A stretch of 64,000 nt of DNA, taken from NCBI GenBank assembly GCA_007119965.1, contig SKOR01000039.1:3157-67156 (forward strand), in the 5' to 3' direction. Both the position numbers and the translations under genes were made by a program. This stretch comes from Syntrophomonadaceae bacterium (GTDB taxonomy: Bacteria > Bacillota > Dethiobacteria > DTU022). The notes under the pieces were generated by a model, which was not told where the DNA came from, made no database searches, and saw nothing but the letters and a program-made list of their open reading frames with translations. Below, one piece after another: positions 1 through 64,000 of the stretch (the stretch's first letter is position 1; each line of letters starts with the position of its first letter).

Positions 1-1
1 C

Positions 2-1897
2 GAAACCGCTTTGAAGAATGCTCTGCGTTACGTGCCTGAAGAATATCACCAAAAACTGGCTCCTGAATTCCTGGAAGAGTTGACTGCCGGAGGGCGTATA
101 TATGGTTACCGTTTCAGGCCGCCCGGCAGCATAAAAGCGAAACCGATCGATGATTACCGGGGAAACTGCATTGAAGGCAAAGCTTTCCAGGTGATGATCG
201 ACAATAACCTCGATTTTGATGTAGCCCTTTACCCTTATGAACTGGTTACCTATGGCGAAACAGGGCGGGTCTGCCAGAACTGGATGCAGTACCGGTTAAT
301 AAAAAAATACCTGGAAGTGATCACCGATCATCAGACCCTGGTGCTTGAATCGGGACATCCGCTGGGCCTGTTCCGATCAAAACCGGAAGCACCTCGGGTG
401 ATTATTACCAATTCGCTGATGATCGGAATGTATGACAATGCCGATGACTGGAACGTGGCCGAGCAAATGGGCGTGGCCAACTACGGACAGATGACGGCCG
501 GCGGCTGGATGTATATCGGGCCGCAGGGTATTGTTCACGGCACTTTTAACACAATTTTAAATGCCGGCCGTCAAAAGCTGGGCATTAAAGATGACGAAGA
601 TTTGAAAGGCGTGTTGTTCGTGACGTCAGGCCTGGGCGGGATGAGCGGGGCTCAGCCGAAGGCGGTTGAGATTGCCGGCGGGGTTGGCATCATCGCCGAA
701 GTCGACCTTTCGAGGATTAAAACGCGCCATGAGCAGGGCTGGGTTAGCGTGGTAACCGATGACCTGGAAGAGGCTTTTAGAAAAGCAGATCAGGCCAGAA
801 AGGCCAAAGAACCGCTTTCGATCGCTTATTACGGCAACGTTGTAGACCTCCTGGTTTATGCAGTGGAGCAAGGTCTAAAGATAGATCTGCTGTCGGATCA
901 GACTTCATGCCATGCCGCCTATGACGGCGGGTACTGTCCACAGGGTTTAACCTTTGCGCAGAGGACTGAACTGCTGCGAAAGGACAGGCCTGCATTCAAA
1001 AAAAAGGTCGACAGTTCGTTAAGGAAGCACTTTGACGCAATCAAAACACTGACCGAACGGGGCACCTACTTTTTCGATTACGGCAACTCATTTCTCAAGG
1101 CGGTTTATGACGCCGGTGTAAAAGAGGTTTCCCTGAACGGGGTTGATGCAAAAGATGGTTTTATCTTCCCTTCATATGTTGAAGATATTATGGGCCCCGA
1201 ACTATTTGACTACGGCTACGGGCCTTTTCGCTGGGTCTGCCTGAGCGGAAAGGCCGAAGATTTAAGAAAAACCGACCGGGCAGCGATGGATTGTATCGAT
1301 CCAAACCGCCGGGGGCAGTGCCGGGACAATTATGTTTGGATCAGGGACGCTGAAAAGAACAACCTGGTGGTCGGCACCCAGGCCCGCATCCTTTACCAGG
1401 ACCAGCGCGGGCGGACCAGGATTGCCCTTAAATTTAACGAGATGGTTCGCAGCGGGGCAGTAGGTCCGATTATGCTTGGCCGGGATCACCATGATGTCAG
1501 CGGTACCGATTCGCCTTTCAGGGAGACGTCTAATATCAGGGACGGCAGCAATGTGATGGCCGAAATGGCCGTCCAGTGTTTCGCCGGGAATGCGGCTCGC
1601 GGCATGAGTCTTGTTGCGCTGCACAACGGCGGTGGAGTGGGGATCGGGAAGGCAATCAATGGCGGGTTCGGGATGGTTTTAGACGGCAGCGAAAGGGTTG
1701 ATCGAATTCTAAACATGGCCATGCCCTGGGATGTAATGGGCGGCGTTGCCCGCCGGGCCTGGGCCCGCAATAAAAATTCGATAACGACCAGCATTGAATA
1801 TAACAGAGATAATGCCGGTACCGATCAAATTACCCTGCCCTACATTGCAGATGAAAGCATGGTGAAGACCCTGGTCAGAAAAATTTTTAAAGAGTAA
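2..1897 (+). CDS. hutU: urocanate hydratase, long UROC1-like form; 5' end probably lies outside the window
   Basis: The frame is open from nt 2, and the track ORF starts only at TTG 11. Urocanase motifs are present: GQMTAGGWMYIGPQGIVHGT, GLGGMSGAQP, GRDHHDVSGTDSPFRETSN. It is followed directly by hutI and a formiminotransferase. Confidence 0.9.
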   Translation, partial: ETALKNALRYVPEEYHQKLAPEFLEELTAGGRIYGYRFRPPGSIKAKPIDDYRGNCIEGKAFQVMIDNNLDFDVALYPYELVTYGETGRVCQNWMQYRLIKKYLEVITDHQTLVLESGHPLGLFRSKPEAPRVIITNSLMIGMYDNADDWNVAEQMGVANYGQMTAGGWMYIGPQGIVHGTFNTILNAGRQKLGIKDDEDLKGVLFVTSGLGGMSGAQPKAVEIAGGVGIIAEVDLSRIKTRHEQGWVSVVTDDLEEAFRKADQARKAKEPLSIAYYGNVVDLLVYAVEQGLKIDLLSDQTSCHAAYDGGYCPQGLTFAQRTELLRKDRPAFKKKVDSSLRKHFDAIKTLTERGTYFFDYGNSFLKAVYDAGVKEVSLNGVDAKDGFIFPSYVEDIMGPELFDYGYGPFRWVCLSGKAEDLRKTDRAAMDCIDPNRRGQCRDNYVWIRDAEKNNLVVGTQARILYQDQRGRTRIALKFNEMVRSGAVGPIMLGRDHHDVSGTDSPFRETSNIRDGSNVMAEMAVQCFAGNAARGMSLVALHNGGGVGIGKAINGGFGMVLDGSERVDRILNMAMPWDVMGGVARRAWARNKNSITTSIEYNRDNAGTDQITLPYIADESMVKTLVRKIFKE

Positions 1898-1950
1898 GTC
1901 TTTACTTAAACTTTAGTCCGATCAGGCTGACTATAAGAAAGCGAGGTGTC

Positions 1951-3216
1951 TTGGTGAAAGCAACACTAATTGTAAAAAACGCCGCCCAGCTTGTTACCTC
2001 CGTGGGGGCCTCTGAAACTCCCCTGGCCGGTGAACTGCAGGGCGAGCTTACAGTGTATGAAAATGGTTCCGTGGCCGTGGATGGTGATAAAATCGTGGCC
2101 GTGGGAACCACCGCGGAAGTATTGGAGCGCGTGGAAACCGGCGCAGAAACAAGGGTTGTTGACGCAAATGGCCAGGTTGTGCTGCCCGGCCTGATCGATC
2201 CACATACGCACGTGGTGTTCGGTGGCTCACGGGAACATGAATTGGCCCTTAAACTGGAAGGAGTCCCTTACCTCGAAATACTGGCTCGCGGCGGCGGCAT
2301 TTTAAGCAGTGTGGAAGCAACCCGCGCGGCCCCTAAAGAAGAGCTGGTGGCCTGCGGCATTAAGTACTGCCTGCAGATGCTGGCCCAGGGAACAACAACG
2401 GCTGAAGCGAAAAGCGGTTACGGATTATCGACTGAAGCTGAAATCAAAACCCTGCAGGCAGTCCGGCAGGTAGACAGCGCGCAGCCGGTCAATCTGGTCC
2501 CGACATTTCTCGGCGCCCATGCTGTGCCAAAGGAATACAAGGGCGACCCTGATCGCTATCTTGACCTGGTAATCGAAGAAATGCTGCCCCTTGTAGTAGA
2601 ACATAATCTGGCCCGCTACTGCGATGTTTTTTGCGAAGAAGGAGTTTTTACCGTTGAACAGTCACGGCGGGTTTTATTGGCCGCCCGTGATATGGGCTTA
2701 GAACTTAAAATACATGCCGATGAAATTGTGCCGCTGGGCGGCGCAGAGCTGGCTGCTGAACTGGGTGCAGTATCTGCCGATCACCTTCTGGTTATAGGTG
2801 ATGAAGGAATTAAAAGGATGGCCGAAGAAGGTGTAATTGCCGTTATTTTGCCGGGGACAACCTTTTACCTGCGCGAAGAGCATTACGCCCCGGCCAGAAA
2901 AATGATCGAAGCGGGGGTGCCTGTAGCCCTGGCTACTGATTTTAACCCGGGCAGTTCGCCGAACAATAACCTGCAGTTGATCATAAATATCGCCTGCCTT
3001 TACCTGCGCATGACCCCTGCCGAAGTGATCAACGCTATTACGATCAATGCCGCTCATGCCGTAGGTCGTGGAGCTGAAATCGGCAGCCTGGAGGAAGGCA
3101 AAAAAGCGGACCTGGTTATATTCGACGCTCCCAATTATGATTACCTTGCTTACCGTTACGGGACAAACCTGGTTAACAGGGTGATAAAAAACGGCCGGTT
3201 AGTCGTGGAGGTGTAG
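1951..3216 (+). CDS. hutI: imidazolonepropionase
   Basis: Amidohydrolase metal-ligand motifs typical of HutI are present: DPHTHVVFGGSRE, KIHADE, ATDFNPGSSP. GAGGTG at 1943-1948 precedes TTG 1951 and GTG 1954. Context is the hut cluster. Confidence 0.93.
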   Translation: MVKATLIVKNAAQLVTSVGASETPLAGELQGELTVYENGSVAVDGDKIVAVGTTAEVLERVETGAETRVVDANGQVVLPGLIDPHTHVVFGGSREHELALKLEGVPYLEILARGGGILSSVEATRAAPKEELVACGIKYCLQMLAQGTTTAEAKSGYGLSTEAEIKTLQAVRQVDSAQPVNLVPTFLGAHAVPKEYKGDPDRYLDLVIEEMLPLVVEHNLARYCDVFCEEGVFTVEQSRRVLLAARDMGLELKIHADEIVPLGGAELAAELGAVSADHLLVIGDEGIKRMAEEGVIAVILPGTTFYLREEHYAPARKMIEAGVPVALATDFNPGSSPNNNLQLIINIACLYLRMTPAEVINAITINAAHAVGRGAEIGSLEEGKKADLVIFDAPNYDYLAYRYGTNLVNRVIKNGRLVVEV

Positions 3217-3223
3217 CAGTTTA

Positions 3224-4120
3224 ATGACAAAAATAGTCCAGTGTGTCCCGAACTTCAGTGAAGGGCGCAGGTTAGGGGTAATAGAAGAAATCGTCGGGGC
3301 CATTAAAAGCGCGGCGGGAGTGGCCCTTCTTGATTACTCGCACGATGAAAGCCACAACCGCTCCGTGGTTACTTTTATCGGAGAGCCGCAGGCGGTTATG
3401 GAAGCCGCGTTTCGCGGGGCAAAAAAAGCTTCCGAAAAGATTGACCTGTCGACCCACAGCGGGGGACATCCCCGCATGGGAGCAGTCGATGTGATTCCAT
3501 TTATTCCTGTCAAAGGGGTGTCCATGGAAGAGTGCATAGAGATGGCCAGGCAGTTGGGTCGGAGGTTGGCTGATGAACTCAACCTGCCGATTTATCTTTA
3601 TGAAGAAGCAGCCTCTAAACCCGATAGAAAAAACCTTTCCGATGTGCGCCGGGGCCAATACGAAGGCTTGATTGATTCGATCACAGATCCAGGGCGCGAA
3701 CCTGATTTCGGGCCGGCAAAGGTCCATCCCCGGGCGGGAGTGACCGCTGTCGGAGCCCGGCCCCCGTTGATTGCTTACAATATCAACCTCGATACCGCCG
3801 ATGTCAGCGTTGCCAAAAATATTGCCCGGGCAATCAGGGGCAGCAGCGGTGGGTTTCCAACCGTTAAAGGCCTCGGAATAATGATCGAGGAGACAGGAAA
3901 AGCCCAGGTGACTTTTAACGTTTGCGATTATAAAAAAGTACCGCTGCACCGTATTTTTGAACTGGTTAAAAGGGAAGCGGCACGTTACGGGGTGACGGTG
4001 ACTGGCAGTGAAGTGATCGGCCTGACTCCTCTTGATGCCCTGGTCGATGCCGCAGTATTTTACCTGCAGATAGACGGTTTTGAGCGTAGCCAGGTCTTAG
4101 AAAACAGATTATTGGAGTGA
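3224..4120 (+). CDS. ftcD: glutamate formimidoyltransferase (transferase domain only, no cyclodeaminase domain)
   Basis: The N-terminus MTKIVQCVPNFSEGRR is characteristic of the formiminotransferase family. The 298-aa length fits the stand-alone transferase. It starts 8 nt after hutI. Confidence 0.88.
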   Translation: MTKIVQCVPNFSEGRRLGVIEEIVGAIKSAAGVALLDYSHDESHNRSVVTFIGEPQAVMEAAFRGAKKASEKIDLSTHSGGHPRMGAVDVIPFIPVKGVSMEECIEMARQLGRRLADELNLPIYLYEEAASKPDRKNLSDVRRGQYEGLIDSITDPGREPDFGPAKVHPRAGVTAVGARPPLIAYNINLDTADVSVAKNIARAIRGSSGGFPTVKGLGIMIEETGKAQVTFNVCDYKKVPLHRIFELVKREAARYGVTVTGSEVIGLTPLDALVDAAVFYLQIDGFERSQVLENRLLE

Positions 4121-4127
4121 TCTTAAA

Positions 4128-5105
4128 ATGGGAGATTCAATGCAAAATGAAAGGGATAGTGCCGTTAATGGCAGCAGCCTCAATGACGGCCTGAATGGAG
4201 GGCCTAATAAGCCCGACCTGAGAGCAGCGATGCGCCTTTACATCTTTATCTTTATCCTGCTTCTTACAATCGGAGCGCTGGCGCAGACCCTGCACTTTGA
4301 AATCGGGATGATTGTGACCCAGGTTCTTTTAATCCTGCTGCCCGCGCTCTGGTTCCTGCGGCGGCACCGGGTTGACATATCCGGTTTTGCGCGCCTTAAA
4401 CCGCTCCGGGCCGGGTTTGTGCCCACTATTATTATCCTGGCTGCGTCGATGTGGGTACTGAACATGATCATAGCTTCAGGAATGGTAACCGGCCTGATGG
4501 AATTCGGCTATGAACCGATTACCGTCCTTGAGCCTCCTGAGACCCTTCAGGAATACCTGATCTTATTGCTTGTGCTGTCTGTTTTTGCCGGAATTTGTGA
4601 AGAGGTTTTATTCCGGGGGGCGATTATGCCTTCCATGGAAGGCCACGGTCTCGTGCCGGCAGTTGTTTTCAGTTCCCTGTTATTTGCCCTTTTCCATGTT
4701 ACATTTCTTAACCTGTTCAGCACATTTATCCTCGGCATGGTCATGGCTGTTGTGGTAATAAAAACCGGTTCGCTGTGGGGCGGAATCCTTTATCATATGG
4801 CAAACAATGCTATCGCGGTGACCTATCTTTATATTGCCGGGCAGCAGGAAACAGCAACCGAGATTGACCCCCAGGGTTATTGGGTTCTGCTGCCGCTGTT
4901 CCTGGTTGCCGTCGCCGGATCTTATTTCAGCCTGCGCCTCTTGCAAAAGCAGTCGGGGATCGAGCCGCTGCTCAAAAACCGCAAAAATTGGCTGCCCCGC
5001 GGCTGGTTCAGCGCCGCTTTTGTGGCCGCCGTAATATTGTTCCTGATTATGGCTCTGCTTGAGTTTGCGATTGGATTTAACTGGTTTGGCCTGGCAGAAC
5101 TCTAG
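4128..5105 (+). CDS. CPBP (CAAX-like) family intramembrane metalloprotease
   Basis: Multi-pass membrane protein with the EEVLFRG and FALFH motifs of the CPBP family. Confidence 0.8.
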   Translation: MGDSMQNERDSAVNGSSLNDGLNGGPNKPDLRAAMRLYIFIFILLLTIGALAQTLHFEIGMIVTQVLLILLPALWFLRRHRVDISGFARLKPLRAGFVPTIIILAASMWVLNMIIASGMVTGLMEFGYEPITVLEPPETLQEYLILLLVLSVFAGICEEVLFRGAIMPSMEGHGLVPAVVFSSLLFALFHVTFLNLFSTFILGMVMAVVVIKTGSLWGGILYHMANNAIAVTYLYIAGQQETATEIDPQGYWVLLPLFLVAVAGSYFSLRLLQKQSGIEPLLKNRKNWLPRGWFSAAFVAAVILFLIMALLEFAIGFNWFGLAEL

Positions 5106-5160
5106 CCGGGCAGACGGTTTATGAAGCTTGAAAACCTATGATCAAAAGGAGGTTTCCATC

Positions 5161-5679
5161 ATGGAACTGGAAGGCAAGCATATTGCTATTTTACTGGAAC
5201 AGCTTTATGAAGATCCCGAGTTCTGGTATCCATACTACCGGTTCTTGGAGGCCGGGGCGAAGGTGACGGTGGTTGCCCCGGAGGCAAAAGAATACAAGAG
5301 CAAACATGGTTATCCGGCCAGGGCCGATCTGGCTGCGGCCGATGCAAAGGCAGCGGATTATGATGCCGTAATTATTCCCGGAGGTTATTCTCCGGATCAC
5401 ATGCGGCGCTCAAAAGAACTGGTTGACTTCCTGAAGCAATCCTTTGAGCAGGATCGTGTAATTGCCGCCATTTGCCACGGGCCCTGGATGCTGGCCTCAA
5501 TCGGGGCCGCAAAGGGCAGGAAACTGACTGCTTTCCATTCGATTAAGGATGATCTGCTCAATGCCGGGGCGCAGTTTGTTGACGAGGAAGTGGTGCGCGA
5601 CGGAAAGGTGATCACCTCGCGTACCCCGCAGGATTTGCCTGCCTTTTGCAAAGAGGTTATTGCCGCCCTGAAAGGATGA
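5161..5679 (+). CDS. DJ-1/PfpI family protein (type 1 glutamine amidotransferase-like)
   Basis: Nucleophile elbow AAICHGPW is present, and the ~170-aa size fits. I moved the start to ATG 5161, 8 nt after AGGAGG 5147-5152; the track ORF begins at TTG 5128 without an RBS. Confidence 0.85.
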   Translation: MELEGKHIAILLEQLYEDPEFWYPYYRFLEAGAKVTVVAPEAKEYKSKHGYPARADLAAADAKAADYDAVIIPGGYSPDHMRRSKELVDFLKQSFEQDRVIAAICHGPWMLASIGAAKGRKLTAFHSIKDDLLNAGAQFVDEEVVRDGKVITSRTPQDLPAFCKEVIAALKG

Positions 5680-5833
5680 GCGGCAGGGAACTGCTGCGCT
5701 TAATGCTGCCCGGGCACCCTGGTCTTTTGGGAAGTGCGCGCAGCTAAGCTGCATTACAAGCGTTAACCCGGCTAACGGGCGTTTTAAAATAATCCGGACT
5801 TAAAAGCGGGTTCGCCCAGGCGGGCCCGCTGAA

Positions 5834-6763
5834 TTATTTGGCTCTAAAAAAAATTCCCCTACTTTTCTTTTCTGCTTCGATTTTCCCCTGTTTCCTCAAA
5901 AGGTTGACCTGTTTCTGAATTTCTACCGGGCGCAAGTTCAAAGCCTGCTGCAGATCCTTGATCGTACAAGGCCTTCTTTGCAGCGTGCGGATAATTTGAT
6001 CGCTCTGGGCCTTATGTAAAGCGGTATCGGCCCGCCGGGGGCGGAAGTCTCCGATTAATTCTGCTTCGCCCAAAAAGCAGGCAATTTTCTGCATCGTCTT
6101 TTCGCCGGCAGCTTCAACCCAGTCTTCTGTTCCCGGCCTGTCCAGCGTCCCGATCTGGATTCGGTCCGGCTTGATCCTGCCAGTGGCTTCTTTCAGCAGG
6201 GCAAGTTCGGCGGGCTGATTATTGATGCCGGGAACAATAAAAATTTCCAACACTATTTCACCGCGATAGTCACTGCGCAGGGCGGCCAGGCCGTCGATCA
6301 CGGCAGCACAGCTGATGCTTTTATGGGGGCGGTTAATCTGTTTAAAAGCATCTTCGCCGGCAGCATCGAGGGAAGGGACGATCATGTCGATTCTGCTTAC
6401 TGCCCTGCGGACGGCGGCATCAGTAAACAGGGTGCCGTTTGTTAACAGGCAGGTCCGGTAACGGGGGTAACTGTTTTTTATAAAATCGGCAATACTGCCC
6501 AGGGCCGAGTTCAGGGTTGGCTCCCCGGAGCCGGAAAAAGTAACGTAATCAAGCGAAGGTGCCGTGGAAAGGTAGTCATCCAACTCGGCGATTACAGACC
6601 GGGCAGGCACATATTCTATCCTGGCGGTGGTTAAATTTGTGGTTTCTCCGCACTCACAGTATACACAGTTCAGGGTACAGGTTTTATACGGCACAAGGTC
6701 AACACCAAGGGATAATCCCAGGCGCCGCGATGGGACAGGGCCAAAAAGATGTTTGTATTTCAT
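5834..6763 (-). CDS. radical SAM protein with a C-terminal winged-helix-like tail
   Basis: N-terminal CxxxCxxC cluster (CTLNCVYCEC) and a GSGEPTL SAM-binding motif. The last ~60 aa (IIRTLQRRPCTIKDLQQALNLRPVEIQKQVNLLRKQGKI) have a wHTH-like pattern. Confidence 0.8.
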   Translation of the reverse strand: MKYKHLFGPVPSRRLGLSLGVDLVPYKTCTLNCVYCECGETTNLTTARIEYVPARSVIAELDDYLSTAPSLDYVTFSGSGEPTLNSALGSIADFIKNSYPRYRTCLLTNGTLFTDAAVRRAVSRIDMIVPSLDAAGEDAFKQINRPHKSISCAAVIDGLAALRSDYRGEIVLEIFIVPGINNQPAELALLKEATGRIKPDRIQIGTLDRPGTEDWVEAAGEKTMQKIACFLGEAELIGDFRPRRADTALHKAQSDQIIRTLQRRPCTIKDLQQALNLRPVEIQKQVNLLRKQGKIEAEKKSRGIFFRAK

Positions 6764-6804
6764 GTTTTTCTCCTCCCTGGATCAAATTATATCAAAAAAA
6801 GTTA

Positions 6805-6851
6805 TTGATTTATACCCGTTATGGGGGTATAATTGTAATGGATATATACCC
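6805..6851 (+). promoter_or_regulatory. sigma-A-type promoter overlapped by a TATACCC inverted repeat plus a third half-site
   Basis: The promoter is TTGATT (6805-6810), a 17-nt spacer, then TATAAT (6828-6833). The inverted repeat is TTATACCC (6810-6817) and GGGTATAA (6825-6832). A further TATACCC lies at 6845-6851. All sit in the divergent intergenic region between the radical SAM gene and the NifX-like genes. Confidence 0.5.
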
Positions 6852-6898
6852 AATATAGGTTTAAACAGAACTGCATTATGAATGAGGAGGCGAAGACT

Positions 6899-7276
6899 AT
6901 GAAATTGGCAGTATGCGCTCAGGGTGAAGGGCTGAAAGCAAAAGTTGACGAGAGGTTCGGGCGTTGCCCCTGTTTTGTTATTGTTGACACGGAGAACGCG
7001 GACAGGGTAATTACAGTCAACAACTCTGATGCTGATGCATCTGGAGGGGCAGGCCCTCAGGCAGCCCAGTTGTTGGCGGGTCTTGGTGTCAGTGCGGTTG
7101 CCCTGGGAAATGTAGGCCCAAATGCAGCGACAGCCCTGGAGGCTGCAAAAATTGCAGTTTACAGTGGAATTACGGGAACAGTTGAGGAAACTCTGCAAAA
7201 ATACCGGGCAGGTGATCTGCACCCGGTATCTGAAGCGTCAGTGCCGCCTCATTCGGGAATGAAAGGTATGCGGTAA
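6899..7276 (+). CDS. NifB/NifX family (dinitrogenase Fe-Mo cofactor biosynthesis domain) protein
   Basis: MKLAVCAQGEGL..VDERFGRCPCFVIVD is the typical N-terminus of the NifX/NifB-C family. I moved the start to ATG 6899, 8 nt after GAGGAGG 6884-6890. Confidence 0.8.
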   Translation: MKLAVCAQGEGLKAKVDERFGRCPCFVIVDTENADRVITVNNSDADASGGAGPQAAQLLAGLGVSAVALGNVGPNAATALEAAKIAVYSGITGTVEETLQKYRAGDLHPVSEASVPPHSGMKGMR

Positions 7277-7300
7277 TAATAAAAAAGGAGGTTGATAGCA

Positions 7301-7654
7301 GTGATTGTAGCGATAGCAACTGAAGGCAGCCTGGTTGCGAAGCATTTTGGGCGCTGCCCGGAGTATACTCTCTATAAAGTAGGCGGACGGTCGGTTGTTG
7401 AAGAAAAAAAAATTACCAACCCCGGCCATGAACCGGGTTTTCTGCCTGGATACCTGTCCGGCCTGGGTGTCAACAGTATTGTTGCCGGAGGTATGGGTCA
7501 GCGGGCCCGGTCACTATTTGAAGAAGAAGGAATCGAGACCTATGTTGGCGTCACCGGCCCGGTCAAAGATGTAATCGAAACTTATCTTGCCGGGGAACTG
7601 CGCTCCGGGGTTAGCACCTGTGAGCACCCCGGTGGCGATCATGGCTGTGGTTAA
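7301..7654 (+). CDS. NifB/NifX family protein (second paralogue)
   Basis: IVAIATEGSLVAKHFGRCPEYTLYKV matches the same family. GTG 7301 lies 9 nt after AGGAGG 7286-7291. Confidence 0.8.
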   Translation: MIVAIATEGSLVAKHFGRCPEYTLYKVGGRSVVEEKKITNPGHEPGFLPGYLSGLGVNSIVAGGMGQRARSLFEEEGIETYVGVTGPVKDVIETYLAGELRSGVSTCEHPGGDHGCG

Positions 7655-7693
7655 ATCAGCTGAAAATCACAAGAGGGAAAGGAGGTTATGATC

Positions 7694-7984
7694 ATGCCTG
7701 GTTTTGATGGAACCGGCCCTCCGCGCGGAGGCCAGGGAATCGGTGGCAAATTTGTTTATTGCGGACCAATCCAGCCTCACATCGGCCCTTACAGGGGCGG
7801 AGGCTATGGCCGGGGGCCCGGAAGAGGGCCGTGTGCCCGGTGGTACGGCAGGCCAGCATCGTATTATGAGCCAGCCCAATACAATCCTGAAGATGAAAAA
7901 GCCTTCTTACAGGAACAGGCCGAACACTTGAAAGTAGAACTGGATCAGCTGCAAAAAAGAATGTCAGAACTGGAACAGCACTAG
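7694..7984 (+). CDS. DUF5320-like small protein (Gly/Pro/Arg-rich N-terminus, C-terminal coiled coil)
   Basis: MPGFDGTGPPRGGQG... followed by LQEQAEHLKVELDQLQKRMSELE. ATG 7694 lies 8 nt after GGAGG 7681-7685. Such proteins commonly accompany NifX-like/MinD-Fd clusters. Confidence 0.7.
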   Translation: MPGFDGTGPPRGGQGIGGKFVYCGPIQPHIGPYRGGGYGRGPGRGPCARWYGRPASYYEPAQYNPEDEKAFLQEQAEHLKVELDQLQKRMSELEQH

Positions 7985-8004
7985 TGGTAAGGTTGTTACA
8001 AATG

Positions 8005-8033
8005 GCCGCCCCGGTTTTCTTTACCGGGGCGGC
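8005..8033 (+). terminator. strong GC hairpin after the DUF5320 gene (no clear T-run)
   Basis: GCCGCCCCGG (8005-8014) and CCGGGGCGGC (8024-8033) form a perfect 10-bp stem with a 9-nt loop. Confidence 0.45.
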
Positions 8034-8192
8034 TGTGATATCTCCCTGGCGGGAAAATTTGAAATTTCCCCAAATCAGGGTGGAAGATCAAGGCACAGTG
8101 AGTGGTGTTGTCTCGCGAAAAAAAATACCCGGCCGGCCTAAATTACCCGGTCAGGAAAAGCTATTTTGGAATCAGGGGAATGGGGAGATTAA

Positions 8193-9050
8193 ATGCTAAA
8201 CCTGGCTATTGCCAGCGGTAAGGGCGGAACCGGAAAAACAACGGTGGCCGTTAACCTGGCCCTGGCCCTGGAACAGGAAAATGTTCAGCTTTTAGATTGC
8301 GATGTCGAAGAACCGAACGCTCATCTGTTTGTAAAGCCGGTAATTGAGCAATCTTATGCTGTCGGCATACCGGTGCCGTCGGTAGATCCGGAAAAGTGCA
8401 GTTTTTGCGGGCGCTGCGCCGAAGTGTGCGCTTTTAACGCTCTCGCTGTCTTCCGCGACCAGGTTATGGTTTTACCGGAGCTATGCCATGGCTGCGGCAG
8501 TTGTGCCTATCTTTGCCCTGAAAAGGCAATAACCGAGTTTGATCGGCCTATCGGAGTTGTTGAAACGGGCAGGGCTGATGGCTTGTCTTTTGCTCACGGC
8601 CGCCTCAACCCGGGGGAGGCAATGTCGCCGCCATTAATTAAGGCCGTAAAAAAATTGGCAGACCCCAATGCCGTTACAATTATCGATGCCCCGCCCGGGA
8701 CGTCCTGCCCGGTAATCGCTTCCGTCAGCGGGTGTGATTTTTGCCTGCTGGTAACTGAGCCGACTCCCTTTGGCTTAAACGACCTTGGCCTCGCCGTGCA
8801 GATGGTCAGAAAACTGGGCCTTCCGGCAGGGGTTCTTATTAACCAGTGTGATATAGGTGACGGCGCTGTTGAAAAATTTTGCCGTGAAAATAACTTTCCT
8901 GTGCTGCAAAAAATACCCTGGGACTTTGAATTGGCCGGCCTTTATGCCCGGGGAGAAACGGCAGTTATGCACCTGCCGGTGTGGCGCCGCCGGTTTCAGA
9001 GCCTTTATGCCGGCATAACCGGATTGGTGGAAGGGGCTGTGAGACAATGA
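8193..9050 (+). CDS. MinD/ParA-family P-loop ATPase with inserted 2x[4Fe-4S] ferredoxin domain
   Basis: Deviant Walker A SGKGGTGKTT. Two CxxCxxCxxxC motifs are present: CSFCGRCAEVC and CHGCGSCAYLCP. Confidence 0.85.
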   Translation: MLNLAIASGKGGTGKTTVAVNLALALEQENVQLLDCDVEEPNAHLFVKPVIEQSYAVGIPVPSVDPEKCSFCGRCAEVCAFNALAVFRDQVMVLPELCHGCGSCAYLCPEKAITEFDRPIGVVETGRADGLSFAHGRLNPGEAMSPPLIKAVKKLADPNAVTIIDAPPGTSCPVIASVSGCDFCLLVTEPTPFGLNDLGLAVQMVRKLGLPAGVLINQCDIGDGAVEKFCRENNFPVLQKIPWDFELAGLYARGETAVMHLPVWRRRFQSLYAGITGLVEGAVRQ

Positions 9051-9904
9051 AAAAAATGACCGTGATCAGCGGTAAAGGCGGAACGGGCAAAACTACTTTG
9101 ACAGCTTCTTTTGCAGCGCTGGCAAAAAAGAGAGCGGTGCTCGTCGACGGCGATGTGGATGCTGCCAACCTCAGCCTGATAACCGGGCCAACCTCGACTG
9201 AAGAGCATGAGTTCAAGGCATCGAAAGTAGCGGAAATCGCCCCTGAAAAATGCGATAACTGCAGCCTGTGCCTTGAATTGTGCCGCTTTGATGCTATTTC
9301 AGAAGCCTGTGTTGTTGATCCTGTATCCTGTGAAGGATGCGGTTTCTGTTACCATGTCTGCCCGCAGGGCGCTGTAGAGATGAATGAAAAGATATCGGGT
9401 TGCTGGTATATTTCCGAGACCCCTTACGGAAAACTGGTCCATGCCCGCCTTGGGGTAGCCGAAGAAAATTCGGGAAAGCTGGTTACGGTAATCCGTAACA
9501 GGGGCGAAGAACTGGCAGCTGCAGGGCGGAAGGAATACCTGATTGTCGACGGCCCGCCCGGTATCGGCTGCCCCGTTATCGCATCACTTTCCGGGGTTGA
9601 TGCTGCCTTAATTGTGACAGAGCCAACTGTATCGGGGATTCACGATCTGGAAAGAATCCTGGCCGTATGCCGTCATTTCGATGTGCCTGCTGCGGTGTGT
9701 ATTAACCGCTATGATCTTGCTGAAGAGCAGTCTTCCTTAATAGAAACATATTGTTTCAGGGAAGGAATCGATCTTGCCGGTAAAATTTCTTACAATAAGA
9801 TTTTTGTTGAAGCCATGATCCTGGGCCTGCCGGTTGTAGAGTATGACAGCAGCCGGGTAACTGATCAAATCATTACCGTCTGGAATACATTCGCGGGGTT
9901 GTGA
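9047..9904 (+). CDS. MinD/ParA-family P-loop ATPase with ferredoxin domain (second paralogue)
   Basis: SGKGGTGKTT, CDNCSLCLELC and CEGCGFCYHVCP. ATG 9047 overlaps the upstream stop (ATGA), which suggests translational coupling. Confidence 0.85.
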   Translation: MKKMTVISGKGGTGKTTLTASFAALAKKRAVLVDGDVDAANLSLITGPTSTEEHEFKASKVAEIAPEKCDNCSLCLELCRFDAISEACVVDPVSCEGCGFCYHVCPQGAVEMNEKISGCWYISETPYGKLVHARLGVAEENSGKLVTVIRNRGEELAAAGRKEYLIVDGPPGIGCPVIASLSGVDAALIVTEPTVSGIHDLERILAVCRHFDVPAAVCINRYDLAEEQSSLIETYCFREGIDLAGKISYNKIFVEAMILGLPVVEYDSSRVTDQIITVWNTFAGL

Positions 9905-9979
9905 AGTGTGTTGTGTTAAGTTGTCGTTTTTGTTAAAATATTTGCAAGCAATTTAATAAACTTAGAGGAGTTTGCCATT

Positions 9980-10357
9980 ATGCCCCGTCCTTTTAAACCC
10001 CGCCGGGTAAGTGAAATGCCCCGCTACACCTACTTTAAACCGACTGGCATCCCGATGCCTTTACTGGAAGAAGTGGTGCTGACGATTGATGAGGTAGAGG
10101 CCCTGCGTTTAAAAGATATCGAGAAGTTGGAACAGCATGAATGTGCGGAAAGAATGGATGTAGCCCAGAGCACCCTGCAGCGGATCCTGGTTTCCGCCCG
10201 GGAAAAGTTGACCAGGGCTATAATTGAAGGGAAAGCCCTGCGCATTCACGGCGGGCCCTATGCCCTGAGCAGCGACCAGGTATGTCCGCGCTGTCGCCAC
10301 CAGAGGAGGCGCGCCGCTAACCGGGAAGCGTACGAATGCCCCGAGTGTGATGAATGA
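9980..10357 (+). CDS. DUF134 (UPF0251) family putative DNA-binding protein with a C-terminal Cys4 motif
   Basis: The N-terminus MPRPFKPRRV....YFKP.G is the DUF134 signature. An HTH-like segment (MDVAQSTLQRIL) and CPRC...CPEC are also present. Confidence 0.8.
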   Translation: MPRPFKPRRVSEMPRYTYFKPTGIPMPLLEEVVLTIDEVEALRLKDIEKLEQHECAERMDVAQSTLQRILVSAREKLTRAIIEGKALRIHGGPYALSSDQVCPRCRHQRRRAANREAYECPECDE

Positions 10358-10463
10358 AATTATTTAAGCCATTAAATCTTAAATAGTCTCTTGCCACTTT
10401 AAGACGAAAGTAATAAGCTATACTTGCTGTATAGTTTGTTACTTTTACTATTTGGAGAATAAG

Positions 10464-11414
10464 ATGAAAATATCCGTTAACAGCATAGACCAAAACAAAA
10501 TGGGAATACTATATGGAACCGCTTCCTACGTATTGTGGGGTATGCTTCCGCTTTACTGGAAGCTTGTTGAAACGGTTCCGCACATCCAGGTTCTCGGACA
10601 CCGAATTTTCTGGTCTTTTATCTTTATGGTTATCGTGGTTGCTATTACCGGTGGCTGGAAAACCATAGTGGCTATTGCCGCAAACAGGCGCAAACTGTTC
10701 TTGATGTTTTTATGCGGCGTTATTATCAGTCTCAACTGGTATGTATACATCTATGCAATAAACACAGACCAGGTAATTGAAGCCAGCATGGGCTATTTTC
10801 TCAATCCCCTGATTGTAGTTTTGCTTGGGGTTTTAGTTTTTAAAGAAAAGTTGAGCAAGTGGCAGATTACGGCCCTGGTGTTAGCTGCTGCCGGTGTTTT
10901 GCTGGTGGCTCTGCAGTACGCCAGGTTCCCCTGGATTGCCCTCGCCCTGGCAGGAACATTTGCCACCTATGGTTTGATCAAAAAAATTATCATGGTTCAC
11001 CCCATTACCGGTTTGACCCTGGAAACCTTAATTGTTTCGCCGGTAGCGCTCTTCTATTTATTATCTCTTGAAGCCGCAGGAACTGGAGCGATGGGCAGCT
11101 CAGGCTGGGGCCTGATCCTGCTGCTGGCCGGTACGGGAGCTGTTACGTCAACGCCCTTACTGTTGTACGCGAAAGGTATAGAGAATACCACTTTTTCCAT
11201 GATGGGTTTTCTGCAGTATATCGCCCCATCGATAAATCTTTTTTTAGGAGTTATCGTATTCCGGGAGTACTTTTCGCTCTACCACTTCCTCAGCTTCTGC
11301 CTGATCTGGGCCGGCCTGGCTATCTTTACCCTGGCTAACCTGGGGATTTTAAAGAAATCTCCATCACTGCCGGGTGTCCGGGAAGAAAAAGGGGAGGTAT
11401 CGCCCGGCGTTTAA
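10464..11414 (+). CDS. rarD: EamA/DMT-family transporter, RarD-like
   Basis: Ten predicted TM segments. The N-terminal GILYGTASYVLWGMLPLYWKL is RarD-like. ATG 10464 follows GGAG 10454-10457. Confidence 0.75.
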   Translation: MKISVNSIDQNKMGILYGTASYVLWGMLPLYWKLVETVPHIQVLGHRIFWSFIFMVIVVAITGGWKTIVAIAANRRKLFLMFLCGVIISLNWYVYIYAINTDQVIEASMGYFLNPLIVVLLGVLVFKEKLSKWQITALVLAAAGVLLVALQYARFPWIALALAGTFATYGLIKKIIMVHPITGLTLETLIVSPVALFYLLSLEAAGTGAMGSSGWGLILLLAGTGAVTSTPLLLYAKGIENTTFSMMGFLQYIAPSINLFLGVIVFREYFSLYHFLSFCLIWAGLAIFTLANLGILKKSPSLPGVREEKGEVSPGV

Positions 11415-11505
11415 CCTTTCGGCAGGAAGTTGTATTCATGGCAAAATCAGCCGGTGGCCCGGGGCAGCTCGCCGGGCAGCGGTTTTTATATTTGACGCGC
11501 AACGG

Positions 11506-11535
11506 TTAGACAAGCTTAATCCTGCGTGCTATAAT
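11506..11535 (+). promoter_or_regulatory. sigma-A promoter of the riboswitch/cob operon
   Basis: TTAGAC (11506-11511), an 18-nt spacer, then an extended -10 TGcTATAAT (11527-11535). Confidence 0.55.
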
Positions 11536-11554
11536 ATCTGCGACAGTTAAATAA

Positions 11555-11715
11555 GAGCCAATCAGGTGTCAATAGACTGAATAGGGAAGCCGGTGAAAAT
11601 CCGGCGCGGTCCCGCCACTGTAAGTGGGAAGCATCTCCTTGAAGCCACTGGTTTTAAACTGCCGGGAAGGCAGGAGATGCAGTGAACACGAGCCAGGAGA
11701 CCTGCCTGATTGCGC
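11555..11715 (+). promoter_or_regulatory. cobalamin (B12) riboswitch aptamer
   Basis: The conserved core is GGGAAGCCGGTGAAAATCCGGCGCGGTCCCGCCACTGTAA, with the B12-box region GAAGCCACTG..GGGAAGG and ..AGCCAGGAGACCTGCC. P1 pairs CAATCAGG (11559-11566) with CCTGATTG (11705-11712). Confidence 0.92.
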
Positions 11716-11752
11716 GCTTAACCCCTTCGGGTGAAAGGGTAAAGCGGGGTAG

Positions 11753-11778
11753 AAACCACGTTTTCCCGTGGTTTTTTT
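11753..11778 (+). terminator. intrinsic terminator (riboswitch expression platform)
   Basis: AACCACG (11754-11760) pairs with CGTGGTT (11767-11773), followed by a T-run to 11778. A second small hairpin plus T6 lies at 11789-11806. Confidence 0.8.
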
Positions 11779-11851
11779 GTTTTATATAAACCGGCCCGGT
11801 TTTTTCTGAGAAGAGCCAAAACGGCCGGAAGAAAATGAGGAGAGATAAAAG

Positions 11852-12829
11852 ATGAAAGGTAAGTTGTTAATGTTGGTATTGCTGGTGGGAGTCAGCCTGT
11901 TGTTCCTGGCAGGCTGCGGAAGCGCAGATCATGCAACTGAAAATGATGAACCGGTAGAGGTTCTTGAACCGGATGATTCCCCGGAGCCTGTTGAAACCGA
12001 CGGGACCGTGGTTGTGACCGACCAAATGGGGCGTGAAGTTGTAATCGAGAGTGTTCCGCAGCGAATTATTTCCCTGTCCCCGAGCAATACAGAGATAGCT
12101 TTTGCCCTGGGTCTCGGCGATCGTATTGTCGGGGTAACCGAATTCTGCAATTACCCGCCTGAAGCTCTTGAAAAAGACGATGTCGGCGGCTTCAGCACTC
12201 CCAGTATTGAGCGGATTCTTGAACTTGAACCTGAACTGATCCTGGCTTCGACAATCCATGAAGAAGAAGTGCCCCGCCTGGAAGAGCTGGGCCTGTCGGT
12301 TTTGGTTATCGAGTCATCTAACCTGATTGATCTTTACACCAGTATCTCTCTTGTCGCTGAAGTAACCGGAATTACAGCCGACGGAGAAGCGCTGATTGCC
12401 TCAATGCAGGAGCGGATCGGGGCTGTGGAAGCGGTTGTCGCTGATCTGGATCCCGAAGACCGGGTCCGGGTTTACTACGAAGTCTATTCCGATCCGTTAA
12501 TGAGCGCGGGTAAGGGCGCATTCATTAACGAAATAATTTCACTGGCCGGGGGAGTCAATATTTTTGGCGATGTTGATGAAAATTATCCAACGATCAGCGC
12601 CGAAGTAGTCGCTGAAAAACAGCCTGACATAATATTGTTCCCCGATTACCACGGCACAGCTGATTTCGTTGTAGACGGCATGGCCGAACGCGCGGGTTGG
12701 GAAAGCCTCCCTGCCGTGCAGGAGAGCAGGGTTTTCGCCATTTCGGATGATGCTTTTGCCCGCCCGGGCCCCCGTGTGGTTGAAGCGGTAGAGGAAGCGG
12801 CCAGGATTTTTTACCCGGAAATGTTTTAA
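11852..12829 (+). CDS. corrinoid/iron-complex ABC transporter substrate-binding lipoprotein (BtuF-like)
   Basis: Lipobox LLFLAGC. Cluster-A (FecB/BtuF-type) binding-protein architecture. It is the first gene after the B12 riboswitch. Confidence 0.85.
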   Translation: MKGKLLMLVLLVGVSLLFLAGCGSADHATENDEPVEVLEPDDSPEPVETDGTVVVTDQMGREVVIESVPQRIISLSPSNTEIAFALGLGDRIVGVTEFCNYPPEALEKDDVGGFSTPSIERILELEPELILASTIHEEEVPRLEELGLSVLVIESSNLIDLYTSISLVAEVTGITADGEALIASMQERIGAVEAVVADLDPEDRVRVYYEVYSDPLMSAGKGAFINEIISLAGGVNIFGDVDENYPTISAEVVAEKQPDIILFPDYHGTADFVVDGMAERAGWESLPAVQESRVFAISDDAFARPGPRVVEAVEEAARIFYPEMF

Positions 12830-12893
12830 AAGCAGTAAACAGGAACCGTAAAAACAGCATGCAGAAGGCAGGTAGATTAATACGGCTAATAAA

Positions 12894-13967
12894 GTGAGGA
12901 CCCAAAAGGAAAAATCAGGGTCGGTGATCAGGCCAATATTTATGGCGGCCCTGTTAGTGGTGCTTATATGCACCGTAATCGCCGCCATGGTCTGGGGAGC
13001 GGTGGCCATTGCCTGGCGTGATGTTTTTGCGCTTCTTGCTGATGCACTGCCTTTTTATGATTCTGAGAGGGCAGCAGAAATGCCGCCGGTTTACAGAGAT
13101 ATACTGCTGCAGATCCGTGTGCCGCGAGTCTTGCTGGCGGCGGCGGTGGGCAGCTCACTGGCTGTATCAGGGGCTGTTTTTCAGGGGTTGTTCAGAAACC
13201 CGATGGCCGACCCGTACGTGATCGGGATATCATCGGGGGCCGCCCTGGGGGCTGTTTTTGCCATGCTCGGGGGCTTCAGCCTGGCCCTGGGCGGTTTCGG
13301 GGCAGTTCCGCTTTTTGCTTTTGCCGGTGGTATTTCAACGATGATGCTTGTTTACAGCATGGCCAGGGTCGGCCGGGCTGTGCCCGTGATGACCCTGCTC
13401 CTGGCCGGTATTGCCGTCAGCGCTTTTCTTTCAGCCCTGGTTTCCCTGCTGACCTATTTTGCGGGAGAAAGGCTGCATATGGTCGTTTTCTGGATGATGG
13501 GCGGTTTAGGCGGGGCAACCTGGCAGCAGGTGCAGGTTATGGTCCCCTACGCCCTGGTTGGCTATATCTGTGTCAGTTTCTTTTCACGTGAGCTTAACGC
13601 TATGCTGCTTGGTGAAGAAACCGCCAGCCACCTGGGCGTTAACACCGAACGGGTGAAAAAGATCCTGCTGGTTGGAGCTTCACTGTTGGTGGCGGCGGCA
13701 GTTTCAACCAGTGGTATTATCGGTTTTGTCGGCCTGGTCGTACCCCATTTTGTGCGCCTTGTTGCAGGCCCCGATCATCGTTTTCTGATTCCCGCTTCAG
13801 CACTGCTGGGCGGGGCTCTGCTAATTGCCACCGATACCCTGGCCCGTATTGTTATTGCTCCTTCGGAACTGCCGGTGGGAATTATTACCGCCCTGATTGG
13901 GGCGCCCATGTTTATCTATTTATTGAAAAAGCGCCGTAAATTGCGCTATTTTGGCGGAGGTGGGTAG
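12894..13967 (+). CDS. FecCD-family ABC transporter permease (BtuC-like)
   Basis: About 10 TM segments, with the FecCD-type C-terminal pattern ...ELPVGIITALIGAPMFIYLL. The start is uncertain (GTG 12894 or ATG 12942). Confidence 0.85.
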   Translation: MRTQKEKSGSVIRPIFMAALLVVLICTVIAAMVWGAVAIAWRDVFALLADALPFYDSERAAEMPPVYRDILLQIRVPRVLLAAAVGSSLAVSGAVFQGLFRNPMADPYVIGISSGAALGAVFAMLGGFSLALGGFGAVPLFAFAGGISTMMLVYSMARVGRAVPVMTLLLAGIAVSAFLSALVSLLTYFAGERLHMVVFWMMGGLGGATWQQVQVMVPYALVGYICVSFFSRELNAMLLGEETASHLGVNTERVKKILLVGASLLVAAAVSTSGIIGFVGLVVPHFVRLVAGPDHRFLIPASALLGGALLIATDTLARIVIAPSELPVGIITALIGAPMFIYLLKKRRKLRYFGGGG

Positions 13968-13972
13968 AACTG

Positions 13973-15262
13973 ATGGGTTTGGATATTGATGTTCATGGTT
14001 TAAAACTGACCTACGACACCCATCCTGTCCTTGACGGAACCGAGTTCAGTGTTAAACGCGGTGACCTGGTAGCCCTGCTTGGGGCGAACGGGGCCGGCAA
14101 ATCAACCTTGCTGCGCTGTATCAGCCGGGTTTTGCAGCCGACCGGCGGCCAGATTATTCTTGACGGCCGGGAACTGCAGCAGTTTAAAACAAAAGAGGCT
14201 GCCCGCCTGATGGCGGTTGTGCCCCAGGAAACAACTGCCGATTTTGATTTTACGGTTGAAGATATTGTCATGATGGGCCGGTTTCCGTACCTGCGCCGTT
14301 TTCAGAAGGAAGACCTTGGGGACAGGGAGATAGTCTCGCGGGCTATGGAGATGACCGGGGTGTCCCACCTGGCGGATCGCTCCATTGCAACCCTGAGCGG
14401 CGGAGAAAAGCAGAGGGTGATCATGGCCCGTGCTGTAAGCCAGCAGCCTGAAGTGCTGCTGCTGGACGAACCGACAGCCAACCTCGATATCGGTTACCAG
14501 TCCATGCTCCTTGAACTGGCCAGCCGTCTTAACCGCGAGCAGGGGGTAACCGTAATTGCCGCCATTCACGACATCAACCTGGCGGTACACCATTTTAACC
14601 GCTACATTTTACTGTCCGGCGGCAGAGTTCTTGCAGCAGGGCGGGCTGAAGAAGTGATTACCCCTGAAAATATTCAAAAGTCCTACGGTGTGCCCGCCTC
14701 AACGTATCGCCATCCGCTGCACGGGGTTTTGCAGGTCAGTGTAGTAAGGGGACCCAGGCCCCGTGAGCTGCCGGGCGGGGGGGCTTCCGCGCATGTGATC
14801 GGCGGCGGGGAAGAAGCCCTGCCAGTCCTGGAGATTCTCAGCCAGAAAGGCTGCCGCCTCTCCGTGGGCCCGGTCTCAGCGCAGGACAGCGGCTGTCGCT
14901 TTGCCCACTTTCACAGCCTCCCGGTAATTATCGTCCCGCCTTTTACCAGTATGAATAACGAGCACAGGGCAGAACACTTCAGGCTGATGCGCGAGGCTGA
15001 TGCCGTGATCGTGCCGCCGATACCCTTCGGGGAAGGGAACCTGCCGATCTTCGACCAGGTGGAAGTTGTTTTGAAAGAAGGAAAACCCGTCTATATAATT
15101 GACTTTGACGGAATTGAGGAGCGCGATTACAGCGGCAGGGCCGGGGTCCTTATGCAGAGGATGGTAGATGAGGGCGCCGTGGTTTTGGATAGCGTTGAAG
15201 ATTTGCCGGAAGCTATTTGCGGCGTTCGTAACCGGGACGGAGGCGAAGAAGGTGAAAGGTAA
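13973..15262 (+). CDS. ABC transporter ATP-binding protein (BtuD/FepC-like) fused to a ~170-aa C-terminal domain of unknown function
   Basis: Walker A GANGAGKST, signature LSGGEKQR, Walker B LLLDEPT and an H-loop HD occupy aa 1-~255. Residues ~260-429 have no ABC motifs and show a Rossmann-like alternation (HVIGGGEEALPV...ADAVIVPPIPFGEGNL...GKPVYII). Confidence 0.85.
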   Translation: MGLDIDVHGLKLTYDTHPVLDGTEFSVKRGDLVALLGANGAGKSTLLRCISRVLQPTGGQIILDGRELQQFKTKEAARLMAVVPQETTADFDFTVEDIVMMGRFPYLRRFQKEDLGDREIVSRAMEMTGVSHLADRSIATLSGGEKQRVIMARAVSQQPEVLLLDEPTANLDIGYQSMLLELASRLNREQGVTVIAAIHDINLAVHHFNRYILLSGGRVLAAGRAEEVITPENIQKSYGVPASTYRHPLHGVLQVSVVRGPRPRELPGGGASAHVIGGGEEALPVLEILSQKGCRLSVGPVSAQDSGCRFAHFHSLPVIIVPPFTSMNNEHRAEHFRLMREADAVIVPPIPFGEGNLPIFDQVEVVLKEGKPVYIIDFDGIEERDYSGRAGVLMQRMVDEGAVVLDSVEDLPEAICGVRNRDGGEEGER

Positions 15263-15857
15263 ACCTGAAGGAAATCCCCGTGGGCTGGTACTAATCACCG
15301 GGGGAGTGCGCAGCGGGAAAAGCTCTTTTGCCGAAGAAATGGCAGAAGAGAGCGCCAAAAAGGTGATTTACCTGGCTACGGCCAGGGTTGAAGATGATGA
15401 AATGCGCGAGCGGGTTGCCCGTCACCGGAGCAGGAGACCGTCAAATGTGCGCACCTGCGAGGAACCGCTTGAACCGCACCTGATCCTGGAGAAAGAAAGC
15501 AGTCCGGATAGTTTAATTCTAATGGACTGCCTGACCCTGTTGATCAGCAACCGGATTCTCCATGATCTCGACAGCCACGGGGCGGTAAGAGAGGGAGAAG
15601 ATATTTATGCCGACGAAAGAATTATTGATGCAGCAGCTGAGCGGACCTTTGACTATATAAGGAAGTTTACGGAAGCCGCCCGCAGGTGCCTGTCCGATGT
15701 GCTGGTGGTGACCAATGAAGTCGGTATGGGTGTAGTGCCGAATTATCCCGTGGCCCGTGCTTTCCGCGATCTGTCCGGCCGGGCTAACCAGGTGCTCGCT
15801 GCAGAGGCCGATCAGGTTTGGATGGTAGTCTGCGGTATCCCGCAGCGTATAAAATAG
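15252..15857 (+). CDS. cobU: adenosylcobinamide kinase / adenosylcobinamide-phosphate guanylyltransferase
   Basis: P-loop GGVRSGKS and the family pattern ..YLATA...DDEMRERVARH. GTG 15252 lies 9 nt after GGAGG 15238-15242 and overlaps the upstream stop. Confidence 0.9.
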   Translation: MKGKPEGNPRGLVLITGGVRSGKSSFAEEMAEESAKKVIYLATARVEDDEMRERVARHRSRRPSNVRTCEEPLEPHLILEKESSPDSLILMDCLTLLISNRILHDLDSHGAVREGEDIYADERIIDAAAERTFDYIRKFTEAARRCLSDVLVVTNEVGMGVVPNYPVARAFRDLSGRANQVLAAEADQVWMVVCGIPQRIK

Positions 15858-16841
15858 ATGGAGCGGGTGTTCTTGGCCATTACCGCCCTGACAGCGGCCT
15901 ATCTGCTGGACTGCCTGATTGGTGACCCGCGCCGCCTGCCCCACCCCGTCCGTTTTTTGGGGGCGGCGGTAGACAGCATGGAAATTGCAGCCCGCAGGCT
16001 TTTTCGCACCCCGCGGGGACTCAGGATGGGCGGAGCATTAATCGTATTTGTTACTGCCGGCATTGCGCTTTTTTTAACCATTATCCCGGTTGCGGCAGCT
16101 TACCGCCTGCACCCGGCGGCAGGCCTAATTTTGGAAACATACATAATTTTTGCTTGCCTGGCCGGGGGTGACCTGCGCAACCATGTTTTGGAGGTTGAAG
16201 AAAATTTACTGAGAGGCAGTCTGGAAAAAGCCCGTGCCAGCGCTGCCCTGTTAGTCAGCCGCGATACCGGTTCATTGGATGAAAGCGGAGTATCCAGGGC
16301 AGCGCTGGAAAGCCTTTTTGAAAACAGTGCCGACGGCCTTGTTGCCCCGCTGTTATTCGCAGCGGTTGGGGGGCCTGCAGCTGCGGTATTATACAAGACA
16401 GTGAATACCCTTGATTCAATGCTCGGTTACAAAACAGCAGAATACGGCGATCTTGGTTATTTTGCGGCTAAAACCGATGACGTTTTAAACTATATTCCCT
16501 CCCGCCTGACCGCGCTGTATATCATCCTGGCCGGTGCGGGCAGCGGCCGCTGGCGGGAAGGCCGCCGGGTGCTCTCTGCAGACCGCGGCAAACATGAAAG
16601 CCCCAACAGCGCCTGGCCTGAAGCAGCCGCGGCGGGTATCCTCGGGATAAGCTTCGGCGGCGCAGATTATTATCGCGATGAAATTGTTTTAAGGCCGCTG
16701 ATCAATGATTCGGGGAATGCCCCGGTGCCTGCCGATATCGGGCGGGGCCTGGCCCTTTTTCGCAGCACATCCATACTGGCCTTTATCAGCCTGGTTATCT
16801 TATCTTACTGGTTAAGAACCTGGGAGGCTCTGCTCTTATGA
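15858..16841 (+). CDS. cbiB: adenosylcobinamide-phosphate synthase
   Basis: CobD/CbiB-family membrane protein with the LPHPVRFLG motif. It abuts the cobU stop. Confidence 0.9.
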   Translation: MERVFLAITALTAAYLLDCLIGDPRRLPHPVRFLGAAVDSMEIAARRLFRTPRGLRMGGALIVFVTAGIALFLTIIPVAAAYRLHPAAGLILETYIIFACLAGGDLRNHVLEVEENLLRGSLEKARASAALLVSRDTGSLDESGVSRAALESLFENSADGLVAPLLFAAVGGPAAAVLYKTVNTLDSMLGYKTAEYGDLGYFAAKTDDVLNYIPSRLTALYIILAGAGSGRWREGRRVLSADRGKHESPNSAWPEAAAAGILGISFGGADYYRDEIVLRPLINDSGNAPVPADIGRGLALFRSTSILAFISLVILSYWLRTWEALLL

Positions 16842-17653
16842 CAAACTACCTGCGCGCCCTTTCTTTTTTAACAATTATCCCGCTGCCCTTTGTCACTTTC
16901 GGGCCTGACAGCAGGGAACTATCTGATTCAGCCGTTTGTTTTCCTCTAGCCGGGGCCACGATCGGTGTTTTTATGGCGGCGGCAGCATGGGCCCTGCTGC
17001 ACATTTTTCCTCCCGGCCCGGCAGCTGTAGCTGCCCTGGTCTTAAGTTTTTACCTGACCCGCGGCCTTCATTTTGACGGGTTGGCTGATACAGCTGACGG
17101 CCTGATCGGGACTACCGGCAGGGACAAAGCCTTTAAGGCGATGGATGACAGTGCAGTAGGTGTGATGGGTGCTGCTTCCCTTTTTTTTGTTTACCTGCTT
17201 AAATATGCCCTGCTCGTAGAGTTCAGCCATGCAGTTTTGCCCTTTGCCCTGCTGTTTATGCCCCTGGCCGGCAGGTGGGCCATCGTTTACGCCGGGGCCT
17301 GGTTCGCGCCGGCCCGCGACCGGGGTTTGGGTGACCTGTTCCTGCGGGGCTTGCGCTGGCCGGTTCTGCTGAAGGCATCCCTGTCAACGGCGCTGCTGCT
17401 TTTTGTCTTTGCCTGGTGGTATGCTCCTCTGGTTATCCCGGTGTTTATCGGCTGTTTTATGGCTCTTGCAGCGGCGCACCTGTTATCATTTTATGCCTCA
17501 CGCCGCCTGGGCGGGATTACCGGTGACATTCTCGGGGCGTCAAGTGAACTCGGGGAAGTTTTTTTCCTCTTCGGATTTTATATGGCCCTGCAGTACAACA
17601 GCAGTGCCATACTGCAGGCGAAGGTGGTGACTTGTTATGTCCAGGGTTTTTGA
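16838..17653 (+). CDS. cobS: adenosylcobinamide-GDP ribazoletransferase (cobalamin synthase)
   Basis: Polytopic membrane protein with GLHFDGLADTADG. It overlaps cbiB by 4 nt. Confidence 0.9.
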   Translation: MTNYLRALSFLTIIPLPFVTFGPDSRELSDSAVCFPLAGATIGVFMAAAAWALLHIFPPGPAAVAALVLSFYLTRGLHFDGLADTADGLIGTTGRDKAFKAMDDSAVGVMGAASLFFVYLLKYALLVEFSHAVLPFALLFMPLAGRWAIVYAGAWFAPARDRGLGDLFLRGLRWPVLLKASLSTALLLFVFAWWYAPLVIPVFIGCFMALAAAHLLSFYASRRLGGITGDILGASSELGEVFFLFGFYMALQYNSSAILQAKVVTCYVQGF

Positions 17654-18770
17654 TGATGAAACCGGCGGCCACGGAGGCGACCTGGTCCGGGCTGCACAGC
17701 AGTGGAACATTGAAGACGGCACACTGGTTGATTTTAGCAGCAACATTAACCCGCTTGGCCCGCCCGCCGGCCTGCTCGATCATTTAAAGGAAGCGCTTCC
17801 CGGCATCGTGGCCTACCCGACACCCCAGGCCCGTGAATTGCGCGGCAGCCTGGCCTGTTTTCTGAATGTGCAGGTTGAGCGGCTTTTGGCCGGCAACGGG
17901 GCAAATGAACTAATCCATTATATTTTGCTGTGGCGCAGGCCGAAAAGGGTTTTTGTGCCTGCCCCTTCATTTTCCGAATATGAAAGAGCGGCGATTCTGG
18001 CCGGCGCTGCTTTGGAGCGCTACAGCCTTCTGCCCGGAGAAGAGGCCGATTTTGTCTCGCTGGGCAGCAGGCTTGAGCAGGGGGACCTGTTAATTTTCTG
18101 TAATCCCAATAACCCCACGGGGGTGCTTTATCCCCGCCGCAAGCTTCTGCCCCTGGTAGAAGCTGCTGCCGCACAGGGCGCCGAAGTGATGATCGATGAA
18201 AGTTTTATTCCCCTGACTGGCAGGCCCGCAGAAAGCCTGCGCGATTTAAAAAGCGACCATCTCTGGGTGGTAATCTCCCTGACCAAACTCTGGAGCTTGC
18301 CCGGCCTGCGTCTCGGCTGTGTTATCGGTCCGCAGGAGTGTATCGAACAGATAACCCGCTGGGGCGACCCCTGGCGGGTCAATTACCTGGCCCAGGAGGC
18401 GGGGATTTTTTGCCTTCGGTCTTCAGGTTACCTGGAAAAAAGCCTGGCCCTGGTTGAAAAAGAACGAAACTATCTGGTTGAAGGCTTTCGAAGGACAAAG
18501 GCTTTTCATGTCTATGATGGTTCGGCCAATTACCTGCTCCTGCGGGGGCTGGATCCTGTTTTTGATGTTGCCGCTTTCCAGGATTACCTGGCCAGGCGGA
18601 GATTACTGGTCAGGCGGGCTGATAACTTTTACAACCTGGACCGGCGTTACTTCAGGGTTGCTGTACGCCGGCGTCCCGAAAACCGGCTTCTGCTTCAGGA
18701 GACAGGAGCCTATTTAAAAAACTGCCGACCGCCTGGTGATGCTGCCTGCATTGGAGGTGAAGAGGAGTGA
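17637..18770 (+). CDS. cobD: L-threonine-O-3-phosphate decarboxylase (class I/II aminotransferase fold)
   Basis: NPNNPTG and the SLTKLWSLPGLRLG PLP-lysine motif. Its position within the cob operon supports the call. Confidence 0.85.
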   Translation: MSRVFDDETGGHGGDLVRAAQQWNIEDGTLVDFSSNINPLGPPAGLLDHLKEALPGIVAYPTPQARELRGSLACFLNVQVERLLAGNGANELIHYILLWRRPKRVFVPAPSFSEYERAAILAGAALERYSLLPGEEADFVSLGSRLEQGDLLIFCNPNNPTGVLYPRRKLLPLVEAAAAQGAEVMIDESFIPLTGRPAESLRDLKSDHLWVVISLTKLWSLPGLRLGCVIGPQECIEQITRWGDPWRVNYLAQEAGIFCLRSSGYLEKSLALVEKERNYLVEGFRRTKAFHVYDGSANYLLLRGLDPVFDVAAFQDYLARRRLLVRRADNFYNLDRRYFRVAVRRRPENRLLLQETGAYLKNCRPPGDAACIGGEEE

Positions 18771-20278
18771 AAGGGACACTGATGATCCAGGGGACTGCTT
18801 CTTCGGTTGGGAAAAGCATCCTCTGTGCAGCTTTCTGCCGTATCCTAAAGCAGGACGGCTTCAATCCCGCCCCCTTTAAATCGCAAAACATGGCCCTGAA
18901 CTCATTTGTTACCGAAGACGGGTTTGAAATGGGCCGGGCCCAGGTTGCCCAGGCCGAGGCGGCGGGTATCGCACCGAGAGTTGAAATGAACCCGATCCTC
19001 TTAAAACCGACATCAGACCAGGGGTCGCAGGTCATAGTGATGGGCCGGCCCGTTGGAAACATGGCCGCTATGGAGTACCTGCAGTGGAAAGAAGAACTGC
19101 TTCCCGTGATTGATCAGGCTTTCCAGTCCCTGTCAGCCAAACATGATGTTGTGATCATTGAAGGGGCAGGCAGTCCTGCGGAGATTAACCTGCGGGAAAA
19201 AGACCTGGTTAATATGGGCCTGGCCTGCCGCCTGAATGCCCCGGTTTTACTGGCCGGCGACATTGATCGCGGAGGCGTATTTGCTTCACTTTACGGGACT
19301 GCCGCCCTGCTTCAGCCTGAAGAACGCAGCCTGCTCAAGGGCGTAATTATTAATAAATTCCGCGGTGACCGGAAGGTGTTGGAACCCGGGTTGCAGCAGC
19401 TCGAGGATTTACTAGGCAAGCCGGTCTTAGGGGTTGTCCCCTATATACGCCTCAACCTTGACGACGAAGACAGTGTAACCGATCGGTTTAACAACCGGGC
19501 TGATGACCGGGCCCTTAAAGTGCAGGTTGTCCTGCTTCCGCGTATTTCCAACTTTACAGATTTCAATCCCCTGGAGCTGCATGATGATGTCAACCTGACC
19601 TATATTCGCGAACCACGCGAATTAAACTCGCCGGACCTGCTGATTCTGCCCGGTTCGAAAAACACCATTGAAGATTTACTGCACCTGCGCGGCAGCGGCT
19701 GGGAAGAGCCTCTCAAAAACTATGTGGGCGGGGGCGGACTGCTGATTGGAATCTGCGGCGGATTCCAGATGTTGGGGCGGAGAATCCTTGACCCGCTGGG
19801 GGTGGAAAGCAAGTCTCCCGAAGTGGCCGGGTTTAATTTGCTGCCCCTGGAAACAGTGATGGCCGCAGAAAAGTCGACCAGGCAGGTTGAGGCTGTCTGG
19901 CGCTACAGCGATAACGGCTATTTTTCTCAGATGGGCGGGGAGGAGAGCCTGGTCGGTTATGAAATCCACATGGGACAGACAGATTACCGTTCGGCAGACC
20001 ACCCTGTTTATGTCAGAACTACAGGGCAGTGGGAAGGGGCGGTAAGCGATGAGGGTAATGTTTTTGGCACTTACCTGCACGGTATTTTTGATAACTTTAC
20101 CTGGTCCAACAAACTGCTTAACAGCCTGCGCCGCCGGCGGGGGCTGCCCGAAAGAAGCAGCACCCTGCCGGGCACTTACCGGGAGTTTAAAGAAAAAGAA
20201 TACGATCGACTGGCCGATACGGTTCGTGAGAACCTTGACATGGATCATGTTTACCGGATTATCGGGCAGGGGGGATAA
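18767..20278 (+). CDS. cbiP: cobyric acid synthase
   Basis: The N-terminal DTBS-like loop is GTASSVGKS. The C-terminal GATase has ICGGFQMLG and GTYLHGIFDN. Confidence 0.92.
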   Translation: MKGTLMIQGTASSVGKSILCAAFCRILKQDGFNPAPFKSQNMALNSFVTEDGFEMGRAQVAQAEAAGIAPRVEMNPILLKPTSDQGSQVIVMGRPVGNMAAMEYLQWKEELLPVIDQAFQSLSAKHDVVIIEGAGSPAEINLREKDLVNMGLACRLNAPVLLAGDIDRGGVFASLYGTAALLQPEERSLLKGVIINKFRGDRKVLEPGLQQLEDLLGKPVLGVVPYIRLNLDDEDSVTDRFNNRADDRALKVQVVLLPRISNFTDFNPLELHDDVNLTYIREPRELNSPDLLILPGSKNTIEDLLHLRGSGWEEPLKNYVGGGGLLIGICGGFQMLGRRILDPLGVESKSPEVAGFNLLPLETVMAAEKSTRQVEAVWRYSDNGYFSQMGGEESLVGYEIHMGQTDYRSADHPVYVRTTGQWEGAVSDEGNVFGTYLHGIFDNFTWSNKLLNSLRRRRGLPERSSTLPGTYREFKEKEYDRLADTVRENLDMDHVYRIIGQGG

Positions 20279-20394
20279 GAAACCGGGAGCCGGCGGGAAG
20301 CAACCTGCCAATCCCATATCCGGGGTTCCGGATGGCAGCAGGAGCCGGCCCCGGGTCCAACTTGAGATACGGATACGAAAGGAGACTGATTCAA

Positions 20395-21504
20395 ATGAGC
20401 GACGAAAAGAAGCTGGAACAGGAATTGCATTCAGTAATCGGGGCAGTTAAACCTCTGGACCGGGAGGCAATGGATAAGGCCCGCGGGCGGATGGATATTC
20501 TGACCAAACCCCAGGGCAGCCTGGGCAGGATGGAAGATCTTGCTGTTCAACTGGCAGGGATTAACGGTGATTTTTTTCCCTGCGGCACAAAAAAAAGAGT
20601 TGTTGTCATGGCCGCCGATCACGGTGTGACCGGGGAAGGAATCAGCGCATACCCTTCTGAAGTAACGGCCCAGATGGTAGCGAATTTTACAGGCGGCGGA
20701 GCCGCTATCAATGTATTTGGCCGGCAGAATGATGTGGAAGTTGTCGTGATCGATATCGGAGTCAAGGTTGACACGAAGTTACCCGGGGTCAAGAGCGTCA
20801 GAGTTAAAGCAGGGACCGATAATTTCCGCCGCAGGGCGGCCATGAGCCGCACAGAAGCGCTGCAGGCTGTTGCTGCGGGAATCGAATGTGCCGAAGAAGC
20901 AGCTAAAGACGGTGTTAAAGTGCTGGCTACAGGTGAAATGGGTATTGGCAATACAACATCCAGCAGCGCAGTAATGGCCGCTTTAAGCGGTTATGAAGCC
21001 TCCCTGGTTGTCGGGCGGGGCACCGGCCTGGATGATGAAAGATTGCTTCACAAGCAGGAAATTGTTTCCGAATCGCTGGAATTGCACAAACCCGATCCTT
21101 CCGATCCGCTGGGAGTGCTCAGCCTGGTTGGCGGACTGGAGATTGCCGCCCTGGCCGGCTTAATTCTCGGCGCTGCCCGGCTTGGCATCCCGGTTGTCAT
21201 CGACGGTTTCATTTCCAGCACAGCAGCCCTGGCAGCGGTTAAACTCTGCCCCAATGCCTGGTATTACCTTGTGCCTTCGCATCTTTCAGCCGAGTCGGGC
21301 CACGCCCTGCTGATGGATTACCTTGATTTAAAACCCTACCTGAACATGGGCATGAGGCTTGGTGAAGGCACCGGGGCAGTCCTTGGGATGAACCTGCTTG
21401 AAGCTGCTGCAAGGGTCACCCTGGAAATGGCTACCTTTGAAGATGCCAGTGTCAGTAACAAGGAAGAAGACAGTGTCGGTTCTGATGTGAAGGGAGCACA
21501 ATAA
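20395..21504 (+). CDS. cobT: nicotinate-nucleotide--dimethylbenzimidazole phosphoribosyltransferase
   Basis: GEMGIGNTT motif and the LD..AMDKARGRMDILTKPQGSLGRMEDLA N-terminus. ATG 20395 follows AAAGGAG 20378-20384. Confidence 0.9.
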   Translation: MSDEKKLEQELHSVIGAVKPLDREAMDKARGRMDILTKPQGSLGRMEDLAVQLAGINGDFFPCGTKKRVVVMAADHGVTGEGISAYPSEVTAQMVANFTGGGAAINVFGRQNDVEVVVIDIGVKVDTKLPGVKSVRVKAGTDNFRRRAAMSRTEALQAVAAGIECAEEAAKDGVKVLATGEMGIGNTTSSSAVMAALSGYEASLVVGRGTGLDDERLLHKQEIVSESLELHKPDPSDPLGVLSLVGGLEIAALAGLILGAARLGIPVVIDGFISSTAALAAVKLCPNAWYYLVPSHLSAESGHALLMDYLDLKPYLNMGMRLGEGTGAVLGMNLLEAAARVTLEMATFEDASVSNKEEDSVGSDVKGAQ

Positions 21505-21507
21505 CAG

Positions 21508-22149
21508 ATGGATTTATACCTGGTCCGTCATGGCGAGACTGAATCAAACAAAGAAAGGCGTTACCAGGGTTGGACAGAATCACCGCTTTCAGAAAGTGGC
21601 GTCAGGCAGGCTGAAAAAGTGGGTTTATACCTGGGCAGTCAACGCATCGAAGGCCTGTACTGCAGCGATCTGCAGCGGGCGGTGAACACCGCCCGCATTA
21701 TTGGCGCCTCGAGCGGTTTGAAGCCTGTAGTTACAGGGCTGCTGCGGGAAATAAATTTCGGGCAGTGGGAAGGGCACACTTACGATGAAATCGAAGCGGG
21801 ATGGGGCAATGCAATCAGGCTCTGGCTGGACGATCCTTTCACCAAAGCTGCTCCCGGCGGTGAGACGCTTGGCGAAGTCTGCAGCAGGATGAAAAATTTC
21901 CTCGATCACCTTACTGAACAGGCTTCGGACGGGCAGCGCATAGCTGCCGTCAGCCACGGTGGTTCGATTCGCGCCCTGCTTTATCATGTCCTTAATCTCG
22001 ATACGGCCAGCTTTTGGGATATAAAGATTGGCAACGCCTCAGTTAGCCTGATTCGTAAAGAAGGAAACCGTTTTAAAGTTGTTTACTACAACCGCACTGA
22101 CCATCTCAGTGCCGGAAACGCTGCGGAGGATGCAAATGATGGAAATTAA
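21508..22149 (+). CDS. cobC: alpha-ribazole phosphatase (histidine phosphatase family)
   Basis: LVRHGETESN catalytic RHG motif and a later SHGG. It directly follows cobT. Confidence 0.85.
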   Translation: MDLYLVRHGETESNKERRYQGWTESPLSESGVRQAEKVGLYLGSQRIEGLYCSDLQRAVNTARIIGASSGLKPVVTGLLREINFGQWEGHTYDEIEAGWGNAIRLWLDDPFTKAAPGGETLGEVCSRMKNFLDHLTEQASDGQRIAAVSHGGSIRALLYHVLNLDTASFWDIKIGNASVSLIRKEGNRFKVVYYNRTDHLSAGNAAEDANDGN

Positions 22150-22822
22150 CAATGCCGCCGGCGATCAGGTTTTTGTTTCCTGGAGCGGAGGGAAAGACGC
22201 CTACCTTTCTCTCTTGCGGGCCAGGGATAAGGGTCTCAGGATTGCCTGTCTGCTTAGCTTTATCAGTTCTGAGGGCCGGAGCCGCTCGCATGGACTGAAG
22301 ACGGAAATCCTGGAGCAGCAGGCCGAATTTCTCGGTATCCCGCTGGTAACAGAAGAGGTTGCCTGGGAAACCTACGAAAACGGTTTCGAGCAGGCTGTAA
22401 AAAGAATTAAGAAGGAATACTGTATCAGCGGCGGTGTGTTTGGCGATATCAACCTGGCTGAACATCGTGATTGGATCAGAAAAATGTGCGGGCGCTGCGA
22501 CATTTCTTATAACCTGCCTCTCTGGCAGGAGGAAGAGCTGAAGGTTGCTGAAGAATTGCTTGCCAGGGGAGGCAGGGCTTTGATCGTGGCCATTCGCAGC
22601 GACCTGGTTGATCAAGGCTGGCTGGGTAAAGTGATCGATAAAGAGTACCTGGATTATTGTGTCACTACAGGTATTTCACCCTGCGGCGAAGGCGGGGAAG
22701 CCCACAGCCTGGTCGTTGACGGCCCACTGTTCAATAAACCGCTGCAGTACCGCCTGGGAAAAATACGTCAGAATGAGAACCGGGCCCTGCTGGAGGTTTT
22801 TCCCGAATCCTCAGGGGAGTAA
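22136..22822 (+). CDS. Dph6-related (MJ0570-like) PP-loop ATP pyrophosphatase
   Basis: PP-loop SWSGGKDA and the CGEGGEAHSLV motif, typical of the diphthine-ammonia ligase N-domain family. ATG 22136 lies 6 nt after GGAGG 22125-22129 and overlaps cobC by 14 nt. Confidence 0.75.
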   Translation: MMEINNAAGDQVFVSWSGGKDAYLSLLRARDKGLRIACLLSFISSEGRSRSHGLKTEILEQQAEFLGIPLVTEEVAWETYENGFEQAVKRIKKEYCISGGVFGDINLAEHRDWIRKMCGRCDISYNLPLWQEEELKVAEELLARGGRALIVAIRSDLVDQGWLGKVIDKEYLDYCVTTGISPCGEGGEAHSLVVDGPLFNKPLQYRLGKIRQNENRALLEVFPESSGE

Positions 22823-22999
22823 ATTATATATCCGGGGCAGGAGATTATTTGCTTTTCGGCGAAAAAAGTTAATTGGCCGGGGGAACTGCCCGGATCATGA
22901 TAAGACTGCGCCAGTATAACCTGCAGGTTACTTTTAACCCGGGCAGGTATCAGCGGCACAGTTTATAAGGGTTGTTGATAAAGGATTGGAGGCATTGAT

Positions 23000-23833
23000 A
23001 TGTCGGATAAAAAAAGAGAAGTAAAAAATTGTCCATATTGCGCTGAAGAAATCCTGGTCGGTGCGATCAAGTGCAAACATTGCAAATCAGATCTGCTGGA
23101 TGCCCCGCCACCGGAGCCTACATCACCGCTGCCGCCGATTGGCGCTGAAGAGGAGCAATCTCCAGAGGTGCCTTCTGGTAAAGCACCCGGGGACCCTGCT
23201 CCGCCTACACCTGTCAGCATCGGGCAGGGGCCGCCGGAACCGCCGCCCGTACCGCCCATGCCCAGTGAAGATGGGCCCTCTAAAAGCGGCCAGGCAGCAT
23301 CGCCGCCCCCGCCCGGTTCAGACCGGGTTGTGAAAGGCAGCTATGAGTACCCCAGGGCGGGGATTGGAAAACGAATTTTAGCTTACATAATTGACGGGCT
23401 GATCAGCGGGCTGCCCTTGATGATCCTTATTCCGGCAGTTGTTATTCCCTTCTTAACTTACACGCAGGTCCAGGGGCAGGCCGGTGGACCTGTTGCAGCC
23501 GGTCCCGCTGTCGGGATGATCGTGTTTATGGTTATAGCGGGCTTACTGGGTTTCGGATGGAGCTTATTCTATTACCTGCTGCGCGACGGTTTCGGCAGGG
23601 GGCAGAGTTGGGGCAAAAAAATCTGCGGTCTGATGGTGGTTAACCTTGATGACAACCGTCCCTGTGACAAGGGCAAGTCTTTTGTGCGCAATATTGTCCT
23701 CTGGTTGCTTAATGCGCTGGCCGGCCTTAGTATTGTTGAGTTCATTCTGATTCTGGTTCACGATAAAGGCTACCGCCTGGGCGACATGCTGGCCAGGACC
23801 CAGGTGATTGATGTGGAGTTGTACAGAGGTTAA
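23000..23833 (+). CDS. RDD-family membrane protein with an N-terminal zinc ribbon and a Pro-rich linker
   Basis: CPYC...CKHC zinc ribbon, a ~70-aa P/E/S-rich low-complexity linker, and a C-terminal RDD-domain pattern (LLRDGFGRGQSWGKK, TM segments). Confidence 0.75.
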   Translation: MSDKKREVKNCPYCAEEILVGAIKCKHCKSDLLDAPPPEPTSPLPPIGAEEEQSPEVPSGKAPGDPAPPTPVSIGQGPPEPPPVPPMPSEDGPSKSGQAASPPPPGSDRVVKGSYEYPRAGIGKRILAYIIDGLISGLPLMILIPAVVIPFLTYTQVQGQAGGPVAAGPAVGMIVFMVIAGLLGFGWSLFYYLLRDGFGRGQSWGKKICGLMVVNLDDNRPCDKGKSFVRNIVLWLLNALAGLSIVEFILILVHDKGYRLGDMLARTQVIDVELYRG

Positions 23834-23866
23834 GTCAAAGAAGAAAGGCCGGGTTTCGGTTATAAA

Positions 23867-25537
23867 ATGCAGGCCTTTATTGCTTTAACCCCGATTGCTG
23901 CCGTTTTTTTGCTGCTGGTGGTGTTTCGCCTGCCGGCCAGGCTGGCCATGCCCCTCTCCTGGGCCTATACTGTTTTACTGGCCCTGTTTTTCTGGAGGGT
24001 TCCGCCGGTTGTAACCGTCGCATCAAGCGTCCAGGGTTTGATTATTGCGGCGACCCTGCTCTACATTGTTTTCGGTGCGATCCTGATGCTCAATACACTG
24101 ACTGAAAGCGGTGCGGTCGGGGTAATGCGCAGCGCATTTTCCACGATTACTGCTGATCGGCGCATCCAGGCCATTATTGTGGCCTGGATGTTTGGCGCTT
24201 TTATAGAAGGGGCCTCCGGTTTTGGCACCCCCGCGGCAGTTGCCGCGCCGCTTTTGGTTGTCCTCGGTTTTCCCGCCGCTGCGGCGGTGCTATGCGCCCT
24301 TATTATTCAGAGTACGCCTGTATCTTTCGGGGTTGTCGGGACGCCTGTTTTGCTGGGGGTCGGTTCAGGGCTTGACCACCCCGTGATTCACAGCATGCTC
24401 GGCTCTGCAGACATGCACTCCCCGGAGTTTGCCGCTTATCTCGGCCAGATTACCGGTTATATCGGCATCCTTCACGCGATTATCGGCACCTTTATTCCCC
24501 TGGTGATGATCCTGATGCTCACCCGCTATTTTGGGCAGGAGCGAACATTTAAAAACGGCCTTGCAGCGGCGCCTTTTGCCCTTTTTGCCGGCCTTGTTTT
24601 TACGGTCCCTTATGCCTTTATCGCCAACTATATCGGCCCCGAATTCCCCTCGCTGATCAGCGCCCTGATCGGCCTGCCCATAGTTGTCCTGGCGGCTAAA
24701 AAGAATTTCCTGACCCCGGAGGATACATGGGATTTCCCGCCCAGGCGCGATTGGGAACCTTCCTGGATTGGGACGGCCAATACAGGCGGACAGAAAAAAA
24801 GCAGCTCGATGAGCCTGCTCGCTGCCTGGTCGCCATACCTGATTGTCGCTTTCCTGCTCCTTTTAACCAGGATTTGGACATGGTTGAAGGAGTTTTTGTC
24901 CGGACCGGCGCTGACCATAACTTATGAAGGTATTCTGGGGACAGAGATCTCTGCATCAGTCCAACCGCTTTACCTGCCCGGGACGATGTTTTTAGCGGCC
25001 GTCTGCTGTACCCTTTTTATCCAAAAAATAGATCCGGCTTCATTCCGGGCGGCAGTTAAAAAATCAGCTGAAACCCTGGCAGGCGCCGCTTTTGCCCTCG
25101 GGTTTGCCGTGCCGATGGTCCGCATATTCATTAATTCAGGTTTTAATTATTCAGGCCTTGATAGTATGCCCATGGTTTTGGCCCGGGGAACCGCTGATCT
25201 GGCCCGGGGAGCCTGGCCTCTTTTTTCGCCCCTGATTGGAGCGCTCGGTGCTTTTATTGCCGGCAGTAACACGATTAGCAATATGATGTTTTCATTTTTC
25301 CAGCACCAGGTAGCGACAGAAACGGGTATGCCAGCCGCTTTTACGGTAGCCCTTCAGGCGGTCGGCGGTGCGGCCGGCAATATGATCTGTGTCCACAATG
25401 TGGTTGCCGCCTGTGCAACAGTCGGTCTGCTCGGCGTGGAGGGCCTGCTGATCCGGCGGGCATTGATCCCCCTGGCCTATTACATCTTAGCCGCGGGCCT
25501 CCTCGGTCTCGGCGCAGTTTACCTGCTATTTCAATAA
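23867..25537 (+). CDS. lctP: L-lactate permease (LctP family)
   Basis: A 556-aa polytopic protein with the family motif [20 protein letters not shown]. Confidence 0.82.
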
Positions 25538-25542
25538 ACCGG

Positions 25543-26817
25543 TTAAGTCAGCAGGCCTAAGGCTTTCAGGTAGTAGTAAATATGCAGCCCGATATTCAGC
25601 TGCAGCGCATCATTGGGCACCAGCGGGTTAAAGCCGGTCAGTTCCTCAATCTGCCTCAGCCTGTATTTCATTGTATGGCGGTGTACATACAGGTCTTCTG
25701 ATGCTTTCTTAATACTGCAGACCTGCAGATAAGCTCTCAGGGTCTTTAACAGCGCGCCCGCAGACCGCTCGTCATATTCAACAAGGGGGGCGGCTGTTTT
25801 ATTATAGATACTTTTCAGCATTTCCATATTCTCCGTGTCCATAATCAGGCGGTAGAGGTTCATCGTCCGCAGGGAGACAATATTCGTATAATCAAGCAGT
25901 TCCAGCTGGGCCGCCTGGCGGGCTTTTTTAGCTTCGTCAAGGGCCTGTTTGATGCGGCCTATATTGCTGTGAATATCGCTCAGGCCGATGCGGATAGAGG
26001 AGCCGGGCAAGAGCCTTTTTAGCTGATCAAGCAGCTGTTCGGCAATTATTGAATCAGTTGTAGTGTTTTGCTCTCTTAACTGCTCAGATTGGATCAGCAG
26101 GGTTAAAAAGTGTTCGGACGGGCCGATTAAGAAAGGGATGTTAAGCTGCCTGAGGGTTTGCGCCGCTGCTTTTTCTGAGAGCCTGAGCATTTCCTGGATA
26201 GCTTCCCCGCCCATATCCAGGCTCCCGCCATCATGTTCGCAGATATAAAAAGCCATCACAGAAACAGGTTCTTTGGGTTTCAGATTATGCCTGCCCATCT
26301 GGAGAGTAAGGCCTTCGTGATTTCCATCAGTAACCAGCTTTTGCCACAGGTTTTTCTTATCAATAATCTGGCTGTCCAGCTTGCTGCCCGCTGCAAGCAG
26401 GTCAGTCGGGCTGGCCTCCTGAAGATCATCGCGCATTAACTCGCTCAACAGGGCCCTGGTCAGGTTTTTAAAGCTGACTTCGGGTGGAATCTCCAGTAAA
26501 GCAATATTGTAGTTTTCTGAGAATCTGATAAACGAGGATGGTATTTCCTGCAGGTAGTGTCCGGTTTGTATGGCCATGGCGGCAAGTTTTCTGGAAGCGA
26601 AAAGTTCAACCATGTCGCGTTGTTTGACCCTGCTTTCCGTATTAAAGCCGTGAGCGGTCGTAATTAAAAACTCGCCCGGTTCGATATGGCTGAGGTCGTC
26701 TAATATTTCAAGGATGTTAACCCACTGAATTTCATTTTGCAGGCCGGCCTGGTCGGTCAGCAGCCGGCATTTGCTGATAATATCTATTTTCAAAGCCTCG
26801 GCTACAGTAAAAGCCAT
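25543..26817 (-). CDS. PucR/CdaR-family transcriptional regulator
   Basis: C-terminal PucR-type HTH (SIKKASEDLYVHRHTMKYRLRQIEELTG) and an N-terminal PucR-like sensor region. It is divergent from the kam operon. Confidence 0.8.
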   Translation of the reverse strand: MAFTVAEALKIDIISKCRLLTDQAGLQNEIQWVNILEILDDLSHIEPGEFLITTAHGFNTESRVKQRDMVELFASRKLAAMAIQTGHYLQEIPSSFIRFSENYNIALLEIPPEVSFKNLTRALLSELMRDDLQEASPTDLLAAGSKLDSQIIDKKNLWQKLVTDGNHEGLTLQMGRHNLKPKEPVSVMAFYICEHDGGSLDMGGEAIQEMLRLSEKAAAQTLRQLNIPFLIGPSEHFLTLLIQSEQLREQNTTTDSIIAEQLLDQLKRLLPGSSIRIGLSDIHSNIGRIKQALDEAKKARQAAQLELLDYTNIVSLRTMNLYRLIMDTENMEMLKSIYNKTAAPLVEYDERSAGALLKTLRAYLQVCSIKKASEDLYVHRHTMKYRLRQIEELTGFNPLVPNDALQLNIGLHIYYYLKALGLLT

Positions 26818-26881
26818 GATTTGTCACCATCCTGTCTTTGATCACTGGTTCTTTCTTCGCCCTGTAAGGCACGACTTCCTG

Positions 26882-26906
26882 CATCTTATACATGATGTAT
26901 AAGATG
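26882..26906. promoter_or_regulatory. 25-bp perfect palindrome, candidate operator
   Basis: The sequence is CATCTTATACAT-G-ATGTATAAGATG, with perfect 12-bp arms. It lies in the 300-bp divergent region between pucR and the kam operon. Confidence 0.45.
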
Positions 26907-27116
26907 TCTTGGAAATTTTTAGCCCTCAAAGCGGATGTTCTTTACAGCAATATTTAGTACACTTGTTATGATTCTACTGCTGAATGAGTAACCGTGGCCC
27001 CTGCCGCTTAACTGTAGAGAAAAGATCTCCTGGCAGCAAAGGCCGCACCCGGAATGATTGCAACGTTTAAGGCGCAGTAGAATCTTTTTTATCATAACGC
27101 CGATGGAGTGGTATTA

Positions 27117-28160
27117 ATGGCTGGCCTTTTTAATTTAATTCAGGATAGCGCTTACCGGTCCATTGCCATTGTCGGGATGACCAAAAATGTGGGCAAAACT
27201 GTAACCTTTAATTATCTTGTGGGGCAGTTTGAAAAAAAGGGGCAGACATTAGGCCTGGTTTCTGCGGGCTACGACGGGGAGCGCTTTGACAGACTCACCC
27301 TGAAGGATAAACCGCGTATATACGCCCCGCAGGGCGCCCGGGCAGCTACCGCCAGGGCTTGCTTTGAAGCTGCTGAAGCAGAACTGGAATTAATTGAAGA
27401 GACTGAGTTGTCGACCCCGCTGGGGCCGGTATGCCTGGCCCTTGTAAAAGGAAGCGGCTTGATCGAATTGGCGGGCCCCGGCAGCGCCACCGGGTTAAAA
27501 AAATTGGTTAACAGAATGGCCGCTCTCGGAGCGGAGTATAACCTTGTCGACGGTGCTATCAACAGAATCGCTTCAGCCTCGCCGCAGGTAACCGGAGCAA
27601 CCGTCCTGGCAACGGGGGCATCACTGGGCCCGACAATGGAAGATGTTGTCCGGAAAACCGCCTACCGCTGTACCCTGATGGAAACTCCGCCGGTTGAAGA
27701 AGGCGCGCTTTTAAAAGCGGCACGTGATAGCCTGGCGAGAGGCAATGCAGCTCTTATCCGCAGGGCAGAAAATGGTTATCTGGCTGAACCGGTTAAGGCG
27801 GGCATTCCCCTGCTTGCCGGGAAGCAGGTAATCGAAAAATACTGCAAAGATACAGCGGCCATGGTTATCGGCGGCGCCCTGGTCGATGAAGCAGTAGCAG
27901 ATATAACGGCCCTTGGGCTCGTTCCGCCGCCTGTGATCGTGGAAGATGCAACAAGGATTTTTATCACCCCCGGGATTTATAACCGCTATATCAGCCGGGG
28001 AGGAGAAATTCTGGTTTTGAATAAGCTTAACCTGGCAGCAGTTACTTTGAACCCGACCGACCCGGGTGGGCGGGGCTATGATCCGCTAATGTTTTTAGAA
28101 CGAATGACCGAAGCTTTAAGCCCCTGTCCTGTTTTTGACCTGGTTTATCAAGCCGGGTAA
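27117..28160 (+). CDS. uncharacterised protein with an N-terminal DTBS/CobQ-like (SIMIBI) nucleotide-binding loop
   Basis: IAIVGMTKNVGKT resembles the G-x5-GK[ST] loop of the CobQ/dethiobiotin-synthase class (compare GTASSVGKS in cbiP here). ATG 27117 lies 8 nt after GGAG 27105-27108. The stop is 5 nt before kamD. Confidence 0.6.
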   Translation: MAGLFNLIQDSAYRSIAIVGMTKNVGKTVTFNYLVGQFEKKGQTLGLVSAGYDGERFDRLTLKDKPRIYAPQGARAATARACFEAAEAELELIEETELSTPLGPVCLALVKGSGLIELAGPGSATGLKKLVNRMAALGAEYNLVDGAINRIASASPQVTGATVLATGASLGPTMEDVVRKTAYRCTLMETPPVEEGALLKAARDSLARGNAALIRRAENGYLAEPVKAGIPLLAGKQVIEKYCKDTAAMVIGGALVDEAVADITALGLVPPPVIVEDATRIFITPGIYNRYISRGGEILVLNKLNLAAVTLNPTDPGGRGYDPLMFLERMTEALSPCPVFDLVYQAG

Positions 28161-28165
28161 TTTTA

Positions 28166-29764
28166 TTGGAGAGGATTGTGAACGCCGTGAACAATAAACT
28201 GGATCTAGATCAGGCAAAAGTCAGCCTGGCCAGGGATACTGCCGGAAAAATTGCCGACCAACTGCATTCCTGGATCGGCGACTATACCACAACAACCACT
28301 GAACGCGCTGCAGCAAGGCTGCTCGGTATTGACGGTGTTGACAAAGGGGACGTTCCCCTGGCCAATGTGATAGTCGATAAGCTGCTTGAAGCCGGCATCC
28401 TGGATCGGGGCATGGTACCATGGCTGGCCGGCGCTGTCGCCTCGCGCGGAGAATCGCCGCAGGATATCGCTGAAGGGTTGGCCGACGGCCGGTTCGAAGT
28501 ATCTTCAGTTCCCGAACTGCCGGCTGAAAAATGGCGGGGAATTGCCGATACCCTGGCGGAGGAAGCAGCTTCAAAAATTAGGGCAACCAGGGCAAACAGG
28601 GAAGAGATTAAAAAGAATGCAGCCCCGCCTGACAAGCCCCTTCTTTATGTAATTGTAGCTACCGGGAATGTCTACGAAGATGCTGTTCAGGCTAAAGCGG
28701 CAGGGCTGCAGGGGGCTGATATAGTGGCTGTGATCAGGCATACCGGGCAGAGCCTGCTCGATTATGTTCCTTACGGGCCGACTTCAGAAGGTTTCGGCGG
28801 GACTTATGCCACCCAGGAGAATTTCCGGATAGTGCGCAGGGCTCTTGATGAGGCGGGAGAGGAAACCGGCCGCTATATCCAGCTGGTTAACTACGCTTCA
28901 GGGCTTTGCATGCCTGAAATATCAGTCATGGGTGCAATTGAAAGACTAGACATGATGCTGAATGATGCCATGTACGGTATCCTGTTCCGCGACATTAACA
29001 TGAAGCGGACTTTTATCGATCAGCATTTTTCGCGGATGATCAATGCTTATGCGGGTATAATCATCAATACGGGTGAAGATAACTACCTGACCACGGCTGA
29101 TGCTTTTGAACAGGGGCATACCGTTTTGGCTTCGCAGTTCATTAATGAGCAGCTGGGCCTGCGCTCCGGCCTGCGGGAAGAACAAATGGGGCTGGGTCAT
29201 GCTTTTGAAATCGATCCTTCAAGAGAAGACGGCTTGCTGATGGAGATTGCGCAGGCCCAGTTATGCCGTGAACTTTTCCCCCGTTCGCCGCTTAAATATA
29301 TGCCCCCGACCAAGCATGTGACCGGGGATATATTTAAAACCTACCTGGTTAACGGTATGTTCAACCTGGTGTCCCTTATGACAGGACAGGAGATACAGCT
29401 TCTGGGTATGCTTACCGAGGCCATTCACACTCCGTTTATCAGCGACCGTTATCTCAGTATCGCCAATGCGCAGTATATCTTTAATAATGCCCGCAATCTT
29501 GGTGATGAAATGTTTTTTAAAGACGGCGGCCGGATTAAGTCCAGGGCCGAAAAACTGCTTGACGATGCCTGCGTGCTGCTGCAGGAGATAGAAAAAATCG
29601 GTTTAGAGGCAGCTATGGAGAATGGCTTCTTTGCCGATATCAAGCGCAGTGCAGAGGGCGGCAAAGGTAGCGGCGGGGTCATTAAAAAACACGAACATTA
29701 TTACAACCCGTTTATTGACCTGTTCATGAATAATTCAGCAGCGGAAGGGGAGGGGCATTCCTGA
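28166..29764 (+). CDS. kamD: lysine 5,6-aminomutase alpha subunit (D-lysine / L-beta-lysine)
   Basis: Long stretches match KamD as I recall it from Clostridium sticklandii: PLLYVIVATGNVYED, GQSLLDYVPYGPTSEGFGGTYATQENFR, SGLCMPEI, IINTGEDNYLTTADAFE, LLGMLTEAIHTPF. The start is uncertain (TTG 28166 or GTG 28187). Confidence 0.92.
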   Translation: MERIVNAVNNKLDLDQAKVSLARDTAGKIADQLHSWIGDYTTTTTERAAARLLGIDGVDKGDVPLANVIVDKLLEAGILDRGMVPWLAGAVASRGESPQDIAEGLADGRFEVSSVPELPAEKWRGIADTLAEEAASKIRATRANREEIKKNAAPPDKPLLYVIVATGNVYEDAVQAKAAGLQGADIVAVIRHTGQSLLDYVPYGPTSEGFGGTYATQENFRIVRRALDEAGEETGRYIQLVNYASGLCMPEISVMGAIERLDMMLNDAMYGILFRDINMKRTFIDQHFSRMINAYAGIIINTGEDNYLTTADAFEQGHTVLASQFINEQLGLRSGLREEQMGLGHAFEIDPSREDGLLMEIAQAQLCRELFPRSPLKYMPPTKHVTGDIFKTYLVNGMFNLVSLMTGQEIQLLGMLTEAIHTPFISDRYLSIANAQYIFNNARNLGDEMFFKDGGRIKSRAEKLLDDACVLLQEIEKIGLEAAMENGFFADIKRSAEGGKGSGGVIKKHEHYYNPFIDLFMNNSAAEGEGHS

Positions 29765-29765
29765 T

Positions 29766-30521
29766 ATGGAAATCAACCTGAGTAAGCTTAAAGCATATGG
29801 TGATACTTTGAATGACGGAGCAGTGCAGGTCAGCTTTACCCTCCCTGTTCCGGCCGGTGATGAAGCTAAAGAAGCAGCCCGTCAACTTGCCTTGAAGATG
29901 GGCATGGAAGCTCCTGCAATATCAGAAATGGCCGATTTAGGGGCGGGCTTTTCATTTTTTGTGCTTTACGGAAAGTGTACACATACTGTTGATTATTCAG
30001 CAATTAAGATTCCCAAGCGGCAGCAGGAAATAATGAGCTTTGGTGAAGTTAATGAGCTGATCAGTAAAGAATTGGGACGCAAAATGGTTGTGGTCGCCGC
30101 CTGCACGGGCAGCGATGCGCACACCGTGGGCATAGATGCAATAATTAACATGAAAGGCTACATGGGTGAATACGGGTTGGAGCGCTATCCTGAAATTGAG
30201 GCCTATAACCTCGGCAGCCAGGTACCCAATGCCGAACTGCTGGCTAAAGCCGTCGAGCTGGGCGCCGATGCCGTGCTGGTGTCACAGGTGGTGACCCAGA
30301 AGAACATCCACCTGGAAAATTTAACCGAGCTGGTGGAACTGGCCGAAGCGGAAGGCCTGCGTGATAAAGTTCTCCTGATTTGCGGCGGCCCGCGGATATC
30401 GCACGAACTGGCTATCGAGCTTGGGTACGATGCCGGTTTCGGGACTGGGACCCTGCCCAACCATGTGGCCTCTTACATTGCCGCCGAATTGATAAGGCGG
30501 AAAAAAACAGAAAATCAATAA
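29766..30521 (+). CDS. kamE: lysine 5,6-aminomutase beta subunit (B12-binding)
   Basis: B12-binding Rossmann domain with a DxHxxG motif (SDAHTVGID). It starts 2 nt after kamD. Confidence 0.9.
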   Translation: MEINLSKLKAYGDTLNDGAVQVSFTLPVPAGDEAKEAARQLALKMGMEAPAISEMADLGAGFSFFVLYGKCTHTVDYSAIKIPKRQQEIMSFGEVNELISKELGRKMVVVAACTGSDAHTVGIDAIINMKGYMGEYGLERYPEIEAYNLGSQVPNAELLAKAVELGADAVLVSQVVTQKNIHLENLTELVELAEAEGLRDKVLLICGGPRISHELAIELGYDAGFGTGTLPNHVASYIAAELIRRKKTENQ

Positions 30522-30522
30522 A

Positions 30523-30560
30523 AGCAGCAGGGCAGACAAACCGGTCTGCCCTGCTGCTTT
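30523..30560 (+). terminator. intrinsic terminator after kamE
   Basis: AGCAGCAGGGCAGAC (30523-30537) pairs with GTCTGCCCTGCTGCT (30544-30558), a perfect 15-bp stem followed by TTT. Confidence 0.8.
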
Positions 30561-30636
30561 ACCGGGAGGTGGTTGAAAGGAAATAGGAAGTCAGGTTACC
30601 GAAAGGCAAGTAAATATAATTACAGGAGGTTTTAAG

Positions 30637-32085
30637 ATGTCTGCTGAAGTTAAAACAGAACAGGACAAAAGGCCAAGTTTTGGCGGTGCCTTATTTGTGA
30701 TATTGTTTCTTTGTGTGGCTCTGTTTGTCCAGGTATTTGTCATTGACGAGGCGTGGGTTACTCATATCACCCTAATTTTGGCCAGTGTAGTAGCAATTAT
30801 TGTGGCTACCAGGTCCGGGTACACCTACAAGGAGTGCCAGGACGCAATTTTATACGGCTGCAGTATAGCAATGCTGCCGATGTTAATTCTGATGATGATC
30901 GGTGTTCTGATCGGCTCATGGATTCCGGCCGGTGTTATTCCCTCCCTGATTTATTACGGGATGCTGATTCTTACCCCGACCATTTTCCTGGCCACAGTCT
31001 GTCTTGTCTGTGCGGTTGCCTCAGTGGTTACAGGGAGCTCATGGACTACAGGCGCTACTTTCGGTGTTGCTTTCATGGGTATTGGAATGGGTCTGGGTAT
31101 CCCTGCAGCCATGACCGCCGGTGCAGTAATATCAGGAGCAATTTTCGGAGATAAGATGTCGCCCCTGTCTGACTCGACGAACCTGGGTGCAGCAGTCGGT
31201 GAAGCCGACTTGTTTGATCATATTAAGAGCATGATGTATACAACTATTCCAGCCCTGGTAATTGCCCTGATCATTTATGCTGTTATGGGCTTCCAGTTCG
31301 CCGGCGGGGTAATTGACGCAGAGCAGATTGGAATAGTTCTTAACGGGTTAACTGAGAATTTCTCGATCAGCCTGCTTAACTTTATACCGCCCATCATCGT
31401 GGTAATCCTGGCTGTCAAGCGCGTTCCCGGCCTGGCCGTGATGATTATTGCTTCCCTGATCGGGGCGGCATTTGCCATGATATTCCAGGGTTTCAGCCTG
31501 GCTGAAATGTTGAATTTCATGAACTACGGTTATGTATCTGCAACAGGCGTGGAAGCGCTTGACGAACTATTGAGCCGTGGCGGTCTGCAGAGTATGATGT
31601 GGACTATTTCCCTCGGCTTTATCGCCCTCTCTTTTGGCGGCATTTTAGAAAAAACCCAGATGCTGCATGTCCTGCTCGATAAGATGACCGCCCTTGTCAG
31701 CAGCGTTGGCGGTTTGGTTACCACCCATGTCCTTTCCGGTATTGCGGTTAACCTGTTCTCGGCCAGCCAGTACATGGCGATTATTATTCCGGGCCGGATG
31801 TACCGCCCGGCTTATAAAAAGCTCGGGCTGCTTCCGCAGGTGCTCTCCAGGACCTCTGAAGATTCGGGAACCGTCTTTTCACCGCTGGTACCCTGGGGTC
31901 TTTGCGGCGTATTCTTCTACGGCTGCCTCGGCGTGCCGACAATAGAATACATTCCCTACACCTTCCTTTCCTTCCTGGTGCCTATTATTGCCGTTATTTA
32001 CTCATGGGTCGGTTTTGCCATGTTTAAAGAAGGCGATATCAAGAGCGTCAGTCAGTACAGGGAAGATGATAAACCTGCAGTATAA
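30637..32085 (+). CDS. nhaC: NhaC-family Na+/H+ antiporter-like transporter
   Basis: A 482-aa protein with ~12 TM segments and a DKMSPLSDSTNL motif typical of the NhaC family. Confidence 0.75.
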   Translation: MSAEVKTEQDKRPSFGGALFVILFLCVALFVQVFVIDEAWVTHITLILASVVAIIVATRSGYTYKECQDAILYGCSIAMLPMLILMMIGVLIGSWIPAGVIPSLIYYGMLILTPTIFLATVCLVCAVASVVTGSSWTTGATFGVAFMGIGMGLGIPAAMTAGAVISGAIFGDKMSPLSDSTNLGAAVGEADLFDHIKSMMYTTIPALVIALIIYAVMGFQFAGGVIDAEQIGIVLNGLTENFSISLLNFIPPIIVVILAVKRVPGLAVMIIASLIGAAFAMIFQGFSLAEMLNFMNYGYVSATGVEALDELLSRGGLQSMMWTISLGFIALSFGGILEKTQMLHVLLDKMTALVSSVGGLVTTHVLSGIAVNLFSASQYMAIIIPGRMYRPAYKKLGLLPQVLSRTSEDSGTVFSPLVPWGLCGVFFYGCLGVPTIEYIPYTFLSFLVPIIAVIYSWVGFAMFKEGDIKSVSQYREDDKPAV

Positions 32086-32108
32086 AACACTGCTTATCTG
32101 ATGATCTG

Positions 32109-32138
32109 ACGGGAGAGGTTAACCTCTCCCGTTTCTTT
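32109..32138 (+). terminator. intrinsic terminator after nhaC
   Basis: ACGGGAGAGG-TTAA-CCTCTCCCGT followed by TTCTTT. Confidence 0.75.
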
Positions 32139-32214
32139 AAATTGAGGCAGCCTGCCTCTTTACTGCTTAATACGCAGAACGGTAAAGGGATGGATTTTAC
32201 AAGGAGGGCTAGAT

Positions 32215-33444
32215 ATGCCTGTAGACCGTAAATTATTTGAAAAAGCATCAAGCCTGATTAAACGGGAAGATATGGTTAAGCTTTTAAAAGAGCTGGTCAG
32301 TATAAAGAGTCCTTTCTTTGAGGAAGCTGAAATCATCGATTACCTGCGCGGCCGTCTTTCCTACTATAACAGGCTGGAAACAAAAATTCACCGCTATGAA
32401 GAAAAGGAGATTACCGGCTTTAAAGGCGAAAACCTGGTTGTCCGCCTGAATGGCACGGGAGGCGGCCCGCGGATGTTAATTAACGGGCATGTTGATACCG
32501 TCCCTCTCTGTGACGGCTGGACTGTTGATCCATATGAAGGCGTTGAGAAGGACGGTCGCCTGTATGGCCTGGGAGCGCTTGATATGAAGGCGGGGGTTGC
32601 GGCCTCCGTTTTTCTGCTGGAAGCGCTTGTTGAAGCAGGCCTGGAGTTGAAAGGCGACATTGTTTTTACCGCAGTCAGTGATGAAGAGGGGCCTTTTGGC
32701 CTGGGCACACACTATACTATTATGGACGGTATAACAGACGGCTGCGATTTCGCTATTATCCCCGAACCTTCTGGCCCCTTTGCACCGGGCAGCGAAAAGT
32801 TTCCCTGTGTGGCTCTGGGCAGTAGGGGTACCGCTGTTTATCATGTAAAAGTTAAGGGTAAATCAGCTCACGGCGCCACCCCTGAAAAAGGGATTAATGC
32901 CGTAGAAGATGCTGCCCGGATCATAAATGCCGTGACAGATAACCTCGACTTAGGTGATCACCCTTTGCTGGGTAAAGGAACAATGTGCATTACCAACCTG
33001 CGCGGAGGAGAAAAATATCTGCTCGTTCCCGAAGAGGCCAGTTTTACGATCTACCGTCATACCGTGGAAGGAAGTGCAGATCAGGCTCTTCTGGAAGTCA
33101 AAGAAATCATCGGCAGCCTCAACCTGGAAAGTAAAGTGGAGATCAAGCTGCGCGACCTGCCTCACCCGGAGGCTTATTTCCTGCCCTGGACTATAGAGGA
33201 AGATACCCCGCTGGTGCAATCCCTTAAGCAGGGCAGTCGGGAAATACTCGGTAAAGAAATGCAGACAACGTACTTCCGCTCTGAGTCGGATGCCAACCAT
33301 ATTGCTCCGCGCTTAAAGATTCCCACAGTGTTGTTTGGCCCCGACGGCGCTAATTTTCATGCCGCTGATGAATACGTGGAAATTGACACCATGGTTGACA
33401 CTGCCCGGCTTATGCTTTACACGGCAATGGACCTGCTTTCCTGA
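32215..33444 (+). CDS. M20-family metallopeptidase/deacylase (ArgE/DapE-like)
   Basis: LINGHVDTVP, GALDMKAG and SDEEG metal-ligand motifs. Confidence 0.85.
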   Translation: MPVDRKLFEKASSLIKREDMVKLLKELVSIKSPFFEEAEIIDYLRGRLSYYNRLETKIHRYEEKEITGFKGENLVVRLNGTGGGPRMLINGHVDTVPLCDGWTVDPYEGVEKDGRLYGLGALDMKAGVAASVFLLEALVEAGLELKGDIVFTAVSDEEGPFGLGTHYTIMDGITDGCDFAIIPEPSGPFAPGSEKFPCVALGSRGTAVYHVKVKGKSAHGATPEKGINAVEDAARIINAVTDNLDLGDHPLLGKGTMCITNLRGGEKYLLVPEEASFTIYRHTVEGSADQALLEVKEIIGSLNLESKVEIKLRDLPHPEAYFLPWTIEEDTPLVQSLKQGSREILGKEMQTTYFRSESDANHIAPRLKIPTVLFGPDGANFHAADEYVEIDTMVDTARLMLYTAMDLLS

Positions 33445-33637
33445 AATTAACAAGCTAAAATCCGGCTATCCGGGGGGGCCGTCCGGTCAGTTTTTACTGT
33501 GTTTGGCGGTATTTATCCCTTCGTAATCCTTGATGTGATATAGCAGCTTGCTTTATAATATAGGTAGAAGAATTTAATATTTAAATCCAGGCTTAGCTGC
33601 AAAATATCAATATAGTTTTTAAGGAGGGATCAATGTT

Positions 33638-33841
33638 ATGATGAAAAGAAAAAGCCTGATCACATTTCTCGTGATTATGGTTGTATTCCTCTTTATCTTC
33701 ACCGGTTGCGGTGAACCCGGAGAACCTGATTCTCATATCGGTCCCGATGAAGAAGAGGAAACAGAAGAAGAAACTGCACCTCAAGGCAGTGGCGGCTTTA
33801 CTGCTTACCAGGTGAAAACTTTTCAGCCTGGAATCAGCTGA
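33638..33841 (+). CDS. possible small acidic lipoprotein
   Basis: Signal peptide plus lipobox (LFIFTGC). GGAGG 33623-33627 lies 10 nt upstream, and a plausible promoter is TTGATG-18-TATAAT around 33528-33563. I recognise no family. Confidence 0.4.
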   Translation: MMKRKSLITFLVIMVVFLFIFTGCGEPGEPDSHIGPDEEEETEEETAPQGSGGFTAYQVKTFQPGIS

Positions 33842-34023
33842 ACCGGCTGCTAAAAAATCAGGGAAAATGAGTGTTTGGACGGTCCCTTTTGTTTTCGGTA
33901 AAGCGGTTCAGTTTATGCCGGCATTTGACGTGTGGCGGAGCAGACGCGAAAATAATAATATAATCTTGCCCGGCTGTTAACCTGCTTCAGGCAGACCGGG
34001 CAATATTTTTTGTGAGGCTGAAG

Positions 34024-34974
34024 ATGAACGAACAAACTGCCGGTAAAAAAACTATATTAGCAGATTTATCACTTTTCTTTGTTGCCATATTCTGGGGTTC
34101 AAACTTTGTAATCATGAAAGAAGCCCTGGAAATTATAGAGCCTTTTACTTACCTGGGCCTGCGTTTTACCCTGGCTGCCCTGCTTTTGGCGCCATTTTTC
34201 TGGAAGAGGCTGGCCGGGGCCGGTTTAAGTGATTACCTGGCCGGGGGCCTGATTGGGTTGTTTCTCTTCGGCGGCTTTGCACTGCAGACAGTCGGCCTGC
34301 TCTACACCACCCCGGCCAAGTCGGGCTTTATTACCGGAACAGCCGTTGTTATCGTTCCGTTTATGTATTATTTTGTTACCAGGCGTTCACCGGGCTGGTG
34401 GGCCTACCTGGGTGGTATCATGGCCGCAGCAGGGCTTTATATGCTTTCTGCTGACGAGGTAACCGGGTTTAACTTTGGAGACGGCCTGACCTTGCTCTGC
34501 GCCTTTCTTTTTGCAGCCCACCTGATAGCCATTGCTGTTTATGTCCGGCGCTGTGATCCGATTGTCCTGGCCGTAACCCAGATTGCTTTTACCGGCCTGG
34601 CCAGCTTTCTGGTAGCTTTTATTTTTGAACCGACTGCCGTTATGCTTGATCAGCCGGTGCTGATCTGGGGCGCTATTGTCTATGCCGTAGTATTTTGCAC
34701 TATCGGTGCATTTGTTACCCAAACCATAGCTCAGCGTTATACCCCGCCGACCCATGCTGTCCTGATTCTCTCCCTTGAAGCAGTTTTTGCCGGGCTTTTT
34801 TCATACCTGTTCTGGAACGAGCTTTTTACTGCCCGCAAGTTAAGCGGGGTTGTTCTGATTTTTGCCGGGATCCTGTTAGCCGAAATGCGCCCGTTTTTAG
34901 CGGCAAAGTTTTCTGAAAAGCGTGTTGTCCTGGTTGGAAAAGAGGTCCCGCCATTTCAAAAAGGTGATCTTTAA
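34024..34974 (+). CDS. EamA/DMT-family transporter
   Basis: Ten TM segments in two EamA repeats. ATG 34024 follows GAGG 34014-34017; the track ORF begins at GTG 34012. Confidence 0.8.
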   Translation: MNEQTAGKKTILADLSLFFVAIFWGSNFVIMKEALEIIEPFTYLGLRFTLAALLLAPFFWKRLAGAGLSDYLAGGLIGLFLFGGFALQTVGLLYTTPAKSGFITGTAVVIVPFMYYFVTRRSPGWWAYLGGIMAAAGLYMLSADEVTGFNFGDGLTLLCAFLFAAHLIAIAVYVRRCDPIVLAVTQIAFTGLASFLVAFIFEPTAVMLDQPVLIWGAIVYAVVFCTIGAFVTQTIAQRYTPPTHAVLILSLEAVFAGLFSYLFWNELFTARKLSGVVLIFAGILLAEMRPFLAAKFSEKRVVLVGKEVPPFQKGDL

Positions 34975-35090
34975 TGAGATTAATCCCGGTACGAGTCGCC
35001 CTGCTTCCGGCTTGCAACGGGCACTTGTCCGGAGCGGTATTAGTTCGTGGAACCTTAATGTTGATCAAGCTTGCCATTGGAGGTTAACTG

Positions 35091-36302
35091 ATGAGCCAGA
35101 CAGAAAAACTGCTTGAAAAGCTTTTCCGCCATGTAAAACAACAAGAACTTGCTGACTTAACCCGCAGGCTTATTTCTATCCCCAGCCATTTCAACCTGCC
35201 CTCTGCAGAAGCAGGAGTGGTAAAAGCCCTGTCGGATTTGTTTGCTGCCGAAGGGATTTCATGCCGGCTGCAGCCTGTGGAGGGGGGATGTTCAAATATA
35301 ATTGCCAGGCTGCCCGGAACGGGCGGTGGGAAAAGCCTGACTTTAAACGGCCATCTTGATACGGTACCCCCTTACGATATGCCGGATCCTTTTGCCGCGG
35401 AAGTAAGCGGCGGAAAAATATATGGACGGGGTGCCGTAGATATGAAAGGACCTATCGCGGCAATGACAATGACGATGATCGCTTTTAAGCGGGCAGGGAT
35501 CAAGCTTAAAGGCGACCTTTTTTTTGCGGGGGTCCTTGCGGAAGAAACCAACAGTGCGGGAAGCGAAACTTTGATCGATTCAGGATTCAGGACAGATGGA
35601 GCCGTTATCGGAGAACCGTCGGGAAAAGAGTATGCAGTCGGCCATCGCGGTTTGGAGTGGCTGGAGGTAGTTATTAACGGCAAAGCCGCCCATGGGGGTA
35701 TTCCTGAACATGGGGTAAATGCCATAGTAAATGCGGCTAAGTTTATCATGAGGGTGCAGGAAAAAGTCGTGCCGCGCCTTAAGTCAATTAGCAACCCGCT
35801 GATGGGCCCGGCGGTAATGAATTTCGGGAGGATTGAAGGGGGGACCCAGCCGAGCACCGTGGCCGATCAATGTATAATACAGCTGGACAGGCGGTATACA
35901 CCTGAAGAGGAATTGGATGCCGTAATTGAAGAGTACGAGTTAATATTGCAGGAGCTGGCAGGGGAGGATCCTGATTTTTCAGGTGCACTGCGCCGGATGG
36001 ATTCGGCACTGATGAAAAAATATGATCATGTGCCCATGGAAACATCACCGCAGGATCCCCTGGTGATCAGCATTAAGGAAGCGCTGGAAAAAGTAATTGG
36101 TTTTCCCCCTGTAATGACAACCAGGCGGGGTTGGACTGATGCGGCAATCTTTAACCATTACGGTAAAATGGCCGCAGTGGTTTACGGTCCGGGTGAAATA
36201 ACTCGCTCGCACACGCCGGGTGAGTATATCACTTTCGGTGAACTGGCGGAAGGATTTAAGGTTTACGCTCTTACCGCAGCGGATTACTGCCAGTTAGATT
36301 AG
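35091..36302 (+). CDS. M20-family metallopeptidase/deacylase (ArgE/DapE-like), second paralogue
   Basis: LNGHLDTVPP, GAVDMKGP and LAEETNS motifs. Confidence 0.85.
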   Translation: MSQTEKLLEKLFRHVKQQELADLTRRLISIPSHFNLPSAEAGVVKALSDLFAAEGISCRLQPVEGGCSNIIARLPGTGGGKSLTLNGHLDTVPPYDMPDPFAAEVSGGKIYGRGAVDMKGPIAAMTMTMIAFKRAGIKLKGDLFFAGVLAEETNSAGSETLIDSGFRTDGAVIGEPSGKEYAVGHRGLEWLEVVINGKAAHGGIPEHGVNAIVNAAKFIMRVQEKVVPRLKSISNPLMGPAVMNFGRIEGGTQPSTVADQCIIQLDRRYTPEEELDAVIEEYELILQELAGEDPDFSGALRRMDSALMKKYDHVPMETSPQDPLVISIKEALEKVIGFPPVMTTRRGWTDAAIFNHYGKMAAVVYGPGEITRSHTPGEYITFGELAEGFKVYALTAADYCQLD

Positions 36303-36622
36303 CTGCCGTGTTTGGATCTGTCCAGCTAAACCGCAGTTCTCCGGCAGCTGTTTTTTCCCCTCAGCGGAGAGGCAGGGGACTGTTTCGCTTACAGCTAAAA
36401 GCAGATCCGGCTTTTTCTGGAGGCGTGAGCAGGTAACTGAATATTTAAAAATAAATTATTTTGCAGGATTACCTGTCTTTGTGGCGAAGTTGTAGTTCTG
36501 CCTTATGACAAAAAATTTCATGCTATGGTAAGAGGCACTATGCGACCACTGCTCACCGTTTTTTGCCAGGGAAAAGGACTATAGGCGGCAGAGATCAGAT
36601 AACTTAATAAAGGTGGAATTCC

Positions 36623-37627
36623 ATGCACGATTCACCAAGGCTGCTTGACGTAAAGGGTCTGAAGACATATTTTTATGCATACGGTGGAGTTGTAAAGGCT
36701 GTGGATGGGGTAAGCTTCCACCTTAGAAGCGGCGAGACCCTGGGTATTGTAGGAGAATCAGGATGCGGAAAAAGCGTTACTTCCCTCAGTATCATGGGAC
36801 TTATTCCCAAGAATATCGGCAAAATTGAAGAAGGCACCATTCTGTTCGATAATGAAGATCTCCTCAAGAAAAAAGAATCTGAAATGTGCAAGGTACGGGG
36901 CAACCGGATTTCAATGATCTTTCAGGAACCGATGACTTCGCTAAACCCTGTCATGCAAGTGGGTGATCAGGTTATAGAGGTAGTTCGTCTTCATCAGGGC
37001 CTCTCCCATCAAAAAGCCCTGGAAAAAACTATTGAAGTTTTCGACCTGGTCGGCATACCCCAACCGGCATCCCGCATAAAGTGTTATCCCTTTCAACTAT
37101 CAGGAGGCCTGCGTCAGAGAGTAATGATTGCCATGGCCCTGTCCTGTAATCCTATGCTTTTAATTGCTGATGAACCGACAACTGCCCTGGATGTTACTAT
37201 CCAGGCCCAGATCCTGGAGTTAATGAAAAAATTAAAGCAGGAAATTGGCACGGCTACCATGTTTATAACCCACGATCTCGGTGTAATTGCCGAGGTGGCT
37301 GAAAGGGTTATTGTAATGTACGGCGGCAAGATTGTTGAGCAGGCTGATGTCATCACTCTTTTTGAAGATCCCCAGCATCCTTATACGCAGGGGCTGCTTA
37401 ACTCTCTGCCTCGTGTCGATGAACGGAAGGAAAGGCTGCAGGTCATCCCGGGGACAGTTCCGGATCTATCATCTTCCCCCACAGGATGCAAGTTTCACCC
37501 CCGATGCGAATATGTTTCAGAGAAATGCAGAATAGAAGAGCCGCCTCAGATCTTTCTTGATCCGGAGAGAAGTGTCAGCTGCTGGCTTAAAACAGGATCT
37601 GCAGTTAAAGGGGGCTTGACAGGGTGA
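36623..37627 (+). CDS. peptide/nickel-type ABC transporter ATP-binding protein (DppD/OppD-like)
   Basis: Walker A GESGCGKS, signature LSGGLRQR, Walker B LLIADEPT. The C-terminal oligopeptide-ABC extension has HPYT and CKFHPRC. Confidence 0.9.
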   Translation: MHDSPRLLDVKGLKTYFYAYGGVVKAVDGVSFHLRSGETLGIVGESGCGKSVTSLSIMGLIPKNIGKIEEGTILFDNEDLLKKKESEMCKVRGNRISMIFQEPMTSLNPVMQVGDQVIEVVRLHQGLSHQKALEKTIEVFDLVGIPQPASRIKCYPFQLSGGLRQRVMIAMALSCNPMLLIADEPTTALDVTIQAQILELMKKLKQEIGTATMFITHDLGVIAEVAERVIVMYGGKIVEQADVITLFEDPQHPYTQGLLNSLPRVDERKERLQVIPGTVPDLSSSPTGCKFHPRCEYVSEKCRIEEPPQIFLDPERSVSCWLKTGSAVKGGLTG

Positions 37628-38670
37628 CGGTTGAGACACAAACTCCCGGCAGAACAGAAACTCTAATCCGGGTGAGTAACGTGAAAAAATGGTTTCCCGT
37701 TAAAGAAGGTTTTGCCAATTTAAAAACTGATTACCTGAAAGCGGTCGATGACGTCAGTTTTGATATTATCAGGGGAGAGACCCTCGGTTTGGTTGGTGAA
37801 TCGGGCTGCGGCAAGACAACGCTTGGGCGGGTAATGGTTTGCCTGGAAAAGGCAACGGCCGGCAAGGTTTTGTTTGATGATGTTGATATCTTCAGCCTTT
37901 CCTCAAAAGAGTTGAGGAAATTCCGGCGTAATATGCAGATAGTTTTTCAGGACCCCTATGACTCCCTTAATCCAAGAATGAAGGTTGAAGAGATCATAGC
38001 GGAACCACTGCAAATATACGGCACTCACAGGGGAGCTGAATTGAAAAAACGGGTGGCAGAACTTATGAATGTTGTCGGCTTAAGCCCCGTGCATGCCCGG
38101 AGATTCCCTCACGAGTTCTCGGGAGGACAGCGTCAGCGAGTCGGAGTAGCCAGGGCTTTGGCCCTAAACCCCAGGTTTATCGTATGCGATGAACCGGTAT
38201 CTGCGCTCGATGTATCAATTCAATCACAGACAATTAACCTTCTGGAAGATTTGCAGGAGGAATTCGGCCTGACATATCTGTTTATTTCCCACGATCTTTC
38301 TGTCGTTAAGCATATTTCCGATCGGGTGGCAGTTATGTACCTTGGTAAAGTTGTTGAACTCGCCGACCGGGAGGAGCTCTACCAGTCACCGCTGCATCCT
38401 TACACCAAAGCCCTTTTGTCGGCGGTTCCTGTGCCAAACCCACGGCTGGAAAAAAAGAGGATCATCCTTGAAGGAAGTGTTCCCAGCCCCCAGGAACGAG
38501 GGCCGGGTTGCTGTTTCAGTTCCCGCTGCTGGTTGGCGGAAGATATATGCAGGGAAGAAGAACCCTATTTTGAAGATTGCGGAAGCAACCACCTTGCAGC
38601 CTGCCACATGATTGAAAAAGACCGGGAAGCGGTCTGTAACCTCAATCCTGATTGGCCCAATAAGGAGTGA
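37624..38670 (+). CDS. peptide/nickel-type ABC transporter ATP-binding protein (DppF/OppF-like)
   Basis: GESGCGKTT, FSGGQRQR, IVCDEPVSALD and HPYT. It overlaps the upstream gene by 4 nt. Confidence 0.9.
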   Translation: MTVETQTPGRTETLIRVSNVKKWFPVKEGFANLKTDYLKAVDDVSFDIIRGETLGLVGESGCGKTTLGRVMVCLEKATAGKVLFDDVDIFSLSSKELRKFRRNMQIVFQDPYDSLNPRMKVEEIIAEPLQIYGTHRGAELKKRVAELMNVVGLSPVHARRFPHEFSGGQRQRVGVARALALNPRFIVCDEPVSALDVSIQSQTINLLEDLQEEFGLTYLFISHDLSVVKHISDRVAVMYLGKVVELADREELYQSPLHPYTKALLSAVPVPNPRLEKKRIILEGSVPSPQERGPGCCFSSRCWLAEDICREEEPYFEDCGSNHLAACHMIEKDREAVCNLNPDWPNKE

Positions 38671-38674
38671 GAAG

Positions 38675-39595
38675 ATGGCCGCATACCTTGTTAAAAGAAT
38701 TTTAGGCATCATCCCTATTCTCGTGGTAGCGTCTTTAATCGTTTTTTTTATGCTCCAGCTGACTCCGGGTGATCCCGTCCTGCTCCTCGCCGGGGAAAGG
38801 GCAACTCCTGAGAGAATTGAACGTATTACTGCCGAATGGGGCCTGGATCAACCGTTGTATGTACAATATTTTGCTTTCGCAGGCCGGATTATCCAGGGTG
38901 ATTTTGGCCAGTCAATAACCAGGAACCGGCCGGTGTCTGATTTGCTGAAAACATCTCTGCCGATTACCCTTGAGTTGAGCCTGGCTGCTCTATTTGTATC
39001 GATGGTGATTGGTGTCCCGGCAGGAATAATTTCAGCCGTGCGTCATGGTTCATTAATTGACCAGGCTGCTTTGTTCGGCTCCCTGATCGGAGTTTCGATT
39101 CCCGCTTTTTGGTTTGGCATTTTGCTGATGCTTGCTTTTGCTGTACGAATGCCGATCCTGCCCACTTCGGGTTACGGCACTTTTGCCCAGCTAATCCTGC
39201 CGGCCGTTGCCCTGGGAACTGCAGGTGCGGCACGAATCAGCAGGGTTATGCGTTCTAGCATGCTCGAAGTTATGCAGCAGGATTACATCAGAACAGCAAG
39301 AGCAAAGGGTTTGTCCGAAAAAATTGTTATCTACAAGCACGGCCTTCGTAATGCCCTTCTTCCCGTTATTACAATTATGGGGCTCAGCCTTGGCTGGCTG
39401 CTGGCAGGCAGTGTGGCGCTGGAGATGGTTTTCGCCCGCCCGGGTATGGGGCAGTTGTTGGTCCGGGGTATCCTGATGCGGGATTATCCTGTTGTTCAGG
39501 GCATGTTAATATTCCTGGTAATTTGTGTTGTTGTGGCTAACCTGGTAGCGGACATCCTGATCGCCATGGCTAATCCGCGGATCAAGTTTGATTGA
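38675..39595 (+). CDS. ABC transporter permease (DppB/OppB-like)
   Basis: The N-terminus MAAYLVKRILGIIPIL and the EAA-loop region YIRTARAKGLSE are present. ATG 38675 follows AAGGAG 38662-38667. Confidence 0.9.
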   Translation: MAAYLVKRILGIIPILVVASLIVFFMLQLTPGDPVLLLAGERATPERIERITAEWGLDQPLYVQYFAFAGRIIQGDFGQSITRNRPVSDLLKTSLPITLELSLAALFVSMVIGVPAGIISAVRHGSLIDQAALFGSLIGVSIPAFWFGILLMLAFAVRMPILPTSGYGTFAQLILPAVALGTAGAARISRVMRSSMLEVMQQDYIRTARAKGLSEKIVIYKHGLRNALLPVITIMGLSLGWLLAGSVALEMVFARPGMGQLLVRGILMRDYPVVQGMLIFLVICVVVANLVADILIAMANPRIKFD

Positions 39596-39827
39596 TCGGC
39601 TTTCTCTGCCGTTGGGGGTGTCTGTCGTTTCTGATTATAACCATGATGAAGGGTGCGGTCAAAATGGTAAGCAGGGCAAAGAGCCTGTTAAGTTGGGCTC
39701 TGTCGATATATTAGCCATAATGATTGCAGCATTCCAGATTATAGTGCCCTACCTGTTAGCCTTTATAATTGCCATCCTGCTGGTTCCGGCCCTGTTTTAT
39801 CTCGTCAGCTACTTAACAGGGCGGTAA
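39588..39827 (+). CDS. possible small membrane protein (unverified ORF)
   Basis: The C-terminal ~40 aa are strongly hydrophobic (ILAIMIAAFQIIVPYLLAFIIAILLVPALFYLVSYL). Only a TTG start is available and no RBS is evident. It fills a 355-nt gap inside the ABC operon. Confidence 0.3.
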   Translation: MIDRLSLPLGVSVVSDYNHDEGCGQNGKQGKEPVKLGSVDILAIMIAAFQIIVPYLLAFIIAILLVPALFYLVSYLTGR

Positions 39828-39949
39828 AGGTTTTGCATGTTGGGTTAAGGGAAGTCAGCCTGGCATTTTTGTGAAGGGAGGCGTTGAACGGGAAAGATGC
39901 CCGCTTTGCTTTAGATCACTACCGTGTATGATAAAAAAGGAGGGTCCAA

Positions 39950-41566
39950 ATGAGAAAAGCAAATAAAGGAAAATGGCTGTTTTTTTTAATAGTGGCTATC
40001 TCGTTGGTTTTTGCTATGTCAGCCTGCGCACCGGGTGAAGAAGCTGCTCCACCGGCTGATGAAGAGGATGCTGTAGAAGGAGAAATAAAAACAGGCGGTG
40101 ACCTGGTTATTGCCTGGGATTGGGAACCGGATCCGGTTATTGACCCCTATAACCTGGGTTGGGGCAACCTTCCCCTGGATATTTTTGAAGGCCTGCTGAT
40201 CAGTGATTATGATTTTAACCCCGGTCCCGGTATAGCAGAGTCCTACACCTTTGAGGAAGGCGGCCTGGTCCAGATTTATCAAATCCGTGATGACAGGTAT
40301 TTCCATGACGGAACTAAAATAGATGCAGAAGCCGTCAAGCGTCACTTCGAACTTCTGATTGATGAAGAAGTCGATTCAATGAGCAGATGGGACTTTGCTT
40401 TCATCTCCAGCATGGAAGTTCTTGACGAATACACCCTGCAATTTAACCTCGATGATCCATTTCCTGCAGCACTTTCAAACTTTTCCTGGGCAGGCGGTTG
40501 GGGCGGTATCCAGAATCCCTATGCCTGGGAAGAATATGGTCCCTGGGGAGAAAACACTTACGGCACTGATGTCGTTGTCGGCAGCGGCCCGTTCAAGTTC
40601 GTAGAATGGATTCCCGGTGACAGGATGGTTCTGGAAAGGTTCGATGACTACAAGTCAACACCTATTTTTGAAAATGAAGGCCCTGCTTACCTGGACAGTG
40701 TAACTTACCGCTTTATATTTGACTCCTCGACAGCAGTTATGGAGTTCGAAGTCGGTAACGTCCATATGCTGGAAACAGTGCCTCCGGAGTTTGTTGAGCA
40801 GGTCAGCAACATGCCCGGCGCCAACGTTTATAAAGGCGATAGCTGGGAAGTAGTCTACATCGGCATGGCTTGTGATAAACCGCCGTTTGACAATGTTCTG
40901 GTCAGGCGTGCTTTAAACCTGGCCGTCGATCAGCAGGAGATTGCTGATATTGTCTGGATGGGTTACGCAGAACCTGCTTATGGTTACATCTCTCCGTCTT
41001 TCGGTGACGCTTATGTGGCGGACCGGGAAACTTTCGGCTATGATCCCGAAATGGCGATGGAGTTGCTGGCAGAAGCCGGTTACCCTGATGGTTTTACAGC
41101 CGAATTGATGGTTGAAAACCGGACTGACTGGATTTCTGCTGCCGAGATTATCCAGGATATGTTTGCACAGGTCGGCGTTGATGTAGAAATACGCCAGTAC
41201 GAAAGAGCCGGTTACTATGATGTGCTGCGTGCTGAAGATCAGGAGATGTTTATCCGTGCGCACAGCTGGTGGGGTCTTGATATTCTGCCCTGGTATTTCC
41301 ATTCCCGTAACTTCCCCTATCCGAACTATCACCGTTACGTAAACGAGGAAATGGATGCCCGCTTTGATGATGCCGACTACTCGGCCACTTATGAAGAGCT
41401 GGTTGAAAAGTACAGGGATATCCAGGTCGATCTGGCCAAAGAGGCAATCTGGGTACCCCTGGTTCAGCCCATGGATATCGTTGCTTACAGGGATGAAGTT
41501 AAGAACTTCAACTTCCACCCTCTCTATGGGATCAGGTACAATGTTGATGTCTGGTTAGACGAGTAA
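39950..41566 (+). CDS. ABC transporter substrate-binding lipoprotein, family 5 (peptide/nickel/opine type)
   Basis: Lipobox FAMSAC and a 538-aa size. Family-5 SBP pattern is present (e.g. GSGPFKFVEW..GDRMVLERFDDY). Confidence 0.9.
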   Translation: MRKANKGKWLFFLIVAISLVFAMSACAPGEEAAPPADEEDAVEGEIKTGGDLVIAWDWEPDPVIDPYNLGWGNLPLDIFEGLLISDYDFNPGPGIAESYTFEEGGLVQIYQIRDDRYFHDGTKIDAEAVKRHFELLIDEEVDSMSRWDFAFISSMEVLDEYTLQFNLDDPFPAALSNFSWAGGWGGIQNPYAWEEYGPWGENTYGTDVVVGSGPFKFVEWIPGDRMVLERFDDYKSTPIFENEGPAYLDSVTYRFIFDSSTAVMEFEVGNVHMLETVPPEFVEQVSNMPGANVYKGDSWEVVYIGMACDKPPFDNVLVRRALNLAVDQQEIADIVWMGYAEPAYGYISPSFGDAYVADRETFGYDPEMAMELLAEAGYPDGFTAELMVENRTDWISAAEIIQDMFAQVGVDVEIRQYERAGYYDVLRAEDQEMFIRAHSWWGLDILPWYFHSRNFPYPNYHRYVNEEMDARFDDADYSATYEELVEKYRDIQVDLAKEAIWVPLVQPMDIVAYRDEVKNFNFHPLYGIRYNVDVWLDE

Positions 41567-41583
41567 ATCAAGCAATAGTAAAA

Positions 41584-41608
41584 GGGGAAGCGGTTTGTAC
41601 GCTTCCCC
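41584..41608 (+). terminator. stable hairpin after the SBP gene (attenuator or mRNA stabiliser)
   Basis: GGGGAAGCG (41584-41592) pairs with CGCTTCCCC (41600-41608), a perfect 9-bp stem. Only TT follows. Confidence 0.55.
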
Positions 41609-41677
41609 TTGAATTATAATCCCTGAAGTTTAACAGCCGGGGAGAGGTGAGGACAGATTACAGCATCAATATGGCAA

Positions 41678-42490
41678 ATGTTTTCTAAAAGAAAAAGCGC
41701 ATACGTTGGCCTGGTTATTATATTGGGCTTTATTGTTATCGCTCTATTTGCGCCCTGGATCGCCCCTCATGATTACAGGGTACAGGATAGAAGCAGTATC
41801 ATGGAATCACCGTCCCTGGAATATCCGCTTGGCACGGACCGTGTTGGGCGGTGTCTTCTCAGCCGGATTATTTACGGGGCAAGGATATCGCTGACAGTGG
41901 GCCTGGTTTCTGTGGGCATCGGCGCTTCACTTGGTTTGCTGATCGGTTCAATCAGCGGGTACATGGGAGGCTGGGTCGACAGGGTTATAATGGGGTTTGT
42001 TGACATAGTCTGGTCTTTTCCGACTATGCTGCTTGCCATTGCCCTGACGGCAATTTTGCAACCCGGCCTGCAGAGCGTGATCATCGCCCTGGGCCTCGTT
42101 TCCTGGCCGGAGTATGCCCGGATCATCCGAAGCCAATTCCTGGCAGTTAAGCAGAAGGAGTTTGTAGAAGCAGCCCGCTCGGTAGGCGCTTCTGATTTCA
42201 GAATTATCAAGAATCACCTGCTTCCCAACTCAATAGCGCCGATCATAGTTGTAGGCACGCTCGGGATGGCAACGGCAGTCCTGGTCGAAGCTACTTTCAG
42301 CTACCTCGGCCTTGGTGCCCAGCCTCCCGAACCAAGTTGGGGATCAATTTTGAGTATGGGCAAAGATTTTATTTATCACCAACCCCTGATGAGTATTGCC
42401 CCGGGATTGGCGATCATGATAATGGTCCTGGGATTTAACCTTTTTGGTGATGCAATCAGGGATATTATGGATCCCAGGCTTAAGAACTAA
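41678..42490 (+). CDS. ABC transporter permease (DppC/OppC-like)
   Basis: N-terminal TM segment followed by PLGTDRVGRCLLSRIIYG, and the EAA-loop FVEAARSVGAS. Confidence 0.9.
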   Translation: MFSKRKSAYVGLVIILGFIVIALFAPWIAPHDYRVQDRSSIMESPSLEYPLGTDRVGRCLLSRIIYGARISLTVGLVSVGIGASLGLLIGSISGYMGGWVDRVIMGFVDIVWSFPTMLLAIALTAILQPGLQSVIIALGLVSWPEYARIIRSQFLAVKQKEFVEAARSVGASDFRIIKNHLLPNSIAPIIVVGTLGMATAVLVEATFSYLGLGAQPPEPSWGSILSMGKDFIYHQPLMSIAPGLAIMIMVLGFNLFGDAIRDIMDPRLKN

Positions 42491-42875
42491 GGAGCGGTAA
42501 AAAGATACAGATTGTTTCTGCTCACTGGTTACAAAAAGCTTTTACCCGGGATAGCCGGGCCCTGAAATACGTACTGTTCAGTATAGTCCAGGCGTCAGGA
42601 TTATACGGCTGGCCGCCTGTCATGGTTCAGAGCGAAAGGTCTATCTTTATGCCGGGCGATCTGCCCATGGCTGCAGCGGCCATTACTGCTCCTCCTCCGA
42701 ACGTCAAGAAACCGCCTTGCTTGCAGATGCCGGAAGATCCGGTTTTCTTTGGAGATATGAGCAGATACAAGATATCCGGCAGCCGGTTTGATACCGCTAC
42801 CTGTTGTTATCCTGATTTTTAGAACCGGGGCAAGTTCCGGTTGGTCAGGCTTTTGAAGCAAAGGAGAGAACGTCA

Positions 42876-44279
42876 GTGAACCTACAGGAACGGCATGTAA
42901 ATGAAATAGAGGATGTATTAAGGGAGACAGCTTTAAAAATTTGGGAATATGCTGAAACAGGACTGGAAGAGTATGATTCTGCGAAACTCCTGGCCCGGGT
43001 CTGCCGGGATGAAGGCTTTACCGTGGAAACGGGTATTGCCGGAATGCCTACTGCCTTTGTTGCCCGCTGGGGAAATGGCAGCCCCGTGATCGGATTTTTG
43101 GCTGAATATGATGCCCTGCCCGGCCTTTCCCAGAAGGTCAGTTTAAAACAGGAACCTCTTGATAAAGGGAAACCGGGGCATGGCTGCGGCCATAACCTGC
43201 TCGGCGTGGGCGCCATGGGCGCCGCTATTGCCCTGAAAAGGAGCCTTGAAGAAACTGATCGCCCGGGTTCTGTTCACTTTTTCGGCTGCCCTGCCGAAGA
43301 AACTATTACCGCCAAGGGCTACATGGTCCGGGACGGTTACTTTGATCCGGTTGATGCAGTTTTTGACTGGCACCCCGCCGATGTAAACATGCTCAATATG
43401 CGTTCCACCCTTGCCTGCGATTCGGTGGAGTTCCATTTTAAAGGGCGTGCGGCCCACGCGGCCGCTAACCCCGATTGGGGCAGAAGCGCTGTCAAGGCGG
43501 TGGAACTTATGAACGCCGGTGTTAATTACATGCGCGAACATATTCACAGTGACGCGCGGATTCATTATGTAATTACCGATGGTGGCCACGAGCCCAATGT
43601 CGTGCCGGACAGGGCCTCCGTCTGGTATTATATCAGGTCGCCGCGGCGCAGCCAGGTCGATGCTTTGAATGAACGGGTTTTTAAGTGTGCACAGGGTGCG
43701 GCCCTGATGACGGAAACTGAGCTTGAGATAAAAATAGTCGATAAGTGCTACAATATGATACCCAATAAAGCGCTGAGCAGGATAATGCTTGAAGAATTTA
43801 AAGCAGTTGGTGCTCCTGCCATTCCCCCGGGCGAAGAAGAATATATTGAAGGGCTGCGGGAAACGATTACCGGGAGCCAGGTTGAAGAAACCCTCAGCGA
43901 CTGCAAGATGCCTTTAGATTATAACAAATTAATGCATGGTGAGGTCTTAGAGCTTGAAGAGGAAGGCGAGATTGCCCCGGGAACTACGGATGCCGGCGAT
44001 GTTTCCTGGAAAGCTCCCCTGGCCCATGCCAGGGTGGCATGTAAACCAATTGGTATCCCCGGCCACACCTGGCAGGCTGTCTCTGCTTTCGGTTCTGAAC
44101 TGGGAATTGCGGGAATGCTGACGGCATCTAAAATTCTCTCGCGAGCCGGGTGGAGGCTAATTGAAAACCCTGAATTGGCAGCAGAGGCAAAATCTGAGCT
44201 GGAAGAAAACCTGCGCAGAGATCCTTTCAAACAAGTCCTCGGCCCCGATCTCAGCCCCCCTGTTCCCGGTCGGGGTTAA
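42876..44279 (+). CDS. M20D-family amidohydrolase (AbgB-like)
   Basis: The HGCGHNLLG motif and a 467-aa size fit the aminobenzoyl-glutamate hydrolase subunit B-like family. GTG 42876 follows AAGGAG. Confidence 0.82.
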   Translation: MNLQERHVNEIEDVLRETALKIWEYAETGLEEYDSAKLLARVCRDEGFTVETGIAGMPTAFVARWGNGSPVIGFLAEYDALPGLSQKVSLKQEPLDKGKPGHGCGHNLLGVGAMGAAIALKRSLEETDRPGSVHFFGCPAEETITAKGYMVRDGYFDPVDAVFDWHPADVNMLNMRSTLACDSVEFHFKGRAAHAAANPDWGRSAVKAVELMNAGVNYMREHIHSDARIHYVITDGGHEPNVVPDRASVWYYIRSPRRSQVDALNERVFKCAQGAALMTETELEIKIVDKCYNMIPNKALSRIMLEEFKAVGAPAIPPGEEEYIEGLRETITGSQVEETLSDCKMPLDYNKLMHGEVLELEEEGEIAPGTTDAGDVSWKAPLAHARVACKPIGIPGHTWQAVSAFGSELGIAGMLTASKILSRAGWRLIENPELAAEAKSELEENLRRDPFKQVLGPDLSPPVPGRG

Positions 44280-44620
44280 CCGGCAAATGGGCCGCGCTGC
44301 GACAACTGACTAGCACCCTTTGCAGGTTGTTATTCTGACACTTCGCTCACCTGTCTGAAGGTATCGCCCGCATCATACCTTTTAAGTTATCGTCAATTAT
44401 ATGCCACGGCGTCCCTGCACGGGGGGCGCCGGTTTAAACTTCCCGGCAAAAGTTTGCACCGGCTGCGCACCAAACCCCGTATGTCTCCTTTTAATGTCCA
44501 CAGGCAGTATTTTGATAATCGAAGAGAAGGTATAAATGATCGTTTGTTTAAATATAGTCAATACGAAGTTATCTAAACTCGCAGCCGTACTGCATAACCT
44601 GCCGTATACGGGGTTGGACA

Positions 44621-45943
44621 ATGAAAAGTAAAATGCTGATACCTGATCATAATCAAAATCAATATTTACGCATGCGCTGGATAATGTGGTTTTTCTTGAT
44701 CACCCTTCATCTGATCACCACTTTTCACCGGGTGTCCTTTAACGTTGTTGCCGATCTGCTTACGGCTGAATTCAACCTGACCGGGGCCGGCCTGGGCAAC
44801 CTGGCAGCTGCTTATACATACATGTATGTGATTATGCAGATTCCCGGTGGAATGCTGGTAGATCGTTTAGGGCCGAGGCGGATTGCCCTGTTAACAGGGC
44901 TGCTGATGGCTGCCGGATCGCTTGTAATCGGATTTGCCCCCGGGGCAGGACTGGTTTTTTTGGGGCGCCTGTTAATCGGCCTTGGCGGTTCGGTAATCCT
45001 GATCAATATCTTTAAGTTTCAGGCCTCCTGGTTCTCACCGGCTAAATTTGCCACTTTGTCCGGCCTGGCGATTATGTTTAGCGGGAGCGGAGCCCTGTTT
45101 GGAGCCACGCCCCTGGCCCTGCTGGTCAACCTGGCGGGATGGCGTGCTTCATTCATATCAGTGGGTCTGGCAACTGTCCTGATTGCCCTGTTCAGCTGGA
45201 TTATCGTGCGCAGCCACCCCCCGGGGAGCATTAAAAAACAAGGGCATATTAACGGAAGCAGTACAGCTGCAGAAAGCGCTTCTGCATTATCGGTTAAAAA
45301 AATGGCTGCTGTGCTTACAAACCGCCGTCTTCTGGCCCCTTTTCTCCTAAATTTTGGCATTTTCGGCGGTTTTATAGTTTTTTCCGGTACCTGGGGGGTT
45401 TCTTACCTGGTCCATGTCTACCGGATTAGTGTCGAGCAGGCGTCTGTTTACATGATCCTGGTCTACCTGAGCTATATGCTCACCGCTCCGGCTGTCGGCT
45501 GGTTGTCTGATCGGATCGGGTCAAGAAAAATACCTGCCGTGGTCTTATCTTCTTTCTGTGTGCTGTTCTGGCTGTCTCTCACTGCCTGGCCTGGCGGCAT
45601 CCTCCCCGGATGGCTTCTCTATATACTCTCCGTTATGCTCGGTGCCGGAGCAGCGGCAACAATATTAAGCTTTCCGATGGCCAGGGAGGCCAGCCCGCCG
45701 GGGTATACCGGTTCTGTTACAGCAGCGGTCAACCTGGGGGTTTTCCTCGGCCTGGCAATCCTGCAGCCGCTGTTTGGTTATGTCTTAGATCTTGGCTGGG
45801 AAGGCCTGGTATTAGACGGGGCCCGTATTTACATCCTGCAGTCTTACCGTTTAGGTTTCCTGGTCTGCCTGCTGTTTTCGCTGTCATCTTTAATTGCAGC
45901 GCTGCTTTACCGTGAAGGGAAACCGGGATTAGCCGGTTCATGA
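44621..45943 (+). CDS. MFS transporter
   Basis: Twelve predicted TM segments and a GGMLVDRLGPRR loop 2-3 motif. Confidence 0.82.
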   Translation: MKSKMLIPDHNQNQYLRMRWIMWFFLITLHLITTFHRVSFNVVADLLTAEFNLTGAGLGNLAAAYTYMYVIMQIPGGMLVDRLGPRRIALLTGLLMAAGSLVIGFAPGAGLVFLGRLLIGLGGSVILINIFKFQASWFSPAKFATLSGLAIMFSGSGALFGATPLALLVNLAGWRASFISVGLATVLIALFSWIIVRSHPPGSIKKQGHINGSSTAAESASALSVKKMAAVLTNRRLLAPFLLNFGIFGGFIVFSGTWGVSYLVHVYRISVEQASVYMILVYLSYMLTAPAVGWLSDRIGSRKIPAVVLSSFCVLFWLSLTAWPGGILPGWLLYILSVMLGAGAAATILSFPMAREASPPGYTGSVTAAVNLGVFLGLAILQPLFGYVLDLGWEGLVLDGARIYILQSYRLGFLVCLLFSLSSLIAALLYREGKPGLAGS

Positions 45944-45970
45944 CCTAATCGCTCTTTAGGGAGGAAAAAA

Positions 45971-47089
45971 ATGGAACAGGAAATCAGGGCATATGCATTG
46001 GATATCGGTTTTGACGATGTTGGCTTTACGACGGCCGATCCTTTTCCGCAATTATCGCAGGCACTTGAGGAAAGAGAGGGCGGGTACTGCTGGGTGAGCA
46101 GCGAACTTTTACAGCTGGCTCATGTGGCAGACCCGCGGTTTGTGCTTCCGAAGGCAATGTCGATCGTGGTTTTAATTTATGATTATTACAAGCAGGACTA
46201 CCCGCCGGAACTGCTTGGTGTGGTCGGCAAGGCCTACCAGTCAAGGTTATACGTCGGCAAAAAGCGCCTATTTGGCAGCCGCCTGCGCCTGATGAGAGAA
46301 TTTTTACAGGAAAAGGGCATGGAGGTGGGTTTCAGGCCTTCTATGCCTGAGCGGCAGGCTGCAGTCAGGGCCGGGGTCGGTAACTTTGGCTGTAATACAT
46401 TTATCTATTCTTCCGGCAGGGGCAGCTATGTAGCGATTGCAGCTATGGCCGTCAGCGCTGAGCTGGAGCCTGAAATGCAGGAATCAGCTTCGAAATGCCC
46501 TGCTGACTGCCGCCGCTGTATAGAGGCCTGCCCCACAGGGGCCCTTTATGAACCTTATAAGATGGATCCCCTGCGCTGTATCGCCTTCAATACTTACGGC
46601 CCCGGCAACTTCCCGGGGGCCCCGGATGATATCCCCCACGAAATCCGGGAAAAAATGGGGTCCTGGATTTACGGCTGCGATCTCTGTCAGGATGCCTGCC
46701 CGCGCAATCAAAAAAGGCTTGAGAAAAAACTGGTTCCCGATGCTTTTCTGGAAGAGATGGCTCCGAAACTAGCTCCGGCAGCCCTGCTGAACATGGACGA
46801 CCGCTACTATTATGAAATTGTTCAGCCGGTCCTGTACGGTTATATATGGGAAAAAAAATTCATGCAGCGCAATGCGGCCATTGCCCTGGGCAACAGCAGT
46901 GATAAAGCGGCGGTTCCGCTCCTGGGCAAAGCGCTGGCAGACCCGCAGGAAATGGTTCGCGCTTACTCTGCCTGGGCGCTGGGCCGTATCGGAGGGGCAG
47001 CAGGTCTTAAAATCCTTGAAAAAGCCCTGGTCGGGGAAAATTCCGCCCGGGTTGAGAATGAAATCCGCCTGGCCCTGGAGAGCTGTTAA
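45971..47089 (+). CDS. epoxyqueuosine-reductase (QueG)-like Fe-S protein with C-terminal HEAT repeats
   Basis: Two Cys clusters (CPADCRRCIEACP and CDLCQDACPRN) sit in QueG/RdhA-like spacing. The HEAT-like tail is AAIALGNSSDKAAVPLLGKALADPQEMVRAYSAWALGRIGG. The typical QueG segment ISYLTIE is replaced by IAFNTYG, so the function call is tentative. Confidence 0.65.
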   Translation: MEQEIRAYALDIGFDDVGFTTADPFPQLSQALEEREGGYCWVSSELLQLAHVADPRFVLPKAMSIVVLIYDYYKQDYPPELLGVVGKAYQSRLYVGKKRLFGSRLRLMREFLQEKGMEVGFRPSMPERQAAVRAGVGNFGCNTFIYSSGRGSYVAIAAMAVSAELEPEMQESASKCPADCRRCIEACPTGALYEPYKMDPLRCIAFNTYGPGNFPGAPDDIPHEIREKMGSWIYGCDLCQDACPRNQKRLEKKLVPDAFLEEMAPKLAPAALLNMDDRYYYEIVQPVLYGYIWEKKFMQRNAAIALGNSSDKAAVPLLGKALADPQEMVRAYSAWALGRIGGAAGLKILEKALVGENSARVENEIRLALESC

Positions 47090-47141
47090 TCGATCTGCCG
47101 GGATCAGGGCGCGGCCTGTTTGAAAAAAGGAGGGACGAAAA

Positions 47142-47951
47142 ATGGATAAACTGATTATTACGGCAGCGCCAACAGGCAATGTTCCCACCAGGAGCATAAA
47201 CCCTTTCCTGCCGGTTACCCCTGATGAAATTGCCGCCGATGTGAGCCTCTGCCGGCAGGCAGGGGCAGCTGTAGCCCACATTCACGCCCGTGATGAAAAA
47301 GGAAAGCCGACCACTGACCTGAATGTATTTAAGGCGATCATGGAAAAGGTAAGGGAGCAGTGCGATATTATTGTCCAGTTTTCGACAGGGGCCCGCGGAG
47401 GCAGCGGCGCAGCCGAACGGGGCGCATGTATCGCCCTTAAACCTGAAATGGCCAGCCTTTCTACCGGGTCATCAAATTTTGCCGCGTCGGTAAATTACAA
47501 CCCTCCGGGATTGATTAAAGAGCTGGCCGGCCGTATGGCTGAACATGGGGTTAAGCCGGAAATAGAAGTGTTCGATATATCCGCCCTGGAATATGCAGAG
47601 CACCTGGTCGAAAAAGGACTGCTTGAAAAGCCGCTGCATATAAACCTTGTATTGGGGGTGCCCGGTTCAATGCAGGGTAACCCGCGAAACCTGTTTTATA
47701 TGGTGGAAAGCCTGCCGGCAGGCTGCACCTGGTCCGTGGCCGCCATCGGCAAAAGCCATAAGCAGTTAAGCGCCCTGGCCCTTGTCCTGGGCGGCCATGT
47801 CCGCACCGGTATAGAAGATGTGCCGGAACTGGAGCCGGGAAACCCCTTGTCCAATGCCGCCCTGGTGGAAAGAATCGCAAGCCTGGCCGGCATTTACGGC
47901 CGGGAGATAGCTTCTCCTGAAGAGGCCAGGGTCATCCTTGGATTAAAATGA
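47142..47951 (+). CDS. BKACE-family enzyme (3-keto-5-aminohexanoate cleavage enzyme-like)
   Basis: ITAAPTG.....P.TP.EIA and HIHARD motifs are typical of the Kce/DUF849 family. Size is 269 aa. Confidence 0.82.
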   Translation: MDKLIITAAPTGNVPTRSINPFLPVTPDEIAADVSLCRQAGAAVAHIHARDEKGKPTTDLNVFKAIMEKVREQCDIIVQFSTGARGGSGAAERGACIALKPEMASLSTGSSNFAASVNYNPPGLIKELAGRMAEHGVKPEIEVFDISALEYAEHLVEKGLLEKPLHINLVLGVPGSMQGNPRNLFYMVESLPAGCTWSVAAIGKSHKQLSALALVLGGHVRTGIEDVPELEPGNPLSNAALVERIASLAGIYGREIASPEEARVILGLK

Positions 47952-47967
47952 GCAGTACCCGTTAGTA

Positions 47968-47996
47968 TTGACAACCGGGGTCTCCTGGTTTAGAAT
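47968..47996 (+). promoter_or_regulatory. near-consensus sigma-A promoter of hutH-hutP
   Basis: TTGACA (47968-47973), an exact 17-nt spacer, then TAGAAT (47991-47996). Confidence 0.65.
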
Positions 47997-48001
47997 CTGG
48001 A

Positions 48002-48092
48002 TAGAGATTAGAAAAAATAAATAATGCAGTCCTGCTGCTCATAGTTGACAGACATGAGGGAGCACCGGGGTTTAATCCCGCGTGCTTTTTTT
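48002..48092 (+). promoter_or_regulatory. hut leader: NAG-N4 repeats (candidate HutP binding site) plus an intrinsic terminator
   Basis: TAG 48042, CAG 48049 and GAG 48056 are each separated by 4 nt. Two upstream TAGs lie at 48002 and 48009. The terminator pairs GCAC-CGGG (48062-48069) with CCCG-c-GTGC (48077-48085), a 4+4 bp stem with one bulge, followed by T7 (48086-48092). The hutP gene is present downstream. Confidence 0.55.
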
Positions 48093-48118
48093 ATGTTTTC
48101 TCAGGAGGTGCAGTAATA

Positions 48119-49669
48119 ATGAATTTAGCCGGGGAGGCCAAAAAAGTGACACAGCCGCTGGTTATTAACGGTGAAAAGATTAACGTTAAAGATATTGCCC
48201 GGGTAGCCAGGCAGAATGGGCCTGTTTCTATTTCACCCGGGGCGCTGCAGAGGGTTGAACGTTCAAGGTTAATGCTGGAAAAACTGGTCGATGAAAATGC
48301 CGTTGTATATGGTATTACTACCGGGTTTGGCCGTTTCAGCGATGTGAGCATTTCCAGGGAAGATGCCATAGAGTTGCAGAAGAACCTGATTTCCAGCCAT
48401 GCTGCAGCAGTCGGCGAGCCCCTGCCTGAAGAAGCCGTAAGGGCTGCTCTTTTGCTGAGGTTAAATGCCCTGGCCAGGGGCAACTCCGGGGTCCGCCCGC
48501 TATTGGTGGAGCATCTGGCTGAAGTCCTGAACAGGGGGGTTACACCGCTGATTCCTGAACAGGGTTCGCTCGGCGCCAGCGGTGATTTGGCGCCGCTTTC
48601 ACACCTGGCTCTTGTATTAACCGGTGAAGGGGAAGCCTTTTACCGGGGTGAGAGGATGACCGGGGCAGAAGCTTTGTCGGCGGCAGGGTTGGAACCCATT
48701 ATCCTGGTTGAGAAGGAAGGCCTGGCCCTGGTAAACGGCACCCAGATTATGACTGCAATCGGCTCGCTGGCCTATCATGACGCGGTTAATACTTTTAAGG
48801 CGGCCCTGATTACCGCGGCGCTGACTCTCGAAGCCCAGCTGGCAGTACCCGATGCCTTTGATCCCCTTATTGCTGAAGTAAGACCTTACAGCGGGCACAT
48901 CTATACCGCTGCCGCTATTTTGCGCCTTCTCGAAGGGAGCAGCCTGGTCGGCAGTGATCAGCGCAAGGTGCAGGATGCATACAGCCTGCGCTGCATACCC
49001 CAGGTCCACGGTGCAGCTTCCAATGCCCTGGATTATGTAAATAGCATCCTGGAAGTTGAGATTAACTCGGTCAACGATAACCCTATGCTCTTCCCCGAAG
49101 AAAACAGGGTTCTGTCGGGGGGTAACTTCCACGGCCAGCCTGTAGCCCAGGCGATGGATTTTCTGGCGATTGCCCTAGCTGAGCTGGGCAGTATTGCCGA
49201 GCGCCGCATTGAACGCCTTGTTAACCCCTCTTTAAGCGGTTTGCCTCCATTCCTGGTCAGGGAAGGCGGCCTGAACTCCGGGTTGATGATTGCCCAGTAT
49301 ACCGCTGCTTCATTGGTCAGCGAAAATAAGGTGCTCTGCCACCCGGCCAGTGTCGATTCAATCCCTTCGTCGGCGAACCAGGAAGACCATGTCAGCATGG
49401 GGACTACCGCAGCCCGCAAAGCCCGTAAAGTGGTTGATAATACTGCCATGGTAATCGGCATTGAACTGCTTTCCGCAGCACAGGCCGTTGATTTCAGGGG
49501 GGCGGAAAATCTTGGCCGCGGCACTTCGGCAGCCTACAGATTACTGCGCGAAGAAATTGATTTCCTGGAAAAAGACCGCATTCTCTACCCCCTGATTGAC
49601 AGGGCGGTTAAAATGGTTACCAGCGGCAGGCTGGTCGAAGCAGTGGAAAAGGAAGTCAGCCTTTCCTGA
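48119..49669 (+). CDS. hutH: histidine ammonia-lyase
   Basis: The MIO-forming motif GSLGASGDLAPLSH and the family motifs NGTQ and SVNDNP are present. Size is 516 aa. Confidence 0.95.
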   Translation: MNLAGEAKKVTQPLVINGEKINVKDIARVARQNGPVSISPGALQRVERSRLMLEKLVDENAVVYGITTGFGRFSDVSISREDAIELQKNLISSHAAAVGEPLPEEAVRAALLLRLNALARGNSGVRPLLVEHLAEVLNRGVTPLIPEQGSLGASGDLAPLSHLALVLTGEGEAFYRGERMTGAEALSAAGLEPIILVEKEGLALVNGTQIMTAIGSLAYHDAVNTFKAALITAALTLEAQLAVPDAFDPLIAEVRPYSGHIYTAAAILRLLEGSSLVGSDQRKVQDAYSLRCIPQVHGAASNALDYVNSILEVEINSVNDNPMLFPEENRVLSGGNFHGQPVAQAMDFLAIALAELGSIAERRIERLVNPSLSGLPPFLVREGGLNSGLMIAQYTAASLVSENKVLCHPASVDSIPSSANQEDHVSMGTTAARKARKVVDNTAMVIGIELLSAAQAVDFRGAENLGRGTSAAYRLLREEIDFLEKDRILYPLIDRAVKMVTSGRLVEAVEKEVSLS

Positions 49670-49765
49670 AACTACGCGGCTGACCTGTCACTGGGTGATG
49701 CTAAACAGCCTGCTTAATGGTAAAATAGATCAGTTGGAAAGTCCGGAAAGAGGCGGGGAAACGTA

Positions 49766-50203
49766 ATGGAGCAAATCGGAAGAACGGCGATCATGTATAC
49801 GCTTGCCGATGGTGAAATGGAAGAACAGATTAAAACAATAGCTGTGGAAAACGGTTTTAAAATGATCAAAGGCAAAGTTGGATCGATGAGTACCGAGAAA
49901 ATATTTGCCGCCGTGGAAACAGCGGCCCAGAGGGAAGGGTTGATCGGTAAAGATCATTATCGCGATACCCACGCTCTTTATCACGCCATACTGGAAGCAT
50001 TTACGGGCATCTGCAGGGGGCAGCTCGGTTTAGGAGATATGCTGCGTACCGTGGGTTTAATCTTTACCGTTGTCAGGGGCCCGCGGGCCGGCGATCAGCT
50101 TGATGACGGCGAGTGGCTCGCCGTAGTGCTCTACGGAACTATCGGCGCTCCCATTAAGGGTTACGAACATGAAACAATCGGCCTCGGCCTGAACCATTTA
50201 TAA
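49766..50203 (+). CDS. hutP: hut operon positive regulator HutP (histidine-activated RNA-binding antiterminator)
   Basis: Strong match to Bacillus subtilis HutP as I recall it: GKVGSM, HALYHA, LRTVGLIFTVVRG, LYGTIGAPIKGYEHETIGLGLNHL. Confidence 0.9.
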   Translation: MEQIGRTAIMYTLADGEMEEQIKTIAVENGFKMIKGKVGSMSTEKIFAAVETAAQREGLIGKDHYRDTHALYHAILEAFTGICRGQLGLGDMLRTVGLIFTVVRGPRAGDQLDDGEWLAVVLYGTIGAPIKGYEHETIGLGLNHL

Positions 50204-50291
50204 CCAGTTGCTTCGGCACTTACAACTTTCGGAAACTCACCGGTTAGCTGAGCAGATACAATAATTAAAAAGCGCACCGGTTACCAGGCAA

Positions 50292-51761
50292 TTGCCTGTT
50301 AAGCTTATTATTCTATCGGAGGTGTTCAAAATAACCGCTTATCGTTCAAATTACAGTCAGCAGCTATCTCCGCAGTTGAAATGGTTCAGCACCAGCCAGC
50401 TGGAAGAAATCCACAGCGCCACTGTCGATGTCCTTGAAAGGGCAGGCGTGCGTGTTGATCACGATGAATCATTAAAACTGCTTAAAGATGCAGGTTGCAT
50501 AGTAAAAGATCGTGTTGTAAAAATACCGGGGTGGCTAATCGAAGAGGCAATCAGGGTAGCGCCTTCTAAGATTAACATTTATAACCGTGAAGGCCGCCCG
50601 GCCATGAATCTGGAAGCCAACAACACTTTTTACGGGGCAGGCTCTGACCTCCCCTTTCATCTGGATTTTGAAACCGGTCAGAGAAGGAATGCTGTTAAAC
50701 AGGATGTTATTAATGCGGCAAGGTTGATCGATAAATTGCCAAACTATGACTTTTCCATGAGTTACGCTATTCCCACTGATGTGCCCGCAGCGAAAGGGGA
50801 CCTGCATCAATTTGCAGCCCAGGTTCAAAACTGCTCCAAACCGATTATTTTCACCTCATTTGACGAGCATAATCTGAAAATAATTATCGATATGGCTGCG
50901 GCGGCAGCAGGCTCCCACGAAGAACTGCGGGACCGCCCTTTTATCATTCTCTACGATGAGCCGATCTCACCGCTTATTCATACCCGCGACGGCCTGGCCA
51001 AGATGTTTGCCTGCATCGAGCATGGCATACCGGTTGTTTATACCCCCGGGGTTGTAGCGGGAGGGACCTGCCCTGTAACCAAGGCCGGCACCATTGTGCA
51101 GATGAACGCGGAAAGCCTCTCGGGGCTGGTTATTGCCCAGCTGAAAAAGAAAGGGGCCCCGATCATTATCGGCGGAGGAGCAACTCCGATGGAGATGAGC
51201 ACTACGGCAACGCTGTACGGTTCACCGGACGCAGCGATGAACTACTGCGCGATGACTGAACTGGCCAGGTTTTACCGCCTGCCTAACTTTACCGAGGCCG
51301 GTTGCTCCAATGCGCCGCTGCCAGATGCCCAGGCCGGCATGGAAGCGTCAACCGGGTTGCTGCTTAACCAGCTCTGCGGGGCGAACCTGGTCCACGATGT
51401 CGGCTACCTGGATGGGGGCAAAACAGGGTCACTGCCCTTCCTGGTTATGTGCGATGATTTCATCAGCGCTGCCAGATATATCGGCGCGGGCACCGTTGTA
51501 AACAGTGATACGATCGGAGCTGATGCCATTATCGATGTTGGGCCTTCGGGGCATTTCCTCGGGGAGGAACATACGATGAAGCATTTTCGAAGCGAAATCT
51601 GGTCGCCCACGGTTTTTAACCGCACCATGTACCAGAACTGGGAGCAGAACGGCCGGAAGGATACTTTTGAACTGGCCCGAGAAAAGGCGGAAGCGCTTCT
51701 CGGGGAAGAGGTCAATGCCCCCGATCAAGAGGTTGTTGAAAAAATCAACAGCATGCTTTAA
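50292..51761 (+). CDS. MttB-superfamily (non-pyrrolysine) methyltransferase, paralogue 1
   Basis: It aligns along its length with the two other paralogues here and with the trimethylamine methyltransferase family pattern (QLEEIHSATVDVLERAGV..., YDEPISPL, GGATPMEMSTTA, GYLDGG). There is no in-frame TAG. The start is uncertain: TTG 50292 has no RBS, GGAGG 50318-50322 abuts GTG 50322, and ATA 50331 lies 8 nt after it. Confidence 0.85.
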   Translation: MPVKLIILSEVFKITAYRSNYSQQLSPQLKWFSTSQLEEIHSATVDVLERAGVRVDHDESLKLLKDAGCIVKDRVVKIPGWLIEEAIRVAPSKINIYNREGRPAMNLEANNTFYGAGSDLPFHLDFETGQRRNAVKQDVINAARLIDKLPNYDFSMSYAIPTDVPAAKGDLHQFAAQVQNCSKPIIFTSFDEHNLKIIIDMAAAAAGSHEELRDRPFIILYDEPISPLIHTRDGLAKMFACIEHGIPVVYTPGVVAGGTCPVTKAGTIVQMNAESLSGLVIAQLKKKGAPIIIGGGATPMEMSTTATLYGSPDAAMNYCAMTELARFYRLPNFTEAGCSNAPLPDAQAGMEASTGLLLNQLCGANLVHDVGYLDGGKTGSLPFLVMCDDFISAARYIGAGTVVNSDTIGADAIIDVGPSGHFLGEEHTMKHFRSEIWSPTVFNRTMYQNWEQNGRKDTFELAREKAEALLGEEVNAPDQEVVEKINSML

Positions 51762-52099
51762 GCTGAGGCAAGATGAATTCAGGGGGACGGTTCCCTATTG
51801 CCGATTAAGTTGAACCTGGAACGCACAGCATGCTCATGGGCAGGGGTGACTTAAGCGGTCCGGAATTTGCCGGGGCAGTTAAAAGCTATGGGCGGCATCC
51901 TCTTAATTAATAAATCTAATGGCTATGGTTATCACTTACTCGCCTGAAAGGTTATAATAGGAAAAGCGCGAATGTATATTAACGCTTCAATAACATAAAA
52001 GGACAGGGAGTTGATGCCCGCAGAGTAAAAGCCTGCAGTTAAATTCTTGCCCCTTTTGGGGCAGAAAGCACAAAGAGATAATTAGAGGAGGCAATAACA

Positions 52100-53668
52100 T
52101 TGTTTAAAAAAACATTATTTTTATTGGCAGTAATCCTGATGGCCGGTATGCTGGTTGTATCCTGCGCCCCGGATGACCCTGTTGTAGATGAAGAACCCGA
52201 AGAAGCGATTTCTGAAAAGCACGGCGGGGTACTGCGCACTGCGACATATGCTCCCGGAAACACAGACCCCGCGTTTTTCGGAACTGTTCCTGATGAACAT
52301 ATCGGCCGGCAGTGGGGAGAGTTTCTGGTTTTTATCGATGAAGGCAATGAGCCTGACCCGGACCGCAGCCTTGCCGAAAGCTGGGAAGTAGATGAGGAGG
52401 CAAGGGTCTGGACTTTCAATCTCCGTGAGGGAATTCTTTTCCATGACGGCAAAGAGCTGACCTCGCGTGACGTACAGTTCACCTTTGATCGCCTCCGTGA
52501 TCCCGATGTTGGAGCAGCTACCGTAACAACATATGCTAACATCAACGAGATCAGCACACCCGATGATTATACCGTGGTTTTTGAACTCGAAGATTCCAAT
52601 GTCGACTTTTTATTCGATATCTTTGATTACCATGCAATAATTGTTGACGCCGACAACGACAATTTCGCAACGAACTTAAACGGCACCGGCCCTTTTATGG
52701 TTGAAAGCTATTCACCTGAAGACCGGATTGTTTTAACCCGTAATCCGGACTACTGGATGAACGATGCAGATGGCAATCAGCTTCCTTACCTTGACGGGTT
52801 GGAAATTATATTCCTGAGCGAATCATCGGCACAGATTGAAGCGCTGCGCGGCGGCCAGATCGATTACCTGATCTACCTGCCAACCGAGTTTATCCCGCTC
52901 CTTGAAGAAGACCCGGGTATTGAAGTATACCAGACACCGTCGAATACTTCCTATGTCCTGCGTATGCGCTCCGATGAAGGCCCGGCCAGTGATGTCCGTG
53001 TCCGTCAGGCTCTTAAAGCCGGCACAGACCGCTCTGCCATCCTTGATGGAGCAATCGATGGCTACGGGACAGTCGCCCGCGACACTCCGATCGGCCCTGC
53101 ATATGGGGATTTCTACCTTGACGTGCCTGAGCTGGAACGTGATGTAGAGAAGGCAGTTGAGCTCCTGGAGGAAGCCGGTTATGGCGATGGGCTTGATATC
53201 ACCATAACCACCCAGGAATCATCACCAGTTCCCGCTATCGCGACGATCTGGAAAGAGCAGATGGCTGAAATCGGCGTTAACGTTGACATTCAACTCGTCC
53301 CTTCAGATGTTTACTACTCACCGGAAGGTTGGCTGGAAGTGCCTTTCGGCATTACCGACTGGGGGGCAAGGTCATACCCGCAGCCTTACCTGGATCTTGC
53401 TTATGTCTGTGATGGACAGTGGAATGAGAGCCACTGGTGTGATCCTGAACTGGACGAGCTGGCTGCAGCTGCTGCCAGGGAAATGGATCATGATGAACGA
53501 GTCCGCCTCTACCATGAAATCCAGGAGATTTTTATTGAGCGCGGCCCGATTATTATCCCCTTCTTTATCAATAACCTTTGGGGAGCCAGCTCCGACCTGA
53601 AAGGCCTTAACCCGCCAATTACCCTTGGCACAGCAATGGATCTGCGCGTTGTTTATTTCGAAAGATAA
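52100..53668 (+). CDS. ABC transporter substrate-binding lipoprotein, family 5
   Basis: Lipobox MLVVSC and the family-5 SBP pattern (GTGPFMVESYSPEDRIVLTRNPDYW). TTG 52100 lies 8 nt after GAGGAGG. Confidence 0.9.
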   Translation: MFKKTLFLLAVILMAGMLVVSCAPDDPVVDEEPEEAISEKHGGVLRTATYAPGNTDPAFFGTVPDEHIGRQWGEFLVFIDEGNEPDPDRSLAESWEVDEEARVWTFNLREGILFHDGKELTSRDVQFTFDRLRDPDVGAATVTTYANINEISTPDDYTVVFELEDSNVDFLFDIFDYHAIIVDADNDNFATNLNGTGPFMVESYSPEDRIVLTRNPDYWMNDADGNQLPYLDGLEIIFLSESSAQIEALRGGQIDYLIYLPTEFIPLLEEDPGIEVYQTPSNTSYVLRMRSDEGPASDVRVRQALKAGTDRSAILDGAIDGYGTVARDTPIGPAYGDFYLDVPELERDVEKAVELLEEAGYGDGLDITITTQESSPVPAIATIWKEQMAEIGVNVDIQLVPSDVYYSPEGWLEVPFGITDWGARSYPQPYLDLAYVCDGQWNESHWCDPELDELAAAAAREMDHDERVRLYHEIQEIFIERGPIIIPFFINNLWGASSDLKGLNPPITLGTAMDLRVVYFER

Positions 53669-53817
53669 TAAACAGGCTTGTTATGATCCGGAAGTGAGTG
53701 AAGTTAGCTAGGTCTCCCCTGCCTCTCCGGGGCAGGGTGTCCGCAGCGGTATCCCGGCGAGCGCTCAACGCCCGCCGGGACGCTGCTGATAAAATATCTC
53801 CTCGAGGGAGGTAGCAA

Positions 53818-54708
53818 ATGGCAGCTTCCGAACAAAAAATTCAGAAAAAGAAGATAACCGTTTCACCCCTAAAAAAATTTTTCAGGCGCCTTCGACGCTA
53901 CCCGACCACCTTTATCGGAATTTCGATTGTCATTATATTTTTACTGATCGCTGCTTTCGGCCCGCTGATTGCCCCGTACCATTATTCGCAGCAGGATCTG
54001 CTCCAGCGCCTGCAGCCGCCTTCTGATGAACATATTTTTGGCACAGACCAATTTGGACGTGACATCTTCAGCCGGATCCTGGTCGGCAGCCGGGATGTTT
54101 TGCTGATAGCCGGTTCCGGAACCGCTTTGGCTGTTTTCTCCGGCCTGCTCCTGGGGCTGTTTTCCGGTTACATAGGGGGCCTTTTTGACGAAATTGTCAT
54201 GCGCATCATGGATGTAATCCTGTCGATCCCCCCGCTCCTCCTGGCTATGGTGATTTTATTTGCCCTCGGCCCCTCGAGGCTCAACGTAGTGATAGTCGTC
54301 GGATTTCTCTATATCCCGATGGTGGCCAGGGTTGTCAGGAGCGTTGTTTTGGAGTTAAAGACAAGGCAGTTTGTTGAAGCGGCCCGGCTGCGCGGCGAAA
54401 CCAGGCTCTACGTGCTCTATAAAGAGATTCTGCCTAATGTCCTGCCTCACCTGGCGGTTGAAGCCTCAATGCGTTTTTCCTATTCCATTTTTTTAGTTGC
54501 TTCTTTGGGCTTCCTGGGCCTCGGAGTCCAGCCGCCCAGTCCCGACTGGGGCCTGATGGTTGGCGAAGCAAGAACCTGGTTTTACCAGGCCCAGTGGGTG
54601 CTCTTTTTCCCTGCCGGTGCCATAGCGACCCTGGTTGTCGGCGTTGGCTTTATGAGCGACGGATTGCGGAGGATGCTGCTGCCGGGAGGTGTCACCGATG
54701 ATGGATAA
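53818..54708 (+). CDS. ABC transporter permease (DppC-like)
   Basis: IFGTDQFGRDIFSRILVG and the EAA-loop FVEAARLRGE. ATG follows GGGAGG. Confidence 0.9.
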   Translation: MAASEQKIQKKKITVSPLKKFFRRLRRYPTTFIGISIVIIFLLIAAFGPLIAPYHYSQQDLLQRLQPPSDEHIFGTDQFGRDIFSRILVGSRDVLLIAGSGTALAVFSGLLLGLFSGYIGGLFDEIVMRIMDVILSIPPLLLAMVILFALGPSRLNVVIVVGFLYIPMVARVVRSVVLELKTRQFVEAARLRGETRLYVLYKEILPNVLPHLAVEASMRFSYSIFLVASLGFLGLGVQPPSPDWGLMVGEARTWFYQAQWVLFFPAGAIATLVVGVGFMSDGLRRMLLPGGVTDDG

Positions 54709-56776
54709 CGGAAAAGTGTTGGATGTAGATAACCTGACTGTAACCTATATGACCGAAAAAGGACCTTTAGATGTTGTGCGCAGCGTATCCCTGCAAATTG
54801 CACCCGGTGAGATCTACGGCCTGGTCGGCGAATCAGGCTCCGGCAAAACCACTTTAGCAAGGGCAGTAGTGCGCTACCTGCCCTCAAATGGGAAGATCAC
54901 CGGCGGCACGGTCAGCCTGTCGGGTACAGACTTGAGCACCCGGTCCCAAAAAGAGATCCGCGGCATCTGGGGTTCGCGGATGACTATGGTCCACCAGGAC
55001 CCGAATGCCGCGATTAACCCGTCGATGATGATCGGCGAGCAGATTGCTGAAATGACCCGCACCCACATGGGGTTGTCCAGAAAGGAATCGCGTGAGCGGG
55101 CTCTCGAGATGCTGAACAAGGTGCGTATGCCCGATCCTGAATCAGTAGCCAGGCGCTATGCCCACCAGCTCTCAGGCGGTATGCTACAGAGGGTGCTGAT
55201 TGCCACGGCAATGGCCACCAACCCTGAATTTATAATTATGGACGAGCCGACTACCGCTTTAGATGTCACCACCGAAGCGGTGATTTTAGACTTAATTCAT
55301 GAACTGATGGACGAATACAATACTGCCATCCTGTTTATCACCCACAACCTTGGTGTGATAGCGAGAATATGCGACCGGATCGGCGTTTTATATGCCGGCG
55401 AAATTATGGAAGAAGGGCCGATTCATGATGTTTTCAAAGCAAGGCTGCATCCTTACACCCGCGGCCTGTTAGGCTGCGTGCCCAGGGTGGATGCCAACAA
55501 AAAGGAGATTAGCTTAAGCGCCATCCCCGGCTATATCCCCCGTCCCGACGAACTGCCCGAAGGTTGTATTTTCGGCCCCCGCTGCGAGCTGGTCGAAGCG
55601 GCCTGCCGCGAAGCGCGTCCCCCGGTAGTCTCGGTCGGCCCGGATCACCTGAGCGCCTGCCGTCGCCATGAAATACTCAGGGACAGGTCCGAAAAGGCGG
55701 ACGAGACACGCGAGGAAACAATCGGAGATGAGCTCGGCCATATTGTCCTGGAAGCGCGAAACATTAAGAAGTATTTTCCTTTTTCTGGGGGCTTAGGTTC
55801 GATCTGGCAGCGCAGGCGCAGCGAGCTGAAAGCGGTAGATGATATTTCCGTACGGATGCGCAGCTCTTTTACAATGGGAATTGTTGGAGAATCGGGCTGC
55901 GGCAAGACTACCCTGGCGCGCTGCATAGCAGGCCTTGAAGAAGCTACCGCGGGCGAGATAGAACTGGAAGGCCAATTGCTGGATTACTCGGTGAATAAGC
56001 GGCCTCGCGCTATCCTGCAGAAAATCCAGATGGTCTTTCAGAACCCGGATGCGTCTTTAAACCCGCAGCACCCGGCCGGGGACAGTGTGGCCAGGCCTCT
56101 GATTCTGCTGCGCAATATGGACAGAAAGCAGGTCCGGGAAAAAGTAGCCGAGCTGTTTAAGGCAGTCAGCCTGCCAGCTGACTACATCGACCGCCTGCCG
56201 CATGAACTGAGCGGCGGTGAAAAACAGCGTGTGGCGATTGCCCGGGCTTTTGCTGCCGATCCGGCCCTGATGATCTGTGACGAACCGATTTCTTCGCTGG
56301 ACGTTTCGGTCCAGGCTTCCCTGATGAATCTGCTGGCCGAACTTCAGGACAAATCGAAGACCTCTTATCTCTTTATATCGCATGATCTTGCAGCAGTGCG
56401 CCACATTTCGGACTGGATAGCTGTGGTTTACCTGGGGCGTCTCTGGGAAATAGGTTCGGCGGAAGATGTTTTTATTCCACCCTATCATCCTTATACAGAG
56501 GCGCTGCTATCAGCAATACCCATTCCAGATCCCGACATCAGGCAGGATCGCATCCGGCTCAAAGGCAGCGTGCCTAGCTCGCTGAATATTCCCCCGGGCT
56601 GCCGTTTCCATACCCGCTGCCCCCGCAAAGTCGGCGAAATCTGCGAGACAACGGAGCCGCCCTGGCAGGATATGGCCGACGGCCACCGAATCTGCTGCCA
56701 TATCCCCCTGGAAGAGCTAAAAGAGCTGCAGGGTGACGGGCTGCTGAAAACAGCAGGCCTAAGGGGGAATAACTGA
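54698..56776 (+). CDS. fused double ATP-binding protein of a peptide-type ABC transporter (DppD-DppF fusion)
   Basis: Two complete cassettes are present: GESGSGKTT/LSGGMLQR/IIMDEPT and GESGCGKTT/LSGGEKQR/MICDEPISSLD. ATG 54698 lies 8 nt after GGAGG. Confidence 0.9.
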   Translation: MMDNGKVLDVDNLTVTYMTEKGPLDVVRSVSLQIAPGEIYGLVGESGSGKTTLARAVVRYLPSNGKITGGTVSLSGTDLSTRSQKEIRGIWGSRMTMVHQDPNAAINPSMMIGEQIAEMTRTHMGLSRKESRERALEMLNKVRMPDPESVARRYAHQLSGGMLQRVLIATAMATNPEFIIMDEPTTALDVTTEAVILDLIHELMDEYNTAILFITHNLGVIARICDRIGVLYAGEIMEEGPIHDVFKARLHPYTRGLLGCVPRVDANKKEISLSAIPGYIPRPDELPEGCIFGPRCELVEAACREARPPVVSVGPDHLSACRRHEILRDRSEKADETREETIGDELGHIVLEARNIKKYFPFSGGLGSIWQRRRSELKAVDDISVRMRSSFTMGIVGESGCGKTTLARCIAGLEEATAGEIELEGQLLDYSVNKRPRAILQKIQMVFQNPDASLNPQHPAGDSVARPLILLRNMDRKQVREKVAELFKAVSLPADYIDRLPHELSGGEKQRVAIARAFAADPALMICDEPISSLDVSVQASLMNLLAELQDKSKTSYLFISHDLAAVRHISDWIAVVYLGRLWEIGSAEDVFIPPYHPYTEALLSAIPIPDPDIRQDRIRLKGSVPSSLNIPPGCRFHTRCPRKVGEICETTEPPWQDMADGHRICCHIPLEELKELQGDGLLKTAGLRGNN

Positions 56777-57723
56777 TGGGCCCCTACCTGATAAGAAGAT
56801 TTGGTTTTATCCTGCTGACCCTGTTTCTGGCCTCGTTGATTATCTTTTCGATCACCCAGTTTCTGCCCGGTGATATTGCCCAGGTTATTTTGGGGCAGTT
56901 CGCCACCGAAGCGGCCATAGCGAACCTGCGTGAAGAGCTCGGTTTGAATGATCCCCTGCACATGCAGTATCTAAATTGGGCCGGAAACTTTATTCGCGGC
57001 GACTGGGGCGATTCCCTGGTCAGCCGAACGCCGGTCCGTCCGATCGTCACCCAGCGTCTCGTTAACTCGGCCATGCTGGCGGGCCTGGCCCTATTGATTT
57101 ATGTGCCCCTGGGGATAATTTTAGGGGTGATTGCCGCCCTGAAACGGGATAAACTGCCCGATCAGCTGATCACCGGAGTTTCAATGGCTTTCGTCGGCCT
57201 GCCCGAATTTGTAAGCGGGCTGCTGCTGATTAGCTTTTTAGCCATCGGGTTGGGCTGGTTCCCGGCCAACTCATCGATCGACCCCGATTCGACTTTTCTC
57301 GAATCGCTGCCCTACCTGATCCTGCCCGCGATTACGGTTAGTTTGACCGGCCTGGGCTATATTGCCCGGATGACCCGCTCGGGAACCATCGATGTTCTGC
57401 GCGCCGATTATGTTCGTGCGGCAGAATTAAAAGGGCTCTCCGGCCGGTCGGTCCTGATCCGGCACGTTCTGCGCAATTCGCTTTTACCTACAGTGACCGT
57501 TGTGGCCATGGGGATCGGCTGGCTGCTTGGCGGCTTGATCGTTACCGAGGCGGTTTACGGTTATCCCGGCCTCGGGAGGCTGCTGGTTTACGGTATCCAG
57601 CGCCAGGACCTGCCCATTATCCAGGCCGGATCGATGATCGTGGTCGCCGTTTACAGCCTGTCGAACCTGGCAGCAGATATCCTTTACGGGTTGCTAAACC
57701 CGAGGATTCGAGTCGGAAAGTGA
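56776..57723 (+). CDS. ABC transporter permease (DppB-like)
   Basis: The N-terminus MGPYLIRRFGFILLTL and the EAA-loop YVRAAELKGLS. The start overlaps the upstream stop. Confidence 0.9.
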   Translation: MGPYLIRRFGFILLTLFLASLIIFSITQFLPGDIAQVILGQFATEAAIANLREELGLNDPLHMQYLNWAGNFIRGDWGDSLVSRTPVRPIVTQRLVNSAMLAGLALLIYVPLGIILGVIAALKRDKLPDQLITGVSMAFVGLPEFVSGLLLISFLAIGLGWFPANSSIDPDSTFLESLPYLILPAITVSLTGLGYIARMTRSGTIDVLRADYVRAAELKGLSGRSVLIRHVLRNSLLPTVTVVAMGIGWLLGGLIVTEAVYGYPGLGRLLVYGIQRQDLPIIQAGSMIVVAVYSLSNLAADILYGLLNPRIRVGK

Positions 57724-58198
57724 GGTGTCCCGGAACATAAACGGAGAACAATGCAAAAGTTGCCTGCTTCAGCGGTGAGCTGAATTGGAATAACCCGCCT
57801 GACTTCTGATCGCGAGCTCGGGCCGGATCGAATTCTTGAACAACGTTTTTCCGATCTGGAAATGCCGGCCTTCTAAGATAAAATTGAGATTAGTTTTCGA
57901 TTTGGAAATGGACCGGGTTTATAAATAATGAAGGAAATGGACCTGCCTGTCCACAGTGCAGTTGCAATAACCCTTCGGGACACGAGCCGCTTCGATTCAG
58001 GCCTGGTGGAAAGAGGTGCCGACCGCTGTGTTCAAAAGGCACTCGAAAAAAACCGCCTTTTACTGCTCATGCAGCAAACCCGGCCGAGTTTGTTCAGACG
58101 ATTGACCCGGCCTGGTATTTCGAACAGATCTCCGGCGTACGCCGGCTGATAGGATATATAAAATAACAGCATAGAATAATTTAACGGAGGTAAACTAT

Positions 58199-59650
58199 AT
58201 GTCGTTTTCTGTACATGCCCTGCCCCGTATTCAGCTTTTCAGCAGTGAACAGTGTGAGGCGCTTCACCTTGCCACACTGGATATTTTGAGAAGGACCGGG
58301 ACACGGGTCTACCACCCCGAAGCCCTGCACCTCCTGCAGGAAGCAGGGGCAACTGTAAGTGATGATACGCTGGTCCGTTATCCGCCGTCTCTTGTAGAGT
58401 GGGCCCTGAAGCAGGCTCCTTCTACTGTTGCGCTATGCAAGAGGGGCAGCAGAAGGGCGGCGCTCAAACTGGAAGCGATGAATGTTGCTTTCGGGACAGG
58501 TTCGGATTGCTGCAACTACCTCGATCCCCGTACGGGTGAGCAGCGTCTCTTCACAACAGACGACATTATTGACTGCATCCACCTGGTTGATGCCTGTGAC
58601 AATCTTGATTTTTGCATGTCCATGGGGATCCCTTCAGACTTATACAGGAATGATCCCTACCGGTACCAGTTTTCGCTGCTCATTCAGAATACCTCGAAGC
58701 CGATTGTCTTTGTGGCCGGCAGCCGGGAAGACTGTGAAGCAATCGTTGCCATGGCTGCTGCTGCAGCCGGCGGGTTTGCTAACTTGAGATTAAACCCCTC
58801 GATCCTATGCTACAGCCAGGTAACCACCCCCCTGGTCCATAATCGGGATTCAACCGCCAAGCTGCTTTACCTGGCTGAAATTGGCATACCCATAGTCCAC
58901 CAGCCTTCTCCGATGATCGGGGGCACTGCACCGATGAGCATGGCCGGGGCCCTGGCGATCGGCAATGCTGAAATGCTTTCCGGGATGGTTATCCACCAGC
59001 TGAAGCAGCAGGGAGCACCGTTCCTCTACGGCGGTGGGCAGCACCACATGGACATGCAGACAACTATCAGCGTTTACGGCGCTCCGGAATTTGATCTGCT
59101 AAGGGTGGCGGTTGCAGAAATGGCCCGCTATTACAACCTGCCCGGCTGGGGCTATGCCGGCTGCACCGACAGCTGCGTTTTCGATGAGCAGGCGGCAGCC
59201 GATGCCACAGCATCGATCATGACCGCCTTACTCAGCGGTCAAAACCTGGTCCATGATATTGGCTACATGGAAGCCGGCCTTACTATTTCACCTGAAATGA
59301 TTCTCTTCTCCGATGAAATAATCGGCAGGATGAGATCTTTCTCCCGTGGAATCTTTCTCGACGCAGAATCATTTGCTTTAGACCTGATTGACGAGGTAGG
59401 TCCGGGCGGCACCTTCCTGACCACTGAGCATACTTTCCAACATTTTCGCGATTTCTGGCAGCCCGCTTTCTTTAACCGCCACCGCAGGGGCGAGTGGGTT
59501 AGTTCGGGCAGCCGGCGCATGAATGACCGGATCAGGGAAAAAACAATCGCTATTATGGAATCCCATCAACCGGAAGCGCCGCCTGATTATCTGCGCGAAG
59601 AGGTTGCTTATATCATGAGCCAATCGGAAAGTTTTAAAAGAGGAGCTTAA
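58199..59650 (+). CDS. MttB-superfamily (non-pyrrolysine) methyltransferase, paralogue 2
   Basis: SEQCEALHLATLDILRRTG, SQVTTPL, GGGQHHMDMQTT and GYMEAG are present, with no in-frame TAG. ATG 58199 follows ACGGAGG at good spacing. Confidence 0.88.
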   Translation: MSFSVHALPRIQLFSSEQCEALHLATLDILRRTGTRVYHPEALHLLQEAGATVSDDTLVRYPPSLVEWALKQAPSTVALCKRGSRRAALKLEAMNVAFGTGSDCCNYLDPRTGEQRLFTTDDIIDCIHLVDACDNLDFCMSMGIPSDLYRNDPYRYQFSLLIQNTSKPIVFVAGSREDCEAIVAMAAAAAGGFANLRLNPSILCYSQVTTPLVHNRDSTAKLLYLAEIGIPIVHQPSPMIGGTAPMSMAGALAIGNAEMLSGMVIHQLKQQGAPFLYGGGQHHMDMQTTISVYGAPEFDLLRVAVAEMARYYNLPGWGYAGCTDSCVFDEQAAADATASIMTALLSGQNLVHDIGYMEAGLTISPEMILFSDEIIGRMRSFSRGIFLDAESFALDLIDEVGPGGTFLTTEHTFQHFRDFWQPAFFNRHRRGEWVSSGSRRMNDRIREKTIAIMESHQPEAPPDYLREEVAYIMSQSESFKRGA

Positions 59651-59714
59651 AAACAGGTAGGGGCGTGCGGCAGCCCGGTTAAGGCCTGATAAACCCAGGG
59701 AAAGGAAGTTATCC

Positions 59715-62006
59715 ATGATCAGATCAATAACAGCGCCCGATCCAAAACAGGCGCCTGCCTCTGGCTGTTTTCCCGGGATCGATTATGATCAGAATCCCGA
59801 AGTGTGGGCCAAGGCTGCAGGCAGGGCTGTTTACGGAACAGATCTTAAAATGCCGGGTATGCTGTACGGAAAAATACTGCGCAGTCCCTGCCCCCATGCC
59901 AGGATCAAAAAAATTGACACCGCGGCGGCGGAGGCAATGCCGGGGGTGCGGGCTGTGCTTACGGGAGAAGGCCTGGGCTGCAAACCCTTCGGAATTGTTG
60001 TTGATGATGAATTGCCCCTGGCCGTTGACAGGGTGCGCTACATCGGAGATGAAGTAGCCTGCGTCGCTGCAGTGGATCTGCAAACTGCAGAACGGGCCGT
60101 TCAGTCGATCAGGGTTGAATATGAAGAACTCCCTGCCGTTTTTTCACCTGCAGAGGCCCTGGAGGAAAATGCTCCGCAGCTGCACAGGGATTTCCCGGGA
60201 AATGTTGCCTGGCAGAGAAATATCTCACGAGGCGACAGCGAAGCGGCCTTCCGGGAGGCAGACCATGTAGTGGAAAATACTTTTACCGTCCCTGCGGTCC
60301 ATCCCACTTACCTTGAACCGATTTCCTGCGTGGCGGAAAGCGACCGCTGTGACGGGCTGGTTTTACATACCGCCCTGCAGTCTCCTGACAGTGTCAGGGC
60401 TATAGTCGCTAAAGTTTTGGAACTGCCTCTTTCCCGGGTGCGCGTTATCGGCCCGGTGATGGGCGGCGGTTTCGGGGGCAGGGTTTACGGAAACCTGAAA
60501 CTTTATATTTTAAGTTCCCTCCTGGCCATGAAAACCGGCTGGCCGGTCAAGATGCAGCTGACCCGTGAAGAAGAATTTACCGTCGGGCGCCCCATGATAG
60601 CTGCTGAATTAAAAATGAAAATGGCCCTGCGCAGTGATGGGACGATCCTGGCCCGCGAAGCGGAGATCATTACCGATAACGGTGCCTACAGCGCCCAGGC
60701 ACCCTGGGTTTCGAACACAATCTCCGAGCGCAATGATTCTGTCTACCGTATTCCAGCAGTTAAAACAGGTGTGCGCCTTGTCTATACCAACAAAGTGCCC
60801 ACCGGCCAGTACAGGGCTTACGGCAACCAGGCAGCAAATTTCGCCACCGAATCCTTAATTGATATGGCTGCTAAAAAACTCGGTATTGACCCGCTTGATT
60901 TACGTTTAAAGAACTGCATCCGCGAAGGTGATGTCAGTGTGCACGGTTTGCAGATCAACAGGTGCGCCCTGGACGAGTGCCTGAAAGCCGCAGCAAAAAA
61001 AATCGGCTGGGACCGGAAAAAAGCAGGGCGTGGTTATGGCCTCAGTGCGGCGATCCACGCTAACGGGAGCCTGATATTTAACAAAAAATTCCGGGGGGCT
61101 GCAGCACAGGCCCGCCTTGAACTGGATGGCAGGGTTACTGTTTTTACAGGCGAGCAGGACTACGGCCAGGGAGCCCATGCCGCTTTTGCCCGTATTGCAG
61201 CAAAAGCGCTCGGCCTTAATCCTGATTTAATTACCGTTCAGTCAAGGGATACCATGCACTCTCCCTATTCACTGGGAGCCCTGGCCATGCGCCAGACGAC
61301 CATCGGGGGCAAAGCGGTTCAACTGGCGGCTGAAAACCTGAAAGAAAAGATTGTTCAACTGGCAGTTTCGCTCTCGGGTGAGCCGGCAACAATGGAAAAT
61401 GGCGTTGTCAGGGGTTCTTCAGGCATGGTTTTTGATCTTGCCGCTATTGCTTACGATTACCACAGCCAGACCAGCGGGCTCAGCCTGCTCGGCGAAGGAA
61501 AATATGTCCCCGAAAAAAGCGATTACGACGACAGCGGTTACGGTAATATATCTGTAACATATTCTTTTGCCGCCCACGCTGCTGAAGTGGAAATTGATCG
61601 GGACACCGGGGCCCTGACAGTGCACCGTATTGTGGCTGCCCATGATTCGGGCCGGATCGTAAACCAGGTATCGGCACGCGGGCAGGTCTACGGGGGGATA
61701 ACCCAGGGTCTCGGAATGAGCTGTTATGAAGGATACCTATTTGAAACAGGCCGGGTGGCGAATGCCTCGCTGGCTGACTATAAAATACCTACTGCCCTGG
61801 ATATTCCTGAAATTGAAGAGATTTTTATTGAGAATGAAGATCCGGCCGGTCCCTACGGGGCAAAAGGGTTGGGGGAAATAGTAATGGTCCCGGTCCTGGG
61901 GGCGATCGCCAATGCCGTTGCCGATGCGGCAGGGGAATGGGTAACCGACCTGCCGATTACTGCAGAAAAAATATACCAGGCCATGGCCGGATGGGAGTGT
62001 CAATAA
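59715..62006 (+). CDS. xanthine dehydrogenase/aldehyde oxidase-family molybdopterin-binding large subunit
   Basis: An a/b-hammerhead N-domain (GRAVYGTDLKMPGMLYGKILRSPCPHARI), GGGFGG, QYRAYGN, and the C-terminal GAKGLGE carrying the catalytic Glu. Confidence 0.88.
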   Translation: MIRSITAPDPKQAPASGCFPGIDYDQNPEVWAKAAGRAVYGTDLKMPGMLYGKILRSPCPHARIKKIDTAAAEAMPGVRAVLTGEGLGCKPFGIVVDDELPLAVDRVRYIGDEVACVAAVDLQTAERAVQSIRVEYEELPAVFSPAEALEENAPQLHRDFPGNVAWQRNISRGDSEAAFREADHVVENTFTVPAVHPTYLEPISCVAESDRCDGLVLHTALQSPDSVRAIVAKVLELPLSRVRVIGPVMGGGFGGRVYGNLKLYILSSLLAMKTGWPVKMQLTREEEFTVGRPMIAAELKMKMALRSDGTILAREAEIITDNGAYSAQAPWVSNTISERNDSVYRIPAVKTGVRLVYTNKVPTGQYRAYGNQAANFATESLIDMAAKKLGIDPLDLRLKNCIREGDVSVHGLQINRCALDECLKAAAKKIGWDRKKAGRGYGLSAAIHANGSLIFNKKFRGAAAQARLELDGRVTVFTGEQDYGQGAHAAFARIAAKALGLNPDLITVQSRDTMHSPYSLGALAMRQTTIGGKAVQLAAENLKEKIVQLAVSLSGEPATMENGVVRGSSGMVFDLAAIAYDYHSQTSGLSLLGEGKYVPEKSDYDDSGYGNISVTYSFAAHAAEVEIDRDTGALTVHRIVAAHDSGRIVNQVSARGQVYGGITQGLGMSCYEGYLFETGRVANASLADYKIPTALDIPEIEEIFIENEDPAGPYGAKGLGEIVMVPVLGAIANAVADAAGEWVTDLPITAEKIYQAMAGWECQ

Positions 62007-62875
62007 TGAGCTACCTGTACCCCTCATCCCTGGAAGAAGCGCTGGGCATCTTACGGGACGGCAGCGGCCGGGCCAGGGTTATAGCCGGGGCAACTGACAT
62101 TTTTTTGCAGCGCCTGCCTCACAGCCTGGTTGACCTGACCGCCCTGCCGGCATTGTCCGGGATAAAAGAAGAAAGCGGTTTGATTACCATCGGGGCGGCG
62201 GTTACCCACTCACAGGCGGCGGCTTCCCCTGTCATCCTGGCCGGGGCCCAGGCCCTGGCTGAAGGATGCGCCCGGGTCGGATCGCCGCAGATCCGCAATG
62301 CCGGGACCCTGGGCGGAAACATTGTCAATGCCGCCCCGGCTGCCGACGCGGCCGTCGCCCTGGCTGCCCTGGGTGCCAGGGCCCGGATAGTTGACATTAA
62401 AGGCTTGACCCGTGAAGAAGCGGTTGAAGATCTTTACAGGACACACAACCGCTCCCTGGTAGACAGCAGCTCCGAGATACTGGTTGAGCTGATCATCAAA
62501 TCATGCGGCATCAATGAAGGTTCCGCTTTTACACGTTTCGCTGCCCGCAACGCCCTCGCCCTGCCGCTGGTTAATGCCGCGGCCGCGGTTAAGGTTGAAA
62601 ACGGCCTGGTTAAAGAAGCCCGGCTGGTTGTCGCCCCGGTCAAACCGGCGCCGACCCGCCTGCAGCGGGCGGAAGAAATGCTGATCGGGATGCCTGTTAA
62701 CCGGGAGACCCGGCTGGCGGTTGAAAAAGCGGCCGCCTCGGAGGTTGAGGTGCGCAGCAGCCTGCTGCGCTGTTCGGCCCGCTACCGCCTTCATTTGGTC
62801 GGGGTCCTTGTTGGCCGGGCCTTAGAAACTGCGGCACAAAGAGCGCAGCAGAGGAAGAGAGGTAATGATTCTTGA
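62006..62875 (+). CDS. XDH-family FAD-binding (medium) subunit
   Basis: RVIAGATDIF and AGTLGGNIVNAAPAADA motifs. ATG 62006 overlaps the TAA of the large subunit. Confidence 0.85.
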   Translation: MSYLYPSSLEEALGILRDGSGRARVIAGATDIFLQRLPHSLVDLTALPALSGIKEESGLITIGAAVTHSQAAASPVILAGAQALAEGCARVGSPQIRNAGTLGGNIVNAAPAADAAVALAALGARARIVDIKGLTREEAVEDLYRTHNRSLVDSSSEILVELIIKSCGINEGSAFTRFAARNALALPLVNAAAAVKVENGLVKEARLVVAPVKPAPTRLQRAEEMLIGMPVNRETRLAVEKAAASEVEVRSSLLRCSARYRLHLVGVLVGRALETAAQRAQQRKRGNDS

Positions 62876-63354
62876 AACAGCAGATCATAATGTTCCAGTT
62901 AAACGGCGAACCGCTGGAGATTTATGCCGATCCTGCAGAAAGCCTGCTGGCAATACTCCGCGAAAAACTTGGTCTCTACGGAACCAAGGCCGGCTGCGGA
63001 AAAGGTGAATGCGGGGCCTGTACGGTCCTGGTAGACGATCAGGCTCAGAACTCCTGCCTTATCCCGGCCGGTAAGGTGCAGGGACGCAGGGTGGAGACCA
63101 TCGAAAACCTTTCACGGGGAGATGTCGTTCACCCGATCCAGGAAGCATTTGTTGAAAAAGGAGCTGTGCAGTGCGGCTTCTGCAGCCCGGGAATGATTAT
63201 GTCCGCTTACGCCCTGCTCAAAAGCAGTCCGCAACCCGCCCCTGAAGACGTAAAGACCGCCATTTCCGGAAATCTCTGCCGCTGCAGCGGTTACAAGCAG
63301 ATCGAGGAGGCAGTTTTATGCGCGGGGGATAAAATGAAAAACAGGGAGTCGTAG
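62872..63354 (+). CDS. XDH-family [2Fe-2S] (small) subunit
   Basis: CGKGECGACTV and CGFCSPGMIM....CRCSGY cluster motifs. The start is TTG 62872 (overlapping the upstream TGA) or ATG 62890. Confidence 0.88.
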   Translation: MKQQIIMFQLNGEPLEIYADPAESLLAILREKLGLYGTKAGCGKGECGACTVLVDDQAQNSCLIPAGKVQGRRVETIENLSRGDVVHPIQEAFVEKGAVQCGFCSPGMIMSAYALLKSSPQPAPEDVKTAISGNLCRCSGYKQIEEAVLCAGDKMKNRES

Positions 63355-63356
63355 TT

Positions 63357-64000
63357 ATGCATATAAACAATTTAGCCCAGGGCAGCATTGGCCTGAACAT
63401 CATGACAGAAGACCAGGTTGAACGGATTCACAACGGGACTCTGCATGTCCTCGACAGGGTCGGGGTAAAAGTATTTGAGCCGGAATCGCTGGAAATCCTG
63501 CATGGCAGTGGCGCGAAAATTAATGGAAACCTGGCCAAGATCCCGCCCTGGATGGTTGAGGATGCCCTGCAATCAGCGCCAAAAATCGTATCCCTGGCGG
63601 CACGGGACGGTTCACGGGCGATGAGCCTGGAGAAAAAGAATATTTATTACGGCACCGGATCGGAAGTGCCCTTCACTATTGACCTGGAGAACGGAAGGCG
63701 CCGGAAAGTGATAAAAAGCGATGTCTGTAATTCGTCGCGCCTGAGCGATAATCTTGAAAATATTGACTTTGTCATGTCCCTGGGCCTTATCTCTGATGTT
63801 CCGGTCGATTTCTCGGATTTATTCCAGTTTGAAGCTATGCTCGCCAATACGAAAAAGCCGATCCTCTTTACCTGCTACAGCCGCCGCAACCTGGAAGCAA
63901 TTATTGATATGGCCTCACTGGCTGCCGGGAGCAGGAAAGAATTGAAGGACCGTCCGAGTATTGCCCTTTACGCTGAGCCGACCTCGCCGCTTGTTCACTC
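63357..64000 (+). CDS. MttB-superfamily (non-pyrrolysine) methyltransferase, paralogue 3 (3' end outside the window)
   Basis: This ORF is absent from the ORF track because it has no stop in the window. My hand translation from ATG 63357 gives MHINNLAQGSIGLNIMTEDQVERIHNGTLHVLDRVGVKV...YAEPTSPLVH, which is colinear with paralogues 1 and 2. GGGAG lies 8 nt upstream, and the start is 2 nt after the small-subunit stop. Confidence 0.85.
   Translation, partial: MHINNLAQGSIGLNIMTEDQVERIHNGTLHVLDRVGVKVFEPESLEILHGSGAKINGNLAKIPPWMVEDALQSAPKIVSLAARDGSRAMSLEKKNIYYGTGSEVPFTIDLENGRRRKVIKSDVCNSSRLSDNLENIDFVMSLGLISDVPVDFSDLFQFEAMLANTKKPILFTCYSRRNLEAIIDMASLAAGSRKELKDRPSIALYAEPTSPLVH

Follow-up and report, generated by a model that had tools for sequence, protein, structure and literature searches.

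MttB1 appears to be a vitamin-B12-type demethylase that belongs to a distinct, uncharacterised clade and is encoded at the end of a predicted histidine-sensing operon. The explanation that best accounts for the data as a whole is that hutH, hutP and mttB1 would form a single unit gated by the antiterminator HutP, in which MttB1 would demethylate an N-methylated derivative of histidine; we consider that this complete explanation has about an even chance of being correct. The core observation of the first-pass annotation of this DNA, which was the combined presence of a promoter, a HutP-type leader, hutH, hutP and a gene for a non-pyrrolysine MttB protein, was confirmed, and its interpretation was supported in part.

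The HutP-type leader and the hut genes

The hutH-hutP-mttB1 locus is that of an uncultured soda-lake bacterium. Below, "the window" refers to the whole stretch of DNA that was analysed (64,000 nt), and all the features described are located on its plus strand. A sigma-70-type promoter (TTGACA-17-TAGAAT) is present at positions 47968-47996. In agreement with its earlier description as strong, it has 11 of 12 matching positions and scores highest among the sites within 46-54 kb; most related loci keep TTGACA at the equivalent position upstream of hutH. The promoter is followed by a HutP-type antitermination leader (48024-48097), identified with a covariance model (R1, 83.9 bits). The leader contains three XAG triplets (UAG at 48042-48044, CAG at 48049-48051 and GAG at 48056-48058) that are separated by 4-nt spacers, and this array UAG-N4-CAG-N4-GAG leads straight into an intrinsic terminator (48056-48092). 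The hairpin of the terminator, GAGGGAGCACCGGGG/UCCCGCGUGCU, has a core stem formed by positions 48061-48070 and 48076-48086, and is completed by seven U residues (48086-48092). The fold of the leader has a z score of -2.8. The claim that a leader terminator lies behind the promoter is borne out by the XAG array, the hairpin and the U7 tract, which together span 48042-48092.

When the 2.3-Mb genome was scanned with R1, this leader was the sole significant match, and the R1 leader was also found in 23 related loci (70-94 bits), one per related locus. The array UAG-N4-(U/C)AG-N4-GAG, which extends into the 5' foot of the terminator, is kept in 23 loci, and the alignment of the leaders of related loci shows covariation in the terminator stem (AU to GC in four sequences). 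HutP of Bacillus subtilis binds XAG triplets that flank a terminator stem, and requires two XAG arrays (PMC2425495). In the leader studied here, a search for a second conserved XAG array found none, so that there is only one clear array, and the 3' arm of the terminator contains no AG. The difference between one clear array here and two sites flanking the stem in B. subtilis was counted against the leader being a HutP binding site.

The hutH gene (48119-49669) encodes a histidine ammonia-lyase that passes the equivalog cut-off of TIGR01225 (696 versus 539 bits) and is the sole HAL of the genome. Its translation contains the MIO-forming Ala-Ser-Gly triad (GSLGASGDLAPLSH), which is absent from ergothionase-type lyases. 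The hutP gene (49766-50203) encodes a histidine-activated RNA-binding antiterminator that likewise passes its equivalog cut-off (NF002838 / PF09021; 190.6 versus 155 bits), and these two equivalog-level matches uphold the earlier placement of hutH and hutP behind the leader. HutP aligns over its full length with the structures of B. subtilis HutP (1wmq and others, E = 2e-42), with identical SHALYH and EHET segments, and the segments YR.(S/T)HALYHA..EA, LRTVGL, V.RG and GAPIKG.EHET are conserved with respect to 1wmq. These segments are taken to hold the L-His/Mg2+ site, the individual ligand residues being assigned after the HutP structure papers. The remainder of the histidine pathway is encoded by hutU (2-1897, which extends beyond the 5' edge of the window), hutI (1951-3216) and ftcD (3224-4120), each of which scores above its NCBIfam equivalog cut-off. 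These genes are located 44 kb upstream of hutH and, as there is no second R1 match in the genome, they are not behind a HutP leader.

The locus resembles hutPHUIGM of B. subtilis in having an orthologue of HutP, in that hutH is preceded by an intrinsic terminator whose 5' foot carries XAG triplets separated by 4 nt, and in that histidine is the expected signal. It differs in the inverted order (leader, hutH, hutP), which places hutP behind its own terminator and would make it autoregulated, in the distance that separates hutU, hutI and ftcD from the leader, and in carrying a gene for an MttB-family methyltransferase, which to our knowledge is present in none of the described hut operons.

MttB1 and histidine catabolism

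MttB1 (50331-51761, with a probable AUA start) is a member of the MttB superfamily that matches PF06253 over profile positions 25-477 of 500 (315.9 bits, E = 4e-94). The substrate-binding residues of the glycine betaine methyltransferase MtgB are Y97, R312, H348 and F356, of which R312 binds the carboxylate, and this Arg is reported to be conserved in MtcB, MtpB, MthB and MtyB, i.e., in all characterised members that lack pyrrolysine (Pyl) (PMC13080624). At the positions equivalent to MtgB Y97, R312, the Pyl position, H348 and F356, MttB1 has the Cys-type signature S/F/C/H/G, which is invariant in 48 clade members. This clade, which has a support of 100/100 in the tree, is separate from the MtgB clade, and with weak support the Pyl clade is closer to it than MtgB is. 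A second Cys-type paralogue, mttB2 (58199-59650; assigned by Pfam, tree and neighbourhoods), belongs to a subclade whose members consistently accompany the MttB1 orthologues of other families. No corrinoid protein, MT2 gene or other three-component partner was found in the window; elsewhere in the genome, homologues of the corrinoid protein are encoded on C80, C21 and C73, and those of MT2 on C33 and C12.

Independent support for the proposed link between MttB1 and histidine catabolism comes from MttB1 orthologues in other families, which are found inside or beside full hut operons. In a sample of 400 genomes of the phylum, MttB1 orthologues (55-61% identity) were detected in 10 genomes, and nine of them adjoin an MttB2-type gene. 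Together with D. meridiei and Dehalobacterium these constitute 12 out-of-class loci, in seven of which hut genes lie within 10 kb of the mttB1 orthologue. The neighbours include hutH, hutU, hutI and ftcD in most loci, and the gene order in one family is mttB2-hutH-mttB1-fer4-hutI-ftcD-fchA-hutU; the Dehalobacterium orthologue has no hut neighbours. The out-of-class orthologues often adjoin a gene for a corrinoid protein, and Dehalobacterium also has MT2.

A second type of HutP operon is present in three relatives (L023, L025 and L030), in which a HutP leader precedes the first gene of an operon that continues with hutP' and iorAB and ends in the mttB1 orthologue. The first gene encodes an aminotransferase in L023 and L025, where it is followed by that of an ADP-forming acyl-CoA synthetase (ACD), and UbiD in L030. 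The match to the leader is strong in L023 and weaker in L030, and the leader is cut off in L025; L025 and L030 contain a second element, composed of three XAG triplets plus a terminator, between hutP' and iorA.

It is plausible that the substrate of MttB1 is a methylated histidine. The genes for an ABC importer (SBP5 lipoprotein, OppC, a fused OppD-F and OppB; 52100-57723, assigned by Pfam and synteny) follow mttB1 in most related loci, and probably constitute a separate or additional transcription unit; a promoter-like site (51929-51958; 10 of 12 positions) is present in the 338-nt gap between mttB1 and the importer. The peptide-type importer and the M20 peptidases would suit a dipeptide substrate only within MttB1's own class. 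Outside the class, transporters of the OpuA (betaine) type adjoin the orthologues, which was counted in favour of hercynine. An alpha-betaine such as hercynine would not be expected as the substrate of a clade that lacks the carboxylate-binding Arg, which argues against hercynine or at least complicates it.

We consider it rather unlikely, though by no means negligible, that MttB1 instead demethylates a methylamine or quaternary amine unrelated to histidine, and that its clustering with hut genes reflects a shared tetrahydrofolate C1 pool, which methyl-tetrahydrofolate from MttB and formimino-tetrahydrofolate from FtcD would both feed, or the scavenging of nitrogen or osmolytes. Such a role would fit the OpuA-type neighbours and the missing Arg, as well as the Dehalobacterium orthologue, which is accompanied by a corrinoid protein and MT2 only, and the FTCD_C cyclodeaminase gene that adjoins an MttB3-type paralogue on C18. 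However, the transaminase/IOR-type HutP operons of L023, L025 and L030 yield no C1-tetrahydrofolate unit and yet end in mttB1, and the position of hutH between mttB2 and mttB1 in one family looks like a single pathway rather than loose co-regulation.

The hutP-mttB1 junction and the proposed co-transcription

The open reading frame of MttB was first read as 50292-51761, without an in-frame stop. TTG at 50292 was rejected as the start codon: it is located inside the palindrome CAGGCAATTGCCTG and has no ribosome-binding site. An extended Shine-Dalgarno sequence, GGAGGTG (50318-50324), followed after 6 nt by ATA at 50331, is kept in 33 of 33 in-class orthologues, and the conserved AUA is probably the true start. 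The hutP-mttB1 gap is then most likely 127 nt (50204-50330) and not 88 nt, so that of the initial claim of an 88-nt gap without a GC stem plus T-run, the absence of a canonical terminator stands and the length most likely does not. Neither a terminator-like nor a promoter-like site (at least 9 of 12 positions) was found in the spacer. The fold of 50204-50291 is ordinary (z = -0.93), and the only local hairpin is the perfect 14-bp palindrome CAGGCAATTGCCTG (50285-50298), which is followed by TTAAGCTT and not by a U-run; the spacer also contains two copies of CACCGGTTA. Among the relatives, neither the sequence nor the length of the spacer (30-320 nt) is conserved, and no U-tract follows any hairpin in their hutP-mttB1 gaps. 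The 127-nt spacer is longer than that of many relatives and, as it holds the palindrome, an internal promoter, an operator or a partial terminator is possible.

Comparative data lend good support to the view that hutH, hutP and mttB1 are co-transcribed under the control of HutP. Among 35 species-level related genomes that were fetched with MttB1, the order hutH-hutP-mttB1 is kept in 22, and one further related locus is truncated upstream of hutP. In eight of the 22 syntenic species, just 30-51 nt separate hutP from mttB1. In the relative L004, whose MttB1 is 86% identical, a single 5,541-nt contig from a metatranscriptome run covers the 3' part of hutH, hutP, mttB1 and the genes for SBP5 and OppC, and one RNA-run contig extends from hutH into OppDF; the depth of the RNA run varies five-fold between segments, whereas the DNA depth is nearly flat (~230-370). 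The sole metatranscriptome of the own genome (X12), a run that may include carried-over DNA, gave patchy contigs of low depth, none of which covers 50166-50381, and its depth is somewhat higher on mttB1 (5.5-7.2) than on hutH and hutP (2.3-5.6). The proposed co-transcription is favoured by the synteny, the short gaps, the single leader per locus, the second type of HutP operon and the L004 contig, and is predicted for the own genome.

It is unlikely that mttB1 is transcribed mainly from a signal of its own in the spacer, or together with the ABC importer, and so escapes control by HutP and histidine here. A spacer of 127 nt is long for an operon junction, some relatives have spacers of 200-320 nt, the palindrome and the two CACCGGTTA copies are possible operators, and the RNA run covers mttB1 and the SBP gene at a slightly greater depth than hutH and hutP. 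Against this, it is the gene order and not the spacer sequence that is conserved, the gaps of 30-51 nt in eight relatives leave no room for signals, the spacer itself contains no promoter-like or terminator-like site, and the RNA-run contig of L004 bridges the hutP-mttB1 junction.

We regard it as quite improbable that hutH and hutP, along with their promoter and leader, were inserted as a cassette into an older island in a lineage-specific event, which would make the adjacency of hutP incidental and the substrate of MttB1 a methylated lysine-type or beta-amino-acid compound. This island would consist of MFS, QueG-like, BKACE, mttB1 and Opp genes next to a lysine 5,6-aminomutase, and these genes also surround the locus in the window. 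At least three related species (L027-L029) lack hutHP beside mttB1, which is found in a lysine aminomutase island, 18 nt after BKACE in L027 and after an MFS gene in L028 and L029, the order in L029 being PucR, an unassigned 350-aa ORF, KamD, KamE, EamA, MFS, mttB1, Opp. However, the out-of-class orthologues have hut genes and no Kam or BKACE neighbours, mttB1 occurs in two different types of HutP-controlled operon, and 22 species share the hutHP-mttB1 order.

MttB1 among characterised methyltransferases and a proposed mechanism

The PDB matches of MttB1 are 7xcl, 2qne, 9yce and 4yyc. The top match is the Pyl MttB of Methanosarcina barkeri (7XCL, E = 7e-58); both proteins have an aromatic residue where MtgB has R312, and Gly where MtgB has F356. 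The assignment of MttB1 as a Pyl-dependent TMA methyltransferase (TIGR02369) was rejected: the gene lacks an in-frame UAG and has a Cys codon at the Pyl position of 7xcl, and the score is below the cut-off (405 versus 525 bits); with Cys at this position, the pyrrolysine-adduct mechanism for TMA cannot apply to MttB1. MtgB of the MtgB/MtgC/MtgA system of Desulfitobacterium hafniense (2QNE, 9YCE) is also similar (PF06253, phmmer E = 1e-54 to 1e-55): both proteins lack pyrrolysine and have the H348 equivalent, and methylation of a corrinoid protein would be expected of MttB1 as well. An identity with MtgB was nevertheless rejected: MttB1 has S, F, H and G for Y97, R312, H348 and F356, has Cys instead of Leu at the Pyl position and belongs to a separate clade. 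In addition, mttB1 has no adjacent corrinoid protein or MT2 gene, its partners being hut genes and HutP. MtcB (carnitine), MtpB (proline betaine), MtyB (gamma-butyrobetaine) and MthB (choline) of Eubacterium limosum are likewise non-Pyl members of the superfamily, and are examples of quaternary-amine demethylation in an anaerobic Firmicute; by description, they keep the R312-equivalent Arg (PMC13080624), whereas the MttB1 clade has an invariant Phe. Among the paralogues encoded in the genome, one (C33:4769) is of the MtgB type and has the complete MtgB signature, and four MttB paralogues bear a TAG; the corresponding substrates would therefore already be covered. Although MttB1, like MtgB, MtpB and MtcB, is a PF06253 member without a pyrrolysine codon, it is highly improbable that it is an ordinary glycine betaine, proline betaine or carnitine methyltransferase with a known substrate, given its separate clade, the MtgB-type paralogue, and the replacement of Y97, R312 and F356 by S, F and G, respectively, so that only one of the four residues with which MtgB binds its substrate is retained.

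We propose that the promoter at 47968 would start a single unit comprising hutH, hutP and mttB1, whose transcription would halt at the leader terminator (48056-48092) when histidine is absent. In the presence of histidine, HutP together with histidine and Mg2+ would bind the UAG-N4-CAG-N4-GAG array and, because the last XAG triplet is the foot of the terminator stem, the HutP-bound leader could not form the terminator, allowing RNA polymerase to read through hutH, hutP (positive autoregulation) and mttB1. Translation of MttB1 would start from the conserved weak AUA behind a very strong Shine-Dalgarno sequence. The predicted enzyme would be a corrinoid-dependent methyltransferase with Cys at the Pyl position and without the MtgB-type Arg or aromatic cage, and its corrinoid and methyl-corrinoid:tetrahydrofolate partners would be encoded by genes at other places of the genome. 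Most probably, MttB1 would demethylate an N-methylated derivative of histidine (hercynine, N-alpha-methylhistidines or ring-methylated histidine); the product would pass, directly or after steps performed by MttB2 and MttB3, to HutH, HutU, HutI and FtcD, and the methyl group would go to tetrahydrofolate. The linkage of MttB1 to histidine-breakdown genes across several bacterial families suggests that a methylated histidine compound may be used anaerobically by a so far undescribed route.

HutP-type leader and promoter of the probable operon

The methyltransferase gene mttB1 lies behind hutP in a row of genes on one strand, comprising a BKACE gene (47142-47951), hutH (48119-49669), hutP (49766-50203) and an MttB-family open reading frame, annotated at 50292-51761, which matches PF06253 with E = 4e-94 and has no internal stop. 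Downstream of mttB1 are genes for a family-5 SBP and an Opp-type ABC importer, a second MttB gene (mttB2), the gene of an XDH-family molybdenum enzyme, and a third MttB gene. The hutH product scores 696 bits (TIGR01225, cut-off 539) and contains the MIO triad in its translation (GASG). Ergothionase was considered as its identity and ruled out, because the ASG triad is present and the score with the hutH equivalog lies well above its cut-off. HutP reaches 190.6 bits with the equivalog NF002838 (cut-off 155) and can be aligned over its full length to the solved HutP structures of B. subtilis and related ones, the SHALYH and EHET segments being identical. A second PF09021 protein of this genome (G000:C37:2924-4366, L001), encoded upstream of a lipoprotein-like ORF of 333 aa, was rejected as a canonical HutP because it is without the HALYH histidine/Mg segment; also against it, its gene has no adjacent hut genes and no array of XAG triplets, the HutP recognition triplets, upstream.

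The strong promoter that the first-pass annotation had named at 47968-47996 was borne out: the site TTGACA-17-TAGAAT matches at 11/12 positions and is the best-scoring one in the 8 kb scanned. It is followed by a leader in which three XAG triplets are separated by 4-nt spacers, UAG(48042) UUGA CAG ACAU GAG(48058), and the last triplet opens a terminator hairpin, GAGGGAGCACCGGGG-UUUAA-UCCCGCGUGCU, with a run of seven U after it (fold z = -2.8). Upstream of hutH in related genomes, the arrangement GCAGUCCUGCUGCUCAUAG-N4-UAG-N4-GAG-GGAGCAC...terminator shows near base-for-base conservation, with covariation in the terminator stem, such as A-U to G-C in four sequences. A covariance model built on 19 leader copies gave one match per locus in 23 related loci (70-94 bits) and, over the 2.3-Mb genome to which the window belongs, a single significant match, located ahead of hutH. 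In this genome and the loci, the model found no further leader copy ahead of mttB1, the SBP gene, mttB2 or hutU. Rfam gave no match across the hutH-hutP-mttB1 region; in the window it matched only RF00174, a cobalamin riboswitch (123 bits, 11547-11723), ahead of genes from 11852.

In B. subtilis, HutP binds XAG triplets on the flanks of a terminator stem (PMC2425495), and the triplets of the present leader are likewise positioned at the terminator stem. Unlike the Bacillus terminator with its two arrays, however, the leader has one clear XAG array, hutP sits behind its own terminator, and the operon is cut down to hutH and extended by a methyltransferase gene. A metatranscriptome contig from the same soda-lake sediment (47846-48051) begins within the BKACE gene, covers the hutH promoter and ends just 5' of the leader terminator, so transcription of the upstream MFS/QueG-like/BKACE genes may read into the attenuator.

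Probable co-transcription and translation start of mttB1

According to the first-pass annotation, mttB1 appears to belong to the hutH-hutP transcription unit, across a gap of 88 nt in which it saw no GC stem combined with a T-run. The absence of a terminator is correct: a consensus scan found neither terminator-like nor promoter-like sites in the gap, and its fold is unremarkable (z = -0.93), the only tidy hairpin being the palindrome CAGGCAATTGCCTG, followed by TTAAGCTT. The length given for the gap, on the other hand, is probably wrong, since a conserved AUA is a likelier start than the annotated TTG. In all 33 orthologues of the class (L003-L036; L-numbers denote fetched loci), the extended Shine-Dalgarno sequence GGAGGTG, here from 50318, stands 5-7 nt (mostly 6, as in the window) ahead of a triplet that is ATA (25), ATT (4) or ATC (4), and never ATG, GTG or TTG; the homologous start position in out-of-class orthologues is ATG or GTG. 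The annotated TTG at 50292 was ruled out, as it is without a ribosome-binding site, lies within the palindrome, and the part of the protein that it would add upstream is not conserved. The GTG within GGAGGTG was rejected because in L011, L019 and L027 it does not share the reading frame of mttB1, and in L022, L025, L026, L028, L029 and L036 translation from it would run into an in-frame stop. Taken together, the conserved Shine-Dalgarno sequence and ATA/ATT/ATC triplets and the exclusion of GTG in at least nine species make AUA 50331 the most likely start of mttB1 on comparative grounds, in which case the spacer is 127 nt. The conservation of a near-cognate start suggests that translation of MttB1 may be deliberately low or regulated. 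The stretch 50238-50298 of the spacer also holds two copies of CACCGGTTA besides CAGGCAATTGCCTG, which is a perfect 14-bp palindrome. They may serve as an operator, or as a hairpin in mRNA processing or stability; neither is conserved in related species, whose spacers vary in length and sequence and often contain some stable hairpin without a U-tract.

Gene order supports co-transcription. A scan for MttB1 with one genome per species returned 35 loci (73-89% identity in 34 of them), and the hutP-mttB adjacency proposed for comparison is retained, in the order hutH-hutP-mttB1, in 22 of the 35, one further locus ending upstream of hutP. The spacer between hutP and mttB1 ranges from 30 to 320 nt without sequence conservation; in eight species it is just 30-51 nt, Shine-Dalgarno sequence included, and therefore has room for neither a terminator nor a promoter. 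A U-tract after the best spacer hairpin was found in no species examined.

The RNA evidence is thinner. In the sediment metatranscriptome, the sole one containing the locus, it is present as low-depth assembled contigs only, with pieces over hutH, hutP and mttB1, and no contig covers 50166-50381 and thus the junction itself. In an abundant relative (L004; MttB1 86% identical, 30-nt gap), a single contig of 5,541 nt from the same RNA run spans the hutP-mttB1 junction and contains the 3' part of hutH, hutP, mttB1, SBP5, OppC and the start of OppDF. Carried-over DNA may be behind this contig; the depth pattern argues for real RNA, because depth in the RNA run varies by a factor of five between adjacent segments (17.5, 85.9, 41.8, 52.3, 31.6) while DNA depth is nearly flat (about 230-370). 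Based on these data, the co-transcription put forward in the first-pass annotation has strong comparative and thin direct backing: we consider it quite probable that hutH, hutP and mttB1 form one transcript in the window's genome, and mttB1 is likely to be co-transcribed under HutP.

Gene-context links between MttB1 and histidine catabolism

The functional tie of MttB1 to histidine catabolism, which had been deduced from this operon, is well supported by gene context, since three independent observations point to it: a second type of HutP operon, hut neighbours elsewhere, and links within the genome itself. Operons of the second type (L023, 1534-9449; L025, 1-7873; L030, 1199-9452) contain hutP', a gene for a HutP paralogue. 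In L023 and L025, genes for an aminotransferase and an ADP-forming acyl-CoA synthetase, hutP', iorA, iorB and the mttB1 orthologue follow a HutP leader, which scores 70.5 bits in L023 and in L025 is truncated where the locus ends. In L030, which has a gene for a UbiX-like flavoprotein upstream, a weaker leader match (32.9 bits) is followed first by UbiD and then by two poorly assigned genes, hutP', iorA, iorB and the mttB1 orthologue. L025 and L030 have a second element between hutP' and iorA, UAG-N4-CAG-N4-GAG or CAG-N4-UAG-N4-AAG, with a terminator and seven U behind it. Judged from its gene content, the second operon type looks like an ATP-yielding transaminase/oxidoreductase route for histidine.

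Outside the class, a phylum sample of 400 genomes yielded ten other genomes from five families with orthologues at 55-61% identity, and these were examined together with Desulfosporosinus meridiei and Dehalobacterium formicoaceticum (n=12). In seven of the 12 loci, hut genes lie at most 10 kb from the orthologue, and in 11 an MttB2-type gene adjoins it, the exception being Dehalobacterium. In Zhaonella formicivorans, genes for an OpuA-type ABC transporter, fer4, AFOR and a sigma-54 activator and two mttB genes lead on to hutH, hutU, hutI, ftcD and cyclodeaminase, and three genomes of one family share the order mttB2-hutH-mttB1-fer4-hutI-ftcD-cyclodeaminase-hutU.

Within the genome, the only HAL is the hutH of this operon, and hutU, hutI and ftcD occupy the beginning of the window. 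On another contig, an MttB3-type paralogue of the Cys clade has a formimino-THF cyclodeaminase (FTCD_C) gene as its direct neighbour (G000:C18:10799-12941), and this neighbourhood is a further tie of that clade to the end of the histidine pathway. The hutU of the window (2-1897) is of a long form (673-687 aa in relatives; 631 aa here in spite of its truncation), which is 74-78% identical across distant families with the MttB1/MttB2 cluster (L040, L043, L057-L063) and just 30% identical to the ordinary urocanase of 566 aa in L023; it scores 446 bits with the hutU equivalog (cut-off 375) and far under the cut-offs for thiourocanate hydratase.

Counter-evidence comes from loci in which mttB1 has other company. 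In L027-L029, hutHP is missing beside the orthologue, which stands behind a BKACE or MFS gene within a lysine 5,6-aminomutase island, and the neighbours of the Dehalobacterium orthologue are a corrinoid protein and MT2 only. The lysine 5,6-aminomutase island also surrounds the window locus, so that hutH-hutP may have been inserted as a cassette into a cluster that is older. L029 (174-9455) has the island in condensed form (PucR regulator, unassigned 350-aa protein, KamD, KamE, EamA, MFS, mttB1, Opp), relative to which that of the window (25543-51761) is enlarged by inserted genes: additional M20 peptidases, another Opp system, a QueG-like gene, BKACE and the hutH-hutP cassette.

Enzyme class, candidate substrates and significance

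The MttB superfamily is the known anaerobic route for removing a methyl group from trimethylamine and a handful of betaines; to our knowledge, most of its members are without an assigned substrate. About 20 paralogues are encoded in the genome, and we aligned them with the glycine betaine methyltransferase MtgB (9YCE) and the pyrrolysine trimethylamine methyltransferase Pyl-MttB (7XCL), reading them at Y97, R312, H348 and F356 (MtgB numbering), which have been shown to bind glycine betaine (PMC13080624). One paralogue has the complete MtgB signature, and in four the pyrrolysine position is an in-frame TAG (G000 contigs C102, C73, C67, C44 and C33 together), the latter implying that the organism has a pyrrolysine system. 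MttB1, although a member of the superfamily, lacks the defining features of both Pyl-MttB and MtgB. With MttB2 and MttB3 it forms a clade (support 100/100) characterised by Ser/Pro, Phe/Trp, Cys (at the pyrrolysine position), His and Gly, and S, F, C, H and G are invariant in the 48 sequences of the MttB1 clade itself. The carboxylate-binding Arg conserved in every characterised non-Pyl member (PMC13080624) is Phe in MttB1, and the large aromatic pair of MtgB is replaced by Ser and Gly; by its residues, MttB1 is thus not a betaine methyltransferase of the MtgB type. A further piece of counter-evidence is that no gene for a corrinoid protein, MT2 or activase is located within the window; homologues of the corrinoid protein and MT2 are present elsewhere in the genome.

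The pocket of MttB1 should be larger and less cationic than that of MtgB, which would weaken the case for hercynine bound in the glycine-betaine pose and would accord with another mode of binding or with methylated histidines other than hercynine. The OpuA betaine-type transporters beside out-of-class orthologues pull in the opposite direction, towards a quaternary amine such as hercynine. We therefore leave the substrate at the level of a class, some methylated histidine derivative, an assignment to which we give slightly less than an even chance. Hercynine, ergothioneine precursors and methylhistidines are produced by cyanobacteria, fungi, actinobacteria and animals. Full-text searches of the searchable library returned nothing linking MttB enzymes or corrinoid methyltransferases with hercynine, ergothioneine or methylhistidine, nor HutP with methyltransferases. 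The full proposal, more tentative still, is that the Cys-type clades of MttB1 and MttB2 would be the first corrinoid methyltransferases for hercynine and/or N-methylhistidines, in Dethiobacteria HutP-regulated with an AUA-throttled MttB1, and would feed histidine to the Hut or transaminase/IOR pathway.

The MttB1 clade is a concrete, bench-testable candidate for a new class of MttB substrates, given its invariant, unusual signature and its linkage to histidine catabolism in several families and no fewer than three operon architectures, and orthologues are carried by the cultured Zhaonella formicivorans and Desulfosporosinus meridiei. In the proposed scheme, anaerobic demethylation of methylated histidines would yield histidine for the Hut or transaminase/IOR pathway; in Dethiobacteria, this demethylation route would lie in the HutP regulon, with its own end product, histidine, as inducer, and the conserved AUA start would throttle translation of MttB1. 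HutP, known from the classical Bacillus hut operon, would also be extended to a wider regulon.

Follow-up and report, generated by a model that had tools for sequence, protein, structure and literature searches.

Organization of the locus

The window (the whole 64,000 nt stretch of DNA that was analyzed) ends in five tightly packed genes, mttB2, xdhL, xdhM, xdhS and mttB3, all of which lie on the forward (+) strand as judged from open reading frames and Pfam matches. The mttB2 gene (58199-59650) encodes a 483 aa protein with the MTTB domain (PF06253, E 3.9e-83). It is followed by genes for three XDH-family subunits. Specifically, xdhL (59715-62006) encodes the 763 aa molybdopterin-binding large subunit, with Ald_Xan_dh_C, MoCoBD_1 and MoCoBD_2 domains; xdhM (62006-62875) encodes the 289 aa FAD-binding subunit, with FAD_binding_5 and CO_deh_flav_C domains; and xdhS (62872-63354) encodes a 160 aa subunit for two [2Fe-2S] clusters, with Fer2 and Fer2_2 domains. 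The 5′ part of mttB3 (63357-64000; PF06253, E 3.8e-30) runs off the window.

Reading of the sequence places 64 nt between mttB2 and xdhL (59651-59714). The stop and start codons of xdhL and xdhM overlap by 1 nt in the sequence TAATG (62004-62008), xdhM and xdhS overlap by 4 nt in TTGA (62872-62875), where xdhS begins with TTG, and only 2 nt (63355-63356) precede mttB3. A terminator scan of the + strand found no terminator-like sites between the five genes. The open reading frames and the sequence thus bear out an earlier note on this DNA, which had described five co-oriented, packed genes with these junctions.

The five genes belong to a longer unit in which a HutP-type attenuator is followed by hutH, hutP, mttB1, an ABC transporter, mttB2, xdhLMS, mttB3, mttB4 and a gene for a formimino-THF cyclodeaminase-like protein (FTCD_C). 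All genes of this unit within the window are on the + strand. The hutH gene (48119..49669) encodes a histidine ammonia-lyase (HAL) that matches the TIGR01225 equivalog (696 bits versus a cut-off of 539) and carries the MIO motif, with ASG at residue 153. The product of hutP (49766..50203), a histidine-responsive RNA-binding antiterminator, matches Pfam HutP and the NCBIfam equivalog NF002838 (190.6 bits versus 155). The mttB1 gene (50292..51761; PF06253, E 4e-94) encodes a non-Pyl MttB-family methyltransferase, and its true start is probably the ATA at 50331, which follows GGAGGTG. Pfam matches identify an Opp/Dpp-type ABC importer at 52100..57723, composed of a binding protein (52100-53668), a permease (53818-54708), a fused double ATPase (54689-56776) and a second permease (56776-57723). 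In sister loci, a divergent OpuC-type quaternary-amine ABC system takes the place of this block.

The 475 nt gap before mttB2 was considered as a regulatory region and rejected, because a decayed MmgE/PrpD-family gene lies inside it. By tblastn, this remnant (57799..58047, + strand) aligns at 46% identity with residues 324-406 encoded by the intact gene at locus L023, and intact MmgE/PrpD genes occupy the same position in L023, L085, L087 and L132. Rfam searches found no match in this gap or in the hutH leader; the only match in the window and its continuation is a cobalamin riboswitch at 11547-11723.

The DNA of the window continues on a 189 kb ENA contig (L001) that is 99.87% identical. There, mttB3 is complete (481 aa) and is followed by mttB4 (477 aa), the FTCD_C gene, and genes for an alpha/beta hydrolase and a CBS protein. 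By NCBIfam, the FTCD_C protein also resembles the methenyl-THF cyclohydrolase FchA, and it could serve methyl oxidation instead of histidine breakdown. The earlier note had expected a corrinoid protein, an MT2 and a RamA just past nt 64000. None is present there on L001, and no corrinoid protein, Pterin-type MT2 or RamA was found in the approximately 73 kb seen (the 64 kb window plus 10 kb beyond).

Three more genes for histidine breakdown lie on the + strand at the opposite end of the window. These are hutU (urocanase; 11..1897; Pfam Urocanase_N, Urocanase and Urocanase_C), which the start of the window probably truncates at the 5′ end; hutI (imidazolonepropionase; 1951..3216; TIGR01224 equivalog, 507 bits versus 298); and a glutamate formiminotransferase gene (FTCD_N; 3224..4120; Pfam FTCD_N and FTCD). 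The last has no adjoining cyclodeaminase gene, and tblastn found no FTCD_C within the window, so that the sole FTCD_C gene in the 73 kb examined is the one 3′ of mttB4. The locus and the window start together encode a complete classical Hut pathway, with hutU as one of its distant members.

A HutP-type attenuator precedes hutH

The region's top-scoring promoter match, TTGACA-17-TAGAAT (47968..47996, + strand; 11 of 12 positions), lies upstream of hutH, and the leaders of orthologous loci carry similar TTGACA...TAAAAT/TAGAAT sites. It is followed by an attenuator of the HutP type (48027..48095, + strand), in which the conserved element CAGTCCTGCTGCTCATAG, carrying spaced UAG/GAG triplets, precedes an intrinsic terminator. 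The CAGTCCTGCTGCTCATAG element occurs once in the window and has exact matches in seven other loci. The terminator, a hairpin with a U-run, is recognized both by the terminator scan and by folding (z -3.19), and an alignment of hutH leaders from orthologous loci shows that the UAG-repeat element is conserved. With its HutP and HutH equivalogs, UAG-triplet leader and terminator, the locus is predicted to encode a HutP-regulated histidine utilization system.

The hut operon of Bacillus subtilis likewise has a HutP equivalog, a leader with a UAG-repeat element and terminator, and HutH, HutU and HutI. The present locus differs in its hutH-hutP order with the attenuator upstream of hutH, in the location of hutU and hutI 45 kb away, in its use of a formiminotransferase/cyclodeaminase route instead of HutG, and in the MttB genes downstream of hutP. 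The interval between hutP and mttB1 was considered as the place of a HutP site, by analogy with B. subtilis, and rejected: it has no conserved UAG array or terminator, and in two loci (L017 and L020, gaps of only ~16-40 nt) it is too short to hold such a site, the conserved element being found upstream of hutH instead. In several loci, hutP and mttB1 are separated by a 120-230 nt spacer with hairpins, and the orthologous loci L023, L024 and L027 have no hutH-hutP upstream of mttB1.

The MttB proteins carry an atypical active-site signature

The four MttB paralogs (three in the window, including the 5′ part of mttB3, and mttB4 on L001) are assigned by sequence to the MttB superfamily (PF06253). 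Full-length MttB3 and MttB4 match TIGR02369 across nearly the whole model, and the paralogs score 373-420 bits, below the cut-off of 525. All four genes have a Cys codon at the pyrrolysine position (334) and no in-frame UAG. This column is Cys in nearly all 75 orthologs, the exceptions being three MttB4-type proteins with Ala and two divergent, MttB2-labeled proteins with Leu. Assignment to the Pyl-type trimethylamine methyltransferases was rejected on the grounds of the Cys in place of UAG and the scores below the TIGR02369 cut-off. The Pyl-containing MttB of Methanosarcina barkeri (7xcl) is of the same family, is 29-32% identical to the present proteins and shares with them a Gly at the position of MtgB F356; among PDB entries, it scores highest against MttB1 (200 bits).

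Residue R312 is conserved in all MttB members of known function, and MtgB uses Y97, R312 and F356 for its acidic quaternary amine (PMC13080624). In the four paralogs, the columns of MtgB Y97, R312, H348 and F356 hold S, F (W in MttB2), H and G, so that of this substrate motif only H348 is retained. A betaine carboxylate would therefore need to be bound differently. With these motif residues replaced, membership among the MttB proteins for acidic quaternary amines (MtgB, MtpB, MtcB, MtyB and MthB) was also rejected. The active-site comparison agrees with the view that the proteins are non-Pyl, and it places them outside the clades with simple betaine substrates. The most divergent paralog is MttB2 (signature S-W-C-H-D-G), which is present in about one third of loci; mttB1 is orthologous, at 57-61% identity, to hut-linked MttB genes of other Bacillota.

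The closest characterized non-Pyl systems, MtgB/MtgC/MtgA of Desulfitobacterium hafniense and MtpB, MtcB, MtyB and MthB of Eubacterium limosum, are likewise PF06253 proteins of anaerobic Bacillota. The same mechanism, Co(I) attack on an N-methyl group, would be expected here, and related clusters of other lineages include an MtgC-like corrinoid protein (TIGR02370, 230 bits versus 215) and a Pterin_bind MT2. However, MtgB is only 27-30% identical to the present MttBs, which have Cys at the Pyl/Leu position. Furthermore, the present cluster type has three to four paralogs per cluster, has no corrinoid protein in this lineage, and is linked to hut genes and a molybdenum or tungsten (Mo/W) enzyme.

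XdhLMS represents an uncharacterized XDH subfamily

The three subunits, their domains and a putative catalytic Glu identify XdhLMS as a predicted molybdenum hydroxylase of the XDH family. This residue, E721 in the sequence GLGE of XdhL, is invariant in 26 orthologs and aligns with the Glu of HcrA. XdhS has eight Cys in two 2Fe-2S motifs, and XdhM has only three Cys and no Fe-S insertion. XdhL falls below every NCBIfam equivalog cut-off and, by this measure, is a member of an uncharacterized XDH-family subfamily.

The best PDB match of XdhL is the alpha subunit of 4-hydroxybenzoyl-CoA reductase (4-HBCR; 1rm6), with 399 bits over residues 33-757. Scores are lower against the molybdenum aldehyde oxidoreductases MOP (249 bits) and PaoC (221 bits), the nicotinate dehydrogenase chains 3hrd_A (222 bits) and 3hrd_B (150 bits), and true xanthine dehydrogenases (165-191 bits). 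Several specific assignments were rejected. For xanthine dehydrogenase proper (XdhA, PucD and Se-dependent XDH), XdhL scores 526, 498, 456 and 380 bits against cut-offs of 780, 916, 784 and 830, and for the 4-HBCR alpha subunit it scores 555 bits against 995. The 4-HBCR beta model matches XdhM over residues 3-107 only, and XdhM lacks the [4Fe-4S] insertion. Nicotinate dehydrogenase of the Eubacterium barkeri type has a split NdhL + NdhM, whereas XdhL is a single 763 aa protein. At the purine-binding Arg880 of bovine XDH, the local alignment of XdhL is ambiguous and requires a four-residue gap. The curated cut-offs uphold the view that this hydroxylase differs from the ordinary enzymes for xanthine, nicotinate and aldehydes.

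HcrABC of Thauera aromatica, the best solved relative of XdhL, is likewise a three-subunit XDH-family enzyme of anaerobes, and it shows that this family can work reductively to remove a ring substituent. The [4Fe-4S] loop of HcrB is missing from XdhM, and no benzoyl-CoA pathway genes are near xdhLMS.

Conservation of the MttB-XDH and MttB-hut associations

XdhL orthologs with 64-76% identity are encoded in the same gene order in ~40 species-level MAGs and also on many metagenome contigs; identities across the ortholog group are 56-81%. The earlier note had proposed that the mttB-xdhLMS-mttB arrangement is conserved. This holds for the downstream side, where an MttB gene lies directly 3′ of the xdh genes in each of the 34 orthologous loci whose downstream DNA extends for 1.6 kb or more (median gap 51 nt). 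Flanking on both sides is less general, since only 11 of 38 loci have mttB2 as the upstream neighbor of xdhL. In five loci, XdhL is encoded but XdhM and XdhS are missing. Distant XdhL relatives (≤50% identity; L035, L039, L041 and others) have no MttB neighbor, and therefore the coupling is specific to the XdhL ortholog group and to a separate XDH found in L097, L109 and L134. Sister clusters contain accessory MT2-type genes, of the URO-D family in L022, L026, L030 and L020 and of the Pterin_bind family in L033, which support a role in methyl transfer.

The association of MttB with hut genes recurs independently and was found in six lineages. The MttB1-type genes in the clusters listed next have 57-65% identity. 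In Zhaonella formicivorans the order is OpuC ABC-Fer4-AFOR-sigma54 activator-MttB-MttB-HutH-HutU-HutI-FTCD_N-FTCD_C; in Desulfosporosinus meridiei and D. orientis it is OpuC ABC-Fer4-MttB-MttB-corrinoid protein-HutU-HutI; and in Desulfitibacter it is MttB-HutH-MttB-Fer4-HutI-FTCD_N-FTCD_C-HutU. Desulfurispora thermophila has another cluster with MttB1-type genes among hut genes. Among 49 loci for which 8 kb or more of flanking DNA is available (30 from other Bacillota and 19 of the Dethiobacteria type), hut genes are present in 38 and absent from 11. The loci of other Bacillota include an OpuAC binding protein (17/30), a corrinoid protein (20/30) and a Mo or W enzyme component (21/30), and a conserved ~320 aa Fe-S protein accompanies the Mo/W enzymes in 18 of the 30. 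None of the 19 Dethiobacteria-type loci has a corrinoid protein.

The Mo/W enzyme in the clusters of other Bacillota is a non-orthologous XDH or an AFOR. In L097, L109 and L134, an XDH of 34% identity is encoded between hutU and the two MttB genes and would do the same job as XdhLMS. Desulfitibacter has no Mo/W enzyme, and in the Desulfosporosinus genomes an orphan FAD subunit is its sole component; the core pathway therefore does not depend on the step of this enzyme. All HutH homologs keep the MIO motif (GASGD), and since HAL acts on a free amine, the pathway has to generate an unmethylated alpha-amino group. An ergothionase-type lyase in place of HAL was rejected because this motif is kept. 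The OpuAC binding proteins belong to the quaternary-amine family that includes the ergothioneine binder EgtUC; EgtUC is not their best PDB match, and this comparison does not discriminate among substrates. The importer of the present genome is of the Opp type and not of the betaine type, which counts against a betaine substrate.

A candidate route for methylated histidine compounds

Methylated histidine derivatives were among the substrates proposed by the earlier note, and they are favored by the hutH-hutP attenuator upstream, FTCD_C downstream and the linkage of hut genes with MttB1 in five other lineages. We judge the chances about even that the five core genes belong to a more extensive locus that serves to break down an N-methylated histidine derivative, most likely a histidine betaine of the hercynine/ergothioneine type. 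What we infer is which compound is used, how many demethylations take place and in what order, and which reaction XdhLMS catalyzes and in which direction. The substrate would be imported by the ABC system, which is Opp-type here and an OpuC-type quaternary-amine importer in sister loci and other lineages. The products of mttB1 to mttB4 would transfer N-methyl groups from this substrate to a corrinoid protein, presumably encoded elsewhere in the present lineage and inside the cluster in others, from which they would move to tetrahydrofolate. The demethylated product would be histidine, which would activate HutP and be degraded via HutH, HutU, HutI, the formiminotransferase and the cluster-encoded cyclodeaminase-like protein.

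Because the Hut pathway is complete, the imidazole ring of this product needs no Mo hydroxylase. This argues against the sequence suggested earlier, demethylation followed by ring hydroxylation, and makes it more likely that the XDH-family enzyme acts before histidine formation or on a side branch. XdhLMS may catalyze a two-electron reaction of the imidazole ring, for which C2, the counterpart of purine C8, is the most plausible site. This step would come before or beside demethylation, for example by removing the 2-thione sulfur of ergothioneine. One specific version, which we consider unlikely, has XdhLMS running in reverse like 4-HBCR to release this sulfur as sulfide and yield hercynine, with an unrelated XDH or tungsten AFOR acting in other clusters and the Cys-type MttBs stripping the three N-alpha-methyl groups to give histidine.

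Hercynine and ergothioneine are widespread, and known anaerobic routes for them release trimethylamine, which is of medical and climatic interest. Ergothionase, a HAL-family lyase, and the histidine betaine trimethylammonia-lyase of Shewanella woodyi each liberate trimethylamine by a single cleavage (bioRxiv 10.1101/2025.08.13.670108). These routes act on the same proposed compound class and, in the absence of oxygen, lead into the metabolism of urocanate or histidine. In contrast, no such lyase was seen here, and the methyl groups would leave singly onto a corrinoid without trimethylamine release.

Other readings of the locus

The clusters might instead be shared one-carbon islands, in which the MttBs demethylate an osmolyte-type methylamine unrelated to histidine, hut genes and FTCD_C lie nearby since both activities load tetrahydrofolate with C1 units, and XdhLMS is separate. 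The FchA-like score of FTCD_C is consistent with this arrangement, as are the OpuC-type importers, which are generic betaine systems with non-discriminating PDB matches, a Dehalobacterium MttB1-type gene that accompanies a corrinoid protein and MT2 without hut genes, and the 11 of 49 loci without hut genes. We nevertheless regard it as rather unlikely, given that hut genes are intermixed with MttB genes (as in the MttB-HutH-MttB order of Desulfitibacter), that a single sigma54 activator or HutP leader precedes the mixed clusters, that the association spans six lineages with differing gene orders, and that the motif for acidic betaines, of which glycine betaine is one, is missing from the MttBs. 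A role of XdhLMS as an aldehyde oxidoreductase, acting on a pathway aldehyde such as formaldehyde from non-corrinoid N-demethylation and passing electrons to ferredoxin, appears distinctly improbable. XDH and AFOR families both include aldehyde oxidoreductases, these enzymes interchange in otherwise similar clusters (AFOR in Zhaonella and Desulfurispora), and the ~320 aa Fe-S protein found alongside also fits. But XdhL is nearer to 4-HBCR than to MOP or PaoC (399 versus 249 and 221 bits), the cluster AFOR fits the curated aldehyde:ferredoxin oxidoreductase model over its N-terminal third only (185 bits versus 868), and neither corrinoid-dependent demethylation nor the Hut pathway releases an aldehyde.

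The scheme of the earlier note, in which the MttBs demethylate a non-histidine N-heteroaromatic compound (trigonelline, homarine, N-methylnicotinamide or a methylated purine) and XdhLMS hydroxylates the free ring, is in our view very unlikely. The mttB-xdhLMS-mttB packing is tight and conserved, XDH-family enzymes hydroxylate N-heteroaromatic rings, and L035 has a 50% identical XdhLMS followed by FTCD_C, as expected for a ring fermentation that produces a formimino group. However, none of the clusters has nicotinate- or purine-fermentation genes, and the recurrent partners are hut genes. Trigonelline and nicotinate are further disfavored by a large subunit that is not of the split type and by the low scores against nicotinate dehydrogenase (222 + 150 bits); methylated purines are disfavored by those against true XDH (165-191 bits) and by the XdhA and PucD cut-offs, below which XdhL falls.

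Implications for the MttB and XDH families

To our knowledge, thousands of non-Pyl proteins in the MttB superfamily are uncharacterized, and the few substrates that have been identified are all acidic quaternary amines. The statement that no described pathway couples MttB and XDH chemistries still stands, as our literature search found no such paper, nor one describing a corrinoid/Mo-enzyme route for methylated histidine compounds. The cluster, which dozens of anaerobic bacteria share, suggests that a methylated histidine compound is consumed by a route not yet described. The hypothesis is directly testable in the cultured carriers Z. formicivorans, D. meridiei, D. orientis and D. thermophila.

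If the proposed route is correct, a large MttB branch with a different active-site signature and a tie to histidine utilization gains a testable substrate class. Such a corrinoid-dependent route would divert hercynine and ergothioneine away from trimethylamine, and the reductive version of the XdhLMS reaction, if true, would make it a complete anaerobic ergothioneine/hercynine route that releases no trimethylamine. The recurrent Mo/W enzyme, if it acts as proposed, would add a new imidazole-ring reaction to the XDH and AFOR families.

Organization and conservation of the xdh-mttB unit

The window ends in five genes, all on the + strand: mttB2 (58199-59650), xdhL (59715-62006), xdhM (62006-62875), xdhS (62872-63354) and the 5′ part of mttB3, which begins at 63357 and exits the window. 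The tight packing described in the earlier note is confirmed at every junction. Read from the sequence, a 64 nt gap separates mttB2 from xdhL, the xdhL/xdhM and xdhM/xdhS pairs overlap at TAATG (62004-62008) and TTGA (62872-62875), and 2 nt separate xdhS from mttB3. A scan of the + strand found no terminator-like sites between the five genes. The remnant of an MmgE/PrpD-family gene lies at 57799-58047; this gene is whole in four homologous loci (L023, L085, L087 and L132), where it is located between a permease gene and mttB2 or xdhL.

The sequence past the window end is known from a near-identical contig (L001, 99.87%). There, the remainder of mttB3 (full length 481 aa) is followed by mttB4 (477 aa) and by genes for a cyclodeaminase-like FTCD_C protein, an alpha/beta hydrolase and a CBS-pair protein. 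Genes for an MFS transporter, a thioredoxin-DsbD protein and a 2-oxoacid:ferredoxin oxidoreductase lie further on. A corrinoid protein, a second methyltransferase (MT2) and the activase RamA had been expected beyond nt 64000, and none of them was found on the L001 continuation or in the window. An in-frame TGA at L001 17246-17248, approximately 6.1 kb past the window end, splits the thioredoxin-DsbD/CcdA fusion precisely where the redox motif would have its first Cys (FYARW-TGA-SAC). The resulting 87-aa ORF and the DsbD ORF share a frame and other loci show the same split, and the fusion is likely to be a selenocysteine (UxxC) protein.

XdhL orthologues form a group of about 70 clusters at 56-81% identity, after which identity drops to 50% or less. 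A profile scan with one genome per species recovered orthologues at 64-76% identity in about 40 MAGs, labelled Syntrophomonadaceae, Bacillota or Dethiobacteria and many of them from soda-lake sediments. The consensus gene order is [hutH-hutP]-mttB1-[Opp ABC]-[PrpD-like]-[mttB2]-xdhL-M-S-[mttB3]-mttB4-FTCD_C-hydrolase-CBS. In each of the 34 loci where the downstream DNA is long enough, the first gene past xdh encodes an MttB protein, but mttB2 adjoins xdhL upstream in only 11 of 38. The proposal that MttB genes flank the xdh genes on both sides therefore holds in general for the downstream side, and two-sided flanking is a lineage variant of a broader xdh-mttB coupling. No MttB neighbours of more distant XdhL relatives were present in the neighbourhoods inspected.

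Five orthologous loci (L020, L025, L075, L081 and L082) carry an intact xdhL followed directly by mttB3, without xdhM and xdhS. Either the missing subunits are borrowed from elsewhere or the enzyme is on its way to loss. The nearest XdhLMS outgroup, at 50% identity, is encoded by a Clostridia MAG (L035 1627-5884) with an FTCD_C gene directly after it and no MttB gene on the whole 5.9-kb contig, a hint that XDH became linked to the cyclodeaminase earlier than to MttB.

MttB paralogues with an atypical site

The four MttB paralogues share 38-54% identity with one another and 27-32% with the glycine betaine enzyme MtgB and Pyl-MttB. The MtgB site has been defined experimentally as Y97, R312, H348 and F356, and R312 is common to all characterized members (PMC13080624). 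When this site was transferred onto an alignment that included 75 orthologues of the paralogues, the corresponding residues were Ser, Phe (Trp in mttB2), His and Gly, with an Asp directly after the His348 equivalent. At the pyrrolysine position, each of the four paralogues has Cys, as do nearly all of the orthologues. The paralogues are thus members of the MttB superfamily that lie outside every characterized clade. In a library-wide search, many clusters (50% identity) carried the signature S-[FW]-C-H-D-G, and one might speculate that Cys, His and Asp serve as metal ligands.

Association with histidine utilization

Upstream of mttB1 are hutH and hutP, whose products both exceed NCBI equivalog cut-offs; the MIO motif is kept in HutH. 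hutH is preceded by the region's top promoter match; 3′ of this site come CAGTCCTGCTGCTCATAG, a conserved element in which UAG/GAG triplets are spaced out, and then an intrinsic terminator. The element occurs once in the window and as an exact copy in seven other loci. As judged from sequence, the hutH leader is built like an attenuator under HutP control. The spacing between hutP and mttB1 is as short as about 16-40 nt in two loci. Genes for HutU, HutI and the formiminotransferase are located at the window start without a cyclodeaminase gene, and the sole FTCD_C copy seen is the one after mttB4.

The putative mttB1 start is a non-canonical ATA/ATC codon 6-7 nt 3′ of a perfect GGAGGTG (window 50318-50333), with such a codon at the same place in L017, L020, L022, L026, L029, L036 and L042. 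The peptide I-x-x-Y-R-S-N-Y is conserved from this codon onward. For L022, an upstream GTG start is excluded because an in-frame TAA lies immediately 5′ of the ATC.

In cultured Bacillota, MttB1 homologues at 57-61% identity are found in similar company. The Zhaonella formicivorans cluster encodes an OpuC-type ABC transporter, an Fe-S protein, an AFOR-family (W) enzyme, a sigma54 activator, two MttB proteins, HutH, HutU, HutI, FTCD_N and FTCD_C. Desulfosporosinus meridiei and D. orientis have an orphan XDH FAD subunit, a sigma54 activator, OpuC ABC, an Fe-S protein, two MttB proteins, a corrinoid protein, HutU and HutI. Desulfurispora thermophila has HutU, OpuC ABC, an AFOR, two MttB proteins and a corrinoid protein, and the order in Desulfitibacter is MttB, HutH, MttB, Fe-S protein, HutI, FTCD_N, FTCD_C, HutU. 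A metagenome scan added a further 80 loci. Among the 30 loci from other Bacillota in a set of 49 whose flanks span 8 kb or more, an OpuAC binding protein is encoded in 17, a corrinoid protein in 20, an Fe-S protein of about 320 aa in 18 and a Mo/W enzyme component in 21. In three loci (L097, L109 and L134), a different, XdhA-like XDH (34% identical to XdhL) sits between the MttB pair and hutU. The presence of a different XDH or an AFOR beside MttB and hut genes indicates that the coupling of MttB, a pterin redox enzyme and hut genes arose, or was kept, with non-orthologous enzymes.

Desulfosporosinus-type clusters also carry a conserved 238-aa protein (L069 16458-17174; also L072, L097, L109 and L134) with no Pfam or NCBIfam match, encoded either in the hutU/hutI interval or in the stretch that separates the MttB pair from the XDH genes.

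Neighbouring genes

A cobalamin riboswitch (window 11547-11723, 123 bits) precedes a run of genes (11852-22149) that opens with those for a BtuF-like binding protein and ABC components and continues with cobalamin nucleotide-loop and lower-ligand genes (CobU, CobD/CbiB, CobS, CobQ, CobT and CobC-like). These features fit an organism dependent on corrinoid enzymes. A QueG-like protein (45971-47089) combines Fer4_16 with HEAT repeats; its 178 bits fall short of the epoxyqueuosine reductase cut-off (200). Relatives of QueG are Fe-S enzymes that depend on B12. In L076, L086, L087 and L099, the gene keeps its place upstream of hutH, accompanied by genes for an MFS transporter and a BKACE protein. 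Lysine-fermentation genes (27108-30521 and 47142-47951) encode lysine 5,6-aminomutase (alpha and beta) together with a BKACE protein, whose score for 3-keto-5-aminohexanoate cleavage enzyme is below the cut-off (305 against 382 bits). This region includes a 350-aa ORF (27108-28160) with no Pfam match, and a PucR-type regulator gene (25543-26817) lies on the opposite strand.

A candidate pathway and its alternatives

The recurrent gene set would provide a quaternary-amine importer, at least two MttB proteins, a corrinoid protein, MT2, a histidine ammonia-lyase with an intact MIO motif and the remaining Hut enzymes. This set is best accounted for by a substrate that turns into histidine upon demethylation. 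Among such compounds, hercynine is the one that suggests itself first; histidines N-methylated on the ring, or dipeptides of these, are also possible, since the window contains an Opp-type importer and M20 hydrolases.

Hut genes occur in 38 of the 49 loci whose flanks span 8 kb or more, and Dehalobacterium has an MttB1-type gene with corrinoid protein and MT2 genes and without hut genes. That these clusters are C1-metabolism islands, in which MttB and hut genes have no common substrate, seems rather unlikely. XdhL scores below every curated equivalog cut-off. Its top solved relative is the 4-hydroxybenzoyl-CoA reductase alpha subunit (399 bits), and CoxL-like proteins, 6-hydroxypseudooxynicotine dehydrogenase and quinoline oxidoreductase form a second tier (about 270-300 bits), below which lie nicotinate dehydrogenase, PaoC and true xanthine dehydrogenases. 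Unlike the reductase beta subunit, XdhM has no Fe-S insertion. Together with the catalytic Glu kept in XdhL, these features place XdhLMS in the family, where it fits no named enzyme; its identity as an aldehyde oxidoreductase is quite improbable. The N-heteroaromatic scheme of the earlier note, demethylation followed by ring hydroxylation, is unlikely.

The same note knew of no pathway joining MttB and XDH chemistries, and full-text searches of the openly accessible literature likewise turned up no paper in which MttB is mentioned, in this sense, alongside xanthine dehydrogenase, hercynine, ergothioneine or urocanate. They also returned none that treats histidine betaine together with corrinoid methyltransferases. 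The enzyme families themselves are familiar; in the literature covered, no description was found of the way they are combined here, of this branch of MttB or of this subfamily of XDH.

Hercynine would need no pterin enzyme, and the variable presence of such an enzyme fits an accessory step. The classical target of XDH is purine C8, to which imidazole C2 is the equivalent carbon. The oxidation level of imidazole C2 equals that of a formyl carbon, a possible reason why AFOR-type and XDH-type enzymes interchange. A Mo/W enzyme could reductively remove the 2-thione sulfur of ergothioneine, a thio-analogue of the 4-hydroxybenzoyl-CoA reductase reaction. By these analogies, we infer that the Mo/W enzyme may act at imidazole C2, for example on ergothioneine, in organisms that would feed histidine formed by demethylation into the Hut pathway.
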